Shown here piece by piece: positions 1-55,027 of a stretch of 55,027 bases of DNA. The DNA lies in contig CAZUCD010000001.1 of assembly GCA_964618855.1 (NCBI GenBank), forward strand, positions 1 through 55,027, read 5' to 3'. This DNA comes from an uncultured Candidatus Sumerlaeota bacterium (lineage in GTDB: Bacteria; Sumerlaeota; Sumerlaeia; SLMS01; JANRJK01). Every line of letters begins with the position of its first letter. The stretch's first letter is position 1. The translations under genes and the position numbers were made by a program. The notes beneath the pieces are model-generated. The model saw only the letters and a list, made by a program, of their open reading frames with translations, made no database searches and was not told the DNA's origin.

Positions 1-51
1 ACGCCGGAACAAGCCATCCTCCCCCGAGTCCATCCCCGACTCCCGATTCCC

Positions 52-2010
52 CTACCGGCGCGTGCGCTCGCTCCTCCGCGTGTTCATCGACCCAGGCTCC
101 GTCCCCATGTAGTAGTCGTTCCCCTCCACGGGCTTTGGCGTCCGGAAGGAGAACGTGTAGGGAACATTCTCGACATTGTCTCGGGTGATCGAGCGGGCGC
201 CGCGCCTGAGCGTGATCGTGTACTTCGTGTCGTACTCGAACCGCGTGTCCAGGAACACCGTCGTCCAGCCCGTGCGCGCCTCGTTCTTGAAGCGGACGTT
301 GGTCACCGCGCCGGTGGACGGGGAGATTCGCACATCGTTGATGGAGATGCTCGCCGGGTCGATCGGTGCGTTGAAGTAGATCCTCACCGGGACGTCGAAG
401 TACGGGAACGCGTCCGTCTGGCCGTCCTCCGGATAGGTCGCGATGATCCGGGGCCCACCTGTGATGAAGGCGAACTCGTAGTCCTCGGCCATCTCAGTCC
501 CGTCGATGTCGCGGACCGTGCCGTCCACCCGTATGGTGTACTTCGACTTGTAGCGCAGCGCCTTGCCTCGCGTGGGGTTCCCGACGAGCTGGAGCCGCAC
601 CAGCGAGAGTCCCTCGCGCCCCGAGGAGCCGCTCCCGGTCTCCATGCGGAAGTCCACGTCCGGCACGATCGTGAAGGCCCCGCGCAGTGAGGCCGGATCC
701 ATTGGCCGGGAGAACTGGATCGTCACCACCGTCGGATCGTCGATGGTGACGTTTCTGGCGTTGTGGTCCGGGTCCGTATAGACGACGCGGGGGCGTTCCA
801 CGCGGCGCTTGAGCACGATGTCCGTCGCCTTGTAGTCGGTCGCCTCGGCGATTTCGACCTCGACGAGGCGACCGGGCACATAGCCAGACAGCGACGCGGT
901 GATCTCGTGCGTGCCCGTGGGGACACCCTCGAGGACATATTCGCCGTTCCCATCGGTGAAGGCGACGATGTTGGACCCCGCCAGAGCGACCGCGATCCCG
1001 GAGGCCCCGTCCGTCTCGTCGTCCAGGATCACGCGCCCCGTGATCGTCGCAAACTCGTCCTCCATTCCCGTGCCTTCGAGGAGCGTCAGCGTCGCCTCGA
1101 AGGCGCGCACGTCCACCAGGTCCACCATCACCCGCTCCTCGAGGAGGAACCCCGGTGCACTGGCTGAGAGGATGTACTTGCCGGGTCGAACACTAGGGAA
1201 CTCGAAGCTCCCGTTGCTGTCCGGAAATGTCATCTGGCCGGACCCTTCCAGTGCCACCTGGACGATGTCGTAGGACGTTACCGGGTCCCCCTCGGAGTCC
1301 ACCATTTCGATCCGTCCGAAGACGGCATGAGGCTCCTCGGCGCCGCCGAGCGGAACGATGAGGAACTCGGGCAGCTTGGTTTCCTCGCCACCGCGGACCT
1401 CGACCTGCATTCGGACGGGCGTGTAGCCGGTGCGGTTCGCCTCCAATTCGCGGGCCCCCGGGGGGACGCCCCGCAGGGCCCATGCGCCCGCAGCGTCGGT
1501 GACGGTTCTGTAGTCCGTCCCCACGAGCGATACGATGACGCCGCTGTGGTCCGAGCGGTCCGCGACCCTCACCGTGCCCACGAGCGCCCCGAACGTCTCG
1601 GCCAGCACGGCCTTCGCGGCCTCGCGCGCCTGTTCCGTGTCCGCCTTCATCGCGATTGTGTCCAGGGTCTTGGCGGGGGGCGGGCGGAGGAGGTCCTCGG
1701 CCGCGATCGAGAAGGTTCCGATGTCGGCGGAGACGAGCCCCGCGCGCTGCGCCCGGAACTTGTAGGTCCCGATGGGAAGCCCGGAGATCGTGTACTTTCC
1801 CTCGGAGGAGGTCATCGCCATGTGGCCGGTGCCCTCGGCGAAGACGGTGATGCCGGCCGCGTCCATGCCCTCGGGAACGCGCACGGCCCCGGCCACCGAA
1901 GTCGTCGTCGGCGCCGGGGGGGCTTCCGCCTTCTCCTTATCCGAGCATGAAACGGAGAACAGCGCGGCGAGGAGCAGGGCGAGGAGGAGGCTGGGATGGA
2001 GCTTCATCAC
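52..2010 (-). CDS. Surface lipoprotein with repeated carboxypeptidase-regulatory-like beta-sandwich domains and two SbsA-type Ig-like (Big_5-like) domains
   Basis: 652-aa ORF with a TAG stop at 52-54. The N-terminus MMKLHPSLLLALLLAALFSVSC is a lipoprotein-type signal with a Cys lipobox. It contains repeated GxV/I..G.V modules (GALVGTVRVADRSDHSGVIVSL, ITGRVILDDETDGASGIAVAL). Two segments look like SbsA Ig-like domains (NVTIDDPTVVTIQFSRPMDPASL; VPVRIYFNAPIDPASI). Overlapping ORFs in other frames are R/P/G-rich shadows. Confidence 0.85.
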   Translation of the reverse strand: MMKLHPSLLLALLLAALFSVSCSDKEKAEAPPAPTTTSVAGAVRVPEGMDAAGITVFAEGTGHMAMTSSEGKYTISGLPIGTYKFRAQRAGLVSADIGTFSIAAEDLLRPPPAKTLDTIAMKADTEQAREAAKAVLAETFGALVGTVRVADRSDHSGVIVSLVGTDYRTVTDAAGAWALRGVPPGARELEANRTGYTPVRMQVEVRGGEETKLPEFLIVPLGGAEEPHAVFGRIEMVDSEGDPVTSYDIVQVALEGSGQMTFPDSNGSFEFPSVRPGKYILSASAPGFLLEERVMVDLVDVRAFEATLTLLEGTGMEDEFATITGRVILDDETDGASGIAVALAGSNIVAFTDGNGEYVLEGVPTGTHEITASLSGYVPGRLVEVEIAEATDYKATDIVLKRRVERPRVVYTDPDHNARNVTIDDPTVVTIQFSRPMDPASLRGAFTIVPDVDFRMETGSGSSGREGLSLVRLQLVGNPTRGKALRYKSKYTIRVDGTVRDIDGTEMAEDYEFAFITGGPRIIATYPEDGQTDAFPYFDVPVRIYFNAPIDPASISINDVRISPSTGAVTNVRFKNEARTGWTTVFLDTRFEYDTKYTITLRRGARSITRDNVENVPYTFSFRTPKPVEGNDYYMGTEPGSMNTRRSERTRR

Positions 2011-2035
2011 GCCACGGACTCTGGGGGATCGGCCC

Positions 2036-3352
2036 TTAGTTGTCTATGCGCTTCACGATCAGGGGCATCAGTTCGATCGTCTGGTCCTTCACGTGGAAGG
2101 CCCCCTTGAGGAGCTCCAAGCACTTTTCAAGCCCGCGTCCCCGCCGGTGGTAGATGGTCACCAGCGGCTCGCCCTTCTCCACCTGGTCGCCGGGCTTCTT
2201 GTGGACGATGAAGCCGACGCCATGGTCGATGGCGTCGTCCACGGCCTGCCTCCCGGCTCCGAGCACGTTGGCCGCGACGCCAATCGCGCGGGTGTCGCAC
2301 GTGATCAGGAAACCCTGAAAGTCCGACGTCAGGACGTGCTTGTCGGGCGCGATCTCCAGCATCTCGGGCATGTCGATGATGTCGGGAACCCCGCCTTGTG
2401 CCTCGATCCACTTGATGAACCGTTCCAGCGCGCGGCCTGAGTCGAGGGCGAGCACGGCCTTGCGCTCTGCCGAGGGCAGGTCCGGCGCCAATCCGCCAAG
2501 CAGCGCCATTTCCGCGGCCTGGCGTATCGTGAGATCGCGGAGGTCCTTCGGGCCCTTCCCCTGCAGCACGTCCAGGCACTCGCGCACCTCGATCGAGTTT
2601 CCGACCGCGTTGCCGAGGGGCTGGTCCATCCGCGTGATGAGGGCGACGGTCGGCAGGCCGATCTCCCGGCCGATGCGGACGAGGGTCTGCGCGAGCTCGC
2701 GCGACTTCTCGTAGGTCGGCATGAACGCGCCGCTTCCCGTCTTCACGTCCATCACCAGCGCCTTCGTGCCTGAGGCGGTCTTCTTGGACAGGATGGACGC
2801 GCAGATCAGGGGGATGCTCTCCACCGTCGCCGTGACGTCGCGGAGTGCGTAGAGTTTCTTGTCGGCGGGGACGAAGTCGTCCGTCTGGCCGATGATCGCG
2901 CAGCCGACGCGAGCGAGTTGCTCCTTGAACATCTCCTCCGTCAGGTTCCACCGGTAGCCGGGGATCGCGTCGAGCTTGTCGAGCGTGCCACCCGTGTGGC
3001 CCAGCGCCCGTCCGGACACCATCGGCACGATCACGCCCATCGAGGCCGCCAGCGGCGCCAGAATGAGCGAGACCTTGTCGCCGACGCCACCGGTCGAGTG
3101 CTTGTCCACCTTCGGGCCCTCGATGCCCGAAAGATCGTAGGTCTTCCCCGAGTGGATCATCACCCGGGTCAGCATCGCCGCCTCCTCCATCTCCATCCCA
3201 CGGAAGAAGACGGCCATCAGGAAGGCGGACATCTGGTAGTCCGGGATCGTGCCGGCGACGTACCCGGCGATGAATTCGTAGCACTCCTCGGAGGAGAGGG
3301 GGCGCCCTTCGCGCTTCTTGCGGATTACTTCGGGGACGTTGATGGGGGACAT
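2036..3352 (-). CDS. deoA: Thymidine / pyrimidine-nucleoside phosphorylase
   Basis: 438 aa. The N-terminal part reads as family-typical throughout (IRKKREGRPLS, MSAFLMAVFFRGM, KVDKHSTGGVGDKVSLILAPL, SGRALGHTGGTLDKLDAIPGY). Confidence 0.95.
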   Translation of the reverse strand: MSPINVPEVIRKKREGRPLSSEECYEFIAGYVAGTIPDYQMSAFLMAVFFRGMEMEEAAMLTRVMIHSGKTYDLSGIEGPKVDKHSTGGVGDKVSLILAPLAASMGVIVPMVSGRALGHTGGTLDKLDAIPGYRWNLTEEMFKEQLARVGCAIIGQTDDFVPADKKLYALRDVTATVESIPLICASILSKKTASGTKALVMDVKTGSGAFMPTYEKSRELAQTLVRIGREIGLPTVALITRMDQPLGNAVGNSIEVRECLDVLQGKGPKDLRDLTIRQAAEMALLGGLAPDLPSAERKAVLALDSGRALERFIKWIEAQGGVPDIIDMPEMLEIAPDKHVLTSDFQGFLITCDTRAIGVAANVLGAGRQAVDDAIDHGVGFIVHKKPGDQVEKGEPLVTIYHRRGRGLEKCLELLKGAFHVKDQTIELMPLIVKRIDN

Positions 3353-3430
3353 GCTTTCAGCCTGTGGAGTCTGCCGGTGGTGGCCAACGCGAAAGGGCCC
3401 CGGGGATACCCTGATTTGCTCGCGGGCACC

Positions 3431-4657
3431 TCAGCCCGCGTACAAGCGCAACTCGTTCACTGTGTAGTCCAGCATCGACTTCACCTCGTTGTAGTCCGGA
3501 TGGCGGAAGCACACGAAGCCATCGCTGACCAGCGTCTGCAGCCAGTCGCGGCGCGGCGTTCCAATCGGCAGCAGGTTCTCCCACACCAGGGCGTCCCCGC
3601 ACCTGCGCCGCACCCGGTCCAGTCCGTCATAACCCGTGATGCGGCCCTGCCCGTGGGCGCGCTTGAAAACCATTCCCACGTTGTAGCGGCGCGTGATCTC
3701 GGCCTCCCACTTCCCGAAGCAAACGCTCCGCCCCCATTCGCGGAAGATGTCGAAGTCGTTCGAGAAGTTCATCATGTCCACAAGGTGGCCCCCACCGCTC
3801 CGGCAGCCGATCTCGCCGAAAACTACCTCCCCCTTCGAGGTGAGGAACCACTCCATGTGCGTGAAGCCGGTGCCCATCCTCATGGCCTTCAGGACGTCCA
3901 GGCCGAGCTTGATCCCGCCCTCGAGCTTCGGCATGCGCAAGTCCCGGAAAGTGATCTGCGCGGGGCTGATCCACTCGTTGGAACGCGCCTCGAGCGGGCG
4001 CGGGTGGTACTGCGTCACGGAGTAGAACTGCGCCTCTCCCTCGATGCTCACCGCGTCGAAGGTGAATTCCTCGCCTTCGATGAACTCCTCGACGTTGACC
4101 TCCGGCACGTGGCCGAGGCGGGGAAGGACCTTCTCCGTCTCCTCCTTGGAGCCGAGGCGGTAGGTGTCCGCGCTGCCGGCGCCCGCGATGGGCTTCACTA
4201 TGGCGGGATAGCCGATCTTCTCCAGCGCAGCCCAGACCTCCTTGACCGTGGTCGCCCGTTGCGACATGGGCACGCGAAGGCCCGCGTCGCGAACCCGCGC
4301 CTTCATCAGGTCCTTGTCCCGGAAGTGCTTCACGGTATCGAGGCTCATGCCGGGGATGCCGAAGTGCTCCCGGATGCGGGCCGCGAGTTCCACGAAGGGC
4401 TCCCAGAGGCACTCCACCTTGTCGGGCGTGCGGCCATTCATCCACTGGCCCACGGCCGCGACCACCTCCTCTTCGCGGCCCAGCGCAGGGACGTGGAGAT
4501 ATCCGGTCAGGCAGGCGCGCACATGGTGGGGCAGGTAGTGCTCCGGCACATCCGCCACCGCGTAGATCTCCGCCCCCACGTCCTTCAGCCCGCGAGTGAA
4601 GTTCTCCATCTCCGGGGGAAAGTGGGGGGAAATGAAAACGATGCGCACGATGGCCAT
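3431..4657 (-). CDS. ATP-grasp domain protein (carboxylate-amine ligase type, substrate unknown)
   Basis: The ATP-grasp pattern is present: DKDLMKARVRDAGLRVP, YPAIVKPIAGAGSADTYRL, VNVEEFIEGEEFTFD. The ORF extends to 4702, but the ATG at 4657 (MAIVRIVFISPHFP) removes an R-rich leader. CAT was verified at 4655-4657. Confidence 0.85.
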   Translation of the reverse strand: MAIVRIVFISPHFPPEMENFTRGLKDVGAEIYAVADVPEHYLPHHVRACLTGYLHVPALGREEEVVAAVGQWMNGRTPDKVECLWEPFVELAARIREHFGIPGMSLDTVKHFRDKDLMKARVRDAGLRVPMSQRATTVKEVWAALEKIGYPAIVKPIAGAGSADTYRLGSKEETEKVLPRLGHVPEVNVEEFIEGEEFTFDAVSIEGEAQFYSVTQYHPRPLEARSNEWISPAQITFRDLRMPKLEGGIKLGLDVLKAMRMGTGFTHMEWFLTSKGEVVFGEIGCRSGGGHLVDMMNFSNDFDIFREWGRSVCFGKWEAEITRRYNVGMVFKRAHGQGRITGYDGLDRVRRRCGDALVWENLLPIGTPRRDWLQTLVSDGFVCFRHPDYNEVKSMLDYTVNELRLYAG

Positions 4658-4782
4658 CCTCGGGCGGGGGGCTCCCTTGCGGCTCCGGCATCGAACCGGC
4701 ACCAGTTGGGGCGGGAACTCGGCTGAACCCTTCGAACTTCCGACACCCGGCGCGAGGTGTCAAAAGCCATCCGACTGCCCGT

Positions 4783-5157
4783 TCACCCGAGCCATTGCTG
4801 GAAGCGCAGGGTGTTGCCGTCCGGGTCCCGGACATACATCTCCCTCACCCCCCAAGTCTGGTCGGTCGGCGCCAAGTGTATCTCCACCGAGCGCCCGAGG
4901 AACTCCCGATGCAGCGCATCCACGTCGTGCACGACGATGTTCGCCATTCCCCCGACGCCCCCGTCCCCTGCGTGCGCCGAGAGATGCAGCCTGATCCCCT
5001 CCCGGATGATGCTCGTGTAGGCGGGATCCTCCCCGCCCGACTCCGGGAGGTTCTGGGACTCAACGGCGAATCCCATTCCTCCGCAGTAATGCGCCAGCGC
5101 CGCCGCCGTGCTCGACACGTGCAGCAGGGGAATGACGCAACGAAAGTTGTTTCCCAT
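4783..5157 (-). CDS. VOC-family protein (glyoxalase / bleomycin-resistance fold)
   Basis: 124 aa. The C-terminal block APTDQTWGVREMYVRDPDGNTLRF is typical of the bleomycin-resistance/glyoxalase superfamily. Confidence 0.85.
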   Translation of the reverse strand: MGNNFRCVIPLLHVSSTAAALAHYCGGMGFAVESQNLPESGGEDPAYTSIIREGIRLHLSAHAGDGGVGGMANIVVHDVDALHREFLGRSVEIHLAPTDQTWGVREMYVRDPDGNTLRFQQWLG

Positions 5158-5467
5158 GGGCCTGATTCCGTTGGAGTTGGGCGTGACTCACACCTGTCAC
5201 TTCCGTGACCCCGCCTGGTCGGGTGGCCAGCGGACACCCCTCCCTCGACGTCCTGTCAACGCCAATCGCCCAGAGGCCGAAACGGTCTGTCCGTATCGGG
5301 GGTTCCGCCGTGCGGACCTCCAAGTTTTCCCTGTCCCCCGCAGGGTTCATCATATTAAACGCTCTCCCAGAGAAAAGAGGCAGGGCTTCGCGCGCCCAAT
5401 TCCAACCCGCGGCGCGACCCACATCCCGATCAGGGGAGGTGAGGTGCCCTCAAGAAAGGTACGTTTC

Positions 5468-7057
<1,590 letters not shown>

Positions 7058-7172
7058 CACGGCCGGCCCCCGGAGTCGGGTTTCAGTTGCAGGGAAAGCC
7101 AGATGCTGTACACATCACATGGAGCCGGGAGGTTGACTCCCGGCTCCATTGCTCTTCCCCCCCGACAGCGGA

Positions 7173-7185
7173 CCCCCCCCCCCCC
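7173..7185 (+). repeat. Homopolymeric C13 tract, followed by G4 then C6
   Basis: Counted directly in gaCCCCCCCCCCCCCggggcccccc. It lies between the pckA stop (7057) and the ATG at 7256, and inside the alternative upstream-extended ORF that begins at 7103. Confidence 0.9.
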
Positions 7186-7201
7186 GGGGCCCCCCGACTG
7201 C

Positions 7202-7237
7202 GAACCCACCCACCCGCTTGCCCCGGGAACCCACCCA
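7202..7237 (+). repeat. 11-bp direct repeat GAACCCACCCA, two copies (7202-7212 and 7227-7237)
   Basis: Both copies are exact and their starts are 25 bp apart. The second copy ends 19 bp upstream of the ATG at 7256. Confidence 0.6.
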
Positions 7238-7255
7238 ACTCCAATCACGCATCCC

Positions 7256-7621
7256 ATGTCCCGCCGCCGCTCCGGCTTCACCATTCTCTGCGTGCTCATG
7301 TCCGTGGTGATCATCATGATCCTCACGTCAAGCTACATGGCGCCCACGGCCCCGGGCGGGAAGGCGTTCGCCTACACCGTGATCGACCGGGCCAAGGGCG
7401 CCGCAACCGCCGCGAACCTGCGCAGCGCACAGACGGCACTTCAGATGCAGCAGATGGATGGAAGGATGGACGCGCGCCAGGTGAAGGCCTTCCTGGCCAC
7501 GCTCGCGCCACCGGCGGACGGGGGACGCTACTTCATCACGCCCGACGGTGACCTCATGGTGACTACCATGATCCAGATGCCCCTTTGGGCCGACCGGTTC
7601 AAGCTGCCAAGAGGGCGGTAG
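7256..7621 (+). CDS. Small hypothetical protein with a pilin-like N-terminus (MSRRRSGFTILCVLMSVVIIMIL)
   Basis: 121 aa from a verified ATG at 7256. It has a basic leader, then G-F-T-I-L and a hydrophobic helix like a class-III signal, but Cys sits where the +5 Glu normally is. I recognise no other homology. Confidence 0.5.
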   Translation: MSRRRSGFTILCVLMSVVIIMILTSSYMAPTAPGGKAFAYTVIDRAKGAATAANLRSAQTALQMQQMDGRMDARQVKAFLATLAPPADGGRYFITPDGDLMVTTMIQMPLWADRFKLPRGR

Positions 7622-7641
7622 ATACTTGGGACTTCGGCTGC

Positions 7642-7694
7642 CGGGTTTCGGGTGGCGGCCGATCCAGTTCGACGCGACCACCATCCGAAACCCG
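7642..7694. terminator. Long stem-loop between convergent genes (possible bidirectional terminator)
   Basis: CGGGTTTCGG (7642-7651) pairs perfectly with CCGAAACCCG (7685-7694). The stem can extend by GGTGG/CCACC across a 2-nt bulge. There is no clear U-tract. Confidence 0.4.
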
Positions 7695-7719
7695 ACACCT
7701 GCAAGCCGTTCTGCCCGCC

Positions 7720-8709
7720 TTATCCGAGCAGCTTCGCCAACTCGATGCACCGGTTGGTGTAGCCCCACTCGTTGTCGTACCAGGCGAGGACCTTCACCAT
7801 GTCGTCCACGACAAAGGTCTGCGATGCATCGACCGTGGAGCTCTGCCGCGAATGGTTGAAGTCGCAGGAAACGAGCGGCTCCGTCGTGTAGTCCAGGATG
7901 CCCTTCATGGGCCCACGCGCCGCCTCCTCGAGCGCGGCATTGACCTCCGCCTTCGTCACCGGACGCCGCAGCGTTGCCACGAAATCCACGAGCGACACGT
8001 TCGGTGTCGGCACGCGGACGGCAAGGCCGTCGAGCTTCCCCTTCAGCTCCGGGATGACCAGGCCGATGGCCTTCGCCGCACCGGTCGAGGACGGGATCAT
8101 CGACAGGGCCGCCGCGCGGGCGCGGCGCATGTCCTTGTGCACGAGGTCGAGCAGGTTCTGGTCGTTCGTGTACGAGTGGATCGTCGTGACGAGCCCCTTC
8201 GCGACGCCGAATTTGTCGTTCAGCACCTTGACGACCGGCGCGAGGCAGTTCGTCGTGCAGCTTGCGTTCGAGATGATCTTCGCCTCGGCGGGGATCTTGT
8301 CGGAGTTCACGCCAATGACGACGGTGTAGTCGGAGTTTTCGCCCGGGGCGGTGATGATGACGCGCTCGGCTCCCGCGCCGAGGTGCTTGGCCGCATCGTC
8401 CCTCTTCGTGAACCGGCCCGTGGACTCGAACACGTACTTCACGCCGTTCGCCTTGTGCGGAAGGTTGGCCGGGTCCTTCTCCTGGGTGACGACGATCCTG
8501 CGGCCGTTCACGACGAGGGCGTTGCCGTCGACGCTGACGTCGCCCTGGAAGCGGCCATGCACGGAGTCGTACTTGAAGAGGTGGGCGTTGGCGTCGAGCG
8601 GCGCGAGGTCGTTGATCGAGACGACCTCGATCCCCTGATGCTCCAGCGCGGCGCGGAGTGCCAGGCGCCCGATGCGCCCAAAGCCGTTGATGGCAACCTT
8701 GATACCCAT
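7720..8709 (-). CDS. gap: Glyceraldehyde-3-phosphate dehydrogenase (type I)
   Basis: [16 protein letters not shown]-terminus and active-site [12 protein letters not shown], plus WYDNEWGY near the C-terminus. ATG at 8709 was verified (329 aa). The ORF continues to 8790 but without homology. Confidence 0.95.
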
Positions 8710-9128
8710 GTCGCGAGTGTTCTCCTTGGCGGTCGTGGGGTGCCGGGCGCACCGGTGCGGGCGCAGGCGAACCCCGAGTTGCGTGCGCATGGAGAGGTCG
8801 CGCCGATTGCGGAATGGGGCAAGGCGTGTTTGCCCCGTAAAGCGTTTCGCCGCGCGGGCGAAGCGCCCCCCAGCGGGGCAGTGGCCCGCGCCGCCACCCG
8901 CGCTCCGGGAAGTTTTTTTTCACCCCGGCGCACCGCCCCGCGCGGGGAGTTCCCGTGCCCGCCGCAAAAATCCGTCAAGGCCCAACTTCGCGCGCGCGCC
9001 CGCGCCCGGTGCCGCTGTTTTTCATGCGTTGACAGGGTTCGGGAGGTCCCAGCACCCTTCGCGCCGCTCCGGGACCACCGCGCGCGCCCACACGCCGCAA
9101 ACGCCCCCAACCGACAAAGGAACAAAGC

Positions 9129-10505
9129 ATGGCCGACGTCTTTCCGTTCGCGGGAACACGCTACAATCCGAAGGATGGCAAGGTCGACATGGGGGCCCTC
9201 ATCTGCCCGCCCTTCGACGTCATCACGCCGGAGTTGCGCAAGAAGCTCCACGAGGCCAGCGACATCAACCTCGTCCGCCTCATCGCAGGCTTCGACGCGC
9301 CGAGCGACGACGACCACGCCAACCGCTACACGCGCGCCGCCGAGTGCTACCGCGACTGGAAGAGCAAGCAGGTCCTGCAGGACGAGCAGCGCAAGTGCTT
9401 CTACATCTACGAGCAGGAGTTCAAGATCCCGGGCACGCGCCGCACCATGAAGCGCACGGGATTCATCGCCCTCGTCAAGCTCCAGGACTACCGCAGCGGC
9501 AAGATCCGCGCACACGAAATGACCCTGCGCACCCTGCGCAACGAACAGCTCCGCCTGCTCAAGTCGGTGCAGGTCAACCTCACGCCGCCATTCATGCTCT
9601 ACCGTGACGAGGAGGACAAGATCGGCAGGATACTCCGCGAGGCGATCGACGGAAAGAAGGGCGAGTCCTCCACGCCGACGGTCGAGGCCAAGGACATCGA
9701 GGGCACCACGCACCGTCTCTGGATGATCCATCGCAAGGAGCCCATCCTCGCCGTCCACGAGGCCCTCAAGCCGATGCGCCTCTACATCGCCGACGGGCAC
9801 CACATCTACGACGCCGCGCTCGCCTATCGCGACGAGATGCGCGAGGCGACCGGACGCCGCGACGGACGCCAGCCCTACGACCACATGATGATGTTCCTCC
9901 ACAACGCCGACGAGTCCAAGCTCAGCATCCTTCCCATCCACCGCGTGCTGGCCCGCGAGCTCGGCGCCGACGTCGACATCGAGGAAGTCCTCGAGGATCT
10001 CCGCGAGTACTTCACCGCGAAGGAGTTCAAAGTCGGCATGGACGACCTGAAGAAGGCCGCGGCCACCATCCAGGAGAAGTTCGACGCCTCCACCTCGGAC
10101 CGCCCCCGCTTCGCCATGGTCCTCCCGACGGGCCGCTCGTTCTTCCTCACGCTCCGCAAGGAAACCGACCTTTCCGAGGTCATCGAGGAGGAAACGATGA
10201 GCGACGAGCTCAAGAACCTCGACGTGACGATCCTGCACAACTACGTGATCACGCGCGGCTGGATCGGCAACCCGGAGGTCGAACTGGGCGAGGACGACAT
10301 CTACTACCGCCGCGACGCCGAGGAGGCGCTCGAGCTCCTGCGCAGGCGCCGTGGCTCCGTCGCCTTCATCGTGCAGCCCCGCAAGCTGGAGGAGGTCCTG
10401 CAGATTGCGGAGAACGGCGAACTCATGCCGCCTAACACGACATTCTTCACGCCGAAGCTCGGGTGCGGACTCGTCATGCGCGACCTCCAGGTCGGATTCG
10501 GCTGA
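9129..10505 (+). CDS. DUF1015 family protein
   Basis: 458 aa. The start (MADVFPFAGTRYN...ICPPFDVI) is family-typical, and ADGHHIYDAALAY follows later. Confidence 0.88.
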   Translation: MADVFPFAGTRYNPKDGKVDMGALICPPFDVITPELRKKLHEASDINLVRLIAGFDAPSDDDHANRYTRAAECYRDWKSKQVLQDEQRKCFYIYEQEFKIPGTRRTMKRTGFIALVKLQDYRSGKIRAHEMTLRTLRNEQLRLLKSVQVNLTPPFMLYRDEEDKIGRILREAIDGKKGESSTPTVEAKDIEGTTHRLWMIHRKEPILAVHEALKPMRLYIADGHHIYDAALAYRDEMREATGRRDGRQPYDHMMMFLHNADESKLSILPIHRVLARELGADVDIEEVLEDLREYFTAKEFKVGMDDLKKAAATIQEKFDASTSDRPRFAMVLPTGRSFFLTLRKETDLSEVIEEETMSDELKNLDVTILHNYVITRGWIGNPEVELGEDDIYYRRDAEEALELLRRRRGSVAFIVQPRKLEEVLQIAENGELMPPNTTFFTPKLGCGLVMRDLQVGFG

Positions 10506-10532
10506 CCCGGATCCGCTCGACAGGATGCCCAA

Positions 10533-10565
10533 GTGGGGCCGGCACCACCGGCCCCACTTTTGTTT
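10533..10565 (+). terminator. Rho-independent terminator after the DUF1015 gene
   Basis: GTGGGGCCGG-cacca-CCGGCCCCAC forms a perfect 10-bp stem. It is followed immediately by TTTTGTTT, 28 nt after the stop codon. Confidence 0.85.
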
Positions 10566-10683
10566 GGCTCGGGGACGACGAAATCGTCCTTTCCAATCTT
10601 GACAGTGTTCGGCGCAGCAAAGGATCGGTCGGCGAGAGGCCGCCGCAAGGCGACCCCAAAGCGTCCCCGCCGAGGTCCCGCCC

Positions 10684-11658
10684 ATGCTCCGCCCCGCATC
10701 ATTCCACGGCACCACCGTCGCACTCGTCTCCCCGATGACCCGGCTCGGACGGGAGATCGTCGTGGACATCCCGGCATTCAGGCGGCTGTGCGCCCACGCG
10801 ATCGACGCCGGGTGCACGGGGCTCCTCGTCGGCGGCACTACCGGGCAGTCGGCCACGTTGACCACGGACGAGCTGTTCGCACTCATCCACGAGGCGGCCA
10901 CCTTCGGGCGCGACTATGCTGCGAGCGTTGGCCGCAGCGTGCTCGTCCTTGCGGGCGTCTGCGCCAACGCCACCCACGAGGCCGTTTCGATGACCCGCAG
11001 GATCGGGGAATCGACGGATGTGGACGCGATCCTGCACGTCACGGGGTACTACAACAATCCCCCCCAGGAAGGGCTCCGGCGCCACTTCGAGGCCTGCGCC
11101 GACGCTGCGGCCGAGTATGACCGCGGCATCATCCTCTACAACGTCCCGTCGAGAACCAAGTCGAACATCGAGGCGCGCACGGCCATCGCGCTCGCCGCGC
11201 ACCCGAACATCCTCGGCATCAAGGAGGCCAGCGGGGACCTCGCACAGGTACGCGCCATTGCCGACGGCACCGTGCGCGAATCCTTCGCCATACTCTCCGG
11301 CGAGGACGACCAGGTGGCCGCCATCATGCGCATGGGTGGCATCGGCGTCATCAGCGCCACGGCCAACATCTGGCCGCGCGAGTTTCAGGTGCTGACCGAA
11401 CTGTGCGCCGCGGGGTTCTGGCAGGAGGCGGAGGAGCTCCAGAAGGCCCTCATGCCCTGCATTCGCGCCGTCTTCGCGGCGAAGAACCCGATTCCCCTGC
11501 ACTACATGATCGACAGCCGGGTTCGGCTGCCACTCGTCGAGCTGACCGAGCTGGACGAACCCGCGCGCACCAACGCCCTCCGCGTGGTCCACGAGGCGGG
11601 GGAGATCCTCTGCTTTCCCCATGTGGGCGCCCACGGCGGGTTCGCCGCGGCGGGCTAG
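10684..11658 (+). CDS. dapA: DapA/NAL-family class I aldolase (4-hydroxy-tetrahydrodipicolinate synthase-like)
   Basis: Family motifs: GTTVALVSPM, GGTTGQSATLTTDE (Gln replaces the usual Glu of GTTGE), YNVPSRT, and the Schiff-base lysine context ILGIKEASGD. Confidence 0.8.
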   Translation: MLRPASFHGTTVALVSPMTRLGREIVVDIPAFRRLCAHAIDAGCTGLLVGGTTGQSATLTTDELFALIHEAATFGRDYAASVGRSVLVLAGVCANATHEAVSMTRRIGESTDVDAILHVTGYYNNPPQEGLRRHFEACADAAAEYDRGIILYNVPSRTKSNIEARTAIALAAHPNILGIKEASGDLAQVRAIADGTVRESFAILSGEDDQVAAIMRMGGIGVISATANIWPREFQVLTELCAAGFWQEAEELQKALMPCIRAVFAAKNPIPLHYMIDSRVRLPLVELTELDEPARTNALRVVHEAGEILCFPHVGAHGGFAAAG

Positions 11659-11696
11659 GACCTGCGAAGCCGGGGCTGTTCACGGGCAGTGGCATT

Positions 11697-11721
11697 GGTG
11701 ATCGACTCCGTCGCGATCACC
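11697..11721. terminator. Hairpin between the convergent dapA-like and icd genes
   Basis: GGTGATCG-actccgtcg-CGATCACC forms an 8-bp perfect stem. There is no U-tract. Confidence 0.35.
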
Positions 11722-11735
11722 AGGACCCGGACAGC

Positions 11736-13142
11736 CTACTGTCCCTGCGCGAGCGTGTAGCCCCGCTTGCCGTCGAAGCCGTTCAGCTTCTCGATGTGCG
11801 TCCATTGGCAGTCGGCCTGCAGCTTGGCGATGGCGGCGTGGACTTCCGCATCGGTGACTTCAGCGGTGCCGGGAGCTTCGTAGCGGCATCGGTGCACGTC
11901 CACCAGCAGCACGTCCGGCGCCGGGCCGGGACCAACGCGCGTCCCGCGATTGCTGATCATGACGAGCTTGAACTTGCCGACCTCGGCCGGCATCCGAGGC
12001 AGGCCGTCGGCCACCACGAAGATGTCAAATCCGTGAAGCGTCCGCCTGGCCTTCGTCGTGGCGGAGTCGGCCGCCTGCGCGCCGGTCTGGGCGCTTGTGG
12101 TCCCGGAGTCCGAGACCTCGACCGGGCCGATCCGGTCCAGCTCCGCGCAAACCGCATCCGTGAAGTCGAGCGTCCCCGCATTGCCCCCAAGGTCGCGCGT
12201 CTTGATCCCCCGTTGGAAGGTGGCGACGAGGGCCCGTTCCACGGCGTCGGCGTGGGCCAGCATGCCGAGGTGCCTGAGCATCGCGATGGCGCTCTGGAGC
12301 AGCGCCGTGGGATTGGCCAGGCCCTTGCCCGCGATGTCGGGAGCCGTGCCGTGGACCGCCTCGAACACCGCGCACCCGTCCCCGATGTTGCCTCCCGGGG
12401 CGATGCCGAGCCCGCCGACCAGCCCCGCGGCGAGGTCGCTCACGATGTCCCCGAAAAGGTTCGGCAGGAGGAGCACGTCGAACTGTGTGGGCCGCGTCAC
12501 GAGCTGCATGCAGCAGTTGTCCACCAGCATCTCGGATGCCTCGATTTCCGGGTACTGTGGCGCGATCTCGCGGAAGACATCGAGGAAGAGGCCGTCCGTC
12601 AGCTTCATGATGTTCGCCTTCTGGATGCAGGCGACCCTGCGGCGCCGCTGGCGGCGCGCCATCTCGAAGGCGTAGCGGGCGATCTTGCGGCAGCCGGGGC
12701 GCGTGATCAGGCGGAGGCACTGCGCGACGTCCGCGCTCTGCATGTGCTCGATCCCGCCGTAGGTGTCCTCGATGTTCTCCCGGACGATGATGAGGTCGAT
12801 GCCCGGGAACCGCGTCTCGACCCCGGGCAGGGTGCGCACGGGCCGCACGTTCGCGTAGAGGTCGAGTGCCTTGCGGATGGTGACGTTGACCGACTTGTGG
12901 CCACCGCCGATGGGCGTCGCCGTCGGCCCCTTCAGCGCGATCCGCGCCTTGCGGACCGCATCGAGCGTTTCCTGGGGGCATCCGTTGCCATACTTCTCAA
13001 CGCACGACAGGCCCGCCTCCGCCTCGATCCAGTCGATGGGCGCGCCGGCCCTATCGAGGATGGTCCTCACGGCCGCGGCGATCTCCGGCCCGATGCCGTC
13101 CCCTGGGATCAACACCGCCTTTGTCCGCTTCATCGTGGGCAA
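11736..13142 (-). CDS. icd: Isocitrate dehydrogenase (beta-decarboxylating dehydrogenase family) with a C-terminal extension of about 130 aa
   Basis: Family motifs: AVLIPGDGIGPEI, NVTIRKALDLYANVRP, IVRENIEDTYGG, LLLPNLFGDIVSDLAAGLVGGLG, FEAVHGTAPDIAGKG. About 130 extra residues follow the dehydrogenase core. Confidence 0.9.
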   Translation of the reverse strand: MPTMKRTKAVLIPGDGIGPEIAAAVRTILDRAGAPIDWIEAEAGLSCVEKYGNGCPQETLDAVRKARIALKGPTATPIGGGHKSVNVTIRKALDLYANVRPVRTLPGVETRFPGIDLIIVRENIEDTYGGIEHMQSADVAQCLRLITRPGCRKIARYAFEMARRQRRRRVACIQKANIMKLTDGLFLDVFREIAPQYPEIEASEMLVDNCCMQLVTRPTQFDVLLLPNLFGDIVSDLAAGLVGGLGIAPGGNIGDGCAVFEAVHGTAPDIAGKGLANPTALLQSAIAMLRHLGMLAHADAVERALVATFQRGIKTRDLGGNAGTLDFTDAVCAELDRIGPVEVSDSGTTSAQTGAQAADSATTKARRTLHGFDIFVVADGLPRMPAEVGKFKLVMISNRGTRVGPGPAPDVLLVDVHRCRYEAPGTAEVTDAEVHAAIAKLQADCQWTHIEKLNGFDGKRGYTLAQGQ

Positions 13143-13166
13143 CTCCGTGGACTGCTGGACTGGGCA

Positions 13167-13592
13167 TCACATCAGGTTGCGCAATCTCTGGCGCAGCTTC
13201 TCCGCCACCGCCTGCCACTCATTGGCCGCGCCCTCCCCGTTTCCGACCAGCGGCGCCGCCTGGTCGATCGCGGCCCCGAGGTCCCGCGTCAGTTCCTCGA
13301 GGTCCCGCCTGCGGTCGCGCAGCCGCTGGTTCTCCAGCCGGTAGATACGCGTCCTGTCGGTGCTCTTGATGAACAGGTACTCCGCGACCATGATGATGTA
13401 GATCAGGAGCGCAGTCCTGCTTGTCAGGGCCTCAAGGATGCGTATGGGGCTCAGGTAGACCACGAGCGTGCCGAGCCCCAGCACGAGCAGCAGGAACGAT
13501 GCGTCGCGCCAGCGCCTCCGCGCGGTCGGGCCCGGCGCCGAGCGGACGCGGGCCTCCCGCGTCCGCTCCCCGGCTTCGGTCACGGCGACCAC
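13167..13592 (-). CDS. Hypothetical membrane protein (2 TM segments plus a C-terminal coiled-coil-like region)
   Basis: The hydrophobic segments are FLLLVLGLGTLVVYL and ALLIYIIMVAEYLFI. The ORF runs to 13694, which would overlap greA. The GTG at 13592 (verified) avoids the overlap, so the start is uncertain. Confidence 0.55.
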   Translation of the reverse strand: MVAVTEAGERTREARVRSAPGPTARRRWRDASFLLLVLGLGTLVVYLSPIRILEALTSRTALLIYIIMVAEYLFIKSTDRTRIYRLENQRLRDRRRDLEELTRDLGAAIDQAAPLVGNGEGAANEWQAVAEKLRQRLRNLM

Positions 13593-13605
13593 GCCCCGCG
13601 CCCCA

Positions 13606-15852
13606 TCATCCGACCTGCACCACCCTTGCCTTCTCGATGGAGAGCACCTTGTACTCCTCCTTGCGCCCATCCGGCAGCGACACCGTGAACACATCGTTCA
13701 CGGACCGGTTGAGCAACTGCGACCCCAGCGGCGTCATGTACGAGATCACGTTCTGGCGCAGGTCCGCCTCCCACATCCCGAGGAGGGTGTACTCCACCTC
13801 CTCGTTGTCCGAGGTGCGAACCAGCCGGAGCGTCGTCCCGAACCGCGAGTTCGACGGATTGACCGCCTCGATGTCGAGGATGCGCGCGCGTGAAATCAGG
13901 TCCTCGAGTTCCGCGGCGTTCTGCATGAGGAGCTTCTGCCGGTCCTTCGCCGCATGGTACTCGGCGTTTTCCTTCAGGTCGCCGAGCGCCCGTGCGGCGG
14001 AGATGACCTCCGCCATGCCGGGAATCTCGACGGAGAGCAGGCGCGACAGCTCCATCCGCTTGCGCTCGACCGAGTCGGCGAGCGCGTAGTGGAAGTTGGG
14101 CTTCTTGCGCTCCTCCTCCTCCTCGAGCTTTGAGGTTCGCTTCAGGTTGGGGTGCTCCGTGTAGATGAGCCGTTCGACGTTTTCCTTGAATGGCCCGGCG
14201 AGCGCCCCGTGCAACTGGATGCGGGTGAGGAGCTTGCGGGCCTCCTCGGGCGTGCACTTCACGATCACCCGGCGCATCTGCTTGCCCTGCCCCTCCTGGA
14301 CGAAGGAGCGGAGCTTCGAGAGCATGGACTTTGCCGCGGCCGACGCCCCGGTCTCCGCGATGCTCTCCGCATGGTAGTAATCCATGAGGGAGAGTATCTC
14401 CTCCATCAGGAGGGGGATCGGCGCGATCCCCGAGCCCAGGTTCCAGGTTCCCTCCAGGACGTTGCGCACGGCCCAGATGAAGAGCTCCGGGTTCTTGTCG
14501 GGCCGGCCGAGGACCGACTCGATGGCATTGCGCCGGGCCTCCTCCCTGCCCCCCTTCGCGAGTTCGCGCTCGGCCCACGCGGCCGCGCGCGTGTCGAGGT
14601 GGATGAAGCAGTCCGTCACGAGGGTGGCCCACTCGTCAGGCCGCGTCCGCAGCAGGTGCTCCAGCGCGACCCGCTGCGAGTCGGACTCGCTCACGAGCTC
14701 CATCACGTCCGCGATGTCCCGTTCCGCAAGGAGCGCGTCGAGGTCGAAGGGATGGGGGAGCTCGCCAAAGATGTCGTCGAACTCCTCGTAGATGAGCGCG
14801 CGGTTCAGGCGCAGGCTGAACGCCGCGTCGCCCGACCTGCCCGGGTCGCAGAACGCCTTGTGCAGACGCTGCATGTCGGCAGGGGAGAGCTCGGCTTCGT
14901 CCCCGTGCAGCGAGACGTCGCGCATCGCGAGTCGGAGGTCCTCCATGGACTTCGGTGAGGTGATCCGGTGCAGGACGGCGTCCAGGAAGGAGCGCGGCTG
15001 GGAGCGAAGGATGAGCGTCGCGTTGGCCCCAGCGCCCTCGAGGTCGAGGTAGGGGTCGAGCTTGATCTCCTCCTTGGCGGAGTTCCACCAGCGCTTGTAC
15101 TCATCCTCGGTGAGGAATCGCGTCGTGAGCGTCTTCTTCAGGTCCTGGACCTTCTGCCTGCGGCCGAAGCTGTTGAGCGCGAGCCGAATGAGCCCGGCGG
15201 GTTCCTCGAAGGCGTAGGACTTGAGTTCCGCGGGCGCGGACGCGAGCCGCGCGTAGAAGTGCTCCTTCGGGATGCGCTCGAGGAACTGGCGCACGCCGTC
15301 GAGCGTCATGGTCTGGGCCTTCTTCAGCTCGAAGTCGATGGTGACCTTCCCGGCATCGATGTCGAGCGCGCTCGCGATGCCAAGGCCCCAGCTCCGGTGC
15401 CTGAAGACCTGCCCCTTGGTGGCGCCGAGCAGTTCCTCGAACCGGGCGAGCGCCTTGCGCAGGTCCGGGGTTTCGCCGTCGATGCCGCTGACGCGGAGGA
15501 ACTCAGCCATGCGGGCCGGGTCGCGGTCGGAGTGGATCGCGGGAAGCGCGGCCTTCAGGATCGGGCGGAGGAACTCCAGGCCCGGTTCGCTTGCGAGGAG
15601 CATCTCGGCGATCCGGAGGGCGGCCTCGGCGTCCCCGGCCTTGATGCGGGCCTCCAGGAACATGCCGTACAGTTCGGCCAGCTTGTGCACGTGCTTCTTG
15701 TGAAGCAGGCGCTTGACGATCGCCTCGTGAAAATGGAAGGGGAACGGGCTGCCATCGACGATGGCGATCCAGGCCTCATCAATTTCAGGCCAGCGCTTGT
15801 GACTGATCGCTTCAAGGAGTCGGTCGCGAAGTTCGACGTCGGCCTCGGACAA
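13606..15852 (-). CDS. greA: Long-form transcription elongation factor GreA (N-terminal extension of about 590 aa plus a complete GreA module)
   Basis: The C-terminal ~160 aa contain the GreA coiled-coil signature (LGDLKENAEYHAAKDRQ) and the C-terminal globular domain (YTLLGMWEADL...ISYMTPLGSQLL). The ORF opens at a TTG at 16029, but its first ~59 aa are R-rich. The TTG at 15852 is preceded by GAGGT, 7 nt upstream. The start is uncertain. Confidence 0.85.
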   Translation of the reverse strand: MSEADVELRDRLLEAISHKRWPEIDEAWIAIVDGSPFPFHFHEAIVKRLLHKKHVHKLAELYGMFLEARIKAGDAEAALRIAEMLLASEPGLEFLRPILKAALPAIHSDRDPARMAEFLRVSGIDGETPDLRKALARFEELLGATKGQVFRHRSWGLGIASALDIDAGKVTIDFELKKAQTMTLDGVRQFLERIPKEHFYARLASAPAELKSYAFEEPAGLIRLALNSFGRRQKVQDLKKTLTTRFLTEDEYKRWWNSAKEEIKLDPYLDLEGAGANATLILRSQPRSFLDAVLHRITSPKSMEDLRLAMRDVSLHGDEAELSPADMQRLHKAFCDPGRSGDAAFSLRLNRALIYEEFDDIFGELPHPFDLDALLAERDIADVMELVSESDSQRVALEHLLRTRPDEWATLVTDCFIHLDTRAAAWAERELAKGGREEARRNAIESVLGRPDKNPELFIWAVRNVLEGTWNLGSGIAPIPLLMEEILSLMDYYHAESIAETGASAAAKSMLSKLRSFVQEGQGKQMRRVIVKCTPEEARKLLTRIQLHGALAGPFKENVERLIYTEHPNLKRTSKLEEEEERKKPNFHYALADSVERKRMELSRLLSVEIPGMAEVISAARALGDLKENAEYHAAKDRQKLLMQNAAELEDLISRARILDIEAVNPSNSRFGTTLRLVRTSDNEEVEYTLLGMWEADLRQNVISYMTPLGSQLLNRSVNDVFTVSLPDGRKEEYKVLSIEKARVVQVG

Positions 15853-16124
15853 GTGGGATACCTCGACTGAAGAAGGTTCGGCCTGGCGAAAATCCCCGCA
15901 GACCCCGGAACGAGTAGGGGAGCAGCCCACCCGGGCGCGCGGCAACGCCAAACCACGCAGCTTGCGCAGTCTGGATCCCCCCCGGGGCAGGCGGGACCAC
16001 AGCCCCGGTCGGACCAAGCCGGGATTCAACTTGCTCTCACGCTGAGGCCCAAAAACCCTTTATCTCCCGTTGTTCCACCGGGGAATCCACTTCCTCCCCG
16101 CCCAACGCCAGGAGTCCATCGACC

Positions 16125-18215
16125 ATGAGAGTCTATCGCAGCGACGAAGTCCGCAACGTAGCCCTCGCAGGGCATTCGGGATCGGGCAAGACCACGCTGA
16201 CGGAAGCCCTGCTCTACATCAACGGAGTCATCCCCAAGCCGGGATCCATCGAAGCCAAGACCACCCAGTCCGACTACGATCCCCAGGAGCAGGCCCGGCA
16301 CATATCCATCAATCTCGCCGTCATTCCGCTGGAACTCCCGAACCACAAGATCAACCTGATCGACTGCCCAGGCTCCCGCGACTTCGTGGGGGACATGAAG
16401 AACGGCATCCGGGTGGCGGAGATGGCGCTCGTGGTCGTGGATGCGGTGCACGGATCCGAGGTCGGCACCGAGTTCGCCTGGGAGTACGCCGCCGAGTACC
16501 TGATTCCGCGGGCAGTCTTCATCAACAAGATGGACAAGGAGCGCGCCAGCTTCAGCCGGGCCATGGATACCATTGCGCGCGACTTCGAGGCTCGCTGCGT
16601 CCCCATCACGCTGCCGATCGGCGAGGGACCGGACTTCAAGGGTGTCGTGGATCTCTTCGAGATGAAGGCCGTCTATCCCGACGGCACGGGAGTCAGGATG
16701 GAGGAGATCCCGGCGGACATGAGGGACGAGGCGAACGCTGCGCGCCGCGCCCTGGTCGAGGCTGCCGCCGAGGGGGACGACCAGCTCACCGAGAAGTTCC
16801 TGCTCGAGGAAAACCTGTCCCTCGAGGAGATCATGACCGGGCTGCGCGAGGACCTGGAGGAGGGGCGCTTCTGCCCCGTCGTCTGCGGCTCGGCCACCAC
16901 GCTGGCGGGAATCTGGTCGCTCCAGCGCTTCTTCATGAACGAGTGCCCCCCGCCCTTCGAGCGCAAGGGCTTCCGCCTCCAGACCAGCGATGGCGAGCGC
17001 AGGCTCCGCAAGCTCGACCCCATCGCCCCCTTCAGCGCCTTCGTCTTCAAGACCATAAACGACGACTATGCGGGGAGGCTTTCGCTGTTCAAGGTCGTGT
17101 CGGGTGAAATCGTCGGAGACGGGATGATCCTCAACTCCCGAGTCGGCAAAACCGAGCGCGTCGGCCATGTCTTCGACGTACGGGGAAAGACACAGCTTCA
17201 GGTCGAGCGCATCGTGACGGGGGATATTGGCGCCTTCGCGAAGCTCGAAGTCACGCACACGGGCGACACGATCCAGGACCCCAAGGGCGAGCCCGTCGTC
17301 TACGAGCCCACCGTCATGCCGCAGGCGACCACGCACGCTGCCATCCACACGAAGAACCGCGGCGACGAGGAGAAGCTCTCCATGGCCCTGCACCGCATGC
17401 TGGAGAGCGACCCGACGCTGAAGGTCGAGCGCGATGGCAGCCTCCACCAGACGGTCCTCTCTGGAATGGGCGACACCCACCTTGACGTCGCGATCGCACG
17501 CCTGCGGGCAGCGACGAAGATCGAGGTCGAGCTCCACCCCCCCCGCGTGCCCTACCGCGAGACCATCACCCGCAAGGGCGAGGGACAGGGGAAGTACAAG
17601 AAGCAGTCGGGTGGCCGCGGGCAATACGGCGACTGCCACGTCCGATTCGAGCCGCTCCCGCGCGGATCCGAGTTCGAGTTTGTCTGGGAAATCGTTGGCG
17701 GCGTCATTCCCACCAACTTCAAGGGAAGCGTCGAGAAGGGCCTCGTCGATGCCCTGCACCACGGGGTGCTCGCGGGCTATCCGGTCGTGGACGTCAGGGC
17801 GTCATGCTACTACGGCTCCTACCACGACGTCGACTCGAGCGACATGGCCTTCCAAGTCGCCGCATCCCTCGCCTACAAGAACGTGCTGCCCACCTGCGGG
17901 CCGGTGGTGCTCGAGCCCTACCTGACCGTCAGCGTCGTCGTCCCGGACTCACACATGGGCGACGTCATGGGGTACATCTCTCAGAGGCGCGGGCGAATCT
18001 CCGGCAACGAGCAGATCGGCCACAAGGTCGTCATCCATGCCGAAGTCCCCCAGGGCGAGATGGCCACCTTCAGCCGCGACCTGCGCAGCATGACCCAGGG
18101 ACGCGGGGTCTTCGAGACGAAGTTCTCGCACTACGAGGCCTGCCCGCCACCGGTGCAGGAGAAGGTCGTGGCCGAGGCCCAGCGCCACGCTGCGGAACTC
18201 GCGGCCGCACATTGA
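16125..18215 (+). CDS. Elongation factor G paralogue (translational GTPase, divergent G1 and G3 motifs)
   Basis: 696 aa with EF-G architecture throughout. G1 is AGHSGSGKTT, G3 is DCPGSRDF, G4 is INKMDK. An AGGAG lies 9 nt before the ATG. Confidence 0.9.
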   Translation: MRVYRSDEVRNVALAGHSGSGKTTLTEALLYINGVIPKPGSIEAKTTQSDYDPQEQARHISINLAVIPLELPNHKINLIDCPGSRDFVGDMKNGIRVAEMALVVVDAVHGSEVGTEFAWEYAAEYLIPRAVFINKMDKERASFSRAMDTIARDFEARCVPITLPIGEGPDFKGVVDLFEMKAVYPDGTGVRMEEIPADMRDEANAARRALVEAAAEGDDQLTEKFLLEENLSLEEIMTGLREDLEEGRFCPVVCGSATTLAGIWSLQRFFMNECPPPFERKGFRLQTSDGERRLRKLDPIAPFSAFVFKTINDDYAGRLSLFKVVSGEIVGDGMILNSRVGKTERVGHVFDVRGKTQLQVERIVTGDIGAFAKLEVTHTGDTIQDPKGEPVVYEPTVMPQATTHAAIHTKNRGDEEKLSMALHRMLESDPTLKVERDGSLHQTVLSGMGDTHLDVAIARLRAATKIEVELHPPRVPYRETITRKGEGQGKYKKQSGGRGQYGDCHVRFEPLPRGSEFEFVWEIVGGVIPTNFKGSVEKGLVDALHHGVLAGYPVVDVRASCYYGSYHDVDSSDMAFQVAASLAYKNVLPTCGPVVLEPYLTVSVVVPDSHMGDVMGYISQRRGRISGNEQIGHKVVIHAEVPQGEMATFSRDLRSMTQGRGVFETKFSHYEACPPPVQEKVVAEAQRHAAELAAAH

Positions 18216-18238
18216 AGTCAGTGACAGCGGGCCGGAGG

Positions 18239-18266
18239 CCGGGGACCGGTGGTATCTGGTCCCCGG
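18239..18266. terminator. Hairpin between the convergent EF-G paralogue and DUF1579 genes
   Basis: CCGGGGACC (18239-18247) pairs perfectly with GGTCCCCGG (18258-18266) around a 10-nt loop. There is no U-tract. Confidence 0.45.
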
Positions 18267-18288
18267 CCCCCGACCCCGGCTCCCGGCA

Positions 18289-18888
18289 TCACTTCTTCCG
18301 CTTCGCCACCATCTGCCAGACTTCCACCTCCTTGCCGTCCGGGCCCGGCGAGTACATCTTCAGCACGCGCGTGTCATTGTCGGGCCATGTTGCCTTCATC
18401 GTGTAGGTCACGCGCTTGGAGGGATCATCATAGCTCGGCCCGTCTGACTTGAGCACCAGCGTCTTCCCGTCGGCGTCCATGTCCCCCTCGGACGTCATCG
18501 GCCACGATCCGGCGGAGTCCGCCCAGAAGTTGATGTGCTTCTTGCGCGTCGCGTCGTAGCCGTAGACTCCGTGCCCGACAAACTCCATCCCGAACATGTT
18601 CATCTTCGTGTCCTCGACGACCCAGAACTCGCCCATGGCCCGGACCGTGGAGGTGCCGGTGCTCTTCACCTCTGGCTGCCCGGGGCCCATGCTCATCGAC
18701 ATCTCGGACTCCCACTCGCCGATGAATCGCTTGAGGTCGACGTGCTCCTTGCCGGGCTTTTCCATCTGCATGCCCCCGGAGGCGTCCGCGGGCGGGGTGT
18801 CCTTGGGCTGATCGCCTTCGCTTACGGCGACCGAGGTGAGGCCGATGGCGCAGGCGAGGACCGCCGCTGCCAGCAATGCACGCTTCAT
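18289..18888 (-). CDS. DUF1579 family secreted protein
   Basis: Signal peptide MKRALLAAAVLACAIGLTSVAVS. The body follows the DUF1579 pattern (FIGEWESEMSM...MGEFWVV...GYDATRKKHINFWADS...DTRVLKMY). Confidence 0.82.
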   Translation of the reverse strand: MKRALLAAAVLACAIGLTSVAVSEGDQPKDTPPADASGGMQMEKPGKEHVDLKRFIGEWESEMSMSMGPGQPEVKSTGTSTVRAMGEFWVVEDTKMNMFGMEFVGHGVYGYDATRKKHINFWADSAGSWPMTSEGDMDADGKTLVLKSDGPSYDDPSKRVTYTMKATWPDNDTRVLKMYSPGPDGKEVEVWQMVAKRKK

Positions 18889-18993
18889 GACATACTCCCC
18901 CTGAGGGTGGATGTGCGGCAGAAAAACACGTGTCCGCTTGGATAATCGACATTCTGGGCGCCCAGCGGGATTGCCTCAAGGGGATTTGAGCGA

Positions 18994-19761
18994 TCAATCA
19001 ACCCCTGTTTGCCCGCGGAGGACCTGCTCGGCGAACCATGCGCGCTCGGGTCCAGGAAGAAAATCCAGCGCCGCAGCCTCGTCTGCGCGGAGATTCTCGC
19101 CCCGCTCGATACGCGCCCGCAGGACGCCCCCCGTGGCCGACCATCGCAGCTCCGACGAAAAGAAGACCACGCCCGCAAAGGACAACCGGTGAATGGTCGT
19201 GGGGCCGAGGCGTTCAAGCGCCTCGTAGTGCTGCGGCGTCGGGTAGCCTCGGTTGGTCTCCCATCCGTACCCGGGGAACTCGCGCGCCCAACGGTCCATC
19301 TCCAGATCCCGGGCCGTCTTCGCAAGGATGCTGGCCGCGGCGATGCTCGCCGACTTGCTGTCCCCCTTCACGATGGGGAGCACCGGGCGCCGTTCCCCGG
19401 GGAGTACGAGCGCGTCCGTCACGATGGCGTCCGGGGGCACGCGCAGGCCGGCGAGCGCACGCCTCGCCGCGAGTCGGGTCGCCCCGAGGACGTTCAGCTC
19501 GTCGATCTCCTCCGGGCTCGCCGATGCTACCGCCCACGCAAGCGCGGTCCCGCGAATCTCCTCCGCAAGCCTCGCACGCGTCCGAGCATCCAGCTTCTTT
19601 GAGTCGTCGAGTCCACGGGGTCGGAGTCGTCCGAGGTCGAACACGACGGCCGCGGCATGGACCGGCCCCGCCAGCGGACCCCGACCAGCCTCGTCCACCC
19701 CGGCCACACGCACGGCTCCTTGCAGTCTTCCCCAGTCTCTTTCGGGAACGATTGAGGGCAT
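18994..19761 (-). CDS. rnhB: Ribonuclease HII
   Basis: Active-site blocks are present: AGVDEAGRGPLAGPV, DDSKKL, KGDSKSASIAAASILAK, GYPT. There is a C-terminal tail of about 55 aa. Confidence 0.93.
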   Translation of the reverse strand: MPSIVPERDWGRLQGAVRVAGVDEAGRGPLAGPVHAAAVVFDLGRLRPRGLDDSKKLDARTRARLAEEIRGTALAWAVASASPEEIDELNVLGATRLAARRALAGLRVPPDAIVTDALVLPGERRPVLPIVKGDSKSASIAAASILAKTARDLEMDRWAREFPGYGWETNRGYPTPQHYEALERLGPTTIHRLSFAGVVFFSSELRWSATGGVLRARIERGENLRADEAAALDFLPGPERAWFAEQVLRGQTGVD

Positions 19762-19814
19762 GGCCTAGATTCAGGGGAACCCGGCGAGCGTGCTCAAGCG
19801 GGAGCCTGCGAGCC

Positions 19815-22238
19815 TCAGTTGTCCCCGCCCGGTGTGTCCTCGTAGGACGCGACCACCGGGATGGGCAGGTCCTCTGGGTGCAGCTCCCCGGGCGCTGGCG
19901 GCGAGGACGCGGATGACTCGGCCTCCGCAAGCGCGAGGCTCGTGGCGGGGGAGAGCGCCATGTCCGACTCGCGCATCACGAGCGCGCGCCCATCCTCCTG
20001 CGTGACGGCGACCCATCCCTCCGGCAGGGGCAGCGTGGCGGCGGCGCGCTGTTCCTCGCTCCTTGCGAGCCAAAGGTCACGCGCCAGGCTCGCCCAGATC
20101 GGGCCAGCCATCTTGCCGCCCGTGCAGCCCGGACCCATCGGAAGCGGGTCGTCGAAGCCGACCCAGACCACGATGGTCTCGAAGGGCGTGAACCCCGCGA
20201 ACCAGGCGTCGCGGTTGTCGTCGGTGGTGCCCGTCTTGCCGGCCACGAGCGGACGCAGCTCCTCCGGCAGCAACTCCCGGGCGGAGGAACCAGTGCCGAA
20301 CCGCATCACGTTGGCCATCATCTGTATCACGCGGGCAGCGGACTCAGGCGCCACGATTGGAACATCGAGCCGCCCATCAAAAACGGGCGTGTCGCGCCCC
20401 TCCGCGTTCCAGACCCCCGTCACCAGGTGGGGTCCCCGCCCGACGCCGGAGTTCGCAAGAATCTGGTAGGCACCCGCCACTTCGATGGGGGTCATCTCGG
20501 ACGAACCGAGAACCACCGGCCAGTACTTCGGAAGGTCCCAACCCTGGCGCCCAATGCGCTGGAACCGGCGCAGGTGCTCGAGCGATTCGGCGAGGCCGAC
20601 CGACCGCACGACGCGGAAGGTCGCAGCGTTGGCCGACTTCTCAAGCGCCCGCTGGACGGTCGTGTGGCCGAGGTACTTGTTCTCGTAGTTGCGCGGTGAG
20701 TATCCGTCCCCGAACCGGATGGGCGAGTCGCTCACCGGATGGTCCGGCCTCAGTCCGTGCTCCACGGCGATGGCAAAGAGCAGGGGCTTGAGCGTGGAAC
20801 CCGGCTGCCTGCGCGCCTGCCACGCGCGGTTGTAGGAACCGCTGTTGGCGCGGTCCCGGAACGAGCGCCCGCCCACGAGCGCCCGCACGAAGCCGCTGTG
20901 CGACTCGATCGCCACGACCGCCGCCTGCATGTGCGTGCGCGGCAACAGCTCCCCCTTGAAGAGCTTCCTGCCCGGATCTGCGGCGGTCACCACAAAGTCC
21001 ACGCCCGCGCCCTGCGCCAGCCCGGCCTCCTCCGTGAAGTAACGCGCCGCGCCACGAGGAATCGGCAGGTTTCCACGCCATCCCCCCGGGGTCTCAACCG
21101 TCACCGAGTCGGCGAACACTCGGCGCACGGACCCCATCCGCACACGCCCCTTCGCCGGGGCCTGGCGGTATTCCGGGGTGCCCTGCGCCTCGCGAAAGCG
21201 CTCCTGCCGCGCGAGGAAGAACTTTTCCTCCAGGTCCGGCATCCGCTCGGCGATGGCAGCCTCGGCGGCGGACTGCGCCCGCGCGTCGATCGTGGTCCGT
21301 AGCGAGAGGCCGGCGCGGTGAAGCTGCATCCCCGCCAGCACGGGATCGTCCGCGAGTTCCCTCTGCACCGCATCCACGAAGTATGCGGCAACCACGGACC
21401 CGGCAAGCGTCCCCGATGTGGGCTCCACGCGCGTGCCAAGCCCCTCGTCGTATTCCTCGTCGTCGATGTAGCCATACTCCCTCAGGCGTGAGAGCACCTG
21501 GTCCCGGCGCTTCTCGGCCAGCGCCGCATTGTTCAGCGGCGAGTACTTTTCGGGGAGTTGCGGCAGCCCGGCCAGCGTCGCAGCCTCGGCCAGGTTGAGC
21601 TGGGTTGCGGGCTTCCCAAAGAAGGTTCGCGCCGCGCTTTCAACCCCGTAGGCGCCGCTTCCGAGGTAAATCTGGTTCAGGTAGATCTCCAGAATCTGGT
21701 CCTTCGCGTAGTCGTGCTCCATCTGAAGGGCTACGAACATCTCCCGGACCTTGCGCGCGACGGACTTCTCCCTCCCCACGCGCGCTATCAGGTTGCGCGC
21801 AAGCTGCTGCGTGATCGTCGAGGCGCCCTGCGCCGCGGACCGGCGCGAGAGGTTCGTCACAAACGCGCGCACGATCCCCTTCGGATCGACGCCGATGTGA
21901 TCCCGGAAGTTGCGGTCCTCGATCGCCACGAACGCGTCCGGCACGTGCGCGGGGAGGTCCCGGATGTCCACGACGATCCGCTTCTGCTCGAAGAGCGTCG
22001 CGTAGGATTTCCCCGCCATGTCGTAGAGGATCGTCGCCTCGGGCGGATTGTAGGCCTCGAAGTCCTCGAGGGGTGGGGAGTGGTCGAGCCATCCCTTCAC
22101 CATCCCCAGCCCGGCCCCGCAGACCGCCGTTCCAAGCAGGAACACCGCTCCCCAGGCGAGGAGGATTGGACGCTCAAGGTGCGAAATGACCCTTCTCATG
22201 TGGCGAATCGGGCGTCGTCTGCGCGGGAGTCTCCGCAT
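19815..22238 (-). CDS. mrcA: Class A penicillin-binding protein (PBP1A-type glycosyltransferase/transpeptidase)
   Basis: GT51 motifs EDRNFRDHIGVD and GASTITQQLARN. Transpeptidase STLKP (..PGSTLKPLLF), a KTGTT box and an N-terminal TM segment. The start is ambiguous between GTG 22280, ATG 22238 and ATG 22199. Confidence 0.92.
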   Translation of the reverse strand: MRRLPRRRRPIRHMRRVISHLERPILLAWGAVFLLGTAVCGAGLGMVKGWLDHSPPLEDFEAYNPPEATILYDMAGKSYATLFEQKRIVVDIRDLPAHVPDAFVAIEDRNFRDHIGVDPKGIVRAFVTNLSRRSAAQGASTITQQLARNLIARVGREKSVARKVREMFVALQMEHDYAKDQILEIYLNQIYLGSGAYGVESAARTFFGKPATQLNLAEAATLAGLPQLPEKYSPLNNAALAEKRRDQVLSRLREYGYIDDEEYDEGLGTRVEPTSGTLAGSVVAAYFVDAVQRELADDPVLAGMQLHRAGLSLRTTIDARAQSAAEAAIAERMPDLEEKFFLARQERFREAQGTPEYRQAPAKGRVRMGSVRRVFADSVTVETPGGWRGNLPIPRGAARYFTEEAGLAQGAGVDFVVTAADPGRKLFKGELLPRTHMQAAVVAIESHSGFVRALVGGRSFRDRANSGSYNRAWQARRQPGSTLKPLLFAIAVEHGLRPDHPVSDSPIRFGDGYSPRNYENKYLGHTTVQRALEKSANAATFRVVRSVGLAESLEHLRRFQRIGRQGWDLPKYWPVVLGSSEMTPIEVAGAYQILANSGVGRGPHLVTGVWNAEGRDTPVFDGRLDVPIVAPESAARVIQMMANVMRFGTGSSARELLPEELRPLVAGKTGTTDDNRDAWFAGFTPFETIVVWVGFDDPLPMGPGCTGGKMAGPIWASLARDLWLARSEEQRAAATLPLPEGWVAVTQEDGRALVMRESDMALSPATSLALAEAESSASSPPAPGELHPEDLPIPVVASYEDTPGGDN

Positions 22239-22396
22239 CCGATCGGTTGGAATGCGGGCCAAATCTGGCCAATCGATCACCCCGACTCCCCGGACGGCGA
22301 TTCACAGCATCAAGCAAAACGTCGCTCGACGGTCCGGCACGCCCCGTGCATCGTCTGCGTACGAAGTCATTCCCACCCCTCCGCCAGGATTCCGCC

Positions 22397-23071
22397 ATGA
22401 AGGCTCGTGCGTTCACCCTGATCGAGTTGCTCATCGTGGTCGCCATCATCGCGATCCTGGCCGCGATTGCCGTCCCCAACTTCCTCGAGGCCCAGACCCG
22501 CGCCAAGGTCTCCCGCGCCAAGGCAGATTTGCGCTCCCTCGGCGTCGCCATCGAGGCCTACGCCGTGGACAACAACCGGTACAGCTACACGGAATCGAAC
22601 GGCGCATCGATCTGGATGCCCGCCGGCGGCCGCCCGCGCATCAATCCATCAAACCACCAGATTGGCGGCCTCACCTCTCCCATCGCCTACATTACCACCG
22701 TCCCGGCCGATCCCTTCCGGCATGGCGTGGAGAACGAAGCAGTCGATGCGCCCGTTTACATGGAGAAGGCCGGGTACGGGTACCTCAACGGCGCCCTTGT
22801 CCAACGCCTCTCCTTCGTCCCCGACGACGCGATCGGCACCCAGAAGCTCGATGGCGCCGGACCCGACGTCCAGACCTCCGACCCGTCACAGACCCCCCGC
22901 GCCTACGTGACGTACAGCCTCGGGCCCGACCTCGACCCGCATGTGCGCACAAACACCGGCGCCTTCGTGACCCGCTCGCGCTACCACATCCTCAACCGCT
23001 ACGACCCGACCAACGGCTCCGTCAGCCCCGGCAACGTGATTCGGTTCGCCGATGGAAACTGCTTCCCCTGA
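22397..23071 (+). CDS. Prepilin-type N-terminal methylation-domain protein (GspG-like pseudopilin), paralogue 1
   Basis: MKARA|FTLIELLIVVAIIAILAAIAVPNFLEAQTRAKVSRAKADLRSL is a class-III signal plus GspG-like helix. ATG at 22397 was verified. The ORF upstream of it is non-homologous. Confidence 0.9.
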   Translation: MKARAFTLIELLIVVAIIAILAAIAVPNFLEAQTRAKVSRAKADLRSLGVAIEAYAVDNNRYSYTESNGASIWMPAGGRPRINPSNHQIGGLTSPIAYITTVPADPFRHGVENEAVDAPVYMEKAGYGYLNGALVQRLSFVPDDAIGTQKLDGAGPDVQTSDPSQTPRAYVTYSLGPDLDPHVRTNTGAFVTRSRYHILNRYDPTNGSVSPGNVIRFADGNCFP

Positions 23072-23114
23072 GCGGGAGTCCGCCCGACCCACGTTGCACC
23101 GACGCAACACCAGC

Positions 23115-23157
23115 CACCCCCCGAAGGTCCGCCGAGAGCGGCGATCTTCGGGGGGTG
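23115..23157 (+). terminator. Extended GC-rich stem-loop between the two pseudopilin paralogues (terminator or attenuator)
   Basis: CACCCCCCGAAG (23115-23126) pairs perfectly with CTTCGGGGGGTG (23146-23157). An inner CGCCG-agag-CGGCG helix sits inside the loop. The downstream sequence is gtatcatttcc. Confidence 0.5.
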
Positions 23158-23255
23158 TATCATTTCCGGGGGTTTTCCTGACTCGAGGCTGCTAGCCCCA
23201 TTCTTGCGTCGGGACTTGCAGCAGATGTGGCAACTGCACGTGGGAGCTCGTGCCA

Positions 23256-23906
23256 ATGATCCGCAGCCGCGCGCTCACCCTGATCGAGCTGATTCTGGTC
23301 GTCGCGATCCTGACGATTCTGGCAGTGATGGCTGGCCCGTCGATCAGCGACGCTTTCACGCGCACCCGGGTCAGCCGCGCCAGCGCCGACCTGCGGACTG
23401 TCTCCCTCGCCGTCGAGTTGTACACGATCGACAACGGGACCTTTCCCATGCCTTCGGTGGAGCGCGTCCTGGGTGACGCGCGCGCCCCCATGACCGAGTG
23501 GACGCCCATCGCCCGCGGGCTCACGACGCCCATCGCCTACCTCACTTCGAACCCACCCGATCCCTTTGCGGACCCGGCGCGGCCCCATGCGCCGATTCAG
23601 TTCGAGCGCGCGGGCCGCGTCGCCGTCGAGGGCGTCGAGTGCATCCTCTGCATTCCCGTGCCCGCCGACACGGTCGGCACGACGAGCCTCACCGGCACGG
23701 CATGGCCTGTTTGGGCATGCAGCGAGTTCCTGACGCCCCGCCCGTGGGTGGCATACAGCATCGGCCCGGACGGCGCGCGCGGCATGTCGTTCGGGGATTG
23801 GTCCCGGGATTCGCGCTACCACATCGACGACCGATACGATCCCACCAATGGAGTGAAGAGTCCCGGCAACATCCTCAGGTTTTCCGGCGGCGAGGTGTTC
23901 CCGTGA
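23256..23906 (+). CDS. Prepilin-type N-terminal methylation-domain protein (GspG-like pseudopilin), paralogue 2
   Basis: MIRSRA|LTLIELILVVAILTILAV...RVSRASADLRTV. It shares the C-terminal block SRYHI..RYDPTNG..SPGN..RF..G..FP with paralogue 1. The ATG at 23256 is preferred over the GTG at 23250. Confidence 0.9.
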   Translation: MIRSRALTLIELILVVAILTILAVMAGPSISDAFTRTRVSRASADLRTVSLAVELYTIDNGTFPMPSVERVLGDARAPMTEWTPIARGLTTPIAYLTSNPPDPFADPARPHAPIQFERAGRVAVEGVECILCIPVPADTVGTTSLTGTAWPVWACSEFLTPRPWVAYSIGPDGARGMSFGDWSRDSRYHIDDRYDPTNGVKSPGNILRFSGGEVFP

Positions 23907-24654
23907 GGTCCCGCGGCGTGGCGAGCCACCCCCGGCGCTCGGCCTCGGGGAATCTCTCGATGGCGTAGCGCAGCATCGTCCTCGGCATCCTCGGCGCGTG
24001 CTGGCGGAGGAAATCCCGCAGGACGGCGGTGTCGCGCTTGCCGACCTCGCGCAGCATCCACCCGCAGGCCTTGTGCATCAGGTCCTCGTCATCCCCGAGG
24101 AGCATCGCGCACAGCTCCACCGTGTCATCGAATTCCCCGGCGCGGATGAAGTGCAGGGTCGCCACGACAGCAATCCGCCGCTCCCACAGGCTTCGCGAGC
24201 GGGCCAGCCTTCGCAGCGTGGCCCGGCTCCGACGCTCCAGCCACGGTCCGAGGATAAGGTGCGCCGAGGCGTCCACCAGGTCCCAGTTGTTGATGCGATG
24301 GGTCGCGGCCAGATAGCGCCGCGCGACCTCCTCCCTTGTCGCCGCGTCACCCCGCCGAAAGTGCTCCGCCATCATGAACAGGGCGAGAAGCCGCTCCTCG
24401 TGCCACTCCGACTCGAGTAAATCGAAGGACACCCCAACGGGGGCGGATCGGAACTCGCGCGCCACGCCACGAGTAACGGGCACCGTCAATCCAAGGAACC
24501 TGTCCCCCTCGCCGTATCCCCCGGGACCGGTGCGGAAGAACCAGTGGAGCGCCTCCGCCCGGCGCGGGTTCGCGAGGGAGCGCATGCGAGCCCGCGCCGC
24601 ATCAAGCAACGGCCCGGTAGCCGGGACCTCAGGATTCCGGGTTCGTCGCGCCAT
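23875..24654 (-). CDS. DNA alkylation repair protein (AlkD-like HEAT-repeat family)
   Basis: Family-typical blocks are present: FFRTGPGGYGEGDRFLG, NNWDLVDASA, SRSLWERRIAVVATLHFI, CGWMLREVGKRD. Its 3' end overlaps the convergent pseudopilin gene by 32 nt. Confidence 0.87.
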   Translation of the reverse strand: MARRTRNPEVPATGPLLDAARARMRSLANPRRAEALHWFFRTGPGGYGEGDRFLGLTVPVTRGVAREFRSAPVGVSFDLLESEWHEERLLALFMMAEHFRRGDAATREEVARRYLAATHRINNWDLVDASAHLILGPWLERRSRATLRRLARSRSLWERRIAVVATLHFIRAGEFDDTVELCAMLLGDDEDLMHKACGWMLREVGKRDTAVLRDFLRQHAPRMPRTMLRYAIERFPEAERRGWLATPRDLTGTPRRRKT

Positions 24655-26068
24655 CGGGATTCCTGCCCTCAACCCCGGCGACGGACTTTCCGCCCTTCCT
24701 GCCGGAGGGGGCCGTCTCCTTCATCCAGCCGTCGAGCATTGCGACGATCTCCGAGGCGAACTCGGACGGGGCCGATGGGTCGGCCATCGCCGCCATGGAA
24801 TCCATGGCGGTGGCCGCGCGCCTCAATCCATGGTCCGCGCCCTCCAGGACCGCCAGCTTCGCGGTTCCCGGCCTCCATGAGTTGACCGCATCGACTATCG
24901 CCTCGTGGTCCCGCTTGGACGTGACAAACTCCGACCCGCCCCAAACCGCCAGCACGGGGGTCTCGGCCTTCTGCCAGTAGGACAGGATCTCCAGGTCCTC
25001 CATCTGCTGCCAGAACTTCTCCTGCCGCCCGAAGATCTGGTCCCCCTGGGTGAACGAGTTGGTCGTGAACTCCGCCAGATCCGGGTACTTCGCGCGCATC
25101 TCGGAAAGCGGCAGGTCCAGCTCGAAGAACAGGGAGTGGAACCGCATCGACTGCTTGATGACCCGTTCCAGCTCGGCATGGTCCGTGCCCTCCATCGAGA
25201 CCTGACGCCGCGTGTTTTCGATCAAGTACTCCTGCCAGGGCAGGCCGCTGGTGCCGTAAACCGCAATGCCCGCCACGTCCACCTCGCTGGCGAGGACCGG
25301 CGCCGTGACTCCCCCCATGCTGTGTCCGAAGAGGAAGACCCGCCCCTTGTCCACCCACGGCTTCGTCATCGTATCCGCAAGCCCGCGCCGAAAGGACTCC
25401 ACTTCCAGGTCCCAGTCGATCGTGCCGCAGGGCGGACCAGAGCTGTCCCCGACGCCGGGCTTCTCGATCCGCACGACGGCGTAGCCGAGTTCCGCGAGTC
25501 CGTTTGCCAGGTCACGCGACTCGTGGACCGGCGCCATGGCCGTCTCGATCGAGCCGCAGTGCACACCCTGGATCATGTAGACCGTCGGGAACGGCCCGTC
25601 CCCCTTTGGCTTCGTCCAAACAGTGCGCACGCGAAAGTCGCCGACCTGCACGCTTCCGTAGGACACCTCGAACTTGTCCGATCTCTCCATCGGCTTCGCG
25701 CCCAGCTTCAGCGTGACCTCACGCTCGGCGCCGTCGCGCTTCAGCTTCAGCGGCATGGAGTCCCCGGCGGACATTTTCGCCAGGCGACCCAGCAGGTCCG
25801 AAGGCTTCGCCAGGAGCTCGGTCCCGCTCGCAATCACGATGTCCCCCGCCTCCAGTCCGGCACCCTCGGCGGATCCTCCCGGCAGCACCCTCTGCACGAG
25901 GACGCCATCCCCTTCGATCCCTGCCGATGCGGGCGGGGCGATCATGGCGCCGAGCCACCCCTTGCGGGCGAGTCCCCCCGGCTCCGGGGACTCCTGCGCG
26001 CAGACCCCCGCGCACAAAATCCCCGCCAGCGCCGCAGCGCCCGCCGACCTGCCGAATGTACCTGTCAT
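24629..26068 (-). CDS. Secreted PDZ-domain alpha/beta-hydrolase (serine hydrolase)
   Basis: Signal peptide, then a PDZ-like segment (GVLVQRVLPGGSAEGAGLEAGDIVIA) and the nucleophile elbow GHSMGG. ATG at 26068 was verified. Confidence 0.85.
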   Translation of the reverse strand: MTGTFGRSAGAAALAGILCAGVCAQESPEPGGLARKGWLGAMIAPPASAGIEGDGVLVQRVLPGGSAEGAGLEAGDIVIASGTELLAKPSDLLGRLAKMSAGDSMPLKLKRDGAEREVTLKLGAKPMERSDKFEVSYGSVQVGDFRVRTVWTKPKGDGPFPTVYMIQGVHCGSIETAMAPVHESRDLANGLAELGYAVVRIEKPGVGDSSGPPCGTIDWDLEVESFRRGLADTMTKPWVDKGRVFLFGHSMGGVTAPVLASEVDVAGIAVYGTSGLPWQEYLIENTRRQVSMEGTDHAELERVIKQSMRFHSLFFELDLPLSEMRAKYPDLAEFTTNSFTQGDQIFGRQEKFWQQMEDLEILSYWQKAETPVLAVWGGSEFVTSKRDHEAIVDAVNSWRPGTAKLAVLEGADHGLRRAATAMDSMAAMADPSAPSEFASEIVAMLDGWMKETAPSGRKGGKSVAGVEGRNPDGATNPES

Positions 26069-26154
26069 GAGTCCGAGCCCCCGTTGGGAGTGATCCGCGC
26101 GGCGACGTCCCCGTGTCCGCGCATGCTCTCCCTACGCGACCCGCGCCCGCACCT

Positions 26155-27039
26155 TCACTTGCGCTCCATCGACGTGTCGCCCGTCCGGGCGAACGACTGC
26201 TTCAGCGCGCCGAAGGGCGTGTCCACCTTCACGTTGCCGTCGAGCGCGTAGTCCGCCTTCCCGCCCGAAAGCATGTTGAAGGCCGCGAAGCCGAAATCGA
26301 GGGGCTTGATGTCGATAGGGATCACGACCTCCTGCTCTGTCCCCGCGCCGAAGTCCAGCTTTCTGTCCAGCGCCCCGTTGAGCACCTTCACCCCGTTCAG
26401 CTTCAGCCCGTAGTTCATGTCGGACAGGGAGGCTGCGAACTCGTTCAGATTCTTCACCTTCAGGCGCACCTCCCCCGAGGCACGGTCCAACGAAAGTTGT
26501 TTCCACTGCACGTCCCCGAGCGTCACGTCCGGGGGAGCGGGGACGGGAAAGAGCCCCTCGTGCTTCACCGGCAGTTCCAGCGACTCCTCCGTGTTGGGAA
26601 TCTTCACGGAGAACCCGAGGTCCGTCTTGTAGGGCACCACCTGCCCCGGCTTGATCGACGAGACCGCCGTCAGCAATTGGGCAAACCCCACGTCGACGGG
26701 GACCTTGAACGACTTCTTGCCGCCGGCGGGGATCGCCCCCTGGCTCGCGAGGTTGCCCTTGAAGAGGGGCTCGCCCGCCGTGTCGCCCACGTTGAGTCCA
26801 TAGCGGATGTTCGAGAGCGGCATCGCGACGGCGTAGGGATTCGTGACGTCCACGTCGAACTCGAGTGAAACGCCGTCCGCGCGCAGATCAGAGATGCGGG
26901 CGCCGGTCAGGTTGACCCCCGGCTTGTCCGCCTTGGCAAGCGCATCGCCCAGCAGCGAGTTGAGCTGCGCGCACGAAACGAGCGGCGCGGCTGCGCCCAG
27001 CAGCAGCGCGATGCGAAGGATGGTGGCGCGGATGTTCAA
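26155..27039 (-). CDS. LEA type-2 (LEA_2/WHy-like) lipoprotein with two tandem domains
   Basis: The lipobox LVSC follows a signal peptide. There are two repeats of the LEA_2 pattern (FDVDVTNPYAVAMPL..., VRLKVKNLNEFAASL...). The TTG start at 27039 is preceded by GAGGAGG. Confidence 0.8.
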   Translation of the reverse strand: MNIRATILRIALLLGAAAPLVSCAQLNSLLGDALAKADKPGVNLTGARISDLRADGVSLEFDVDVTNPYAVAMPLSNIRYGLNVGDTAGEPLFKGNLASQGAIPAGGKKSFKVPVDVGFAQLLTAVSSIKPGQVVPYKTDLGFSVKIPNTEESLELPVKHEGLFPVPAPPDVTLGDVQWKQLSLDRASGEVRLKVKNLNEFAASLSDMNYGLKLNGVKVLNGALDRKLDFGAGTEQEVVIPIDIKPLDFGFAAFNMLSGGKADYALDGNVKVDTPFGALKQSFARTGDTSMERK

Positions 27040-27074
27040 GGTGGCCTCCTCGGCGCGTCGATGTCCCTGCGGCT

Positions 27075-28673
27075 TCAGTGCCGGCTCCAGCCCTCAACCT
27101 GCGACGGGCCGTTGATCGTGAAGTTCATGTCGTTGTCGTCGGAGCCCGTGTTGGAGTCCCCATCGTGCGCCACGACCCGGATTCGCGCCTGTGTCGTCGG
27201 CAGGTTGTTCACCGTCCAGTTGTAAGTGCCCGTGTCGGGGGCTGCGGAGACGATGGTCGTCGGCCACGTGGCGCCCCCGTCGGTCGAAAGCAGGATGTCC
27301 ACGTTCTGCACACCCTTCACCGCATCCCCTGCGTAGTCGTCGTCGCTGCTCCACTCGATGGTCGTGTTCGTCCCTGCGGTGACTGTTCCGCCTGAGTTCA
27401 GGCTGCGGACGTATACGCCGGGGTTGGCTCCATTCCTATTCGCGGGGACGTTGCGGATGATGCAGTGCATCACGCCGGCGGAACCGACGATGCTCTGGCA
27501 GTTGAGCGGCACGATGGTCTTTCCCGGGCATGCCGTCTGCCACGCCGTCACCGCCGCCGCATTGTGTCCGGCGGCCACCACAGTCGCGTTTGTATAGCTT
27601 GGCACGAGCACCATGTTGTTGCACTGCACGACGTTCGTGTAGGTGTAGTGGACGCCGCTGAGGCTGCGCGCGGGCACCCGCACAACCGTGTAGCCATTGC
27701 CCGCCATCAGCGCTGCCGTCGTGTCGCAGATGACGTCCTGCGTGGAACCGACGTTGTTCGGCCAATCGCTGATGACCACCGTGTTGTCCGACACGGACGC
27801 CATCCACATGTCGAGGTGCTGCGTCGAGTCCACCGAGGTCGGGTAGGGATTCAGCAGCGTCATGTTCAGACCCTGGTAGGTCGCCCACACCGCGTTGATC
27901 TGGGCCTCGGTGAGCGTCGGGTTCTCATTTACTATCAGGCGGGTGGCATATCCCCTGCCCAGCGCGTCCAGCGCGAAGTTCCCGCCGCCGTGTACGAGGT
28001 CGATCGTGTAGTTCTTGTGCTTCTTCAACGTGGAGAACGCGACCGGGAAAGTTTCGTCGTTCGGTCGGGGGCGGTTGTAGTCGTGGTCGATGATGGCGCG
28101 CACGTCCCCCTCGTAGATGTAGCGTGGACCGTAATCGCACATCCAGATGCTGTCGTTCACCCGCACGACGAACTCGACCTTGCTCATGTCCACCCCGAAG
28201 GTTGTGAGGGCGGTGGTGGCGTTGTTCCGCACCGTCGTCGAATCGGCCTGGAGGTATACCTTTGCGTTCCCCGTCGTCGTGATCTCCCGGATCATCGACT
28301 GGACGAGGTACTGAAGGGTGGTCGTCCCCGGGTTCGTCACGGTGGAGAATCCCTCCCAAGCCATTACGATCCCTTCCGTCGGCTCATACTCCGCCGTGCA
28401 GTGCACGGGGCCGGTCGGGGGGGCGGAGGCGCGGGGAGTCGCCGGCAACGCGCCGATCTGCGATTCTACCCAGGCCCGCTCCCACTCGGTCTCGTGCCGG
28501 GGGAGCATCATCCCCTCGGGGAAGAGCGGCGAGCCATCGAGGGCCGTGTAGGTCGGCGGGAGCGTCGGCTCCTCGGCGAAGGTCAAGCCGGCGGCGGCAA
28601 CGCAAAGCGTCGCCACCATGAAGAATCGAAGGCGGGGCATTCGGAGGGACCTGCGGTGAGGGGATGACGACAT
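27075..28673 (-). CDS. Secreted guanidino-group-modifying enzyme of the agmatine / Porphyromonas-type peptidyl-arginine deiminase family, with a C-terminal beta-sandwich domain
   Basis: Signal MPRLRFFMVATLCVAAAGLTFA. The family blocks appear in order: NDSIWMCDYGPRYI, VHGGGNFALDALGRGY, NENPTL, STQHLDMWM, YTYTNVVQCNNMVLVPSY, and the catalytic-Cys block SAGVMHCI. About 125 aa of Ig-like tail follow. Start is ATG 28673 or 28640. Confidence 0.78.
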   Translation of the reverse strand: MSSSPHRRSLRMPRLRFFMVATLCVAAAGLTFAEEPTLPPTYTALDGSPLFPEGMMLPRHETEWERAWVESQIGALPATPRASAPPTGPVHCTAEYEPTEGIVMAWEGFSTVTNPGTTTLQYLVQSMIREITTTGNAKVYLQADSTTVRNNATTALTTFGVDMSKVEFVVRVNDSIWMCDYGPRYIYEGDVRAIIDHDYNRPRPNDETFPVAFSTLKKHKNYTIDLVHGGGNFALDALGRGYATRLIVNENPTLTEAQINAVWATYQGLNMTLLNPYPTSVDSTQHLDMWMASVSDNTVVISDWPNNVGSTQDVICDTTAALMAGNGYTVVRVPARSLSGVHYTYTNVVQCNNMVLVPSYTNATVVAAGHNAAAVTAWQTACPGKTIVPLNCQSIVGSAGVMHCIIRNVPANRNGANPGVYVRSLNSGGTVTAGTNTTIEWSSDDDYAGDAVKGVQNVDILLSTDGGATWPTTIVSAAPDTGTYNWTVNNLPTTQARIRVVAHDGDSNTGSDDNDMNFTINGPSQVEGWSRH

Positions 28674-28749
28674 CGCGGGACTTCTAGCCCGGGTCCCCCC
28701 CGACGGGCAAAAGGAATCCGGGAAGCTGGCGCACCCGGCACGCACGCGG

Positions 28750-29325
28750 CTAGCGCCGCCGCCTCCTGCGCGCCGCCATGGCGAGGAGGGCCTTGCGCGG
28801 GTCATCACAGGCTGCTTTCTCCGCATCGGCGGCGGCCCCCAGGCGCGCGCCGCCGCGCTCCTTGAACGCAGCGCAAAGGGCCACCGCCAGCGCGTCCGAC
28901 TCATGGTCGCTGCGGGGTTCGACCTTCAGGCCCAGGTGAACGCAGACGAGCCTGCGCAACTGGTCCTTGCCTGCTCGCCCGCTACCCGCCACGGCGAGCT
29001 TGATCTCGCGCGGCGCGAAGGACCGGATCTCGATCCCCGAGTTCGCCGCCGCGACGAGGGCCGCGCCGCGCCCGTGCGCCATCGCCACGGCGGAGCGCAC
29101 GTTCCGCGCGAAGAAGATGTCCTCGATCCCCAGGAGTGTCGGTCGGAACTCGGCGATGGCACCTGCCACGAGCTCATGGATGCGAATGAGCCGCGCGGGG
29201 AGCGGCTGGCCTGCCGACGTCACCGTGTGCCGCCACGCCAGCGCCCGCGGCCTGCCATCCCCGGCCACCTCGATCACTCCGATGCCCGTGCTTGCAAGTC
29301 CCGGGTCGATCCCGAGGACAACCAC
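28750..29325 (-). CDS. ruvC: Crossover junction endodeoxyribonuclease RuvC
   Basis: VVLGIDPGLASTGIGVI, LGIEDIFFARNVRSA and SDHESDALAVALC are the catalytic acidic blocks. The GTG start lies 2 nt after the upstream TAG stop. Confidence 0.93.
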   Translation of the reverse strand: MVVLGIDPGLASTGIGVIEVAGDGRPRALAWRHTVTSAGQPLPARLIRIHELVAGAIAEFRPTLLGIEDIFFARNVRSAVAMAHGRGAALVAAANSGIEIRSFAPREIKLAVAGSGRAGKDQLRRLVCVHLGLKVEPRSDHESDALAVALCAAFKERGGARLGAAADAEKAACDDPRKALLAMAARRRRRR

Positions 29326-29327
29326 CC

Positions 29328-31466
29328 CTACCGCATCCCCTTCGGCAGCGGCACACGCGAGTCCGACAGCGAGGAGTTCATCGAAACGCAGAGCGAGCCT
29401 GTGATGGCGCTACCTTCCTTGCCCGAGGAGGATTGCGCGAAGAAGTCCATGATGATGTAGGGGCCCTCCTCCCAAAGGTGGAACTCCCCCTGGCCATCGG
29501 GGCTGATCTCGCTGCGAAAGATGGTCTCGAGCGCCTCGCGTACCTGCGAGCGTCCGGTCATCTGGAACAGCGTGCGGCAGCGCACCTGAAGCTGGCAGCG
29601 CGGGTTGCCCGTGTCCTTCACCTGCATGTCCGTGAAGAGCCCCGACTGGTCGAGGAAGTGGTCGATGGCGCCCTGGAACCCGATGCGTTCCTCCGCCGAC
29701 GCCCCGCGCGTCCTGGCGAGGAGCTTGTCCAGGCCGAGCTGGAAGTTCTCCGCGGCGGTGTCGTCCTTGCGCACGATGGCCGTCTCAAGGAGCGCCTTGG
29801 CGAGGACCACGCGCGGTGCACCCACCGAGCGCTCGATCTTGATCTCCCCCTCCTGCCCGAGCCGTTCCGCCTCCCCCGGGTAGTCCTTCCACGCGAGCAG
29901 TCGGCTGTTCTGGTACGTGTTCGAGTTCGCCACGTAGATGCTCGTGGCGTCCGTGGAGATCGAGAGGCGCTTGAAGTGCTGTCCCTTGGCGCCCGTGATC
30001 GAGTCGGCGATGTGGACTCCCTCCTTCTTCAACTCAATGACCCGCTTGTAGCGAATCGGCAGGCGGCTCTTTCCCGTGATGAGCTTCTTCTGCAGCATCG
30101 AACGCACGAGGTTCGCGTTGAACCTGCCCACCGTGAGGAGGAGCAGCCGGAAGACGACCATCTTGAAGGGCGAGGGAAGCATCACCCGGCGCTCGTGGAA
30201 GGGTCCCTCGACCTCCAGCGTGTTGGTCGTGGGATCGAACTTGGCCGAGGACTCCTCGCGGTCCACGATGTGCGTCACGATCACCCGCCCATCGGCAAGT
30301 TCCGCGATCAGCCCCGTGTCGCTCGCGACGGGGCCCTCCTCCCCGGTGACCTTGAACACGCCCCCCTTTGACGCATTGCAGACAAAGTGGTAGCTGCGTT
30401 CCCGCACGACGAGGATGCGCGCCTCCGGGAACCACTTCACGTCCGGCGTGTCCGGCAGCTTCGCCGTTCCGGTGCGCTTGGGGTGGTAGTCCCGCCAAGC
30501 CTGCATCCAGTCGTACACGTAGTGCGCCGCCATGCGGTCGTCGTCGTTGAAGTGGCGTGACCGCCGCGGGAGCCCCTTGACCAGGAAGGAGTCGGCGACT
30601 TGCCCCGCCTGCGCGCAGTGCGGTGACATCAACTCGAAGCCATGCGGGTAGAAGTGAAACGTGTTCCGGCTGCCGTACTCTCCCGCGTACGAGCCGTCGG
30701 GATGCTGGAACCACCACGCGAACTCGCATGCCTGGACAAGGGGCGCCACCAGCGTCTCGTCCTTGGACTTCTGCCACAGTTTCGCAAGGAACGAGATCAG
30801 GCACGCGTGGTAGCCTGGGTCGGCTCCCTCGTACTCCTGGAACCAACCCTCGGGATTCCTCCACGACATGGTGAGGTCACGGAAACTGCGCGAGCCGTCC
30901 TCGAACCTTCGGTCCCCCGTCAGCAGAAAGGCGTTGTAGAGGGCGAGCGCGGCGAACGCCTGGTGGTTGGCGAGCTTGCCGGTCTCGTTGTGCCCGAGGA
31001 GCCACCCGGCCCGCTTGCTCAGGAAGGCCAGTCGGGATGGCTCGCGGTCCCCCAGCACCAGGCAGGTTTCGGTCATCGCATAGAGCGAAAACACGAGCGC
31101 CCCCATCGCACGCTCGTATGGAAAGTAATCGTCGCAGGTCCCATCGGAGTGCGCGGACTTCGCGGCGAAGTCCACCCCGGCGAGGGCTAGCTGCCTGACG
31201 CGGTCCTTCCCCAGATAGGGATTCTGGGGCAGTTCGAGCGTGGCCGCCAATGCCAGGGGGAGGACGAACTCCTGGTTCATCCCGCACGGGAAGTCCATCG
31301 TGCGGTAATGCCAGTAGCTGCGGTCAAAACAGCCATAGGTTGCGCTGTACGGGTTCGAGTCCACCATGCCGATGATGCGTGGCATTGCCCGGAGCGCCTC
31401 GAAGGCATACCAGTCCCGGTGCCCGGGTTCCGGCTGCGGGAAGGGCTGGTCGTGTGAGGAGGTCAT
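29328..31466 (-). CDS. Large hypothetical protein (possible alpha/alpha-toroid plus beta-sandwich, heparinase II/III-like; function unassigned)
   Basis: The composition is protein-like throughout, for example CFDRSYWHYRTMDFPCGMNQEF and WWFQHPDGSYAGEYGSRNT. ATG 31466 was verified but the start is uncertain, because the ORF opens at 31535. The fold guess comes from motif flavour only. Confidence 0.75.
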   Translation of the reverse strand: MTSSHDQPFPQPEPGHRDWYAFEALRAMPRIIGMVDSNPYSATYGCFDRSYWHYRTMDFPCGMNQEFVLPLALAATLELPQNPYLGKDRVRQLALAGVDFAAKSAHSDGTCDDYFPYERAMGALVFSLYAMTETCLVLGDREPSRLAFLSKRAGWLLGHNETGKLANHQAFAALALYNAFLLTGDRRFEDGSRSFRDLTMSWRNPEGWFQEYEGADPGYHACLISFLAKLWQKSKDETLVAPLVQACEFAWWFQHPDGSYAGEYGSRNTFHFYPHGFELMSPHCAQAGQVADSFLVKGLPRRSRHFNDDDRMAAHYVYDWMQAWRDYHPKRTGTAKLPDTPDVKWFPEARILVVRERSYHFVCNASKGGVFKVTGEEGPVASDTGLIAELADGRVIVTHIVDREESSAKFDPTTNTLEVEGPFHERRVMLPSPFKMVVFRLLLLTVGRFNANLVRSMLQKKLITGKSRLPIRYKRVIELKKEGVHIADSITGAKGQHFKRLSISTDATSIYVANSNTYQNSRLLAWKDYPGEAERLGQEGEIKIERSVGAPRVVLAKALLETAIVRKDDTAAENFQLGLDKLLARTRGASAEERIGFQGAIDHFLDQSGLFTDMQVKDTGNPRCQLQVRCRTLFQMTGRSQVREALETIFRSEISPDGQGEFHLWEEGPYIIMDFFAQSSSGKEGSAITGSLCVSMNSSLSDSRVPLPKGMR

Positions 31467-31756
31467 TCGGGCTGGAAGGGGAACGTTGGGGGTCTCAAGC
31501 GCCGAGGCTATCCCATCCCATGCGGGCGGTTGCAACTATGGAAACGCGGAATCCCGGCCCCGGGACCCATGGCGCGCCCGCGGCACCATCAGATTCCTGT
31601 CGCGACCGTGGGCGGAGCCTCACTAGATTTCCGCGGTTTGTGCGCGAGTCCGGGGAATTCTTCACAGTTTGCCGGACGCAGCCGGCGCAGGGTGCCCACC
31701 ACCCGCCCGGGCGTCGGCAGGCGCACCCCGACACACGGCGCACCACGAGGAGACAC

Positions 31757-32287
31757 ATGCAGGAAGCCCTGACGTTTCACCCAGCCGTCGCAGGATGCCT
31801 AGCCTCCGTGGAGCGCTGCCTCGCCTTCCTCGACCATCTCACGCAGGAACTTTACGTCAGGTCCACCGCGCACAACTCCCCCATAGGGAGCCACATGCGC
31901 CACTGCGTGGACCACTTCCTCTGCTTCTTCAAGGGCTGGAATGAAAGACTCGTCGACTATGACGCCCGCGACCGCGATCCGCGCCTGGAAACGGACCTGG
32001 CCCACTGCCGAGCCATCCTAGAGTCCCTCCATCTGCAAGTGGCCGACCTCGATGCCGCCGATCCGAGGACACCGATGAGCATCCAGACCGCACCCGCGCC
32101 CGGCATGGCGCCCGCCCCCGTGCCGTCCTGCCTCGAACGGGAACTGCTCTTCCTGTCCAGCCACACGATCCACCACATCGCGATCATGAAGCTGATCGCC
32201 GAACAGGTCGGCGTCACCATCCCGGAGGACATAGGCGTGGCCTACTCGACGGCATCCTACCGCGCCCGTCTGGCCCATCGCGGCTGA
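31757..32287 (+). CDS. DinB-family (DinB_2-like) metal-dependent protein
   Basis: 176 aa. It has His-rich four-helix-bundle signatures (GSHMRHCVDHF and SSHTIHHIAIM). A GAGGAG lies 7-8 nt before the ATG at 31757. Confidence 0.78.
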   Translation: MQEALTFHPAVAGCLASVERCLAFLDHLTQELYVRSTAHNSPIGSHMRHCVDHFLCFFKGWNERLVDYDARDRDPRLETDLAHCRAILESLHLQVADLDAADPRTPMSIQTAPAPGMAPAPVPSCLERELLFLSSHTIHHIAIMKLIAEQVGVTIPEDIGVAYSTASYRARLAHRG

Positions 32288-32319
32288 ACCGGGATCCGCG
32301 CGAGGCCGATAACAGCGTC

Positions 32320-33048
32320 GTGTGCACAGTCACCGTCTGGCATCGCCGGGATGGGCTCCTGCTGGCGATGAACCGGGACGAACGGCGGGACCGTGCCCCT
32401 GAGTCCCCCCCCGGGTTGCGTGGCGCCGGGGGGCATTGGATGGCACCCTCGGACGGCGAGGCCGGCGGCACCTGGTTCGCCGCAAGCGCGCGCGGATTCG
32501 CGGGCTGCATCCTGAATCGCTACCAGGACTCGACCGGCGGGGGAGCCCTGCCAGCAGCCAGCAGGGGCCTGATCCTCGCCCAACTCTGCGAGTCGCCGCT
32601 TTCGCCAGACCGCATGCTTGACGCCGCGGAATTCCTGGACCCGGCCGAGTTCGCCCCCTTCACCCTGGTACTTGCAGGAAAGGGCACGGCAGTTCGACTC
32701 GATTGGAACGGGAGGCGCATGATCCGGCGCCGCCTGGCCGGAGAGATCGCGATGGTCAGCTCCTCGTCGTGGCAGACGCGTCCGGTCCTGGCATGGCGGC
32801 GCCGCGCCTTCGATCGATGGTCGGGCGCGCCGGAGACCTCCGCACAAGGGATCCCCACCATCCACCTGCACGCCCCACCGGGGGATGAGCGGCGCGCCTT
32901 CCTCATGCAAAGGGAAGCCAGCGAGACGCGCTCCATAACGATGGCGGAGTTTCATTGGGCCCACGGAACCTGCACACTCAGGCATTGGCCTGTTGCGGGG
33001 GGATGCCTCCTCGGGGAATCTCCCCGTCGGATGATGCGCCTCGCATGA
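32320..33048 (+). CDS. NRDE family protein (TANGO2 homologue)
   Basis: The N-terminus is M-C-T (Cys2) and the eponymous LAMNRDERRDR motif is present, followed by GGTWFA. GTG start at 32320 was verified. Its stop overlaps the next gene's start (ATGA, 33045-33048). Confidence 0.85.
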   Translation: MCTVTVWHRRDGLLLAMNRDERRDRAPESPPGLRGAGGHWMAPSDGEAGGTWFAASARGFAGCILNRYQDSTGGGALPAASRGLILAQLCESPLSPDRMLDAAEFLDPAEFAPFTLVLAGKGTAVRLDWNGRRMIRRRLAGEIAMVSSSSWQTRPVLAWRRRAFDRWSGAPETSAQGIPTIHLHAPPGDERRAFLMQREASETRSITMAEFHWAHGTCTLRHWPVAGGCLLGESPRRMMRLA

Positions 33049-34700
33049 ACATGGACTTCGCCGTCACGGCGGCCTCGCTCGCGGAGGAGCCCCTCCTCCA
33101 GGGGCTCCTCGTTGCATTTGCGACGTTCATCCTTGAGGACCCCACCACCATCGCGTGCGGGTTCCTCGTCGTGGACGGGAAGATGGCCTACTGGACGGCA
33201 TACATCTCCCTGTCCCTCGGCATCGCCCTCGGGGACATGGGGCTGTACGCCCTCGGGAGGTTCTTCGCCCCCTGGGTTCGTTCGACGCGCCTTGTGCCGA
33301 AGGCTTCCTTCGAACGCGCCGAAGCGTGGTTTGGACGCAACCTGGTGCTGGCGGTGGTGTTGTCGCGCTTCGTGCCGGGCATGCGGCTGCCGACATACAC
33401 GGCGGCGGGGCTGCTGCGCGCCCATCCGCTCGCATTCCTCGGCGTCGCGCTGGGCGCATCGCTCGTGTGGACGTGGCTCCTGCTGTGGGGGGTGATGAAG
33501 CTCGGGGGGGAGCTCCTGCCGCGGCTTGGGCCCTTGAAGTGGGGCATCGCAGCATCCGTGGTCGTGGTGATCGCAGTCGTGCAGTGGGCGCTGGGCCGTC
33601 GGGTGCAGGCCGAACAGCCCGCCGAGCCGAGGCGCGAGGCCCCCATCGCGAGCTTCTTCGAGTTCTGGCCACCCTGGCTCTTCTACATCCCCGTCGTGCT
33701 GCACTACCTAGTGCTCGCCGTACGGTACCGCAGCCTGACCCTGCCCACGGCGTCGAACCCCCGCATTTACTCCGGTGGTCTCGTGCGCGAATCGAAGGGG
33801 CAGATTCTCTCCCTCGCGAACGACCGCGCCCGGCGCTGGATCGCGCCCTGGGTCGTGTGGCGTCGCCCCCCTGCGGATGTCACCGCGGAGGATGCGCTGT
33901 CCTCCGCGGAAGCGGCGCTCTCGGCGTACGGCCTCACCCTGCCCATCGTTGCGAAGCCCGACATGGGACAGCGCGGCGCCGGCGTCCGCCCCATACGCAC
34001 GCGCGCGGAGTTGGCCGCCTACATCGCGGAGTTTCCGCACGACACGGACATCATCCTCCAGCAGCTCGTCGAGTGGGGGAATGAAGCCGGCGTGCTGTTC
34101 ACCAGGATGCCGGGGGAAGACGCCGGCCGGATCGTCTCCATCACGCTCAAGGAGTTCCCATTCGTCACGGGCGACGGCACCAGCACGTTACGCGAGCTCA
34201 TCCTCGCGGACCCGCGCGCTCAGCTCATACAGGACGTGTACCTCGCGCGCCACCATGCCCGGCTCCAGAATGTGCTCCCGGCGGGGGAGAACTTCCCCCT
34301 CGTCTTTGCGGGCAACCATTGCCAGGGGACGATCTTCCTCGACGGGACCCACCTCGCAACGGAGGAGCTGCGGGCGCGGATGCAGGAAATCGCCGAGAAC
34401 ACCGAGGAACTGTACTTCGCGCGCTTCGACCTGCGGTTCCGCAACATGGAGTCCTTCCTCCGCGGCGAGGAGTTCCTGATCGTCGAGATCAACGGCGCAG
34501 GTGCGGAATCCACGCACATCTGGGATGCACGGATGACTCTTGGCAGGGCATATGCCGCGCTCTTCGAGCAATGGCGGACCCTGTTCGCGATCGGGGACCG
34601 CAACCGGGCCCGCGGGGCGCGCCCCATCGGGGCCCTCGCCATCCTGCGCGATTTCGCGCTTTATCTGCGGACGTCGAAGAACTACCCCTCGACGCTCTAG
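33045..34700 (+). CDS. Fusion protein: DedA/VTT-type membrane domain plus a C-terminal ATP-grasp ligase
   Basis: The N-terminal ~200 aa are DedA-like (FILEDPTTIACGFLV, LSRFVPGMRLPTYTAAG). One further TM segment follows. Then an ATP-grasp domain (LPIVAKPDMGQRGAGVRPI, ILQQLVEW, FLIVEINGAGAESTHIWD). Confidence 0.85.
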   Translation: MNMDFAVTAASLAEEPLLQGLLVAFATFILEDPTTIACGFLVVDGKMAYWTAYISLSLGIALGDMGLYALGRFFAPWVRSTRLVPKASFERAEAWFGRNLVLAVVLSRFVPGMRLPTYTAAGLLRAHPLAFLGVALGASLVWTWLLLWGVMKLGGELLPRLGPLKWGIAASVVVVIAVVQWALGRRVQAEQPAEPRREAPIASFFEFWPPWLFYIPVVLHYLVLAVRYRSLTLPTASNPRIYSGGLVRESKGQILSLANDRARRWIAPWVVWRRPPADVTAEDALSSAEAALSAYGLTLPIVAKPDMGQRGAGVRPIRTRAELAAYIAEFPHDTDIILQQLVEWGNEAGVLFTRMPGEDAGRIVSITLKEFPFVTGDGTSTLRELILADPRAQLIQDVYLARHHARLQNVLPAGENFPLVFAGNHCQGTIFLDGTHLATEELRARMQEIAENTEELYFARFDLRFRNMESFLRGEEFLIVEINGAGAESTHIWDARMTLGRAYAALFEQWRTLFAIGDRNRARGARPIGALAILRDFALYLRTSKNYPSTL

Positions 34701-34724
34701 GCAGCGGCGGACGATCCTCCCCCC

Positions 34725-35588
34725 ATGACCCTGAAATCCGGCGCGAACATCATCGGCGGACTTCGCCTGGGCGTCCTCTCGTCGGGCGATCAACTCATCC
34801 GTCCGGGCGGGGACGTGGACCTCCTCTCCGTGCCGAGTCTCCGCAAGGGCGGCTACGTCGCCGGGTTCGCGGTCTCGAAGGCGGCCCTCGAAGCGGCGCA
34901 GCGGCTCCGCTACGAAGTCTTCAACATCGAGCTGGGCGAGGGGCTGCCGGACTCCCACCTCACCGGCCTGGACCGCGACCGCTTCGACGCCCAAATGAGC
35001 CACCTCGTGATCTTCGAGGAGGAGTCGGGCCGCGCCGTCGGCACGTACCGCCTGCAGACCATGCAGCACGCACTCTCCCATCCCGAGGGTATCTACTCCG
35101 CGCAGGAGTACGACCTCGCGCCCCTCGGGGACAGGCTGGCGCACTCGGTCGAGTGCGGCCGCGCCTGCATCGCGCAAGGCCACCGCACCTTCACGACCGT
35201 CCTGATGCTGTGGACCGGCATCGGCGTCTTCATGAAGCACTTCCGCCAGCGGTACGTGTTCGGCTGCTGCTCCCTGACGACGACCGACCCGGATGACGGT
35301 TGGCGCGCGATGAAGACGCTGCGGGCGATGGGATCGCTCCGCACCGACCTGGTGCTCCCCGCGATGCCAAGCTTCACCTGCGGCCCGCGCGAGCGCGAGT
35401 TCGCCCCGGACCTCGGCCCGGCCCTACCCCTGCCAAAGCTCTTCAGCGCCTACATGCGCCTGGGCTGCAAGGTCGTCTCCGAGCCTGCCCTGGACCGCGA
35501 CTTCCAGACCGTCGACTTCCTAGTGTTCCTCGACTCCCTCGAGGTCAATCTCTCCTCGCTGCTCTCGATGGGCGTCTCGAAGGGCTGA
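34725..35588 (+). CDS. OlsB-like GNAT N-acyltransferase (Acetyltransf_5 / lyso-aminolipid synthase family)
   Basis: AQRLRYEVFNIELGEG...DRDRFDAQMSHLVIF...VGTYRLQT...YSAQEYDL...VECGRACI...GCCSL follows the ornithine-acyl-ACP N-acyltransferase family pattern. Confidence 0.87.
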   Translation: MTLKSGANIIGGLRLGVLSSGDQLIRPGGDVDLLSVPSLRKGGYVAGFAVSKAALEAAQRLRYEVFNIELGEGLPDSHLTGLDRDRFDAQMSHLVIFEEESGRAVGTYRLQTMQHALSHPEGIYSAQEYDLAPLGDRLAHSVECGRACIAQGHRTFTTVLMLWTGIGVFMKHFRQRYVFGCCSLTTTDPDDGWRAMKTLRAMGSLRTDLVLPAMPSFTCGPREREFAPDLGPALPLPKLFSAYMRLGCKVVSEPALDRDFQTVDFLVFLDSLEVNLSSLLSMGVSKG

Positions 35589-35598
35589 GGGGACGCCG

Positions 35599-36093
35599 AT
35601 GGCCGGCTGGTCGATCCGCGGGGCCCGCGTGGAGGACCTGCGCGCCATCAACGACATCTACAACCACGAAGTGCTCCACTCCATTGCCACGCTCGACCTG
35701 GACCCGATGTCGCCGGAGTCCCGGCGCGCCTGGTTCGCGCGGTTCGATCAGGAGAACCCGCTGTTCGTGGCGGAGCAGGACGGTGCAGTCGTGGGATACG
35801 CATACTACCACAACTTTCGCGAGCGTCCCGGCTACCGCATCACGCGCGAGTCCTCGGTCTATGTGGCGCGGACCCACCGGGGCATGGGCATCGCCCGGGC
35901 GCTGTACGCGGAGTTGCTTCGCAGGGCGCGAGCCGGTGGGATACACTCCATGATCGCTGTCATCGGGGGTTCCAACCCCGCAAGCGAGCGCCTGCACGCG
36001 GCCCTCGGGTTCGCACGCATCGGGGTACTCCGGGAGGCGGGGGAGAAGTTTGGCGCGCGCCACGATGTCCAGATCTGGCAGGCCTTGCTGTGA
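35599..36093 (+). CDS. GNAT acetyltransferase, phosphinothricin/amino-acid N-acetyltransferase (PAT/MnaT-like) type
   Basis: IRGARVEDLRAINDIYNHEV...ATLDLDP...WFARF...VVGYAYY...RGMGIARALY is the PAT subfamily pattern. Confidence 0.88.
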   Translation: MAGWSIRGARVEDLRAINDIYNHEVLHSIATLDLDPMSPESRRAWFARFDQENPLFVAEQDGAVVGYAYYHNFRERPGYRITRESSVYVARTHRGMGIARALYAELLRRARAGGIHSMIAVIGGSNPASERLHAALGFARIGVLREAGEKFGARHDVQIWQALL

Positions 36094-36983
36094 GCAGCGA
36101 CTCATCCACCCAGGGCGACGCGGCGCTCGCTCCGTCCACTCCGAGGGGAGCGCGCAGCTACCGCTCCCTCGCGATCCTGCGCCTCCTGCTCATCCTGGCG
36201 TCACTCGTCGTCTTCTTCCCCATCTTCCTCGTCCACAAGCTGCTGTGCCGGACGGAGGCTGCCCGATACCGCGCGGGCGCCGCCTGGACCCGGTTCTGGT
36301 TCCGCCTGATTGCGCGCCTGCTGGGATGGCGCATCCGCGCAAAGGGCGACCTGCCCCCGTCGTGCTTCGTCGCCCCCAACCACGTCGGCTACGGGGACAT
36401 CCTCGCCATGAGCGCGGCCACCGGTTGCTTCTTCGTCTCCAAGACCGAAGTGGTGAGCTGGCCCCTCATCGGTCGGCTCCTGCTGATGACAGAGCACATG
36501 ACGGTCTCCCGTTCGGTCGCCCGCGACCTGGCGCGCACGACCTCGCTCATCACGTCGCGGCTGCGGCATGGACACCGGGTGTGCGTCTTCCTGGAGGGCA
36601 CGACCACCGGCGGCGACCGCATCCTGCGCTTCATGACGCCCCTCGTGAAGCCCGCTGTGGAGGCCGGTGCGCCCATCGTGCCGACTTCCATCAGGTGGAC
36701 GTGCAGCGACCCGGACTTCCACTTGTCGGAGGACGCCGCCTACTGGACGCGCGAGCACACCTTCGGTCCCCATGCGCTTCGGATGTTCGGCATCCCCAGC
36801 CTTGAAGTCGAAATCACCTTCGACGAGCCGGTTGACCCGGCAAGCATGCCGAGGCGAGACCTAGCGCAGCACATCAGGCGGCGCATCGTTGAACTCTACC
36901 GCCCCCCGCTCGAGGAGGACGCTCCGGCTCCTGAGGCTTCATGGGTTGCACCGGGCCTCCGGGACAAGGAGAGGGACACATGA
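36090..36983 (+). CDS. PlsC-family lysolipid O-acyltransferase (OlsA-like)
   Basis: The HX4D box is NHVGYGD and the FPEGT-equivalent is FLEGTTT. The GTG start overlaps the previous stop (GTGA, 36090-36093). Confidence 0.87.
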   Translation: MSSDSSTQGDAALAPSTPRGARSYRSLAILRLLLILASLVVFFPIFLVHKLLCRTEAARYRAGAAWTRFWFRLIARLLGWRIRAKGDLPPSCFVAPNHVGYGDILAMSAATGCFFVSKTEVVSWPLIGRLLLMTEHMTVSRSVARDLARTTSLITSRLRHGHRVCVFLEGTTTGGDRILRFMTPLVKPAVEAGAPIVPTSIRWTCSDPDFHLSEDAAYWTREHTFGPHALRMFGIPSLEVEITFDEPVDPASMPRRDLAQHIRRRIVELYRPPLEEDAPAPEASWVAPGLRDKERDT

Positions 36984-37144
36984 GAAACATCCTGAGCCTC
37001 GTCTGGCTCGTCATCATCGTCTACACGATCATCGACATCCTGAAGAGCGGCGGCAGCACTGGCAAGAAGGCACTCTGGATCGTGCTCGTCCTCGTCTTTC
37101 CGTTCCTCGGCTCCATCGGCTGGTTCATTTTCGGCCGCAAGTAG
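36980..37144 (+). CDS. PLDc_N-type small membrane protein (54 aa)
   Basis: MRNILSLVWLVIIVYTIIDIL...KKALWIVLVLVFPFLGSIGWFIFGRK follows the PLD-nuclease N-terminal mini-protein pattern. Its ATG overlaps the PlsC stop (ATGA, 36980-36983). Confidence 0.72.
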   Translation: MRNILSLVWLVIIVYTIIDILKSGGSTGKKALWIVLVLVFPFLGSIGWFIFGRK

Positions 37145-37178
37145 TCTCGTCAACCCGTCCCCACCAAGGCCTCGCACC

Positions 37179-38660
37179 ATGCGCAAGCTCGCATCCTTCA
37201 AGGCCGCCCTCGTCGCGGCGGCCCTCGCCCTCTCAGCGGCAACCGCAAGTGCGGAATCCCTCAGGGACCGCCTTGTCGTGCACAAGCTCGCGAACGGGAT
37301 GACGGTCCTGATCTATCCGCGCGGCGACGCGCCCGTGTTCGCGGCGACCATGAGCATGGACGTCGCCGGCAGCGACGAGCTCTCAGGTGAGGGCGGGGTC
37401 GCCCACATGTTCGAGCACATGGCATTCAAGGGCTCGCACATCCTCGGCACGACGAACTACGAGGCCGAGAAGCCCCTCATGGAGGCGATGGACGCCGCCG
37501 CCGAGGAGGCGCGCGCCGAGATGTCCAAGACCGAACCCGACATGGCGAAGGTCGAGGCATTGCGCGAACGCATCCGCCAATTGCAGGAGGAGCAGGCGCA
37601 GTACATCGTCAAGGATGAGCTCGACCTCATCCTCCAGCGCAACGGCGCCTCGGGCGTCAACGCGAGCACCAGCTCCGACTTCACGAACTACTACACGGAA
37701 CTCCCCTCCAATCGGCTCGAGCTCTACTTCTGGCTCGAGGCCCAGCGCATGAGGTACCCCGTCATGCGCGAGTTCTACAGCGAGCGCGACGTCGTCGTGG
37801 AGGAGCGCCGCCAGCGCACCGACGACAGCCCGTTCGGCGCCCTCTACGAGGCCTTCCTGACGACGGCCTTCGCCGCGCATCCCTATGGACGCCCTGTCAT
37901 CGGATGGGCCAGCGAGATCACGACCGTCACACGGCCCATGGCGGAGGACTTCCGCATCAGGCACTACGGCCCCAAGGCCGCCGTGCTCGCGATCGTCGGC
38001 AAGGTCGACCCGCAGGAGGTAATCGCGCTCGCGGACAAGTACTTCGCGGACTGGGACGCACCCGGCGCCCCCTCGCGCGTCGTCACCAAGGAGCCCCCGC
38101 AGCGCGGCGAGCGCCGCGTGGCCGTCAAGTTCGACGCCGAACCGCAGCTCATGATCGGCTGGCAGAAGCCCGCCGGCCCCTCGCGCGACGACATGGCGCT
38201 CCAGATCTTCAGCATGCTCGCCACCGACAACACCACATCCCCCCTCTACAAGGACCTTGTCGTGGACCGGAAGATCGCCACGAACATCGGCTCCTACACC
38301 GGCCCCGGGGAGAAGTACGAGGGCCTATTCATCATCTCGGCGACACCACGCGCCCCCCACACCGTCGCGGAACTCGAGGCCGCCATCGACGAGTCGCTTG
38401 CCCGCGTGCTGGAGAACGGGTTCACGGACGAGGAACTGGAACGCGCCCGCCGCAGCATCGAAATGTACTACATCCGGACGAGACGCTCCAACTCCTCCTT
38501 CGCGACCACCCTGGCGGAGACTACCAACCTGCGCAAGAACCCCTACGCCTTCGAGGATGAAATGAAGGTGGCCCTCGCCATCACGCGCGACGACGTCATC
38601 GCAGCGGCGCGAAAGTACCTCACCAAGGACACCAGGACGGTGGCGTGGATTGAGAAGTAG
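37179..38660 (+). CDS. M16-family (pitrilysin/insulinase) zinc peptidase, secreted
   Basis: Signal peptide, plus the inverted zinc motif HxxEH in GVAHMFEHMAFKGS. Confidence 0.92.
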   Translation: MRKLASFKAALVAAALALSAATASAESLRDRLVVHKLANGMTVLIYPRGDAPVFAATMSMDVAGSDELSGEGGVAHMFEHMAFKGSHILGTTNYEAEKPLMEAMDAAAEEARAEMSKTEPDMAKVEALRERIRQLQEEQAQYIVKDELDLILQRNGASGVNASTSSDFTNYYTELPSNRLELYFWLEAQRMRYPVMREFYSERDVVVEERRQRTDDSPFGALYEAFLTTAFAAHPYGRPVIGWASEITTVTRPMAEDFRIRHYGPKAAVLAIVGKVDPQEVIALADKYFADWDAPGAPSRVVTKEPPQRGERRVAVKFDAEPQLMIGWQKPAGPSRDDMALQIFSMLATDNTTSPLYKDLVVDRKIATNIGSYTGPGEKYEGLFIISATPRAPHTVAELEAAIDESLARVLENGFTDEELERARRSIEMYYIRTRRSNSSFATTLAETTNLRKNPYAFEDEMKVALAITRDDVIAAARKYLTKDTRTVAWIEK

Positions 38661-38785
38661 GACCAGGGCTTGATTTCAACCACGTCGGGTATCTCGTAAG
38701 GGTTGAGGTCGCCTCCTCGGAAGGATGGCTTTGGGAGTCGTCGTCTCGCCGCATCCAAGCGCCGACGGCACCCCGAACCGGACTC

Positions 38786-39535
38786 GTGTCGAGCCTGTGC
38801 TTCGGGATTCGATCTGTGAGCCGCCGAGATGGTGTTTTCCTTTCACTCGCCGACCCCCGCATCATCACCGGCCTGAAGTCCCTCTGGTTTCCGCCTTCCA
38901 TGCCGGCGGTTCCTGGGCTTCGACACGCAGAGTGCATGAGCCCGATGACCCTCGGAGCCCCAATCCTGTCACCGGACCGGATGCAGTTGCGCCACTTGGT
39001 GATGTTTGCGGCCTGGGAAAGCGAGTACGCGATCGATGGCTTCCTGGCCACCAAGGGGCTCGGTCGCTCATTTGCTGACGGTTGGCACGTCCGGATGGAG
39101 TTCCTGCGCCGCTGGGGGCGTGTCAGAGAGTTCGATGGGCTAGAAGAACCGGCCGGGGAGCAGGACCCCGAGGCCCCCGTGGTGGCGGTGACGCTGGCTC
39201 GTTTGAAGCTGCTCCAAGTTCCGCGGTTCATTCGCTGGGGGAAGACGGTCGAGGAACTCGTGAGGGACCATCCCGGCAAGACGCTGGCAACTGCGGCAAT
39301 CCGGCTTCCCAGAACCGTCTGCACCTTTTCGATGTGGTCCTCGCAACTGGTGATGCTCTCCATGGTGCGAGGAGACAACGCCGTGCCCGGTTCCGACCGC
39401 CATGCGGCGGCGATGAAGGAGCGTCAGCGACTGGACTTCCACTCGGAGCTTACAACCCTCCGGTTCAGGCCGCTGGCCGAGTACGGAAACCGGGACCTTC
39501 CGGAGAGAATCACCAATATGTCGGACGCGAAGTGA
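38786..39535 (+). CDS. CrtA-like protein (family usually auto-annotated as 'spheroidene monooxygenase'; real function unknown)
   Basis: From memory of the family pattern: AAWESE..IDGFL, GWHVRMEFLR, PVVAVTLARLKL, CTFSMWSS...M, HAAAMK, F.ELTTLRFRP. The start is GTG. The codon usage is visibly less GC3-biased than in neighbouring genes. Confidence 0.68.
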   Translation: MSSLCFGIRSVSRRDGVFLSLADPRIITGLKSLWFPPSMPAVPGLRHAECMSPMTLGAPILSPDRMQLRHLVMFAAWESEYAIDGFLATKGLGRSFADGWHVRMEFLRRWGRVREFDGLEEPAGEQDPEAPVVAVTLARLKLLQVPRFIRWGKTVEELVRDHPGKTLATAAIRLPRTVCTFSMWSSQLVMLSMVRGDNAVPGSDRHAAAMKERQRLDFHSELTTLRFRPLAEYGNRDLPERITNMSDAK

Positions 39536-39724
39536 AACGCTCCCGCCGAGGTAGGGGGAGCGACGCGCTTCCGCTTCCGGCGATTCAGACAGCTTTGTCC
39601 GGACGCGATCCGCGGCGCAAAGTCGCTCTGTCGGGCAGTTTGGTCTGACGATCCATGATAGTGGTCCGGCGGTCCCCTTCTCCTCTCCTGGCGGAAAGGG
39701 GATCGGGTGCGTATCCAGTCAGGT

Positions 39725-42013
39725 TCAGCGCGCGTTCGTTCCGCCGACCTCCGACGTGCCATGCACTGGTTCCGATCCTTCGTTTGTCCCCCCCATCCTC
39801 ACCCCTCCCGCGTGGTTCGGCACTTGGAAGCAGTGCGCTTGATACTCGATCTCCGTCCACTGCTGGGGCTGGAGGGACAAACCCGGCATGAGCGGCCGAT
39901 TCACAGGGCGGAACCGAATCCCGACGCGAAGTTTGCTCTTCCCGCGGGTCAGCTCCAGCGGCAGCAGAAACTCATCCTCAACAAACCGTCGGTTCGATGT
40001 CTGGAGGACAGGGTCGGGTGGCGAAAGCTCCGTCGCCGGCCAGGTTCCGTAACCGAGAGTTGACCCCGCCGTGTACCAGAAGCCCGCCGAGGTCCAGCCG
40101 GGGCCGGGGGGAAGGCCCACAACCCCCGGATGGTCCGCCACGAAGACCTCCCCGCGCTGGTTCGGGTACTGGTAGTCCAGCGTCCGCCTTAGCATCACGC
40201 CCTGGTTCCCGGGGTCGATGCCCAGCGTGAAAGCCGATCCGGTCCCCGTGCGCCGCGCCGTCTCGGCGTGCGCCGGGTAAACCTCGACGCCCTGGACAGT
40301 GTCGGGCCCCCAGTCGAACCGCGACACGATCGTGTAGGGTTGGGTGGCCGAACTTATCTGGTATTGGTGCGCCGCCTCGCTTGCCGGGTTCCCGACGTCC
40401 AGCGTGTCCGTCCGCACGAGCGACGGCTGCGGCACCCCGTACCAGTAGGTGACCGTCTCGTAGGCGCCGGGCTGCATGTTGTCCACCCCGTGCTCGAAGT
40501 GGAGGACGGCGCGATCCCCGAACGGCATCACATCCGCGAGCAGGAAGCGGTAGGCGGACTGTATGAGGTCCTGCGGCCCGCTGGCCGTCCACGGAAACTC
40601 GCAGCCGACGGGATGCCCCGCGAGGGGAAGCGTCACGCGCTCCCTCCACCAGCCGTCCCCGCCCCCTGCCCACTCCTCGGTTCCGGTGCCCTGCACCTGC
40701 GGGGTGCGCGCCCCGTCGAAGTAGAACCTCGGGTCCCCTTCGGTGGGCTCGTAGAGCCCGTCCTTCGCAAACGTGAAGGTTGTGCCCGCGATGTGGCCCG
40801 ACCAGTGGTCGTGTCCCTCGACCCCTCGCGTGTCCAGGAAGACGACATGCTCGCGCGGAACGGTTTCGGGATGATCCCGGTGCGTGGCGTGGAACAAACC
40901 CGCATGCCTCGGGTTCATGCCGAGGGGTCCCTGCCTGATCGACCATTGGACGCCCGGAATGGCTTCACTCCCGGGGTTCACCAGTTCGACCAGGGCCCGC
41001 CGATGAAACGGCATGGGGAAGTAGCATGACAGGTGGACGCGTCCGCCAGCGTACCTGACCGAGACGGGCAGCGCCTTCACCAGCCACTCGCGACCATCGT
41101 CATTGTAGATCGTCCCCACTCCGAAGAACAGGTCGATGGGTGCGTCCACGGACGGCTGCCGCGCGCCGTCCCACGTGATTCGGATGCGTGCCCGCCCCAG
41201 TCGTTGCGCATCGGCCTCCGGCACCGAGAGGTTGATCGCGCGGATCATGGACGGCCCCGAGCCAAGACTGGCCAACAGGTTCCGACCCGGTGCGAGGCTG
41301 AGTGCACCGCCCGTGCCGGTGATGCCCGCCGCGGCCGCCTCCGGAGTGCCAACCGACGGAACCAGGTCGCTTCCCGCGCTCGAAAGCAGGTCGAGAACCC
41401 GTTGGTCCGGTGGGGATGGCTGCCACGACTCGAGCGGCCTCGAGAGAGGGACGCCCGGCGCAAACCGCGTGTAGATGTAGTAACCCGTACCATAGAAGGT
41501 CCGCTCGTACTCCATCCGGAAGGAGCTGGCGAACGGCATCGGCACCCAAGTCAGGTTCGCCCCGCGCGTCACCGGCCAGGGAAGTGCAAGGGGCTGTGCA
41601 AAGATGCTCGCGGGCAGGAACACCGAGCCGTAGTCGGGCTCGTTCGGATTCGCCGTGCTGGTGTCCTCCACGACGTGGTCGACGCCATCGACCACGAAGT
41701 GCCACGGGCTGCCATGCCAGCGGTTGAACCGCGCGAACCACAGGATGCCGGGACCCTCCACGTCGAGCGTGACGTGCCTGTCCGGGGCGAGCATGTAGAG
41801 GAAGTGGCTAGCGTCGGAGCCCTCGTTATGGCCGGCGCGGTCCCACGTGCTTCGCAGCCACGTCCGCGCGCCGATCCTGAGCTGGGGCCACTTGTCCCAG
41901 TGGATGTAGGCGTCCTCCCCGATGGGGATGGTCGGGAGGTCCCCGGCGGGGGAGACTGCCGGCAGCCATGCGGCCATCAACGCGGCAAGCCCGGCCAGGA
42001 AGCGGGTTCTCAT
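39725..42013 (-). CDS. DUF2961 (GH172-like) domain protein, secreted
   Basis: Signal MRTRFLAGLAALMAAWLPAVSPA. DUF2961-style blocks follow (VEGPGILWFARF, FYGTGYYIYTRF, and a second beta-jelly-roll region). ATG at 42013 was verified. Confidence 0.82.
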   Translation of the reverse strand: MRTRFLAGLAALMAAWLPAVSPAGDLPTIPIGEDAYIHWDKWPQLRIGARTWLRSTWDRAGHNEGSDASHFLYMLAPDRHVTLDVEGPGILWFARFNRWHGSPWHFVVDGVDHVVEDTSTANPNEPDYGSVFLPASIFAQPLALPWPVTRGANLTWVPMPFASSFRMEYERTFYGTGYYIYTRFAPGVPLSRPLESWQPSPPDQRVLDLLSSAGSDLVPSVGTPEAAAAGITGTGGALSLAPGRNLLASLGSGPSMIRAINLSVPEADAQRLGRARIRITWDGARQPSVDAPIDLFFGVGTIYNDDGREWLVKALPVSVRYAGGRVHLSCYFPMPFHRRALVELVNPGSEAIPGVQWSIRQGPLGMNPRHAGLFHATHRDHPETVPREHVVFLDTRGVEGHDHWSGHIAGTTFTFAKDGLYEPTEGDPRFYFDGARTPQVQGTGTEEWAGGGDGWWRERVTLPLAGHPVGCEFPWTASGPQDLIQSAYRFLLADVMPFGDRAVLHFEHGVDNMQPGAYETVTYWYGVPQPSLVRTDTLDVGNPASEAAHQYQISSATQPYTIVSRFDWGPDTVQGVEVYPAHAETARRTGTGSAFTLGIDPGNQGVMLRRTLDYQYPNQRGEVFVADHPGVVGLPPGPGWTSAGFWYTAGSTLGYGTWPATELSPPDPVLQTSNRRFVEDEFLLPLELTRGKSKLRVGIRFRPVNRPLMPGLSLQPQQWTEIEYQAHCFQVPNHAGGVRMGGTNEGSEPVHGTSEVGGTNAR

Positions 42014-42304
42014 GGAGTGGAGACGATGCACACCAATAGCGCTGCGTCCAGTCCGACCCCCGTGGCCATCAAGTTCGCGCACTTCCCGGACCCTCCCGCA
42101 CGCTCATGCCGGTCATGAGGCCGAAACTTACATTCTGCGGTTCGAACCGGCGAGTGTTGCCACGCATCCCGGGGATTGCCGGTTTGGGGGCGCACCCAAC
42201 CCTGCATTGCGCGGGGCTTGCGGCCCGGCCAGCGCCAACCTAGCGTGGTCCCGTCACTTCGAGTTCAGGCAAACCCAGTCCGTCCCCCGGGGAGCAAGAG
42301 CGCC

Positions 42305-44041
42305 ATGAAACGCCAGTTGGCATTCATCGCGGCCATCGCCGCCTCCGCAGTCCTCACTACAGCATGCGCAGGCGGAAACAACTTCCGCGTGATGGAAAAG
42401 CGCTCACAGCACCAGCCCATCCCCGTCCGTGCGATCGTGACGGACTTCCAGGACGAACGCGGCTTCAAGGTGGAGGCCAGCAGCGGCCTCATCATGGTCC
42501 CACTCGTCCCATTCTCGCCCTACCGCTACGAGCGCAATGACGAGCTGTTCAAGGGCGCCGTCGACCCGTTCCGCCAGTCGCTCGCGAAGAACTTCGCCAA
42601 GCGCCTCTCCGACGCTGGCCTGTTCGAGAGCGTCCAATATGCACCGGATGACGCCAAGCCACCCCGCGGCGAGTACGACGTCGAGCTGAAGACGCGCATG
42701 GTGAAGCTCGACGCCAAGGGGGGTAAAACCCGCTTCGGGCTGTCATTCCTCGGCGACATCCTGTGGTACCTCGGCATCCCCTACTACAGCCGCCGATGGG
42801 ACGCGGAGATGGAGTTCCAACTCGTTGACGGCTACTCCGGCGAACCCGTGGGCGAGCCGGTCCAGATGAAGCATGTGACGGGGCGCCGCGTGTACACGAT
42901 CTACGGCAGCCTTTCCGCCTTCAAGGACCTGTTCTCGAAGTCCGAGTACCTCTGGGACGGGTACGTTGATTCGGCATGGAAGAACCTCGACGCGCCCGAC
43001 AGCGCGAAATGGGCTTCCCTCAGGGAGGAGGGCCAGAAGCGCCTCGCGGCCGAGGCCCGGGATGCGCAGCAGATCAAGCAGGGCAGCCCGCCGGTGTTCT
43101 CCCTCCTTTCCCCAACCGACGGTGCAAACGTGCGTGGCGGGACGACCACGATCCGCTGGAGCGCCACGGCCCCGGGCCGCCTGAAGCAGGCGACCGTCGC
43201 CGTGAACAACCAGCCCGTCGACATCGGCCTCAACGCAATCCAGCTCGCCGACCCGGACAACGCTCCGCTGTCCGTTCCGGCGACCGAGGTCCCCGTTTCC
43301 CTCAAGCTCGGCCCGAACAGGATCGACACGCTCCTCATCGATCACCGCGGCAACCGCACCACGGGCTCATTCACGATCAACCGCCTTCCCGGCGAGCTCT
43401 TCCCCGCGACGCGCAAGGGCCTGCTCATCGGCGGGGACACGGATGCCGCGCGCGCCAGCGTGGACAAGCTGGCGGGCGTGCTGGGCGACATGCAGCTCGG
43501 ACAGTTCCCGCAGGGTGCCCTCACCAAGGTCTCCGCATCCTCGCTCTCCTCGGGCGAGGTGCTCGGCGCCGTGTCGAAGTTCGGCGCCAACCTCCGTTCC
43601 GGCGAACTCGCCTTCATCTACGTGGCGGGCCGGGGCAACGGCGACGCCCTCACGCTCGGCGGGGGAGACCTCTCCCTCGAGTCCCTCGTGAGTTCCGTGC
43701 GCGCCTCGCTCCCGACGGACGAGGTCATACTCATCCTGGACATCGACTGGGAGGGCGGCGCGGGCGGCGAAGCCATCGCGGACCGGATCGGCGACGTGCC
43801 GTCGCGGTGGGCCTTCGTGACTTCATCGGAAGCCCCGGCCCCCGGAAGCACCAAGGGAGGCATGACGCTCCTTGGCGACTCGATTGCGGGCGTGTTCGAG
43901 GGACGCGGCGGCAGGGAGGCACGCGTCTCGCTCGAGCGGCTGCTCGACGACACGGTGACCGCGGTCACCTCCAATGGTGGAGCGGCGCCCGGCGTGTCGG
44001 GCCGCTACAACACCAGCATCACGATGATCCAGCGCGAATGA
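42305..44041 (+). CDS. Lipoprotein: N-terminal lipoprotein domain, Ig-like domain, and C-terminal caspase-fold domain lacking the catalytic dyad
   Basis: MKRQLAFIAAIAASAVLTTAC is a signal with lipobox. The Ig-like segment is SPTDGANVRGGTTTIRWSA.... For the C-terminal caspase-like pattern see the finding at 43412-44011. Confidence 0.8.
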   Translation: MKRQLAFIAAIAASAVLTTACAGGNNFRVMEKRSQHQPIPVRAIVTDFQDERGFKVEASSGLIMVPLVPFSPYRYERNDELFKGAVDPFRQSLAKNFAKRLSDAGLFESVQYAPDDAKPPRGEYDVELKTRMVKLDAKGGKTRFGLSFLGDILWYLGIPYYSRRWDAEMEFQLVDGYSGEPVGEPVQMKHVTGRRVYTIYGSLSAFKDLFSKSEYLWDGYVDSAWKNLDAPDSAKWASLREEGQKRLAAEARDAQQIKQGSPPVFSLLSPTDGANVRGGTTTIRWSATAPGRLKQATVAVNNQPVDIGLNAIQLADPDNAPLSVPATEVPVSLKLGPNRIDTLLIDHRGNRTTGSFTINRLPGELFPATRKGLLIGGDTDAARASVDKLAGVLGDMQLGQFPQGALTKVSASSLSSGEVLGAVSKFGANLRSGELAFIYVAGRGNGDALTLGGGDLSLESLVSSVRASLPTDEVILILDIDWEGGAGGEAIADRIGDVPSRWAFVTSSEAPAPGSTKGGMTLLGDSIAGVFEGRGGREARVSLERLLDDTVTAVTSNGGAAPGVSGRYNTSITMIQRE

Positions 44042-44121
44042 CTTCCCGGCGCCCCCCGCCGCGCGAGCGGCTGGGGGCGCCCCCTCTCCCCAGATTTCCG
44101 ATCAACAGGGTCCCGCATCAC

Positions 44122-45375
44122 ATGAGCCGCATCGCAAAGGTCGAGGACGCCATCGCCGCCATACGCGCGGGCAGGATCGTCATCGTCGTGGACGACGAGT
44201 CCCGCGAAAATGAAGGCGACTTCATCATGGCTGCCTCGCATGCCACGCCCGAGTCCGTGAACTTCATGGCGAAGCACGGACGCGGCCTGATCTGCGTCCC
44301 CACCACCACGGCCCGCCTGCGCGAGCTGCAGCTCGACGCGATGGTCCGCCACAACACAGCCCCCCATGGCACGAACTTCACCATCAGCGTCGATGCACTC
44401 GGCGTTGCCACGGGCATCTCGGCCAGCGATCGCGCCCTCACCATCCGCAAGTTCGTCGAGGATGCGACCCGCCCGGAGGACCTCCTTCGTCCGGGGCACA
44501 TCTTCCCGCTGGAAGCCAAGGACGGAGGCGTCCTTGTCCGCGCCGGGCACACCGAGGCCACCGTGGACCTCGCGCGCCTCGCCGGCCTTCCACCCGTGGG
44601 CGTCCTGTGCGAGATTCTGAACGACGACGGCACCATGGCGCGGCTCCCCGAACTCGAGCGCGTCGCCGAGCAGCACGATCTCCTCATCCTCACCATCGCG
44701 GACCTCATCGAGTACCGGACCCGTACCGAGAACCTCGTCCGGCGGATCGTGTCCACGGAGATTCCGAATCCGTTCGGAACCTGGACGCTGCACCTCTACG
44801 AGAACTCGCTGAACGGGGAGGAGATCATCGCCCTGGTTCTCGGCCAGCCCGAGGCGCAGGACAGCGCGCTCATCCGCGTGCACAGCAAGTGCTTCACGGG
44901 CGACACGCTGCTTTCGCGACGCTGCGACTGCGGCCCGCAGCTCATGACCGCCATGGAGCGCATCGCGGCGGAGGGGCACGGCGTGATCCTCTACATGGAC
45001 CACGAGGGACGGGGGATCGGCCTGAGGGCAAAGCTCATGGCCTACAACCTCCAGCGCCAGGGCATGGACACGGTCGAGGCGAACAAGGCGCTCGGCTACG
45101 GCGCGGACCTGCGGGAGTACGGCATCGGCGTGCAGATACTGGCGGACCTCGGCCTGCGCCGCATCCGCATCATGTCCAACAATCCCAAGAAGATCGTGGG
45201 CATTGGCGGATTCGGTATCGAGGTCGTCGGGCGCGTGCCCCTGGTGGCAGGGCACACCGACGTCAACGACGCGTACCTGCGCGCAAAGGCGGCAAAGATG
45301 GGGCACCTGCTCGACTTCAGCACCGGCACTGCGCGTCCCGCCCAGGACGCGACTTCCACGAAGGTCGCCTCCTGA
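44122..45375 (+). CDS. ribBA: Bifunctional 3,4-dihydroxy-2-butanone-4-phosphate synthase / GTP cyclohydrolase II
   Basis: The RibB part has VVDDESRENEGDFIMAA and GHTEATVDLARLAG. The RibA part has VHSKCFTGDTLLSRRCDCG and MSNNPKK. ATG at 44122 was verified. Confidence 0.95.
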   Translation: MSRIAKVEDAIAAIRAGRIVIVVDDESRENEGDFIMAASHATPESVNFMAKHGRGLICVPTTTARLRELQLDAMVRHNTAPHGTNFTISVDALGVATGISASDRALTIRKFVEDATRPEDLLRPGHIFPLEAKDGGVLVRAGHTEATVDLARLAGLPPVGVLCEILNDDGTMARLPELERVAEQHDLLILTIADLIEYRTRTENLVRRIVSTEIPNPFGTWTLHLYENSLNGEEIIALVLGQPEAQDSALIRVHSKCFTGDTLLSRRCDCGPQLMTAMERIAAEGHGVILYMDHEGRGIGLRAKLMAYNLQRQGMDTVEANKALGYGADLREYGIGVQILADLGLRRIRIMSNNPKKIVGIGGFGIEVVGRVPLVAGHTDVNDAYLRAKAAKMGHLLDFSTGTARPAQDATSTKVAS

Positions 45376-46073
45376 TGAGTTCCTTCCTGATCATTGTCAT
45401 CCTGGTCGGCGCAACGGTGGTCGCCTGGATGTTCCTGACCAACACGAAGGGGGGTAGCTCGGCAGCCCCCCCGGAGCTCAAGGGGCCCGGTCCGCGCTCC
45501 CGCCACGAGGAGGCTTCCCCGGCCTTCACGTTCAAGATACGCGAGGCGCTCCAGACCGGCGGCGTCGCGGAGGCCGTGCGGATCTACGTGCTCGAGACGG
45601 GTGCCCCGGTGTCCGACGCATCAAAGATCATCACTGAGTTTCAGGCCGGCTCGAAGCTCGTGCGTTGGGCGCCGGCGGGAGACGGATCCGGGGCGAAGAA
45701 GACACCAACCGGCCAAGGCAGGGCGCCCGAGCCGACCGCCCCGAAGCTGGGCGTCGCGGATTACCTCCGGAAGGGGGACCGCGCCGCCGCCATTGCGCGC
45801 TACCGTGAGCTCTCAAACGCGGACGAGGCGCAGGCCGAACGCGCCGTGGCCATCCTCGAAAGGGAACTCGCATCCGACCTGCCGAGCGAGGTCCCTCCGG
45901 GGACCGAGGCCAATCCGCGCGAGTTGACCGAGGGCGAGAAGATCCACATTGCCAAGCTAATCATGGATGGCAAGCGCCTCGAAGCCGTGGACCGCGTGCG
46001 CCGCCTCACCGGGAAATCCATGGAGGCGTCGAGCAACACGGTCTCAGCCCTAGCCTCAAAGATACAGAATTGA
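45375..46073 (+). CDS. Membrane-anchored protein with three L7/L12-CTD-like repeats
   Basis: An N-terminal TM segment (MSSFLIIVILVGATVVAWMFL) is followed by 3 copies of a ~35-aa module (GGVAEAVRIYVLETGAPVSDASKII; DRAAAIARYRELSNADEAQAERAV; KRLEAVDRVRRLTGKSMEASSNTV). The ATG shares its A with the ribBA stop (TGATG at 45373-45377). Confidence 0.7.
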   Translation: MSSFLIIVILVGATVVAWMFLTNTKGGSSAAPPELKGPGPRSRHEEASPAFTFKIREALQTGGVAEAVRIYVLETGAPVSDASKIITEFQAGSKLVRWAPAGDGSGAKKTPTGQGRAPEPTAPKLGVADYLRKGDRAAAIARYRELSNADEAQAERAVAILERELASDLPSEVPPGTEANPRELTEGEKIHIAKLIMDGKRLEAVDRVRRLTGKSMEASSNTVSALASKIQN

Positions 46074-46134
46074 ACCGGCGCGTGCGGTGAATGCGCGGTC
46101 GCCTCGGGCGTAGGATTCACGGGACACTTCCACC

Positions 46135-46599
46135 ATGTCACAATCGCCAGCGGCAAACCTGCTCCCGGTCGCCCTCGTTCTAGCCTTCGCGGGGCTGGCG
46201 TTCGGATTCACCATAGCGGTCGTCGTCTCGGTGCTGAGGCGATCCGGCAAATCCCACGCGCGCCCCGTCCCACCGGGGATGAACCTCGAGGACGAGTGCT
46301 CCCGGGAGCTGGCGGCGCATGGCAAGCTCGCCGCCATCAAGCTCTACAGGGAACGCACGGGCTTTGGCCTGCGCGAGGCAAAGGACGCCATCGAGTTGAT
46401 TGAGGCGGCCGGAGCACCAGCCGGCGCATTGCCAAGTGTCGCCCCGGCGGAAGGAAACCCCACCGCGGCCGAGATCGGCAGACTGGTGGCCGCCGGCAGG
46501 AAGATCGAGGCGATCAAGCTCTACCGCGAGTCCACCGGCTGCGACCTGCGCGCGGCCAAGTCCGCCATCGATGCCGTGGAGGCGGGTCTGAAGCACTGA
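46135..46599 (+). CDS. Membrane-anchored protein with two L7/L12-CTD-like repeats
   Basis: A TM segment (LLPVALVLAFAGLAFGFTIAVVVSVL) is followed by GKLAAIKLYRERTGFGLREAKDAIELIE and RKIEAIKLYRESTGCDLRAAKSAIDAVE. Compare the ribosomal L7/L12 segment [24 protein letters not shown]. Confidence 0.75.
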   Translation: MSQSPAANLLPVALVLAFAGLAFGFTIAVVVSVLRRSGKSHARPVPPGMNLEDECSRELAAHGKLAAIKLYRERTGFGLREAKDAIELIEAAGAPAGALPSVAPAEGNPTAAEIGRLVAAGRKIEAIKLYRESTGCDLRAAKSAIDAVEAGLKH

Positions 46600-46600
46600 C

Positions 46601-47506
46601 ATGCCGACGCCGGAACCACGCCTGGAAATCTCCGGCGTCACCAAGGTCTACCCGAACCTGAGGCGCGCACTCGACGACGTGGCGCTGACGATCGGCGAGG
46701 GCGTCTTCGGCCTGCTCGGGCCGAATGGCGCAGGAAAGAGCTCGCTGATGGAGATACTCAGCGGCGGCCTCGACTTCGAGCGTGGGCGCGTGACCATCGG
46801 CGGGAAGATTGACCTGGTCCGCGACGCGCCCCTTTGGCGTCGCAACCTTGGGTACATGCCGCAGTCGTTCGACTTTCCCCACAATGTGACGGGCCGGGAA
46901 GTGCTGGAGGAGGCCGCGGTCATGTCGGGGCTGTCCCCGCGACGGCTGAAACCCCGCATCGACGTGCTGCTGGAGCGCGTCAACCTTGCAGCCGCAGCTT
47001 CCCGCCACGCCGCGGGCTACAGCCGCGGCATGAAGCAGCGCCTTGCCATTGCCATGGCCCTGCTCGCCGATCCCGTCCTCCTCCTACTCGACGAGCCGAC
47101 GGCCGGACTCGACCCGGAGGAGCGCGTCTTCTTCCGCGAGCTGCTGGCGTCGACCTCGAAGGGCCGCGTCGTGATCCTCTCGACACACATCGTGAGCGAC
47201 ATCGAGCGCTGCTGTTCCCGCATCGGCGTGATCGTGAAGGGACGGGTCCTGTTCGAGGGCGCACCTTCCGCGCTCACGGGGAAACTCGCGGCGCGCACTT
47301 GGGAAATGCCGGTCACTCCCCAACAGATCGACGAGTGGGTCCGTTCCCGCCGGCTTGTCGCCCTGCACGAACGCGGGAACGGAGCCGTCGCGCGCCTCCT
47401 GTCCGCGGAGAAGCCCGGGGAGTCCGCCATCCCGGTCGAGGCCACGCTCGAGGATGCCTACGTCGAGGCGATCGGCAGCGGCCACCTCGCCGAGGTGGCC
47501 GAGTGA
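46601..47506 (+). CDS. ABC transporter ATP-binding protein
   Basis: Walker A is GPNGAGKSS, the signature is YSRGMKQRL, and Walker B is LLLLDEPTAGLD. It starts 1 nt after the previous stop. Confidence 0.93.
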   Translation: MPTPEPRLEISGVTKVYPNLRRALDDVALTIGEGVFGLLGPNGAGKSSLMEILSGGLDFERGRVTIGGKIDLVRDAPLWRRNLGYMPQSFDFPHNVTGREVLEEAAVMSGLSPRRLKPRIDVLLERVNLAAAASRHAAGYSRGMKQRLAIAMALLADPVLLLLDEPTAGLDPEERVFFRELLASTSKGRVVILSTHIVSDIERCCSRIGVIVKGRVLFEGAPSALTGKLAARTWEMPVTPQQIDEWVRSRRLVALHERGNGAVARLLSAEKPGESAIPVEATLEDAYVEAIGSGHLAEVAE

Positions 47507-48261
47507 GCGCCGACGAACGCGCCACCGGGCCACTTTCCCCCAAGCCGGGTGAGGGCGCCGTCTCCAACGCCCTGCACGCGTGGTGGGGATGGCTCAGCCT
47601 TTGGTTCGAGCCCGAGTACCGCCGCGGTTTCTATCGACTCCTGGCGGTGGAACTGCGCGTGCTGCTCGGAATGCGGCTCGTGTTCGCGGCGATGGTCCTC
47701 GCCGCGGCAGCCGGATGGCTCGTGATGGTGCAGGTTCCCGACGCCGCCTCAGCCTGGCGTTTCCTCGGCAGGTTGTTCTCTGCGCTCGCCATCCTCTTCG
47801 CGGCGCCGATCTTCGCCTCGGAGCAACGCCAGGGGACCCTGGAGCTCGTCTGGCTGGCGACCGGGTCGCGGGCGGCGATGATCGGCATGAAGACCTTCGC
47901 GATCGTGGCGGCGCAGCTCGCCATGGCCGCGCCCTGCGTGTTCCTCCTCAGCAGGTTCCTCGGTGGATCGCTCCCCTTCGCAGGCACCATGTGGTGCCTG
48001 CTCGTGACGATCCTGTTCGTCACGGGGCTGCTGGCGCTGCTTGCGACCTACCTGCCGCAGCCCTGGGCCGGTGGACTCGCGGGCGTCGTGATTCTCGCGC
48101 CGCTCCTGTACCTGATGGAGGACTGGGACGCGAAGCTCAACCTCTTCGCCTCGCCGCTCCAGCCCGCCAACGTCGCCGTTGGACGCACGGTAGCACTGGT
48201 CCTCGGACTGGTGTTCCTCAACCTGGCGACCCTGCGCATGAAGCACGTGATGAAGGGCTGA
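47503..48261 (+). CDS. ABC-2-type transporter permease
   Basis: About 6 predicted TM helices. The GTG start overlaps the ATPase stop (GTGA, 47503-47506). The ORF upstream of 47503 lies in another frame over the ATPase gene. Confidence 0.78.
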   Translation: MSADERATGPLSPKPGEGAVSNALHAWWGWLSLWFEPEYRRGFYRLLAVELRVLLGMRLVFAAMVLAAAAGWLVMVQVPDAASAWRFLGRLFSALAILFAAPIFASEQRQGTLELVWLATGSRAAMIGMKTFAIVAAQLAMAAPCVFLLSRFLGGSLPFAGTMWCLLVTILFVTGLLALLATYLPQPWAGGLAGVVILAPLLYLMEDWDAKLNLFASPLQPANVAVGRTVALVLGLVFLNLATLRMKHVMKG

Positions 48262-48304
48262 TCGTCCGCGACGCCGGGGGCCCGACACCGCCCTGCAACG
48301 CGCA

Positions 48305-49246
48305 TCACCTCGTCCAGGCCAGCACACCAACCGTGGTGGCAACCCACAGGAGCACCGTCACGAGCAGGGGCAGGTCCTCCACGAGGAGCGCCTCGGGCGC
48401 TCCACCCTCATCCCTCTGCACCACGAGCCACAGATAACGGAAAATGCCGTAGATCACGAACGGCATGGTGAAGACCATCGCATAGGTGCCCGACTGGCCG
48501 GGGGAGTCCGCGCTGACCTTGGCGAACTTCCCCTGGGTCGTCCAAAGCGCGTAACTGAAGAGCACGCACCCGGTCGCGACCGTCAGGAGGATGTCCAGGT
48601 ACTCGGTGCTGTATTCGCGCAGGACTTCGCGGTGGTGCCCTGCATCCTCGCCGAGCACCACGAGTTCGTTGCGCCTCTTGCAGATCGCGAGGAACAGCGC
48701 CAGGAACAGGGTTGTCAGGATGAAGTAGCCCGTTACCTCGACCTCGCGCCCGCCGACCTTGATCGCCTCGATCCCCGCGATGGCACGGATCACGAAGCCC
48801 ATCGCCAGCGTGAGGATGTCGAGCACGACGACGTTCTTGAGCCGCAGGGAGTAGGCCGAACTCAGGATGAAGTAGACCACCGCCGAAGCCGCAAACGGGA
48901 GGGGCAGCACCGCGAACGCCACCGCCAGCGCCGCGATCAGAAGCCCTCCCCCGAAGACACCTGCGACTTTCGGCGAGACCGCGCCTGACGCGATCGGCCG
49001 CGACTTCTTGCGCGGATGCTGCCGGTCCTTCTCCGCATCCAGGATGTCGTTGGTGATGTAAACGACCCCGGCCAGCGCACAGAACACCGCGAACCCGAGG
49101 GCGGCGTTCCTGAGCGCGATGGGATCTCCCCACTGCCGCGCGAACACGACGCCCGCGAACAGGAGCAGGTTCTTCGTCCACTGCTTTGGACGGAGGCACT
49201 TGAGGAGGGGGAGGATCATGCGTCGGGGCGCCGGTTCGGACTCCAA
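48305..49246 (-). CDS. UbiA-family prenyltransferase, decaprenyl-phosphate phosphoribosyltransferase-like
   Basis: LKCLRPKQWTKNLLLFAGVVFA and YITNDILDAEKDRQHPRKKSRPIASG follow the DPPR-synthase subfamily pattern. There are multiple TM segments. Confidence 0.85.
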   Translation of the reverse strand: MESEPAPRRMILPLLKCLRPKQWTKNLLLFAGVVFARQWGDPIALRNAALGFAVFCALAGVVYITNDILDAEKDRQHPRKKSRPIASGAVSPKVAGVFGGGLLIAALAVAFAVLPLPFAASAVVYFILSSAYSLRLKNVVVLDILTLAMGFVIRAIAGIEAIKVGGREVEVTGYFILTTLFLALFLAICKRRNELVVLGEDAGHHREVLREYSTEYLDILLTVATGCVLFSYALWTTQGKFAKVSADSPGQSGTYAMVFTMPFVIYGIFRYLWLVVQRDEGGAPEALLVEDLPLLVTVLLWVATTVGVLAWTR

Positions 49247-49312
49247 GGCCCGGCAGGGTCCCCCGGGTGCGCGTGTGCCGCGAGCATTATTGCCCCCCTC
49301 GCATCCCGGGAG

Positions 49313-49349
49313 GGGAAAAGAATCGGGGCCGGGGTTTCCCCCGGCCCCG
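49313..49349 (-). terminator. Rho-independent terminator of the Hsp70 operon
   Basis: On the minus strand: CGGGGCCGGGG-GAAA-CCCCGGCCCCG (11-bp GC stem, GNRA loop), then ATTCTTTTCC. It begins about 27 nt after the Hsp70 stop. Confidence 0.78.
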
Positions 49350-49375
49350 GATTGGCGAGCCAGTTCGAGCGGGGA

Positions 49376-51130
49376 TCAGGCCCCTGCCTCCATCGCGACG
49401 AGGACGCGCAGCACCTCGTCGATCGTCTCGTGCACTTCCTCCTCGTTGCCGGACTCGAGCGCGTCGCGCAGGCGTCCCGCCTTCGTCTCGAGCTCGTTTC
49501 GCATCGGGTGCGTCCCTGAACGGCCGAGCGCCCCCTCCGCGCGCTCGAGGATGTTGCGCGCCTCCTCCTGCCGGGAGTCCTTGATCTTGGAGGCCAGCAT
49601 GCGCGAGACGCGCTCCTTCGCCTCCTTGATCATGCGGTTCTTGTCGTCGTCGCGCAGGCGGTTGTCGGTGGCGGTGATGGTGATCTGCTTTTCGACGCCG
49701 GTCGCGAGGTCCTCGGCGCGCACCTGCAGGATGCGGTCCGGGGTGAGCGTGAAGGTCACCTCGATGCGGGGCACCCCCTTCGGCGCGGGCGTGATGCCCT
49801 CGATGCGCAGGAGGTCGAGGAACGTGTTTGCGGAGGCCGTGTTGTCCTCGCCCTCGTAGATCGGGAAGCTGATCGCCTCCTGGAAGTCGCGCGTCGTGGT
49901 GAAGATGTCCTTCGCCTCGGTCGGGTACGTGGAGTTGCGCGGGATCAGTGGGTTGAACTGGTCCCCTTGCAGGCCCACGCCGAGCGAGAAGGGCGTGACG
50001 TGGATCACGACGGGCTTCGCCATGTTGTACTTCTGGGCGAGAGTCTCCTCGAGGTCGCCCGCGAGGGGTGCCAGGACGAGCGTCTGCACCGCGGCGCCCA
50101 TCGCCACCACTTCCTCGGGCGACTTGTCGCGGTTGGGGTTCTTGCCCATGAACTCGCGGCAAATGCGTTGGATCATGGGGATGCGCGTCGAGCCGCCGAC
50201 GAGCAGGATGTTCTTAACCTTGTCGGGGGACAGCTTGGCGTCGTTGAGCGCCTTCTCCATCGGCTGGACGGTGGCCTCGAAGAGGTCCTTGTTGAGGCCC
50301 TCGAAGGTGTCGCGCGTGACGACGGTGTCCAGCGTCAGCGGCCCCTTGTCCGTCATCGTGATCGCCTCGACGAGAACGTGCGTCTCCTTGAGTTCGGAGA
50401 GCTCGATCTTCGCCTCCTCGGCGGCCTCGCGGAGGCGTTGCATGGCGATCGGGTCCTGGGCGAGGTCGACGCCGTGCTCCTTCTTGAACTGGTCCACGAG
50501 GTGGGTGGTCATGCGGCGGTCGAAGTCGTCGCCGCCAAGGTTCGTGTTGCCGGAGATGGCGCGCACCTGGAACACACCGCTCATGATCTCGATGATCGAC
50601 ACGTCGAACGTGCCGCCGCCGAGGTCGTACACCATGAGGATCTGGTCCTCGTCCTTCTCGAAGCCGTAGGCGAGCGCGGCGGCGGTGGGCTCGTCGATGA
50701 TGCGGCGCACGTTCAGGCCCGCGATTTCGCCGGCGTCCTTCGTTGCCTGACGCTGCGTGTCCGTGAAGTACGCCGGAACGCAGATCACCGCCTGGTTGAT
50801 CTCCTCGCCGAAGTAGTCCTCGGCGTCCTGCTTCATTTTCTGGACCACCATCGCGCTGATTTCCTGGGGGGTGTACTCGCGCCCCTCGATGCGGATGCGG
50901 TGGCTTGTGCCCATGTGGCGCTTCACACTGAAGACCGTGCGGCCGACGTTCATGATCGCGCCGCGCTTGGCCTTCTTGCCGACGAGGATCTCGCCGGACT
51001 TCGAGAAGCCCACGACCGAGGGCGTGATGCGCTCGCCGAGGCTGTTCGGGACCACAAACGGGCCGTTCTTCTCCATGACCGACATCACGGAGTTCGTCGT
51101 GCCCAGATCGATGCCGAGTATCCTGCTCAT
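49376..51130 (-). CDS. Hsp70-family chaperone (DnaK paralogue, 584 aa)
   Basis: ILGIDLGTTNS, DEPTAAALAYG, VYDLGGGTFDVS and LVGGSTRIP are present. The ATG at 51130 was verified and GGGGAG lies upstream. The interdomain linker reads KPVVIHVTPFSLG after an insertion, not the usual DVLLLDVTPLSLG. Confidence 0.93.
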   Translation of the reverse strand: MSRILGIDLGTTNSVMSVMEKNGPFVVPNSLGERITPSVVGFSKSGEILVGKKAKRGAIMNVGRTVFSVKRHMGTSHRIRIEGREYTPQEISAMVVQKMKQDAEDYFGEEINQAVICVPAYFTDTQRQATKDAGEIAGLNVRRIIDEPTAAALAYGFEKDEDQILMVYDLGGGTFDVSIIEIMSGVFQVRAISGNTNLGGDDFDRRMTTHLVDQFKKEHGVDLAQDPIAMQRLREAAEEAKIELSELKETHVLVEAITMTDKGPLTLDTVVTRDTFEGLNKDLFEATVQPMEKALNDAKLSPDKVKNILLVGGSTRIPMIQRICREFMGKNPNRDKSPEEVVAMGAAVQTLVLAPLAGDLEETLAQKYNMAKPVVIHVTPFSLGVGLQGDQFNPLIPRNSTYPTEAKDIFTTTRDFQEAISFPIYEGEDNTASANTFLDLLRIEGITPAPKGVPRIEVTFTLTPDRILQVRAEDLATGVEKQITITATDNRLRDDDKNRMIKEAKERVSRMLASKIKDSRQEEARNILERAEGALGRSGTHPMRNELETKAGRLRDALESGNEEEVHETIDEVLRVLVAMEAGA

Positions 51131-51152
51131 TGCTTGATGCTCCCCGTGCGAG

Positions 51153-51674
51153 TCATTGCGCCACCACAACCTTGGCGTCCCTCAGGATCTTCCCGCGAAA
51201 ATAGTATCCCTTCTGGGCCACTTCGACCACCGTTTCCGGTGGAACACTTGGATTTCGGACTGTCTTCACGACCTCGTGAAGGTTCAAGTCCAGTTTGCTC
51301 CCAATGCAGTCCATCGGCACCAACCCGATCGACTCGACCGCCTTCTGTTGCTTCGCCTGGAGTGCCCTCAGGGACACCAGCCAGTTGTCCAGCTCCGGGT
51401 TCTTCTCCACCGATTTCTGCGCGAAGTCCACGATGCGGTCCAGCCCATCCAGCGAACCGAGCAGGTTCTTGACGAACATGCGAAGCTCGCGGTCATCCTT
51501 GCCCGGCTCCATCACGACCCTGCCCAGCCTCTCGGTCAGGGTCGACACCTGCCGCGCGGACTCCTCGGCAAGCGCGAAGACGTCGTCCTTCCCGCCCCCC
51601 TCCCGATTCACCTCAAGTTGAGGAAAATCATCGGGGAAGACGAGCCGCCACGCCTTTTCCTGCAGTCGGGCCAT
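51153..51674 (-). CDS. grpE: GrpE-like nucleotide exchange factor (short, 173 aa)
   Basis: The C-terminal beta-domain pattern is GSKLDLNLHEVV...VVEVAQKGYYFRGKILRDAKVVV. Its ATG shares one base with the upstream stop (TGATG at 51674). Confidence 0.83.
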   Translation of the reverse strand: MARLQEKAWRLVFPDDFPQLEVNREGGGKDDVFALAEESARQVSTLTERLGRVVMEPGKDDRELRMFVKNLLGSLDGLDRIVDFAQKSVEKNPELDNWLVSLRALQAKQQKAVESIGLVPMDCIGSKLDLNLHEVVKTVRNPSVPPETVVEVAQKGYYFRGKILRDAKVVVAQ

Positions 51675-53116
51675 CAGCGCTTCATCTTCAGGTCGCTCAG
51701 CGCCTTTCGGGCAAGCTGATTCTTGGGATCGATCTGCAGCACGGCCTGGTACTCCTGCATCGCCGACCTGATGTCGCCCTTCATGTCGTAGGTGGCGGCG
51801 ATTTCTAGGTGAACCTCGGCGCTCTGCGGCAACATGCGCAGCAGGGACTTGAAATGGACCAGGGCGTGGGTGAACAGCCCCTTGTCCCGGGCTTGTTTCC
51901 CCACGAGGAGGCGCGCCCGGACGACCGATTCCTTGATCCGCGCATCCTTCGGGTCGAGAGAGAGCGCCCGCTGCCACATGTTGAACGCCTCGTCCACCCG
52001 GCTCGCGTTCAGCAGCGTCCACCCCCTCAGGTTGAGCACTTCCGTGCTGCGCGGGTGCAGTTTGCCGAGTTCATCCAACTGCGCGAGCGCGTCGGCCCAC
52101 TGCTGCAGCTCCATCAGGGCGTGCACGAGCTGGAAGCGTGCGTCGCTGTCCTTGGGGTTCAACTCGATGACGCGGCGGCACCGCGAGGCGATGGCGGCGG
52201 GGGAGTCCGTGGCCGGCGGGCCCGATGGCTGGGAGCCCCCGACGACCGGCTTGGCGATCTGGGGTGCCGAACTGCGGGAGGGCGGCGGGGAAGGGGGGGC
52301 GGTCTGGCGTGGCACCGTCGTCTGGGACGGCATCGGCACGGCCTGGCTGCTCGCGTTGATCTGGTTCTCACCCGCCTCGATGAGCCCGCCGTGGTGGCGG
52401 TGCGCCTCGATGATGCAGAAGCGCATGTACTCGGAGTCGTCGCCCTTGGCCTCCATGCGCTGCGACCACCGCTGGACCGTTTCCGCCCAGTAGCGCCCGG
52501 CCCTGTCGTGCTGGTTCAGCTTTTCGTACGTCAGCGCCAGGTTGTGCATCAGCGCCGCGTTGTCGGGGTTTAGCTGGATCGCCTTCTCCCAAACCTCGAT
52601 CGCCTCGTCCTCGATGCCATGGAGGGCATAGGTCGTTCCGAGGGTGACGTATCCGCCGAACAGGTTCTGCCTCGCCCGCGCATGGGTCGGCTCCAGTTCG
52701 AGCACCTCGGCCCAGTCGCGCACGGCTTCGGGCCACTGCTTGCGTAGCATCTTGGCGCGGGCGCGCTTGAGGAGCAGCGCGATGAACCGCTCCCGTGCGG
52801 CAGTGTCGGTCGGGAAGGACTTGTAGGCCGTCCGCGCCGTCTCCACCGAATCGTCGATCGGCGGGTCCGTGTCGGAGGACTGCTCGTCCGGGGCGAAGAT
52901 GAAGTCGCACTTCAGAATGTTGAGGGTGTGGATGTCCTCCCGGGCCCGCTGCTCTGAGTCCCGGAGCCGGTTGTACGCCGACTGGATCACCATGAACCGC
53001 TCGGTATGGCGTTCGGGGTCGAACCTCTTAACGAGTTCGATATAGGCCCGCTTGATCTCCTCCTCGCTGGCCCCCTTCTGGAGCCCGAGGATGGCGTAGG
53101 CGCTGGCTTCAGCCAT
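51674..53116 (-). CDS. J-like domain / TPR-repeat protein
   Basis: The N-terminus aligns with DnaJ J-domains (AYAILGLQKGASEEEIKRAYIELVKRFDPERH...IQSAYNRLRD) but reads DPE where HPD is expected. Multiple TPR-like repeats are split by a Pro/Ser-rich linker. Confidence 0.85.
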   Translation of the reverse strand: MAEASAYAILGLQKGASEEEIKRAYIELVKRFDPERHTERFMVIQSAYNRLRDSEQRAREDIHTLNILKCDFIFAPDEQSSDTDPPIDDSVETARTAYKSFPTDTAARERFIALLLKRARAKMLRKQWPEAVRDWAEVLELEPTHARARQNLFGGYVTLGTTYALHGIEDEAIEVWEKAIQLNPDNAALMHNLALTYEKLNQHDRAGRYWAETVQRWSQRMEAKGDDSEYMRFCIIEAHRHHGGLIEAGENQINASSQAVPMPSQTTVPRQTAPPSPPPSRSSAPQIAKPVVGGSQPSGPPATDSPAAIASRCRRVIELNPKDSDARFQLVHALMELQQWADALAQLDELGKLHPRSTEVLNLRGWTLLNASRVDEAFNMWQRALSLDPKDARIKESVVRARLLVGKQARDKGLFTHALVHFKSLLRMLPQSAEVHLEIAATYDMKGDIRSAMQEYQAVLQIDPKNQLARKALSDLKMKR

Positions 53117-53289
53117 GTGCTATCGAATCCCGACCGAGGGTTCGCCCGATGGGCGGATTGGGTGAACGGCTGCCCCCCCGACACGAATGGCCGGGCAGGA
53201 TTCCCTGCCTGACGGCGCGCCCGTGACGGGACGACCGTGCTGCGCAATGCTCACGGTTGATGCGACCTTGGACGGGGGATGGGCGCGCG

Positions 53290-53802
53290 TCAAGGCTCGG
53301 CACTCGCCCCCGGCGATCCGGACTCCGCCCACCACGCCGCGTGGCGGGGGAGGTCCTTCAGCGACCACATCCGTGCGAAACCGAAAGCCATCATGCAGAG
53401 GATGAGGACCCCCGTCGCCACACCCATTGCGCGGTCCGAAACCGGAGGCTCCTCCTCCCACCGGCGCACCCACGCCCGCGGAAGGAACAGCCCCGAAGCC
53501 AGCAAGACAAACAGCCCCGCGAACATGAACCCGAACGGATTGTAGGCCCACGCCAGCCCGAAGTCCCCATGCAGGATGTTCGTGACCGAACGCGTCAATC
53601 CGCACCCGGGACATGGAAGCCCCGTGACCTTGTGGAGCATGCACGCCTGAAATCCGAGCCCCTGAGTGGGCAGGAAGATTCCGGCCAACAGGCCGGCGAC
53701 GCCGATCAACCCCGCGCCGCGCCCGAAAAGCATCGAGAAGGAACTCCGGCGGCGGCGAGCCACGGGTCCGAAGTTCTCACCCTCCGACCCGGAAGTCGGC
53801 AT
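53290..53802 (-). CDS. DUF2752 family membrane protein
   Basis: It carries the GLPCPGCGLTRS signature and TM helices. The start is uncertain (candidates 53832, 53802, 53733). The ORF opens at 53907, inside the upstream gene. Confidence 0.68.
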   Translation of the reverse strand: MPTSGSEGENFGPVARRRRSSFSMLFGRGAGLIGVAGLLAGIFLPTQGLGFQACMLHKVTGLPCPGCGLTRSVTNILHGDFGLAWAYNPFGFMFAGLFVLLASGLFLPRAWVRRWEEEPPVSDRAMGVATGVLILCMMAFGFARMWSLKDLPRHAAWWAESGSPGASAEP

Positions 53803-54364
53803 GGCCTGCGATGATGCGATCGACTCGGACATCGTGCGCTTCCAGCGGAACTTCCCCCACGACCTGACAGGAATGACAGACTGCGACGAGCGGCACGCGC
53901 CCCGCAAGCTGCGTTAGCAGCCGATCGAAAAACCCGCCACCTCTTCCCAGTCGGCCCCCACGGCGGTCGAAGGCCAGCCCCGGCACCAGCACCAGTGCCA
54001 GCGATCCCGCCTCGACCCGCCGCGCGAGCGATGTGTCCGGTTCCCGAAGCCCCATCGGGCCCCCGACGACTTCCTCCAGCCGGCCAACTTCCCACAGGCT
54101 GAGCGTCCCCGTCGTTTCAACCTTTGGCAGCACGACCGAGCCACCCCGCGCAAGGACCTCGCGAAGGTACTCGGTGGTGTCGATCTCCTCGCGGAGCGGA
54201 AGCGTTCCCAGAACCACCCACCCATCACGCGGCGGGAACTCGCGCATGAGTGTTCCACAGGCAGCGACGGTCTCCGCCCGGCGCACATCCGGTGGAAGTC
54301 CGGAGAGCGCGGACTTCATTCGGGCGCGCAGGGCGCGCTTGGCGGCCACCTCCTTAAGTCCCAC
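53777..54364 (-). CDS. 5-formyltetrahydrofolate cyclo-ligase
   Basis: 195 aa. The pattern is KRALRARM..., LVLVPGLAFDRRGGRLGRGGGFFDR, PLEAHDVRVD. Confidence 0.87.
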   Translation of the reverse strand: MGLKEVAAKRALRARMKSALSGLPPDVRRAETVAACGTLMREFPPRDGWVVLGTLPLREEIDTTEYLREVLARGGSVVLPKVETTGTLSLWEVGRLEEVVGGPMGLREPDTSLARRVEAGSLALVLVPGLAFDRRGGRLGRGGGFFDRLLTQLAGRVPLVAVCHSCQVVGEVPLEAHDVRVDRIIAGHADFRVGG

Positions 54365-55027
54365 TGGGGTAGCCCTCGTCCGTGATGTCGCCGGCCAGCT
54401 TCCGCCCGTCGAGGCCCATCATGAGGGCGTGCCCACTTCGCGCCGCCCACTCCGGGGGACCGTCGAGCAGGCCGAGCCACCTCCGCGCAGACAGCATCCA
54501 CCGAGGCCTCGACCGGGCCTCCGACCGGCCACGGGCCTCGGCTTCCGCCATCAGCCCCGGTGCTGCCTGACGAAGCGCGCGCAACTCCGTCCCCAGGCGA
54601 TGCCACCGGCGATAGTGGGCAGCGGGGGACTCCAGGGATGCGACCTCCGCGACGGCCCTCGCGGAAAACCCGAAGCCCGTTCCCGCCCTATGCAGCCGCG
54701 CAAACAATTCGGCCGTTTCCAGTCCTGCGAACCCGACGTCGGCCCGGAAGGACCTCTGCGCGAGTAGCGCCCGAGGGCAGCTCCAATGCGCGGGATCCGC
54801 CCTGTGAGACGCCACAGGAGCCCCGTCCTCCCAGGCAGGCGGTTGGAAGCGGCGGTGCGCCAACCAGTGCTCGAACATGAACCCTGCCGAGGTATCCGCC
54901 CAGCGCGTGTTTCCGATCAGGACGCGGGCCTCGCCCCCGCTGTGCTCGACCGCGTGGGCGCGCAGGCAGCCATGCGATGGCACCACGTCATCGTCCAGGA
55001 ACAGCAGCACGTCGCCGCAGGCCCGCG
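54354..55027 (-). CDS. Family-2 glycosyltransferase, 5'-truncated by the window edge
   Basis: It has the DxD context LLFLDDDVV. The reading frame stays open to the window end (..DVLLFLDDD read from the DNA), so the N-terminus lies outside the window. Confidence 0.72.
   Translation of the reverse strand, partial: RACGDVLLFLDDDVVPSHGCLRAHAVEHSGGEARVLIGNTRWADTSAGFMFEHWLAHRRFQPPAWEDGAPVASHRADPAHWSCPRALLAQRSFRADVGFAGLETAELFARLHRAGTGFGFSARAVAEVASLESPAAHYRRWHRLGTELRALRQAAPGLMAEAEARGRSEARSRPRWMLSARRWLGLLDGPPEWAARSGHALMMGLDGRKLAGDITDEGYPSGT

Follow-up and report, generated by a model that had tools for sequence, protein, structure and literature searches.

An OlsB-family N-acyltransferase and a PlsC-family O-acyltransferase together provide the two-step route to ornithine lipids and related N-acyl-amino-acid lipids; OlsB makes lyso-ornithine lipid out of ornithine and 3-hydroxyacyl-ACP. 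In MprF, an aminoacyl-phosphatidylglycerol synthase is fused to a flippase, and an aminoacyl-phosphatidylglycerol hydrolase is found in its neighborhood. The transfer of taurine to ornithine lipid that yields cerilipin in Gluconobacter cerinus is ATP-dependent and has no known gene, and the Ser-Gly flavolipin is made with a glycine lipid as the intermediate (PMC12971839). To make cerilipin, Ser-Gly flavolipin, or the Orn-Ser-Gly lipids, a completed aminolipid must be amidated on its head-group carboxylate at the expense of ATP, which is the reaction type of ATP-grasp enzymes; the cerilipin activity is known biochemically, no sequence is assigned to the enzymes for any of these lipids, and the likeness drawn to the locus described here is one of reaction type. 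A 2026 review does not list DinB, TANGO2, or DedA::ATP-grasp proteins among the enzymes of ornithine-lipid synthesis and modification (PMC12971839), and our literature search found no paper linking these families.

Gene Content of the Locus

The window, by which we mean the whole 55,027-nt stretch of DNA that was analyzed, comes from an uncultured Candidatus Sumerlaeota bacterium (assembly GCA_964618855.1, contig CAZUCD010000001.1). As read from the sequence, seven genes, all on the + strand, span positions 31757–37144 and encode, in order, a DinB_2-family protein, a TANGO2/NRDE-family protein, a DedA(VTT)::ATP-grasp fusion, an OlsB-like N-acyltransferase, a PAT/YncA/ArsN1-type GNAT, a PlsC/OlsA-like O-acyltransferase, and a small PLDc_N membrane protein. 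Start and stop codons overlap at three junctions (ATGA at 33045–33048, GTGA at 36090–36093, and ATGA at 36980–36983) and the remaining gaps are 32, 24, and 10 nt, exactly as first described. GC3 values of 0.78–0.92 across all seven genes are evidence of coding, and Shine-Dalgarno-like GAGGAG and AAGGAG motifs lie 5′ of the DinB and PLDc_N genes. The family assignments were borne out by profile HMM: all seven products pass the Pfam gathering scores, with the exception of the ATP-grasp half of the fusion, which has no Pfam match and was identified by a profile search against the PDB and by a structure model.

The initial annotation had treated these genes as a single tightly packed run of seven. 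The coordinates and families hold, but the same-strand run continues past 37144 into an M16-family peptidase gene (37179..38660, + strand; Peptidase_M16_C, E 4.5e-33), and comparison with other loci shows only five of the seven genes to be conserved together. The peptidase gene, 34 nt past the PLDc_N gene, was never near the fusion gene in the other loci compared and probably lies outside the system.

The GNAT, by family an amino-acid N-acetyltransferase (164 aa, 35599..36093, + strand; Acetyltransf_1, E 2.5e-18), is encoded between the OlsB and PlsC genes. It has clear family-level similarity to phosphinothricin acetyltransferases in the PDB (PAT/YncA structures, E ~5e-29), misses the equivalog cut-offs of the ArsN1b model (133 bits versus 210) and the PAT model (123 versus 300), and fits the host in composition (GC3 0.87). 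The PLDc_N protein (54 aa, 36980..37144, + strand) matches PF13396 with 45.5 bits against a cut-off of 23.3. Neither gene occurs in any of the 91 other non-redundant loci, relatives at 66–68% identity included, and no PLDc_N gene follows PlsC in L011, L091, or L092; their absence even from such close relatives marks them as lineage-specific additions. The suggestion that the GNAT caps a free amine with an acetyl group thus finds no place in the conserved system, and such capping would be at most a lineage-specific extra.

The Acyltransferase Pair

The OlsB/OlsA-type core proposed at the outset is present. The OlsB-like protein (287 aa, 34725..35588, + strand), the candidate for the initial step in making an acyloxyacyl aminolipid, matches Acetyltransf_5 (PF13444, E 1e-25) over its whole catalytic region and aligns to NF052554 at model positions 10–245 of 256. 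Its best NCBIfam matches are OlsB models, at 113 bits (cut-off 350) and 106 bits (cut-off 320); because these models are alphaproteobacterial, the low score mainly reflects distance, and what it says of amino-acid specificity is uncertain. The PlsC/OlsA-like protein (297 aa, 36090..36983, + strand; Acyltransferase PF01553, E 9e-19) is likewise best matched by OlsA, with 105 bits against a cut-off of 300, and its motifs N97-H98-x4-D103 (NHx4D) and F167-x-E169-G170-T171 (FxEGT) are at least 95% conserved. The window therefore shares with the OlsB/OlsA ornithine-lipid pathway of the Sinorhizobium meliloti type an Acetyltransf_5 and PlsC-family pair in one operon with intact acyltransferase motifs. 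It differs in that the scores reach a third of the equivalog cut-offs, which leaves ornithine specificity putative, and in that the pair is embedded among DinB, TANGO2, and DedA::ATP-grasp genes. The identity of the base lipid is uncertain, since the OlsB and OlsA proteins and the OlsF proteins linked to this system elsewhere all score below the ornithine equivalog cut-offs.

The DedA::ATP-grasp Fusion

The fusion protein (551 aa, 33045..34700, + strand) consists of a DedA domain (approximately residues 1–190), an extra transmembrane helix (residues 210–227), and a predicted ATP-grasp ligase (approximately residues 230–551), in agreement with the architecture originally assigned. The VTT domain (PF09335) scores 41.8 bits against a gathering score of 33.9 and is present in all homologues. 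A profile of 29 homologues matches the ATP-grasp domains of CphA2 and CphA1 in the PDB (E 2e-5 to 9e-5, best 1.8e-5), and the AF2 model (pLDDT 85) has cyanophycin synthetases, GshF, and Ddl as its best Foldseek matches (E 4e-9 to 1e-6, probability 1.00). Residues K304, R460, D462, E481, and N483 are invariant in the 29 sequences, and K304 (VxKP), RxD, and ExN are predicted to be the conserved ATP/Mg residues by their putative correspondence to those of Ddl. The cyanophycin synthetase models give the window fusion only 32 bits against a cut-off of about 850; two relatives alone (P0298 and P0379) show sub-threshold ATP-grasp_3 and above-threshold RimK matches. Judged by profile and predicted structure, the C-terminal half is a genuine ligase of the ATP-grasp type, with the G-domains of cyanophycin synthetases as its nearest relatives.

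The best profile and structural matches of the fusion (CphA1/CphA2 G-domain, GshF, Ddl, and RimK) have the same ATP-grasp core, including its K, RxD, and ExN residues. The fusion is only 13–24% identical to these enzymes, however, and its N-terminal substrate domain is cut to about 70 residues after the transmembrane helix. Unlike cyanophycin synthetase, it is without M or N domains and has a DedA membrane domain attached. In locus L097 the VTT and ATP-grasp parts are split into a gene pair, which indicates that both parts work together.

In the DedA domain, residues E31, D32, R108, and R114 are invariant in the 29 sequences, forming an acidic pair and an R-x5-R pair in common with the UptA-type DedA undecaprenyl-phosphate (UndP) flippases (COG0586). 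This charged-residue pattern was tied to UndP flippases by Todor et al. (PMC10127716), and its presence here counts against an aminolipid substrate; the UptA equivalog models give the fusion 24 and 22 bits, far below their cut-offs of 250 and 300. The DedA fusions described by Todor et al. involve rhodanese, PAP2, and pyridine-nucleotide oxidoreductase, and an ATP-grasp fusion is not among them (PMC10127716). By analogy, the locus may follow the same logic as MprF, with a head-group enzyme fused to a lipid-translocating domain and a hydrolase encoded nearby. There is no homology between the two, and MprF uses aminoacyl-tRNA chemistry on phosphatidylglycerol, whereas the fusion would use ATP-grasp chemistry.

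The TANGO2 and DinB Proteins

The TANGO2/NRDE-family protein (242 aa, 32320..33048, + strand, GTG start) matches PF05742 with 42.3 bits against 22.6. Its product begins M-C-T and carries the motif N18-R19-D20-E21, with C2, R19, and D20 at least 95% conserved among 37 homologues. Its stop codon overlaps the start of the fusion gene (ATGA at 33045), and in P0357 a TANGO2 domain is fused to the ligase protein itself. The structure of human TANGO2 suggests a Cys-Ntn hydrolase acting on fatty-acyl derivatives (PMC13044924), whereas bacterial HtpA, which shares the TANGO2 Pfam domain, Cys2, and the NRDE motif with the window protein, has been assigned a role in haem trafficking (PMC10470608). The retention of Cys2 and the NRDE motif is consistent with the Ntn-type hydrolase of the initial annotation, and the position of the gene beside aminolipid genes and a ligase::DedA fusion fits the Cys-Ntn/fatty-acyl reading (PMC13044924). 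The window protein is probably a Cys-Ntn amidohydrolase or acyltransferase.

The DinB_2-family protein (176 aa, 31757..32287, + strand), encoded by the first gene of the conserved block, matches PF12867 with 30.1 bits against a gathering score of 24.8. Conservation among 64 homologues reaches at least 95% at H46/H49, H136, H139/H140, and a YDxRxR..E motif. The His triad of the family (H…HxxxH) is present as H46, H136, and H140, and the protein is a putative metalloenzyme.

Conservation and Linkage to Aminolipid Synthases

We compared the window with 91 other non-redundant loci, which fall into groups with 47–68% (27 loci) and 37–42% (64 loci) identity; the fusion family as a whole is large (2759 cluster representatives), and every carrier in the comparison is uncultured or metagenome-assembled. 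A five-gene block of DinB_2, TANGO2/NRDE, DedA(VTT)::ATP-grasp, OlsB-like, and OlsA/PlsC-like genes occurs in identical order in L001, L004, L011, L012, L013, and L092, the fusion protein being 48–68% identical to that of the window. The order is found again in Hydrogenedentota contigs and metagenome contigs and partly in Sumerlaeota, and its recurrence at such identities indicates that the block is more than chance. The actual conserved unit is the trio of DinB, TANGO2, and fusion genes, which the initial annotation overlooked: where at least 1.5 kb of flank is available, the three stay together in 34 of 43 loci, and where at least 1 kb is available, the DinB gene is found no more than 2 kb from the fusion gene in 8/12 and 36/41 loci. 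The expected co-conservation with aminolipid genes was found for DinB, TANGO2, and the fusion and failed for the GNAT and PLDc_N genes; the aminolipid cluster is joined to the trio not only in the window but also in eight or more named lineages.

At least five arrangements place the fusion family beside an aminolipid synthase. Downstream of the fusion gene, 14 loci have OlsB and PlsC (gaps of 37–153 nt) and 7 have an OlsF-type synthase (gaps of 3–149 nt); the order OlsF-DoxX-fusion is seen in L032, L066, and L070, and a convergent OlsF lies near the fusion gene in L025, L042, and L053. Longer fusions occur as OlsB-PlsC-Abhydrolase::VTT::ATP-grasp (L099 and L100) and as DinB followed by TANGO2::Abhydrolase::VTT::ATP-grasp facing OlsF (L095). 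Known systems close to these arrangements are the bifunctional aminolipid synthase OlsF and the GlsB/GlsA pair. The OlsF-type proteins adjoining the trio elsewhere are full length (NF052615, 384–418 bits over the whole model) and under the 620-bit cut-off; in the window, OlsB and OlsA are instead encoded by two individual genes.

A synthase lies within 3 kb in 20 of the 27 non-redundant loci of the 47–68% group and in 9 of the 64 of the 37–42% group (Verrucomicrobiota and others). Where the latter have at least 3 kb of flank, the count is 5 of 22, with two more within 10 kb. Most loci of the 37–42% group have no synthase in the sequence at hand, and none is adjacent in Planctomycetota L010 or in Sumerlaeota L005 and L094, both of which count against an aminolipid role. 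The trio also occurs without a neighboring synthase, often near DoxX, YHS, Msr, and peroxiredoxin genes, and the commoner neighbors in the 37–42% group are DoxX, YHS, DUF1223, MsrAB, and AhpC/redoxin.

Discussion

The best explanation, to which we give a little short of an even chance, is a module that tailors the head group of an aminolipid and exports the lipid, with a membrane-anchored carboxylate-amine ligase at its center. This explanation draws on the observed gene content, catalytic motifs, ATP-grasp fold, fusions, and recurrent linkage to aminolipid synthases. The OlsB-like and OlsA/PlsC-like proteins would make an acyloxyacyl amino-acid lipid of the ornithine-lipid type at the cytoplasmic face of the inner membrane, and the membrane-anchored DedA::ATP-grasp ligase would form an ATP-driven amide bond on its head group. 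For the substrate and ligation site that we infer, the simplest route would convert the free α-carboxylate of the aminolipid to an acyl-phosphate, to which an amine or amino acid is joined. The DedA domain may bind the lipid or carry substrate or product across the leaflets; the TANGO2-family Cys-Ntn enzyme could act on an acyl or aminoacyl group in amide or thioester linkage, for editing, reversal of ligation, or acyl supply, and the DinB metalloenzyme may carry out an additional reaction on the head group. The GNAT and PLDc_N proteins, as lineage additions, would stand outside the conserved machine.

The main rival, which we consider unlikely, is an envelope redox-stress module in which DinB, TANGO2, and DedA::ATP-grasp, often with DoxX, act on a substrate other than an aminolipid (a polyprenyl-phosphate-linked compound, a phospholipid head group, or a low-molecular-weight thiol conjugate), and adjacency to OlsBA or OlsF arises only because both are stress-induced membrane functions. 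DoxX lies directly 5′ of DinB in 26 of the 41 evaluable loci of the 37–42% group; AhpC/redoxin, MsrAB, DUF1223, YHS, and DoxX genes are upstream in Verrucomicrobiae L093, and Geobacter L008 has YHS, MsrB, CCP_MauG, DsbD, and redoxin genes. Thiol S-transferases are known among enzymes of the DinB fold, GshF ranks with the best Foldseek matches of the fusion, and the E/D and R-x5-R residues of the DedA domain and its weak UptA matches also speak for this module. However, the genes adjoin aminolipid synthases of two architectures, on either strand and in five or more gene orders, which is far beyond chance or loose co-regulation. DoxX itself adjoins OlsF in seven loci, tying a redox-looking partner to the synthase as well, and the neighborhoods show no further recurrent gene of lipid synthesis or of the polyprenyl pathway. 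A plain ornithine-lipid operon, in which OlsB and OlsA alone count and the remaining five genes are accidental neighbors, accords with the lack of conservation of the GNAT, PLDc_N, and M16 genes with the cluster; it is highly improbable, as the co-conservation of the trio, its association with aminolipid synthases across phyla, and the domain fusions that connect them already contradict it for three of the five extra genes.

Two further schemes keep the aminolipid and change the order or direction of the chemistry. The head group could be built first, with the ATP-grasp protein making a dipeptide or modified amino acid that TANGO2 and DinB process before the OlsB-like enzyme N-acylates it. ATP-grasp L-amino-acid ligases and Ddl, both among the matches of the fusion, yield free dipeptides; the sub-cut-off OlsB and OlsF partners allow a different acyl acceptor, and a toolkit of ligase, DinB, and Cys-Ntn enzyme might by analogy resemble the logic of ergothioneine biosynthesis. 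Yet a ligase for soluble substrates has no obvious need of a DedA domain and extra transmembrane helix, which are kept in almost all of the 2759 representatives, and the flavolipin intermediate is a lipidated glycine (PMC12971839); we regard this order as improbable. Slightly less probable still is a cycle of salvage or remodeling rather than a new head group, in which a TANGO2 amidase and an α/β-hydrolase esterase dismantle aminolipids supplied by the DedA domain and the ATP-grasp protein re-ligates or re-activates the released fatty acid or amino acid. The ligase is indeed always accompanied by a hydrolase (TANGO2, an Abhydrolase_1 domain, or both), and fatty-acyl derivatives are the proposed substrates of TANGO2, which binds acyl-CoA (PMC13044924), but we found no precedent for an ATP-grasp enzyme activating long-chain fatty acids, and the closest relatives of the fusion by Foldseek ligate amino acids or peptides.

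Under the tailoring and export reading, amidation through an acyl-phosphate would be the chemistry needed for cerilipin and for the Ser-Gly and Orn-Ser-Gly peptide lipids. It is a tentative, rather unlikely proposal that DedA::ATP-grasp proteins are the missing class of lipid-carboxylate:amine ligase, equipped with its own translocator and extending known (taurine-ornithine, Ser-Gly, Orn-Ser-Gly) or unseen head groups; the carriers found belong to phyla other than Bacteroidota and that of Gluconobacter. On this proposal TANGO2-family proteins, as the obligatory partner of the ligase, would be Cys-Ntn amidases or acyltransferases with N-acyl amino-acid lipids as their substrates, and the human disease protein TANGO2 would gain a concrete substrate class.

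Organization of the Gene Run

Inspection of the raw sequence and of its ORF list verified the seven consecutive plus-strand genes described in the initial annotation, and the start/stop overlaps (ATGA at 33045, GTGA at 36090, and ATGA at 36980) and the gaps of 32, 24, and 10 nt agree with the sequence. In profile-HMM searches, all seven products match the expected Pfam families above gathering score: DinB_2 (31757–32287), TANGO2 (32320–33048), VTT_dom in a 551-aa DedA::ATP-grasp protein, hereafter the fusion (33045–34700), Acetyltransf_5 (OlsB-like, 34725–35588), Acetyltransf_1 and others (GNAT, 35599–36093), Acyltransferase (PlsC-like, 36090–36983), and PLDc_N (36980–37144). Third-position GC is 0.78–0.92 in all seven genes, resembling the rest of the window (66.5% GC), and GAGGAG and AAGGAG motifs lie 5′ of two of the seven starts. 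An M16 peptidase gene (37179–38660, plus strand) follows 34 nt after 37144 as an eighth gene in the same orientation, and a divergent gene upstream (29328–31535, minus strand) encodes a 735-aa protein without a Pfam or NCBIfam match. A consensus scan of 31300–39800 detected neither a sigma-70 promoter nor a convincing terminator; the terminator-like matches fall within genes and were judged uninformative. An Rfam search of the whole window returned zero RNA families.

Elsewhere in the window, the minus strand encodes a 609-aa protein (27075–28904) with a PAD_porph domain (agmatine or peptidyl-arginine deiminase family) at residues 169–487 and an N-terminal region of ~170 residues without domain assignment, as well as a 785-aa protein (39725–42082) with a DUF2961 domain (E 7e-42). 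In two long ORFs, known domains are confined to the C-terminal part: an 807-aa ORF (13606–16029, minus strand; GreA at 653–799) and a 799-aa ORF (42976–45375, plus strand; RibB and RibA from residue 390). The extended N-terminal regions of both may be genuine, or they may have arisen from ORF calling in high-GC DNA.

The Fusion Joins a DedA Domain to an ATP-Grasp Ligase

Pfam covers only the first ~150 residues of the fusion protein, and searches of the remaining half against Pfam and NCBIfam gave no family-level assignment. When an alignment of 29 full-length fusion homologues (mean column identity 61%) was used as a profile against the PDB, the ATP-grasp modules of the cyanophycin synthetases CphA2 and CphA1 were matched with E values of 2e-5 to 9e-5. 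An AlphaFold2 model (pLDDT 85) consists of a helical DedA domain, a further transmembrane helix at residues 210–227, and an α/β domain, for which Foldseek returned CphA1/CphA2, GshF, and D-Ala-D-Ala ligases at probability 1.00. The nearest structural relatives of the ligase half are the G-domains of cyanophycin synthetases, which activate the C-terminal carboxylate of a peptide and add an amino acid.

In the ATP-grasp half, the invariant residues K304 (in VAKPD), R460-x-D462, and E481-x-N483 would form the ATP/Mg site expected of a functional ligase; in the DedA domain, the invariant E31-D32 and R108-x5-R114 would be the charges in the re-entrant loops of such a transporter. The fusion is an active-looking ATP-grasp ligase with obligatory coupling to a DedA membrane domain.

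One search gave more than 1000 full-length homologues at E ≤ 1e-5 and a second gave more than 3400 at E ≤ 1e-20, with the 8000 best candidates scored in each. With the ligase half as the sole query, an exhaustive HMMER search yielded 2759 cluster representatives at E ≤ 1e-3, 1064 of them at E ≤ 1e-30. Among the source names are Hydrogenedentota, Sumerlaeota, Planctomycetota, Desulfobulbaceae, Geobacter, Methylomirabilis, Poribacteria, and Verrucomicrobiota, to which GTDB contigs add Thermodesulfobacteriota and Thermoanaerobaculia; a search for a cultured carrier among the cluster members found only MAG or "sp." names. Existing annotations of the homologues read "DedA family" or "VTT domain-containing" and nothing more; the fusion is annotated merely as a DedA/VTT protein because its ligase half escapes Pfam.

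The DedA fusion of ~520–590 aa is the majority architecture. Other versions are a protein of ~360–390 aa with a transmembrane helix and the ligase, accompanied by a VTT gene of its own (190 aa) whose codons overlap with it (L097/L098), and Abhydrolase_1::VTT::ATP-grasp proteins of 830–935 aa. In the split version at L097:2295–3985, the stop codon of the 190-aa VTT gene overlaps the start of a 373-aa TM-helix/ATP-grasp gene. The 879-aa Abhydrolase_1::VTT::ATP-grasp protein P0298 (L099:7001–9640) belongs to an OlsB-PlsC-fusion operon without DinB or TANGO2 genes, and the 1121-aa protein P0357 (L095:1790–5155) has the architecture TANGO2::Abhydrolase_1::VTT::ATP-grasp.

Partner Proteins

The TANGO2 product begins Met-Cys and contains N18-R19-D20-E21; across 37 homologues, conservation of C2, R19, and D20 is 95% or higher. 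DinB retains its His triad (H46, H136, and H140) and the YDxRxR..E motif, and PlsC retains NHx4D and FxEGT. PDB searches with the single DinB and TANGO2 sequences gave no significant match. The top NCBIfam models are OlsB for the OlsB-like protein (113 bits vs a cut-off of 350) and OlsA for the PlsC-like protein (105 bits vs 300). The pair is OlsBA-like; neither score reaches the equivalog cut-off, and the amino acid it takes may be ornithine or another.

Among acetyltransferases, the GNAT falls in the phosphinothricin/arsinothricin/YncA group (ArsN1b, 133 bits vs 210) and matches PAT structures in the PDB at E about 5e-29. It is translationally coupled to PlsC and is therefore probably coexpressed with the cluster in the window. 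A recent foreign acquisition is rejected, given its native composition.

Conservation of the Gene Neighborhood

In all, 100 loci were fetched, of which 94 were scored by phmmer with the window proteins, DoxX, and OlsF as queries (91 after de-duplication). Six-frame all-against-all ORF clustering around the fusion gene suffered heavy shadow-ORF contamination from high-GC DNA; the usable clusters, without overlap to known genes, were DoxX, DUF1223, ECF sigma factor, MIP, GMC oxidoreductase, FMN reductase, and glyoxalase.

Of the loci with 1 kb or more of flanking sequence on each side, 11 of 12 and 37 of 41 have DinB or TANGO2 no more than 2 kb from the fusion gene. The order is DinB-TANGO2-fusion where the fusion is 47–68% identical to the window protein and (DoxX)-DinB-fusion-TANGO2 where it is 37–42% identical. 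An aminolipid synthase lies within 3 kb of the fusion in 20 of 27 non-redundant loci of the former group and in 9 of 64 of the latter, many contigs being too short for a verdict. OlsB(+PlsC) is immediately downstream in 14 loci and an OlsF-type bifunctional synthase in 7, the linked OlsF-type proteins scoring 384–418 bits across the whole NF052615 model. Further arrangements are OlsF-DoxX-fusion (L032, L066, and L070), convergent DoxX-OlsF at 2 kb distance (L025, L042, and L053), OlsB+PlsC upstream (L052 and L067), OlsB-PlsC-Abhydrolase::VTT::ATP-grasp (L099/L100), DinB followed by TANGO2::Abhydrolase::VTT::ATP-grasp facing OlsF (L095), and, in Geobacter, DinB-TANGO2-DoxX-OlsF-CCP-YHS-fusion. 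A synthase gene occurs in one or two copies per several-Mb genome, and chance adjacency should therefore be well below 1% (a rough estimate rather than a computed control). The fusion is recurrently linked to aminolipid synthases of two architectures, the module contains a DinB metalloenzyme, and the ligase has an obligatory hydrolase-type partner, be it TANGO2 with Cys2, an α/β-hydrolase, or both.

The suggested test of neighborhood conservation was positive for DinB, TANGO2, and the fusion with the synthases and negative for GNAT and PLDc_N; neither these two nor the M16 and upstream 735-aa genes occur near the fusion gene in other loci. In the nearest relatives, L092 (68%) and L011 = L091 (66%), OlsB is followed directly by PlsC and then by unrelated genes. 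Despite its coupling to PlsC, the GNAT is a lineage-specific extra, and acetylation as a conserved tailoring step is rejected.

DoxX is the commonest extra neighbor of DinB, TANGO2, and the fusion (36 of 90 loci); tblastn found none in the window. It is directly beside the OlsF-type gene in L008, L025, L032, L042, L053, L066 (9492–9974), and L070, often between this gene and the fusion gene. At L095:7436–8209, a gene of the TMEM164 family (PF14808), acyltransferases in animals, adjoins the OlsF-type synthase.

Proposed Function

The target of the ligase would be the aminolipid. In the simplest reaction, the free head-group carboxylate would be activated and an amide then formed with an amine or amino acid. 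Head-group carboxylate amidation is a known activity to which no gene is assigned: the Orn-Ser-Gly lipid exists, and glycine lipid is the intermediate of the Ser-Gly flavolipin (PMC12971839). The ornithine-lipid modifications in this 2026 review are only hydroxylations, N-methylation, and taurine transfer. TANGO2 might act as an amidase, in editing, or in acyl transfer, in keeping with a 2026 crystal-structure study of human TANGO2 that proposed a Cys-Ntn hydrolase with fatty-acyl derivatives as substrates (PMC13044924). The layout of a ligase joined to a translocator, with a hydrolase gene next to it, resembles MprF and its aminoacyl-PG hydrolases by analogy only. The initial interpretation is supported in part: the ATP-grasp ligase is upheld by the profile and AlphaFold2/Foldseek matches and the DedA domain by VTT_dom, and the idea of an Ntn-type hydrolase fits the conserved C2 and NRDE motif; acetyl capping was not borne out, as the GNAT gene is missing from other loci.

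It is possible that DinB, TANGO2, and the fusion serve a redox or envelope-stress function on a substrate other than an aminolipid, given their redox-gene neighbors and a charge pattern in the fusion's DedA domain that Todor et al. tied to UndP flippases (PMC10127716). In the Verrucomicrobiota-type group, the three genes lie among DoxX, YHS, DUF1223, MsrAB, and peroxiredoxin genes, and the Geobacter locus is rich in redox genes. Three observations argue against this as the full explanation: the arrangements with aminolipid synthases are many and independent, DoxX itself is beside OlsF in seven loci, and no other lipid or polyprenyl gene recurs in the neighborhoods. The aminolipid and stress functions would be compatible if the cell used the modified aminolipid as a stress-response lipid. 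Loci L093:326–9977 (Verrucomicrobiae) and L008:5299–13422 (Geobacter), in which the three genes sit amid AhpC/redoxin, MsrA/MsrB, DUF1223, YHS, DsbD, and cytochrome c peroxidase genes, present a recurrent oxidative-stress context.

Implications

The OlsBA/OlsF aminolipid locus is known; what is new is an undescribed, widely conserved accessory module. Literature searches found no paper joining TANGO2 with OlsB, DedA with ornithine lipid, or ATP-grasp with DedA, VTT, or NRDE, and a search for DoxX with aminolipid gave no DoxX paper among the top results. To our knowledge, the enzymes that install head groups of peptide or taurine type have been sought for decades without success, and the fusion family offers a specific candidate that can be tested. 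A 2023 survey of DedA subfamilies lists fusions with rhodanese, PAP2, and pyridine-nucleotide oxidoreductase only (PMC10127716); a DedA lipid translocator joined to a catalytic domain could reveal the cargo of a DedA protein.

Many unassigned aminolipids are present in environmental lipidomes from groups that carry the module, which is widespread among uncultured bacteria (Hydrogenedentota, Sumerlaeota, Verrucomicrobiota, Planctomycetota, Thermodesulfobacteriota, Geobacter, Methylomirabilis, Poribacteria, and Thermoanaerobaculia). Aminolipid producers make up roughly half of sequenced bacteria (PMC12971839). The module also gives a TANGO2 homologue from bacteria a defined setting in lipid metabolism, and a gene fusion strengthens this tie, which bears on the open dispute over whether TANGO2 is a haem chaperone or an acyl-lipid enzyme.
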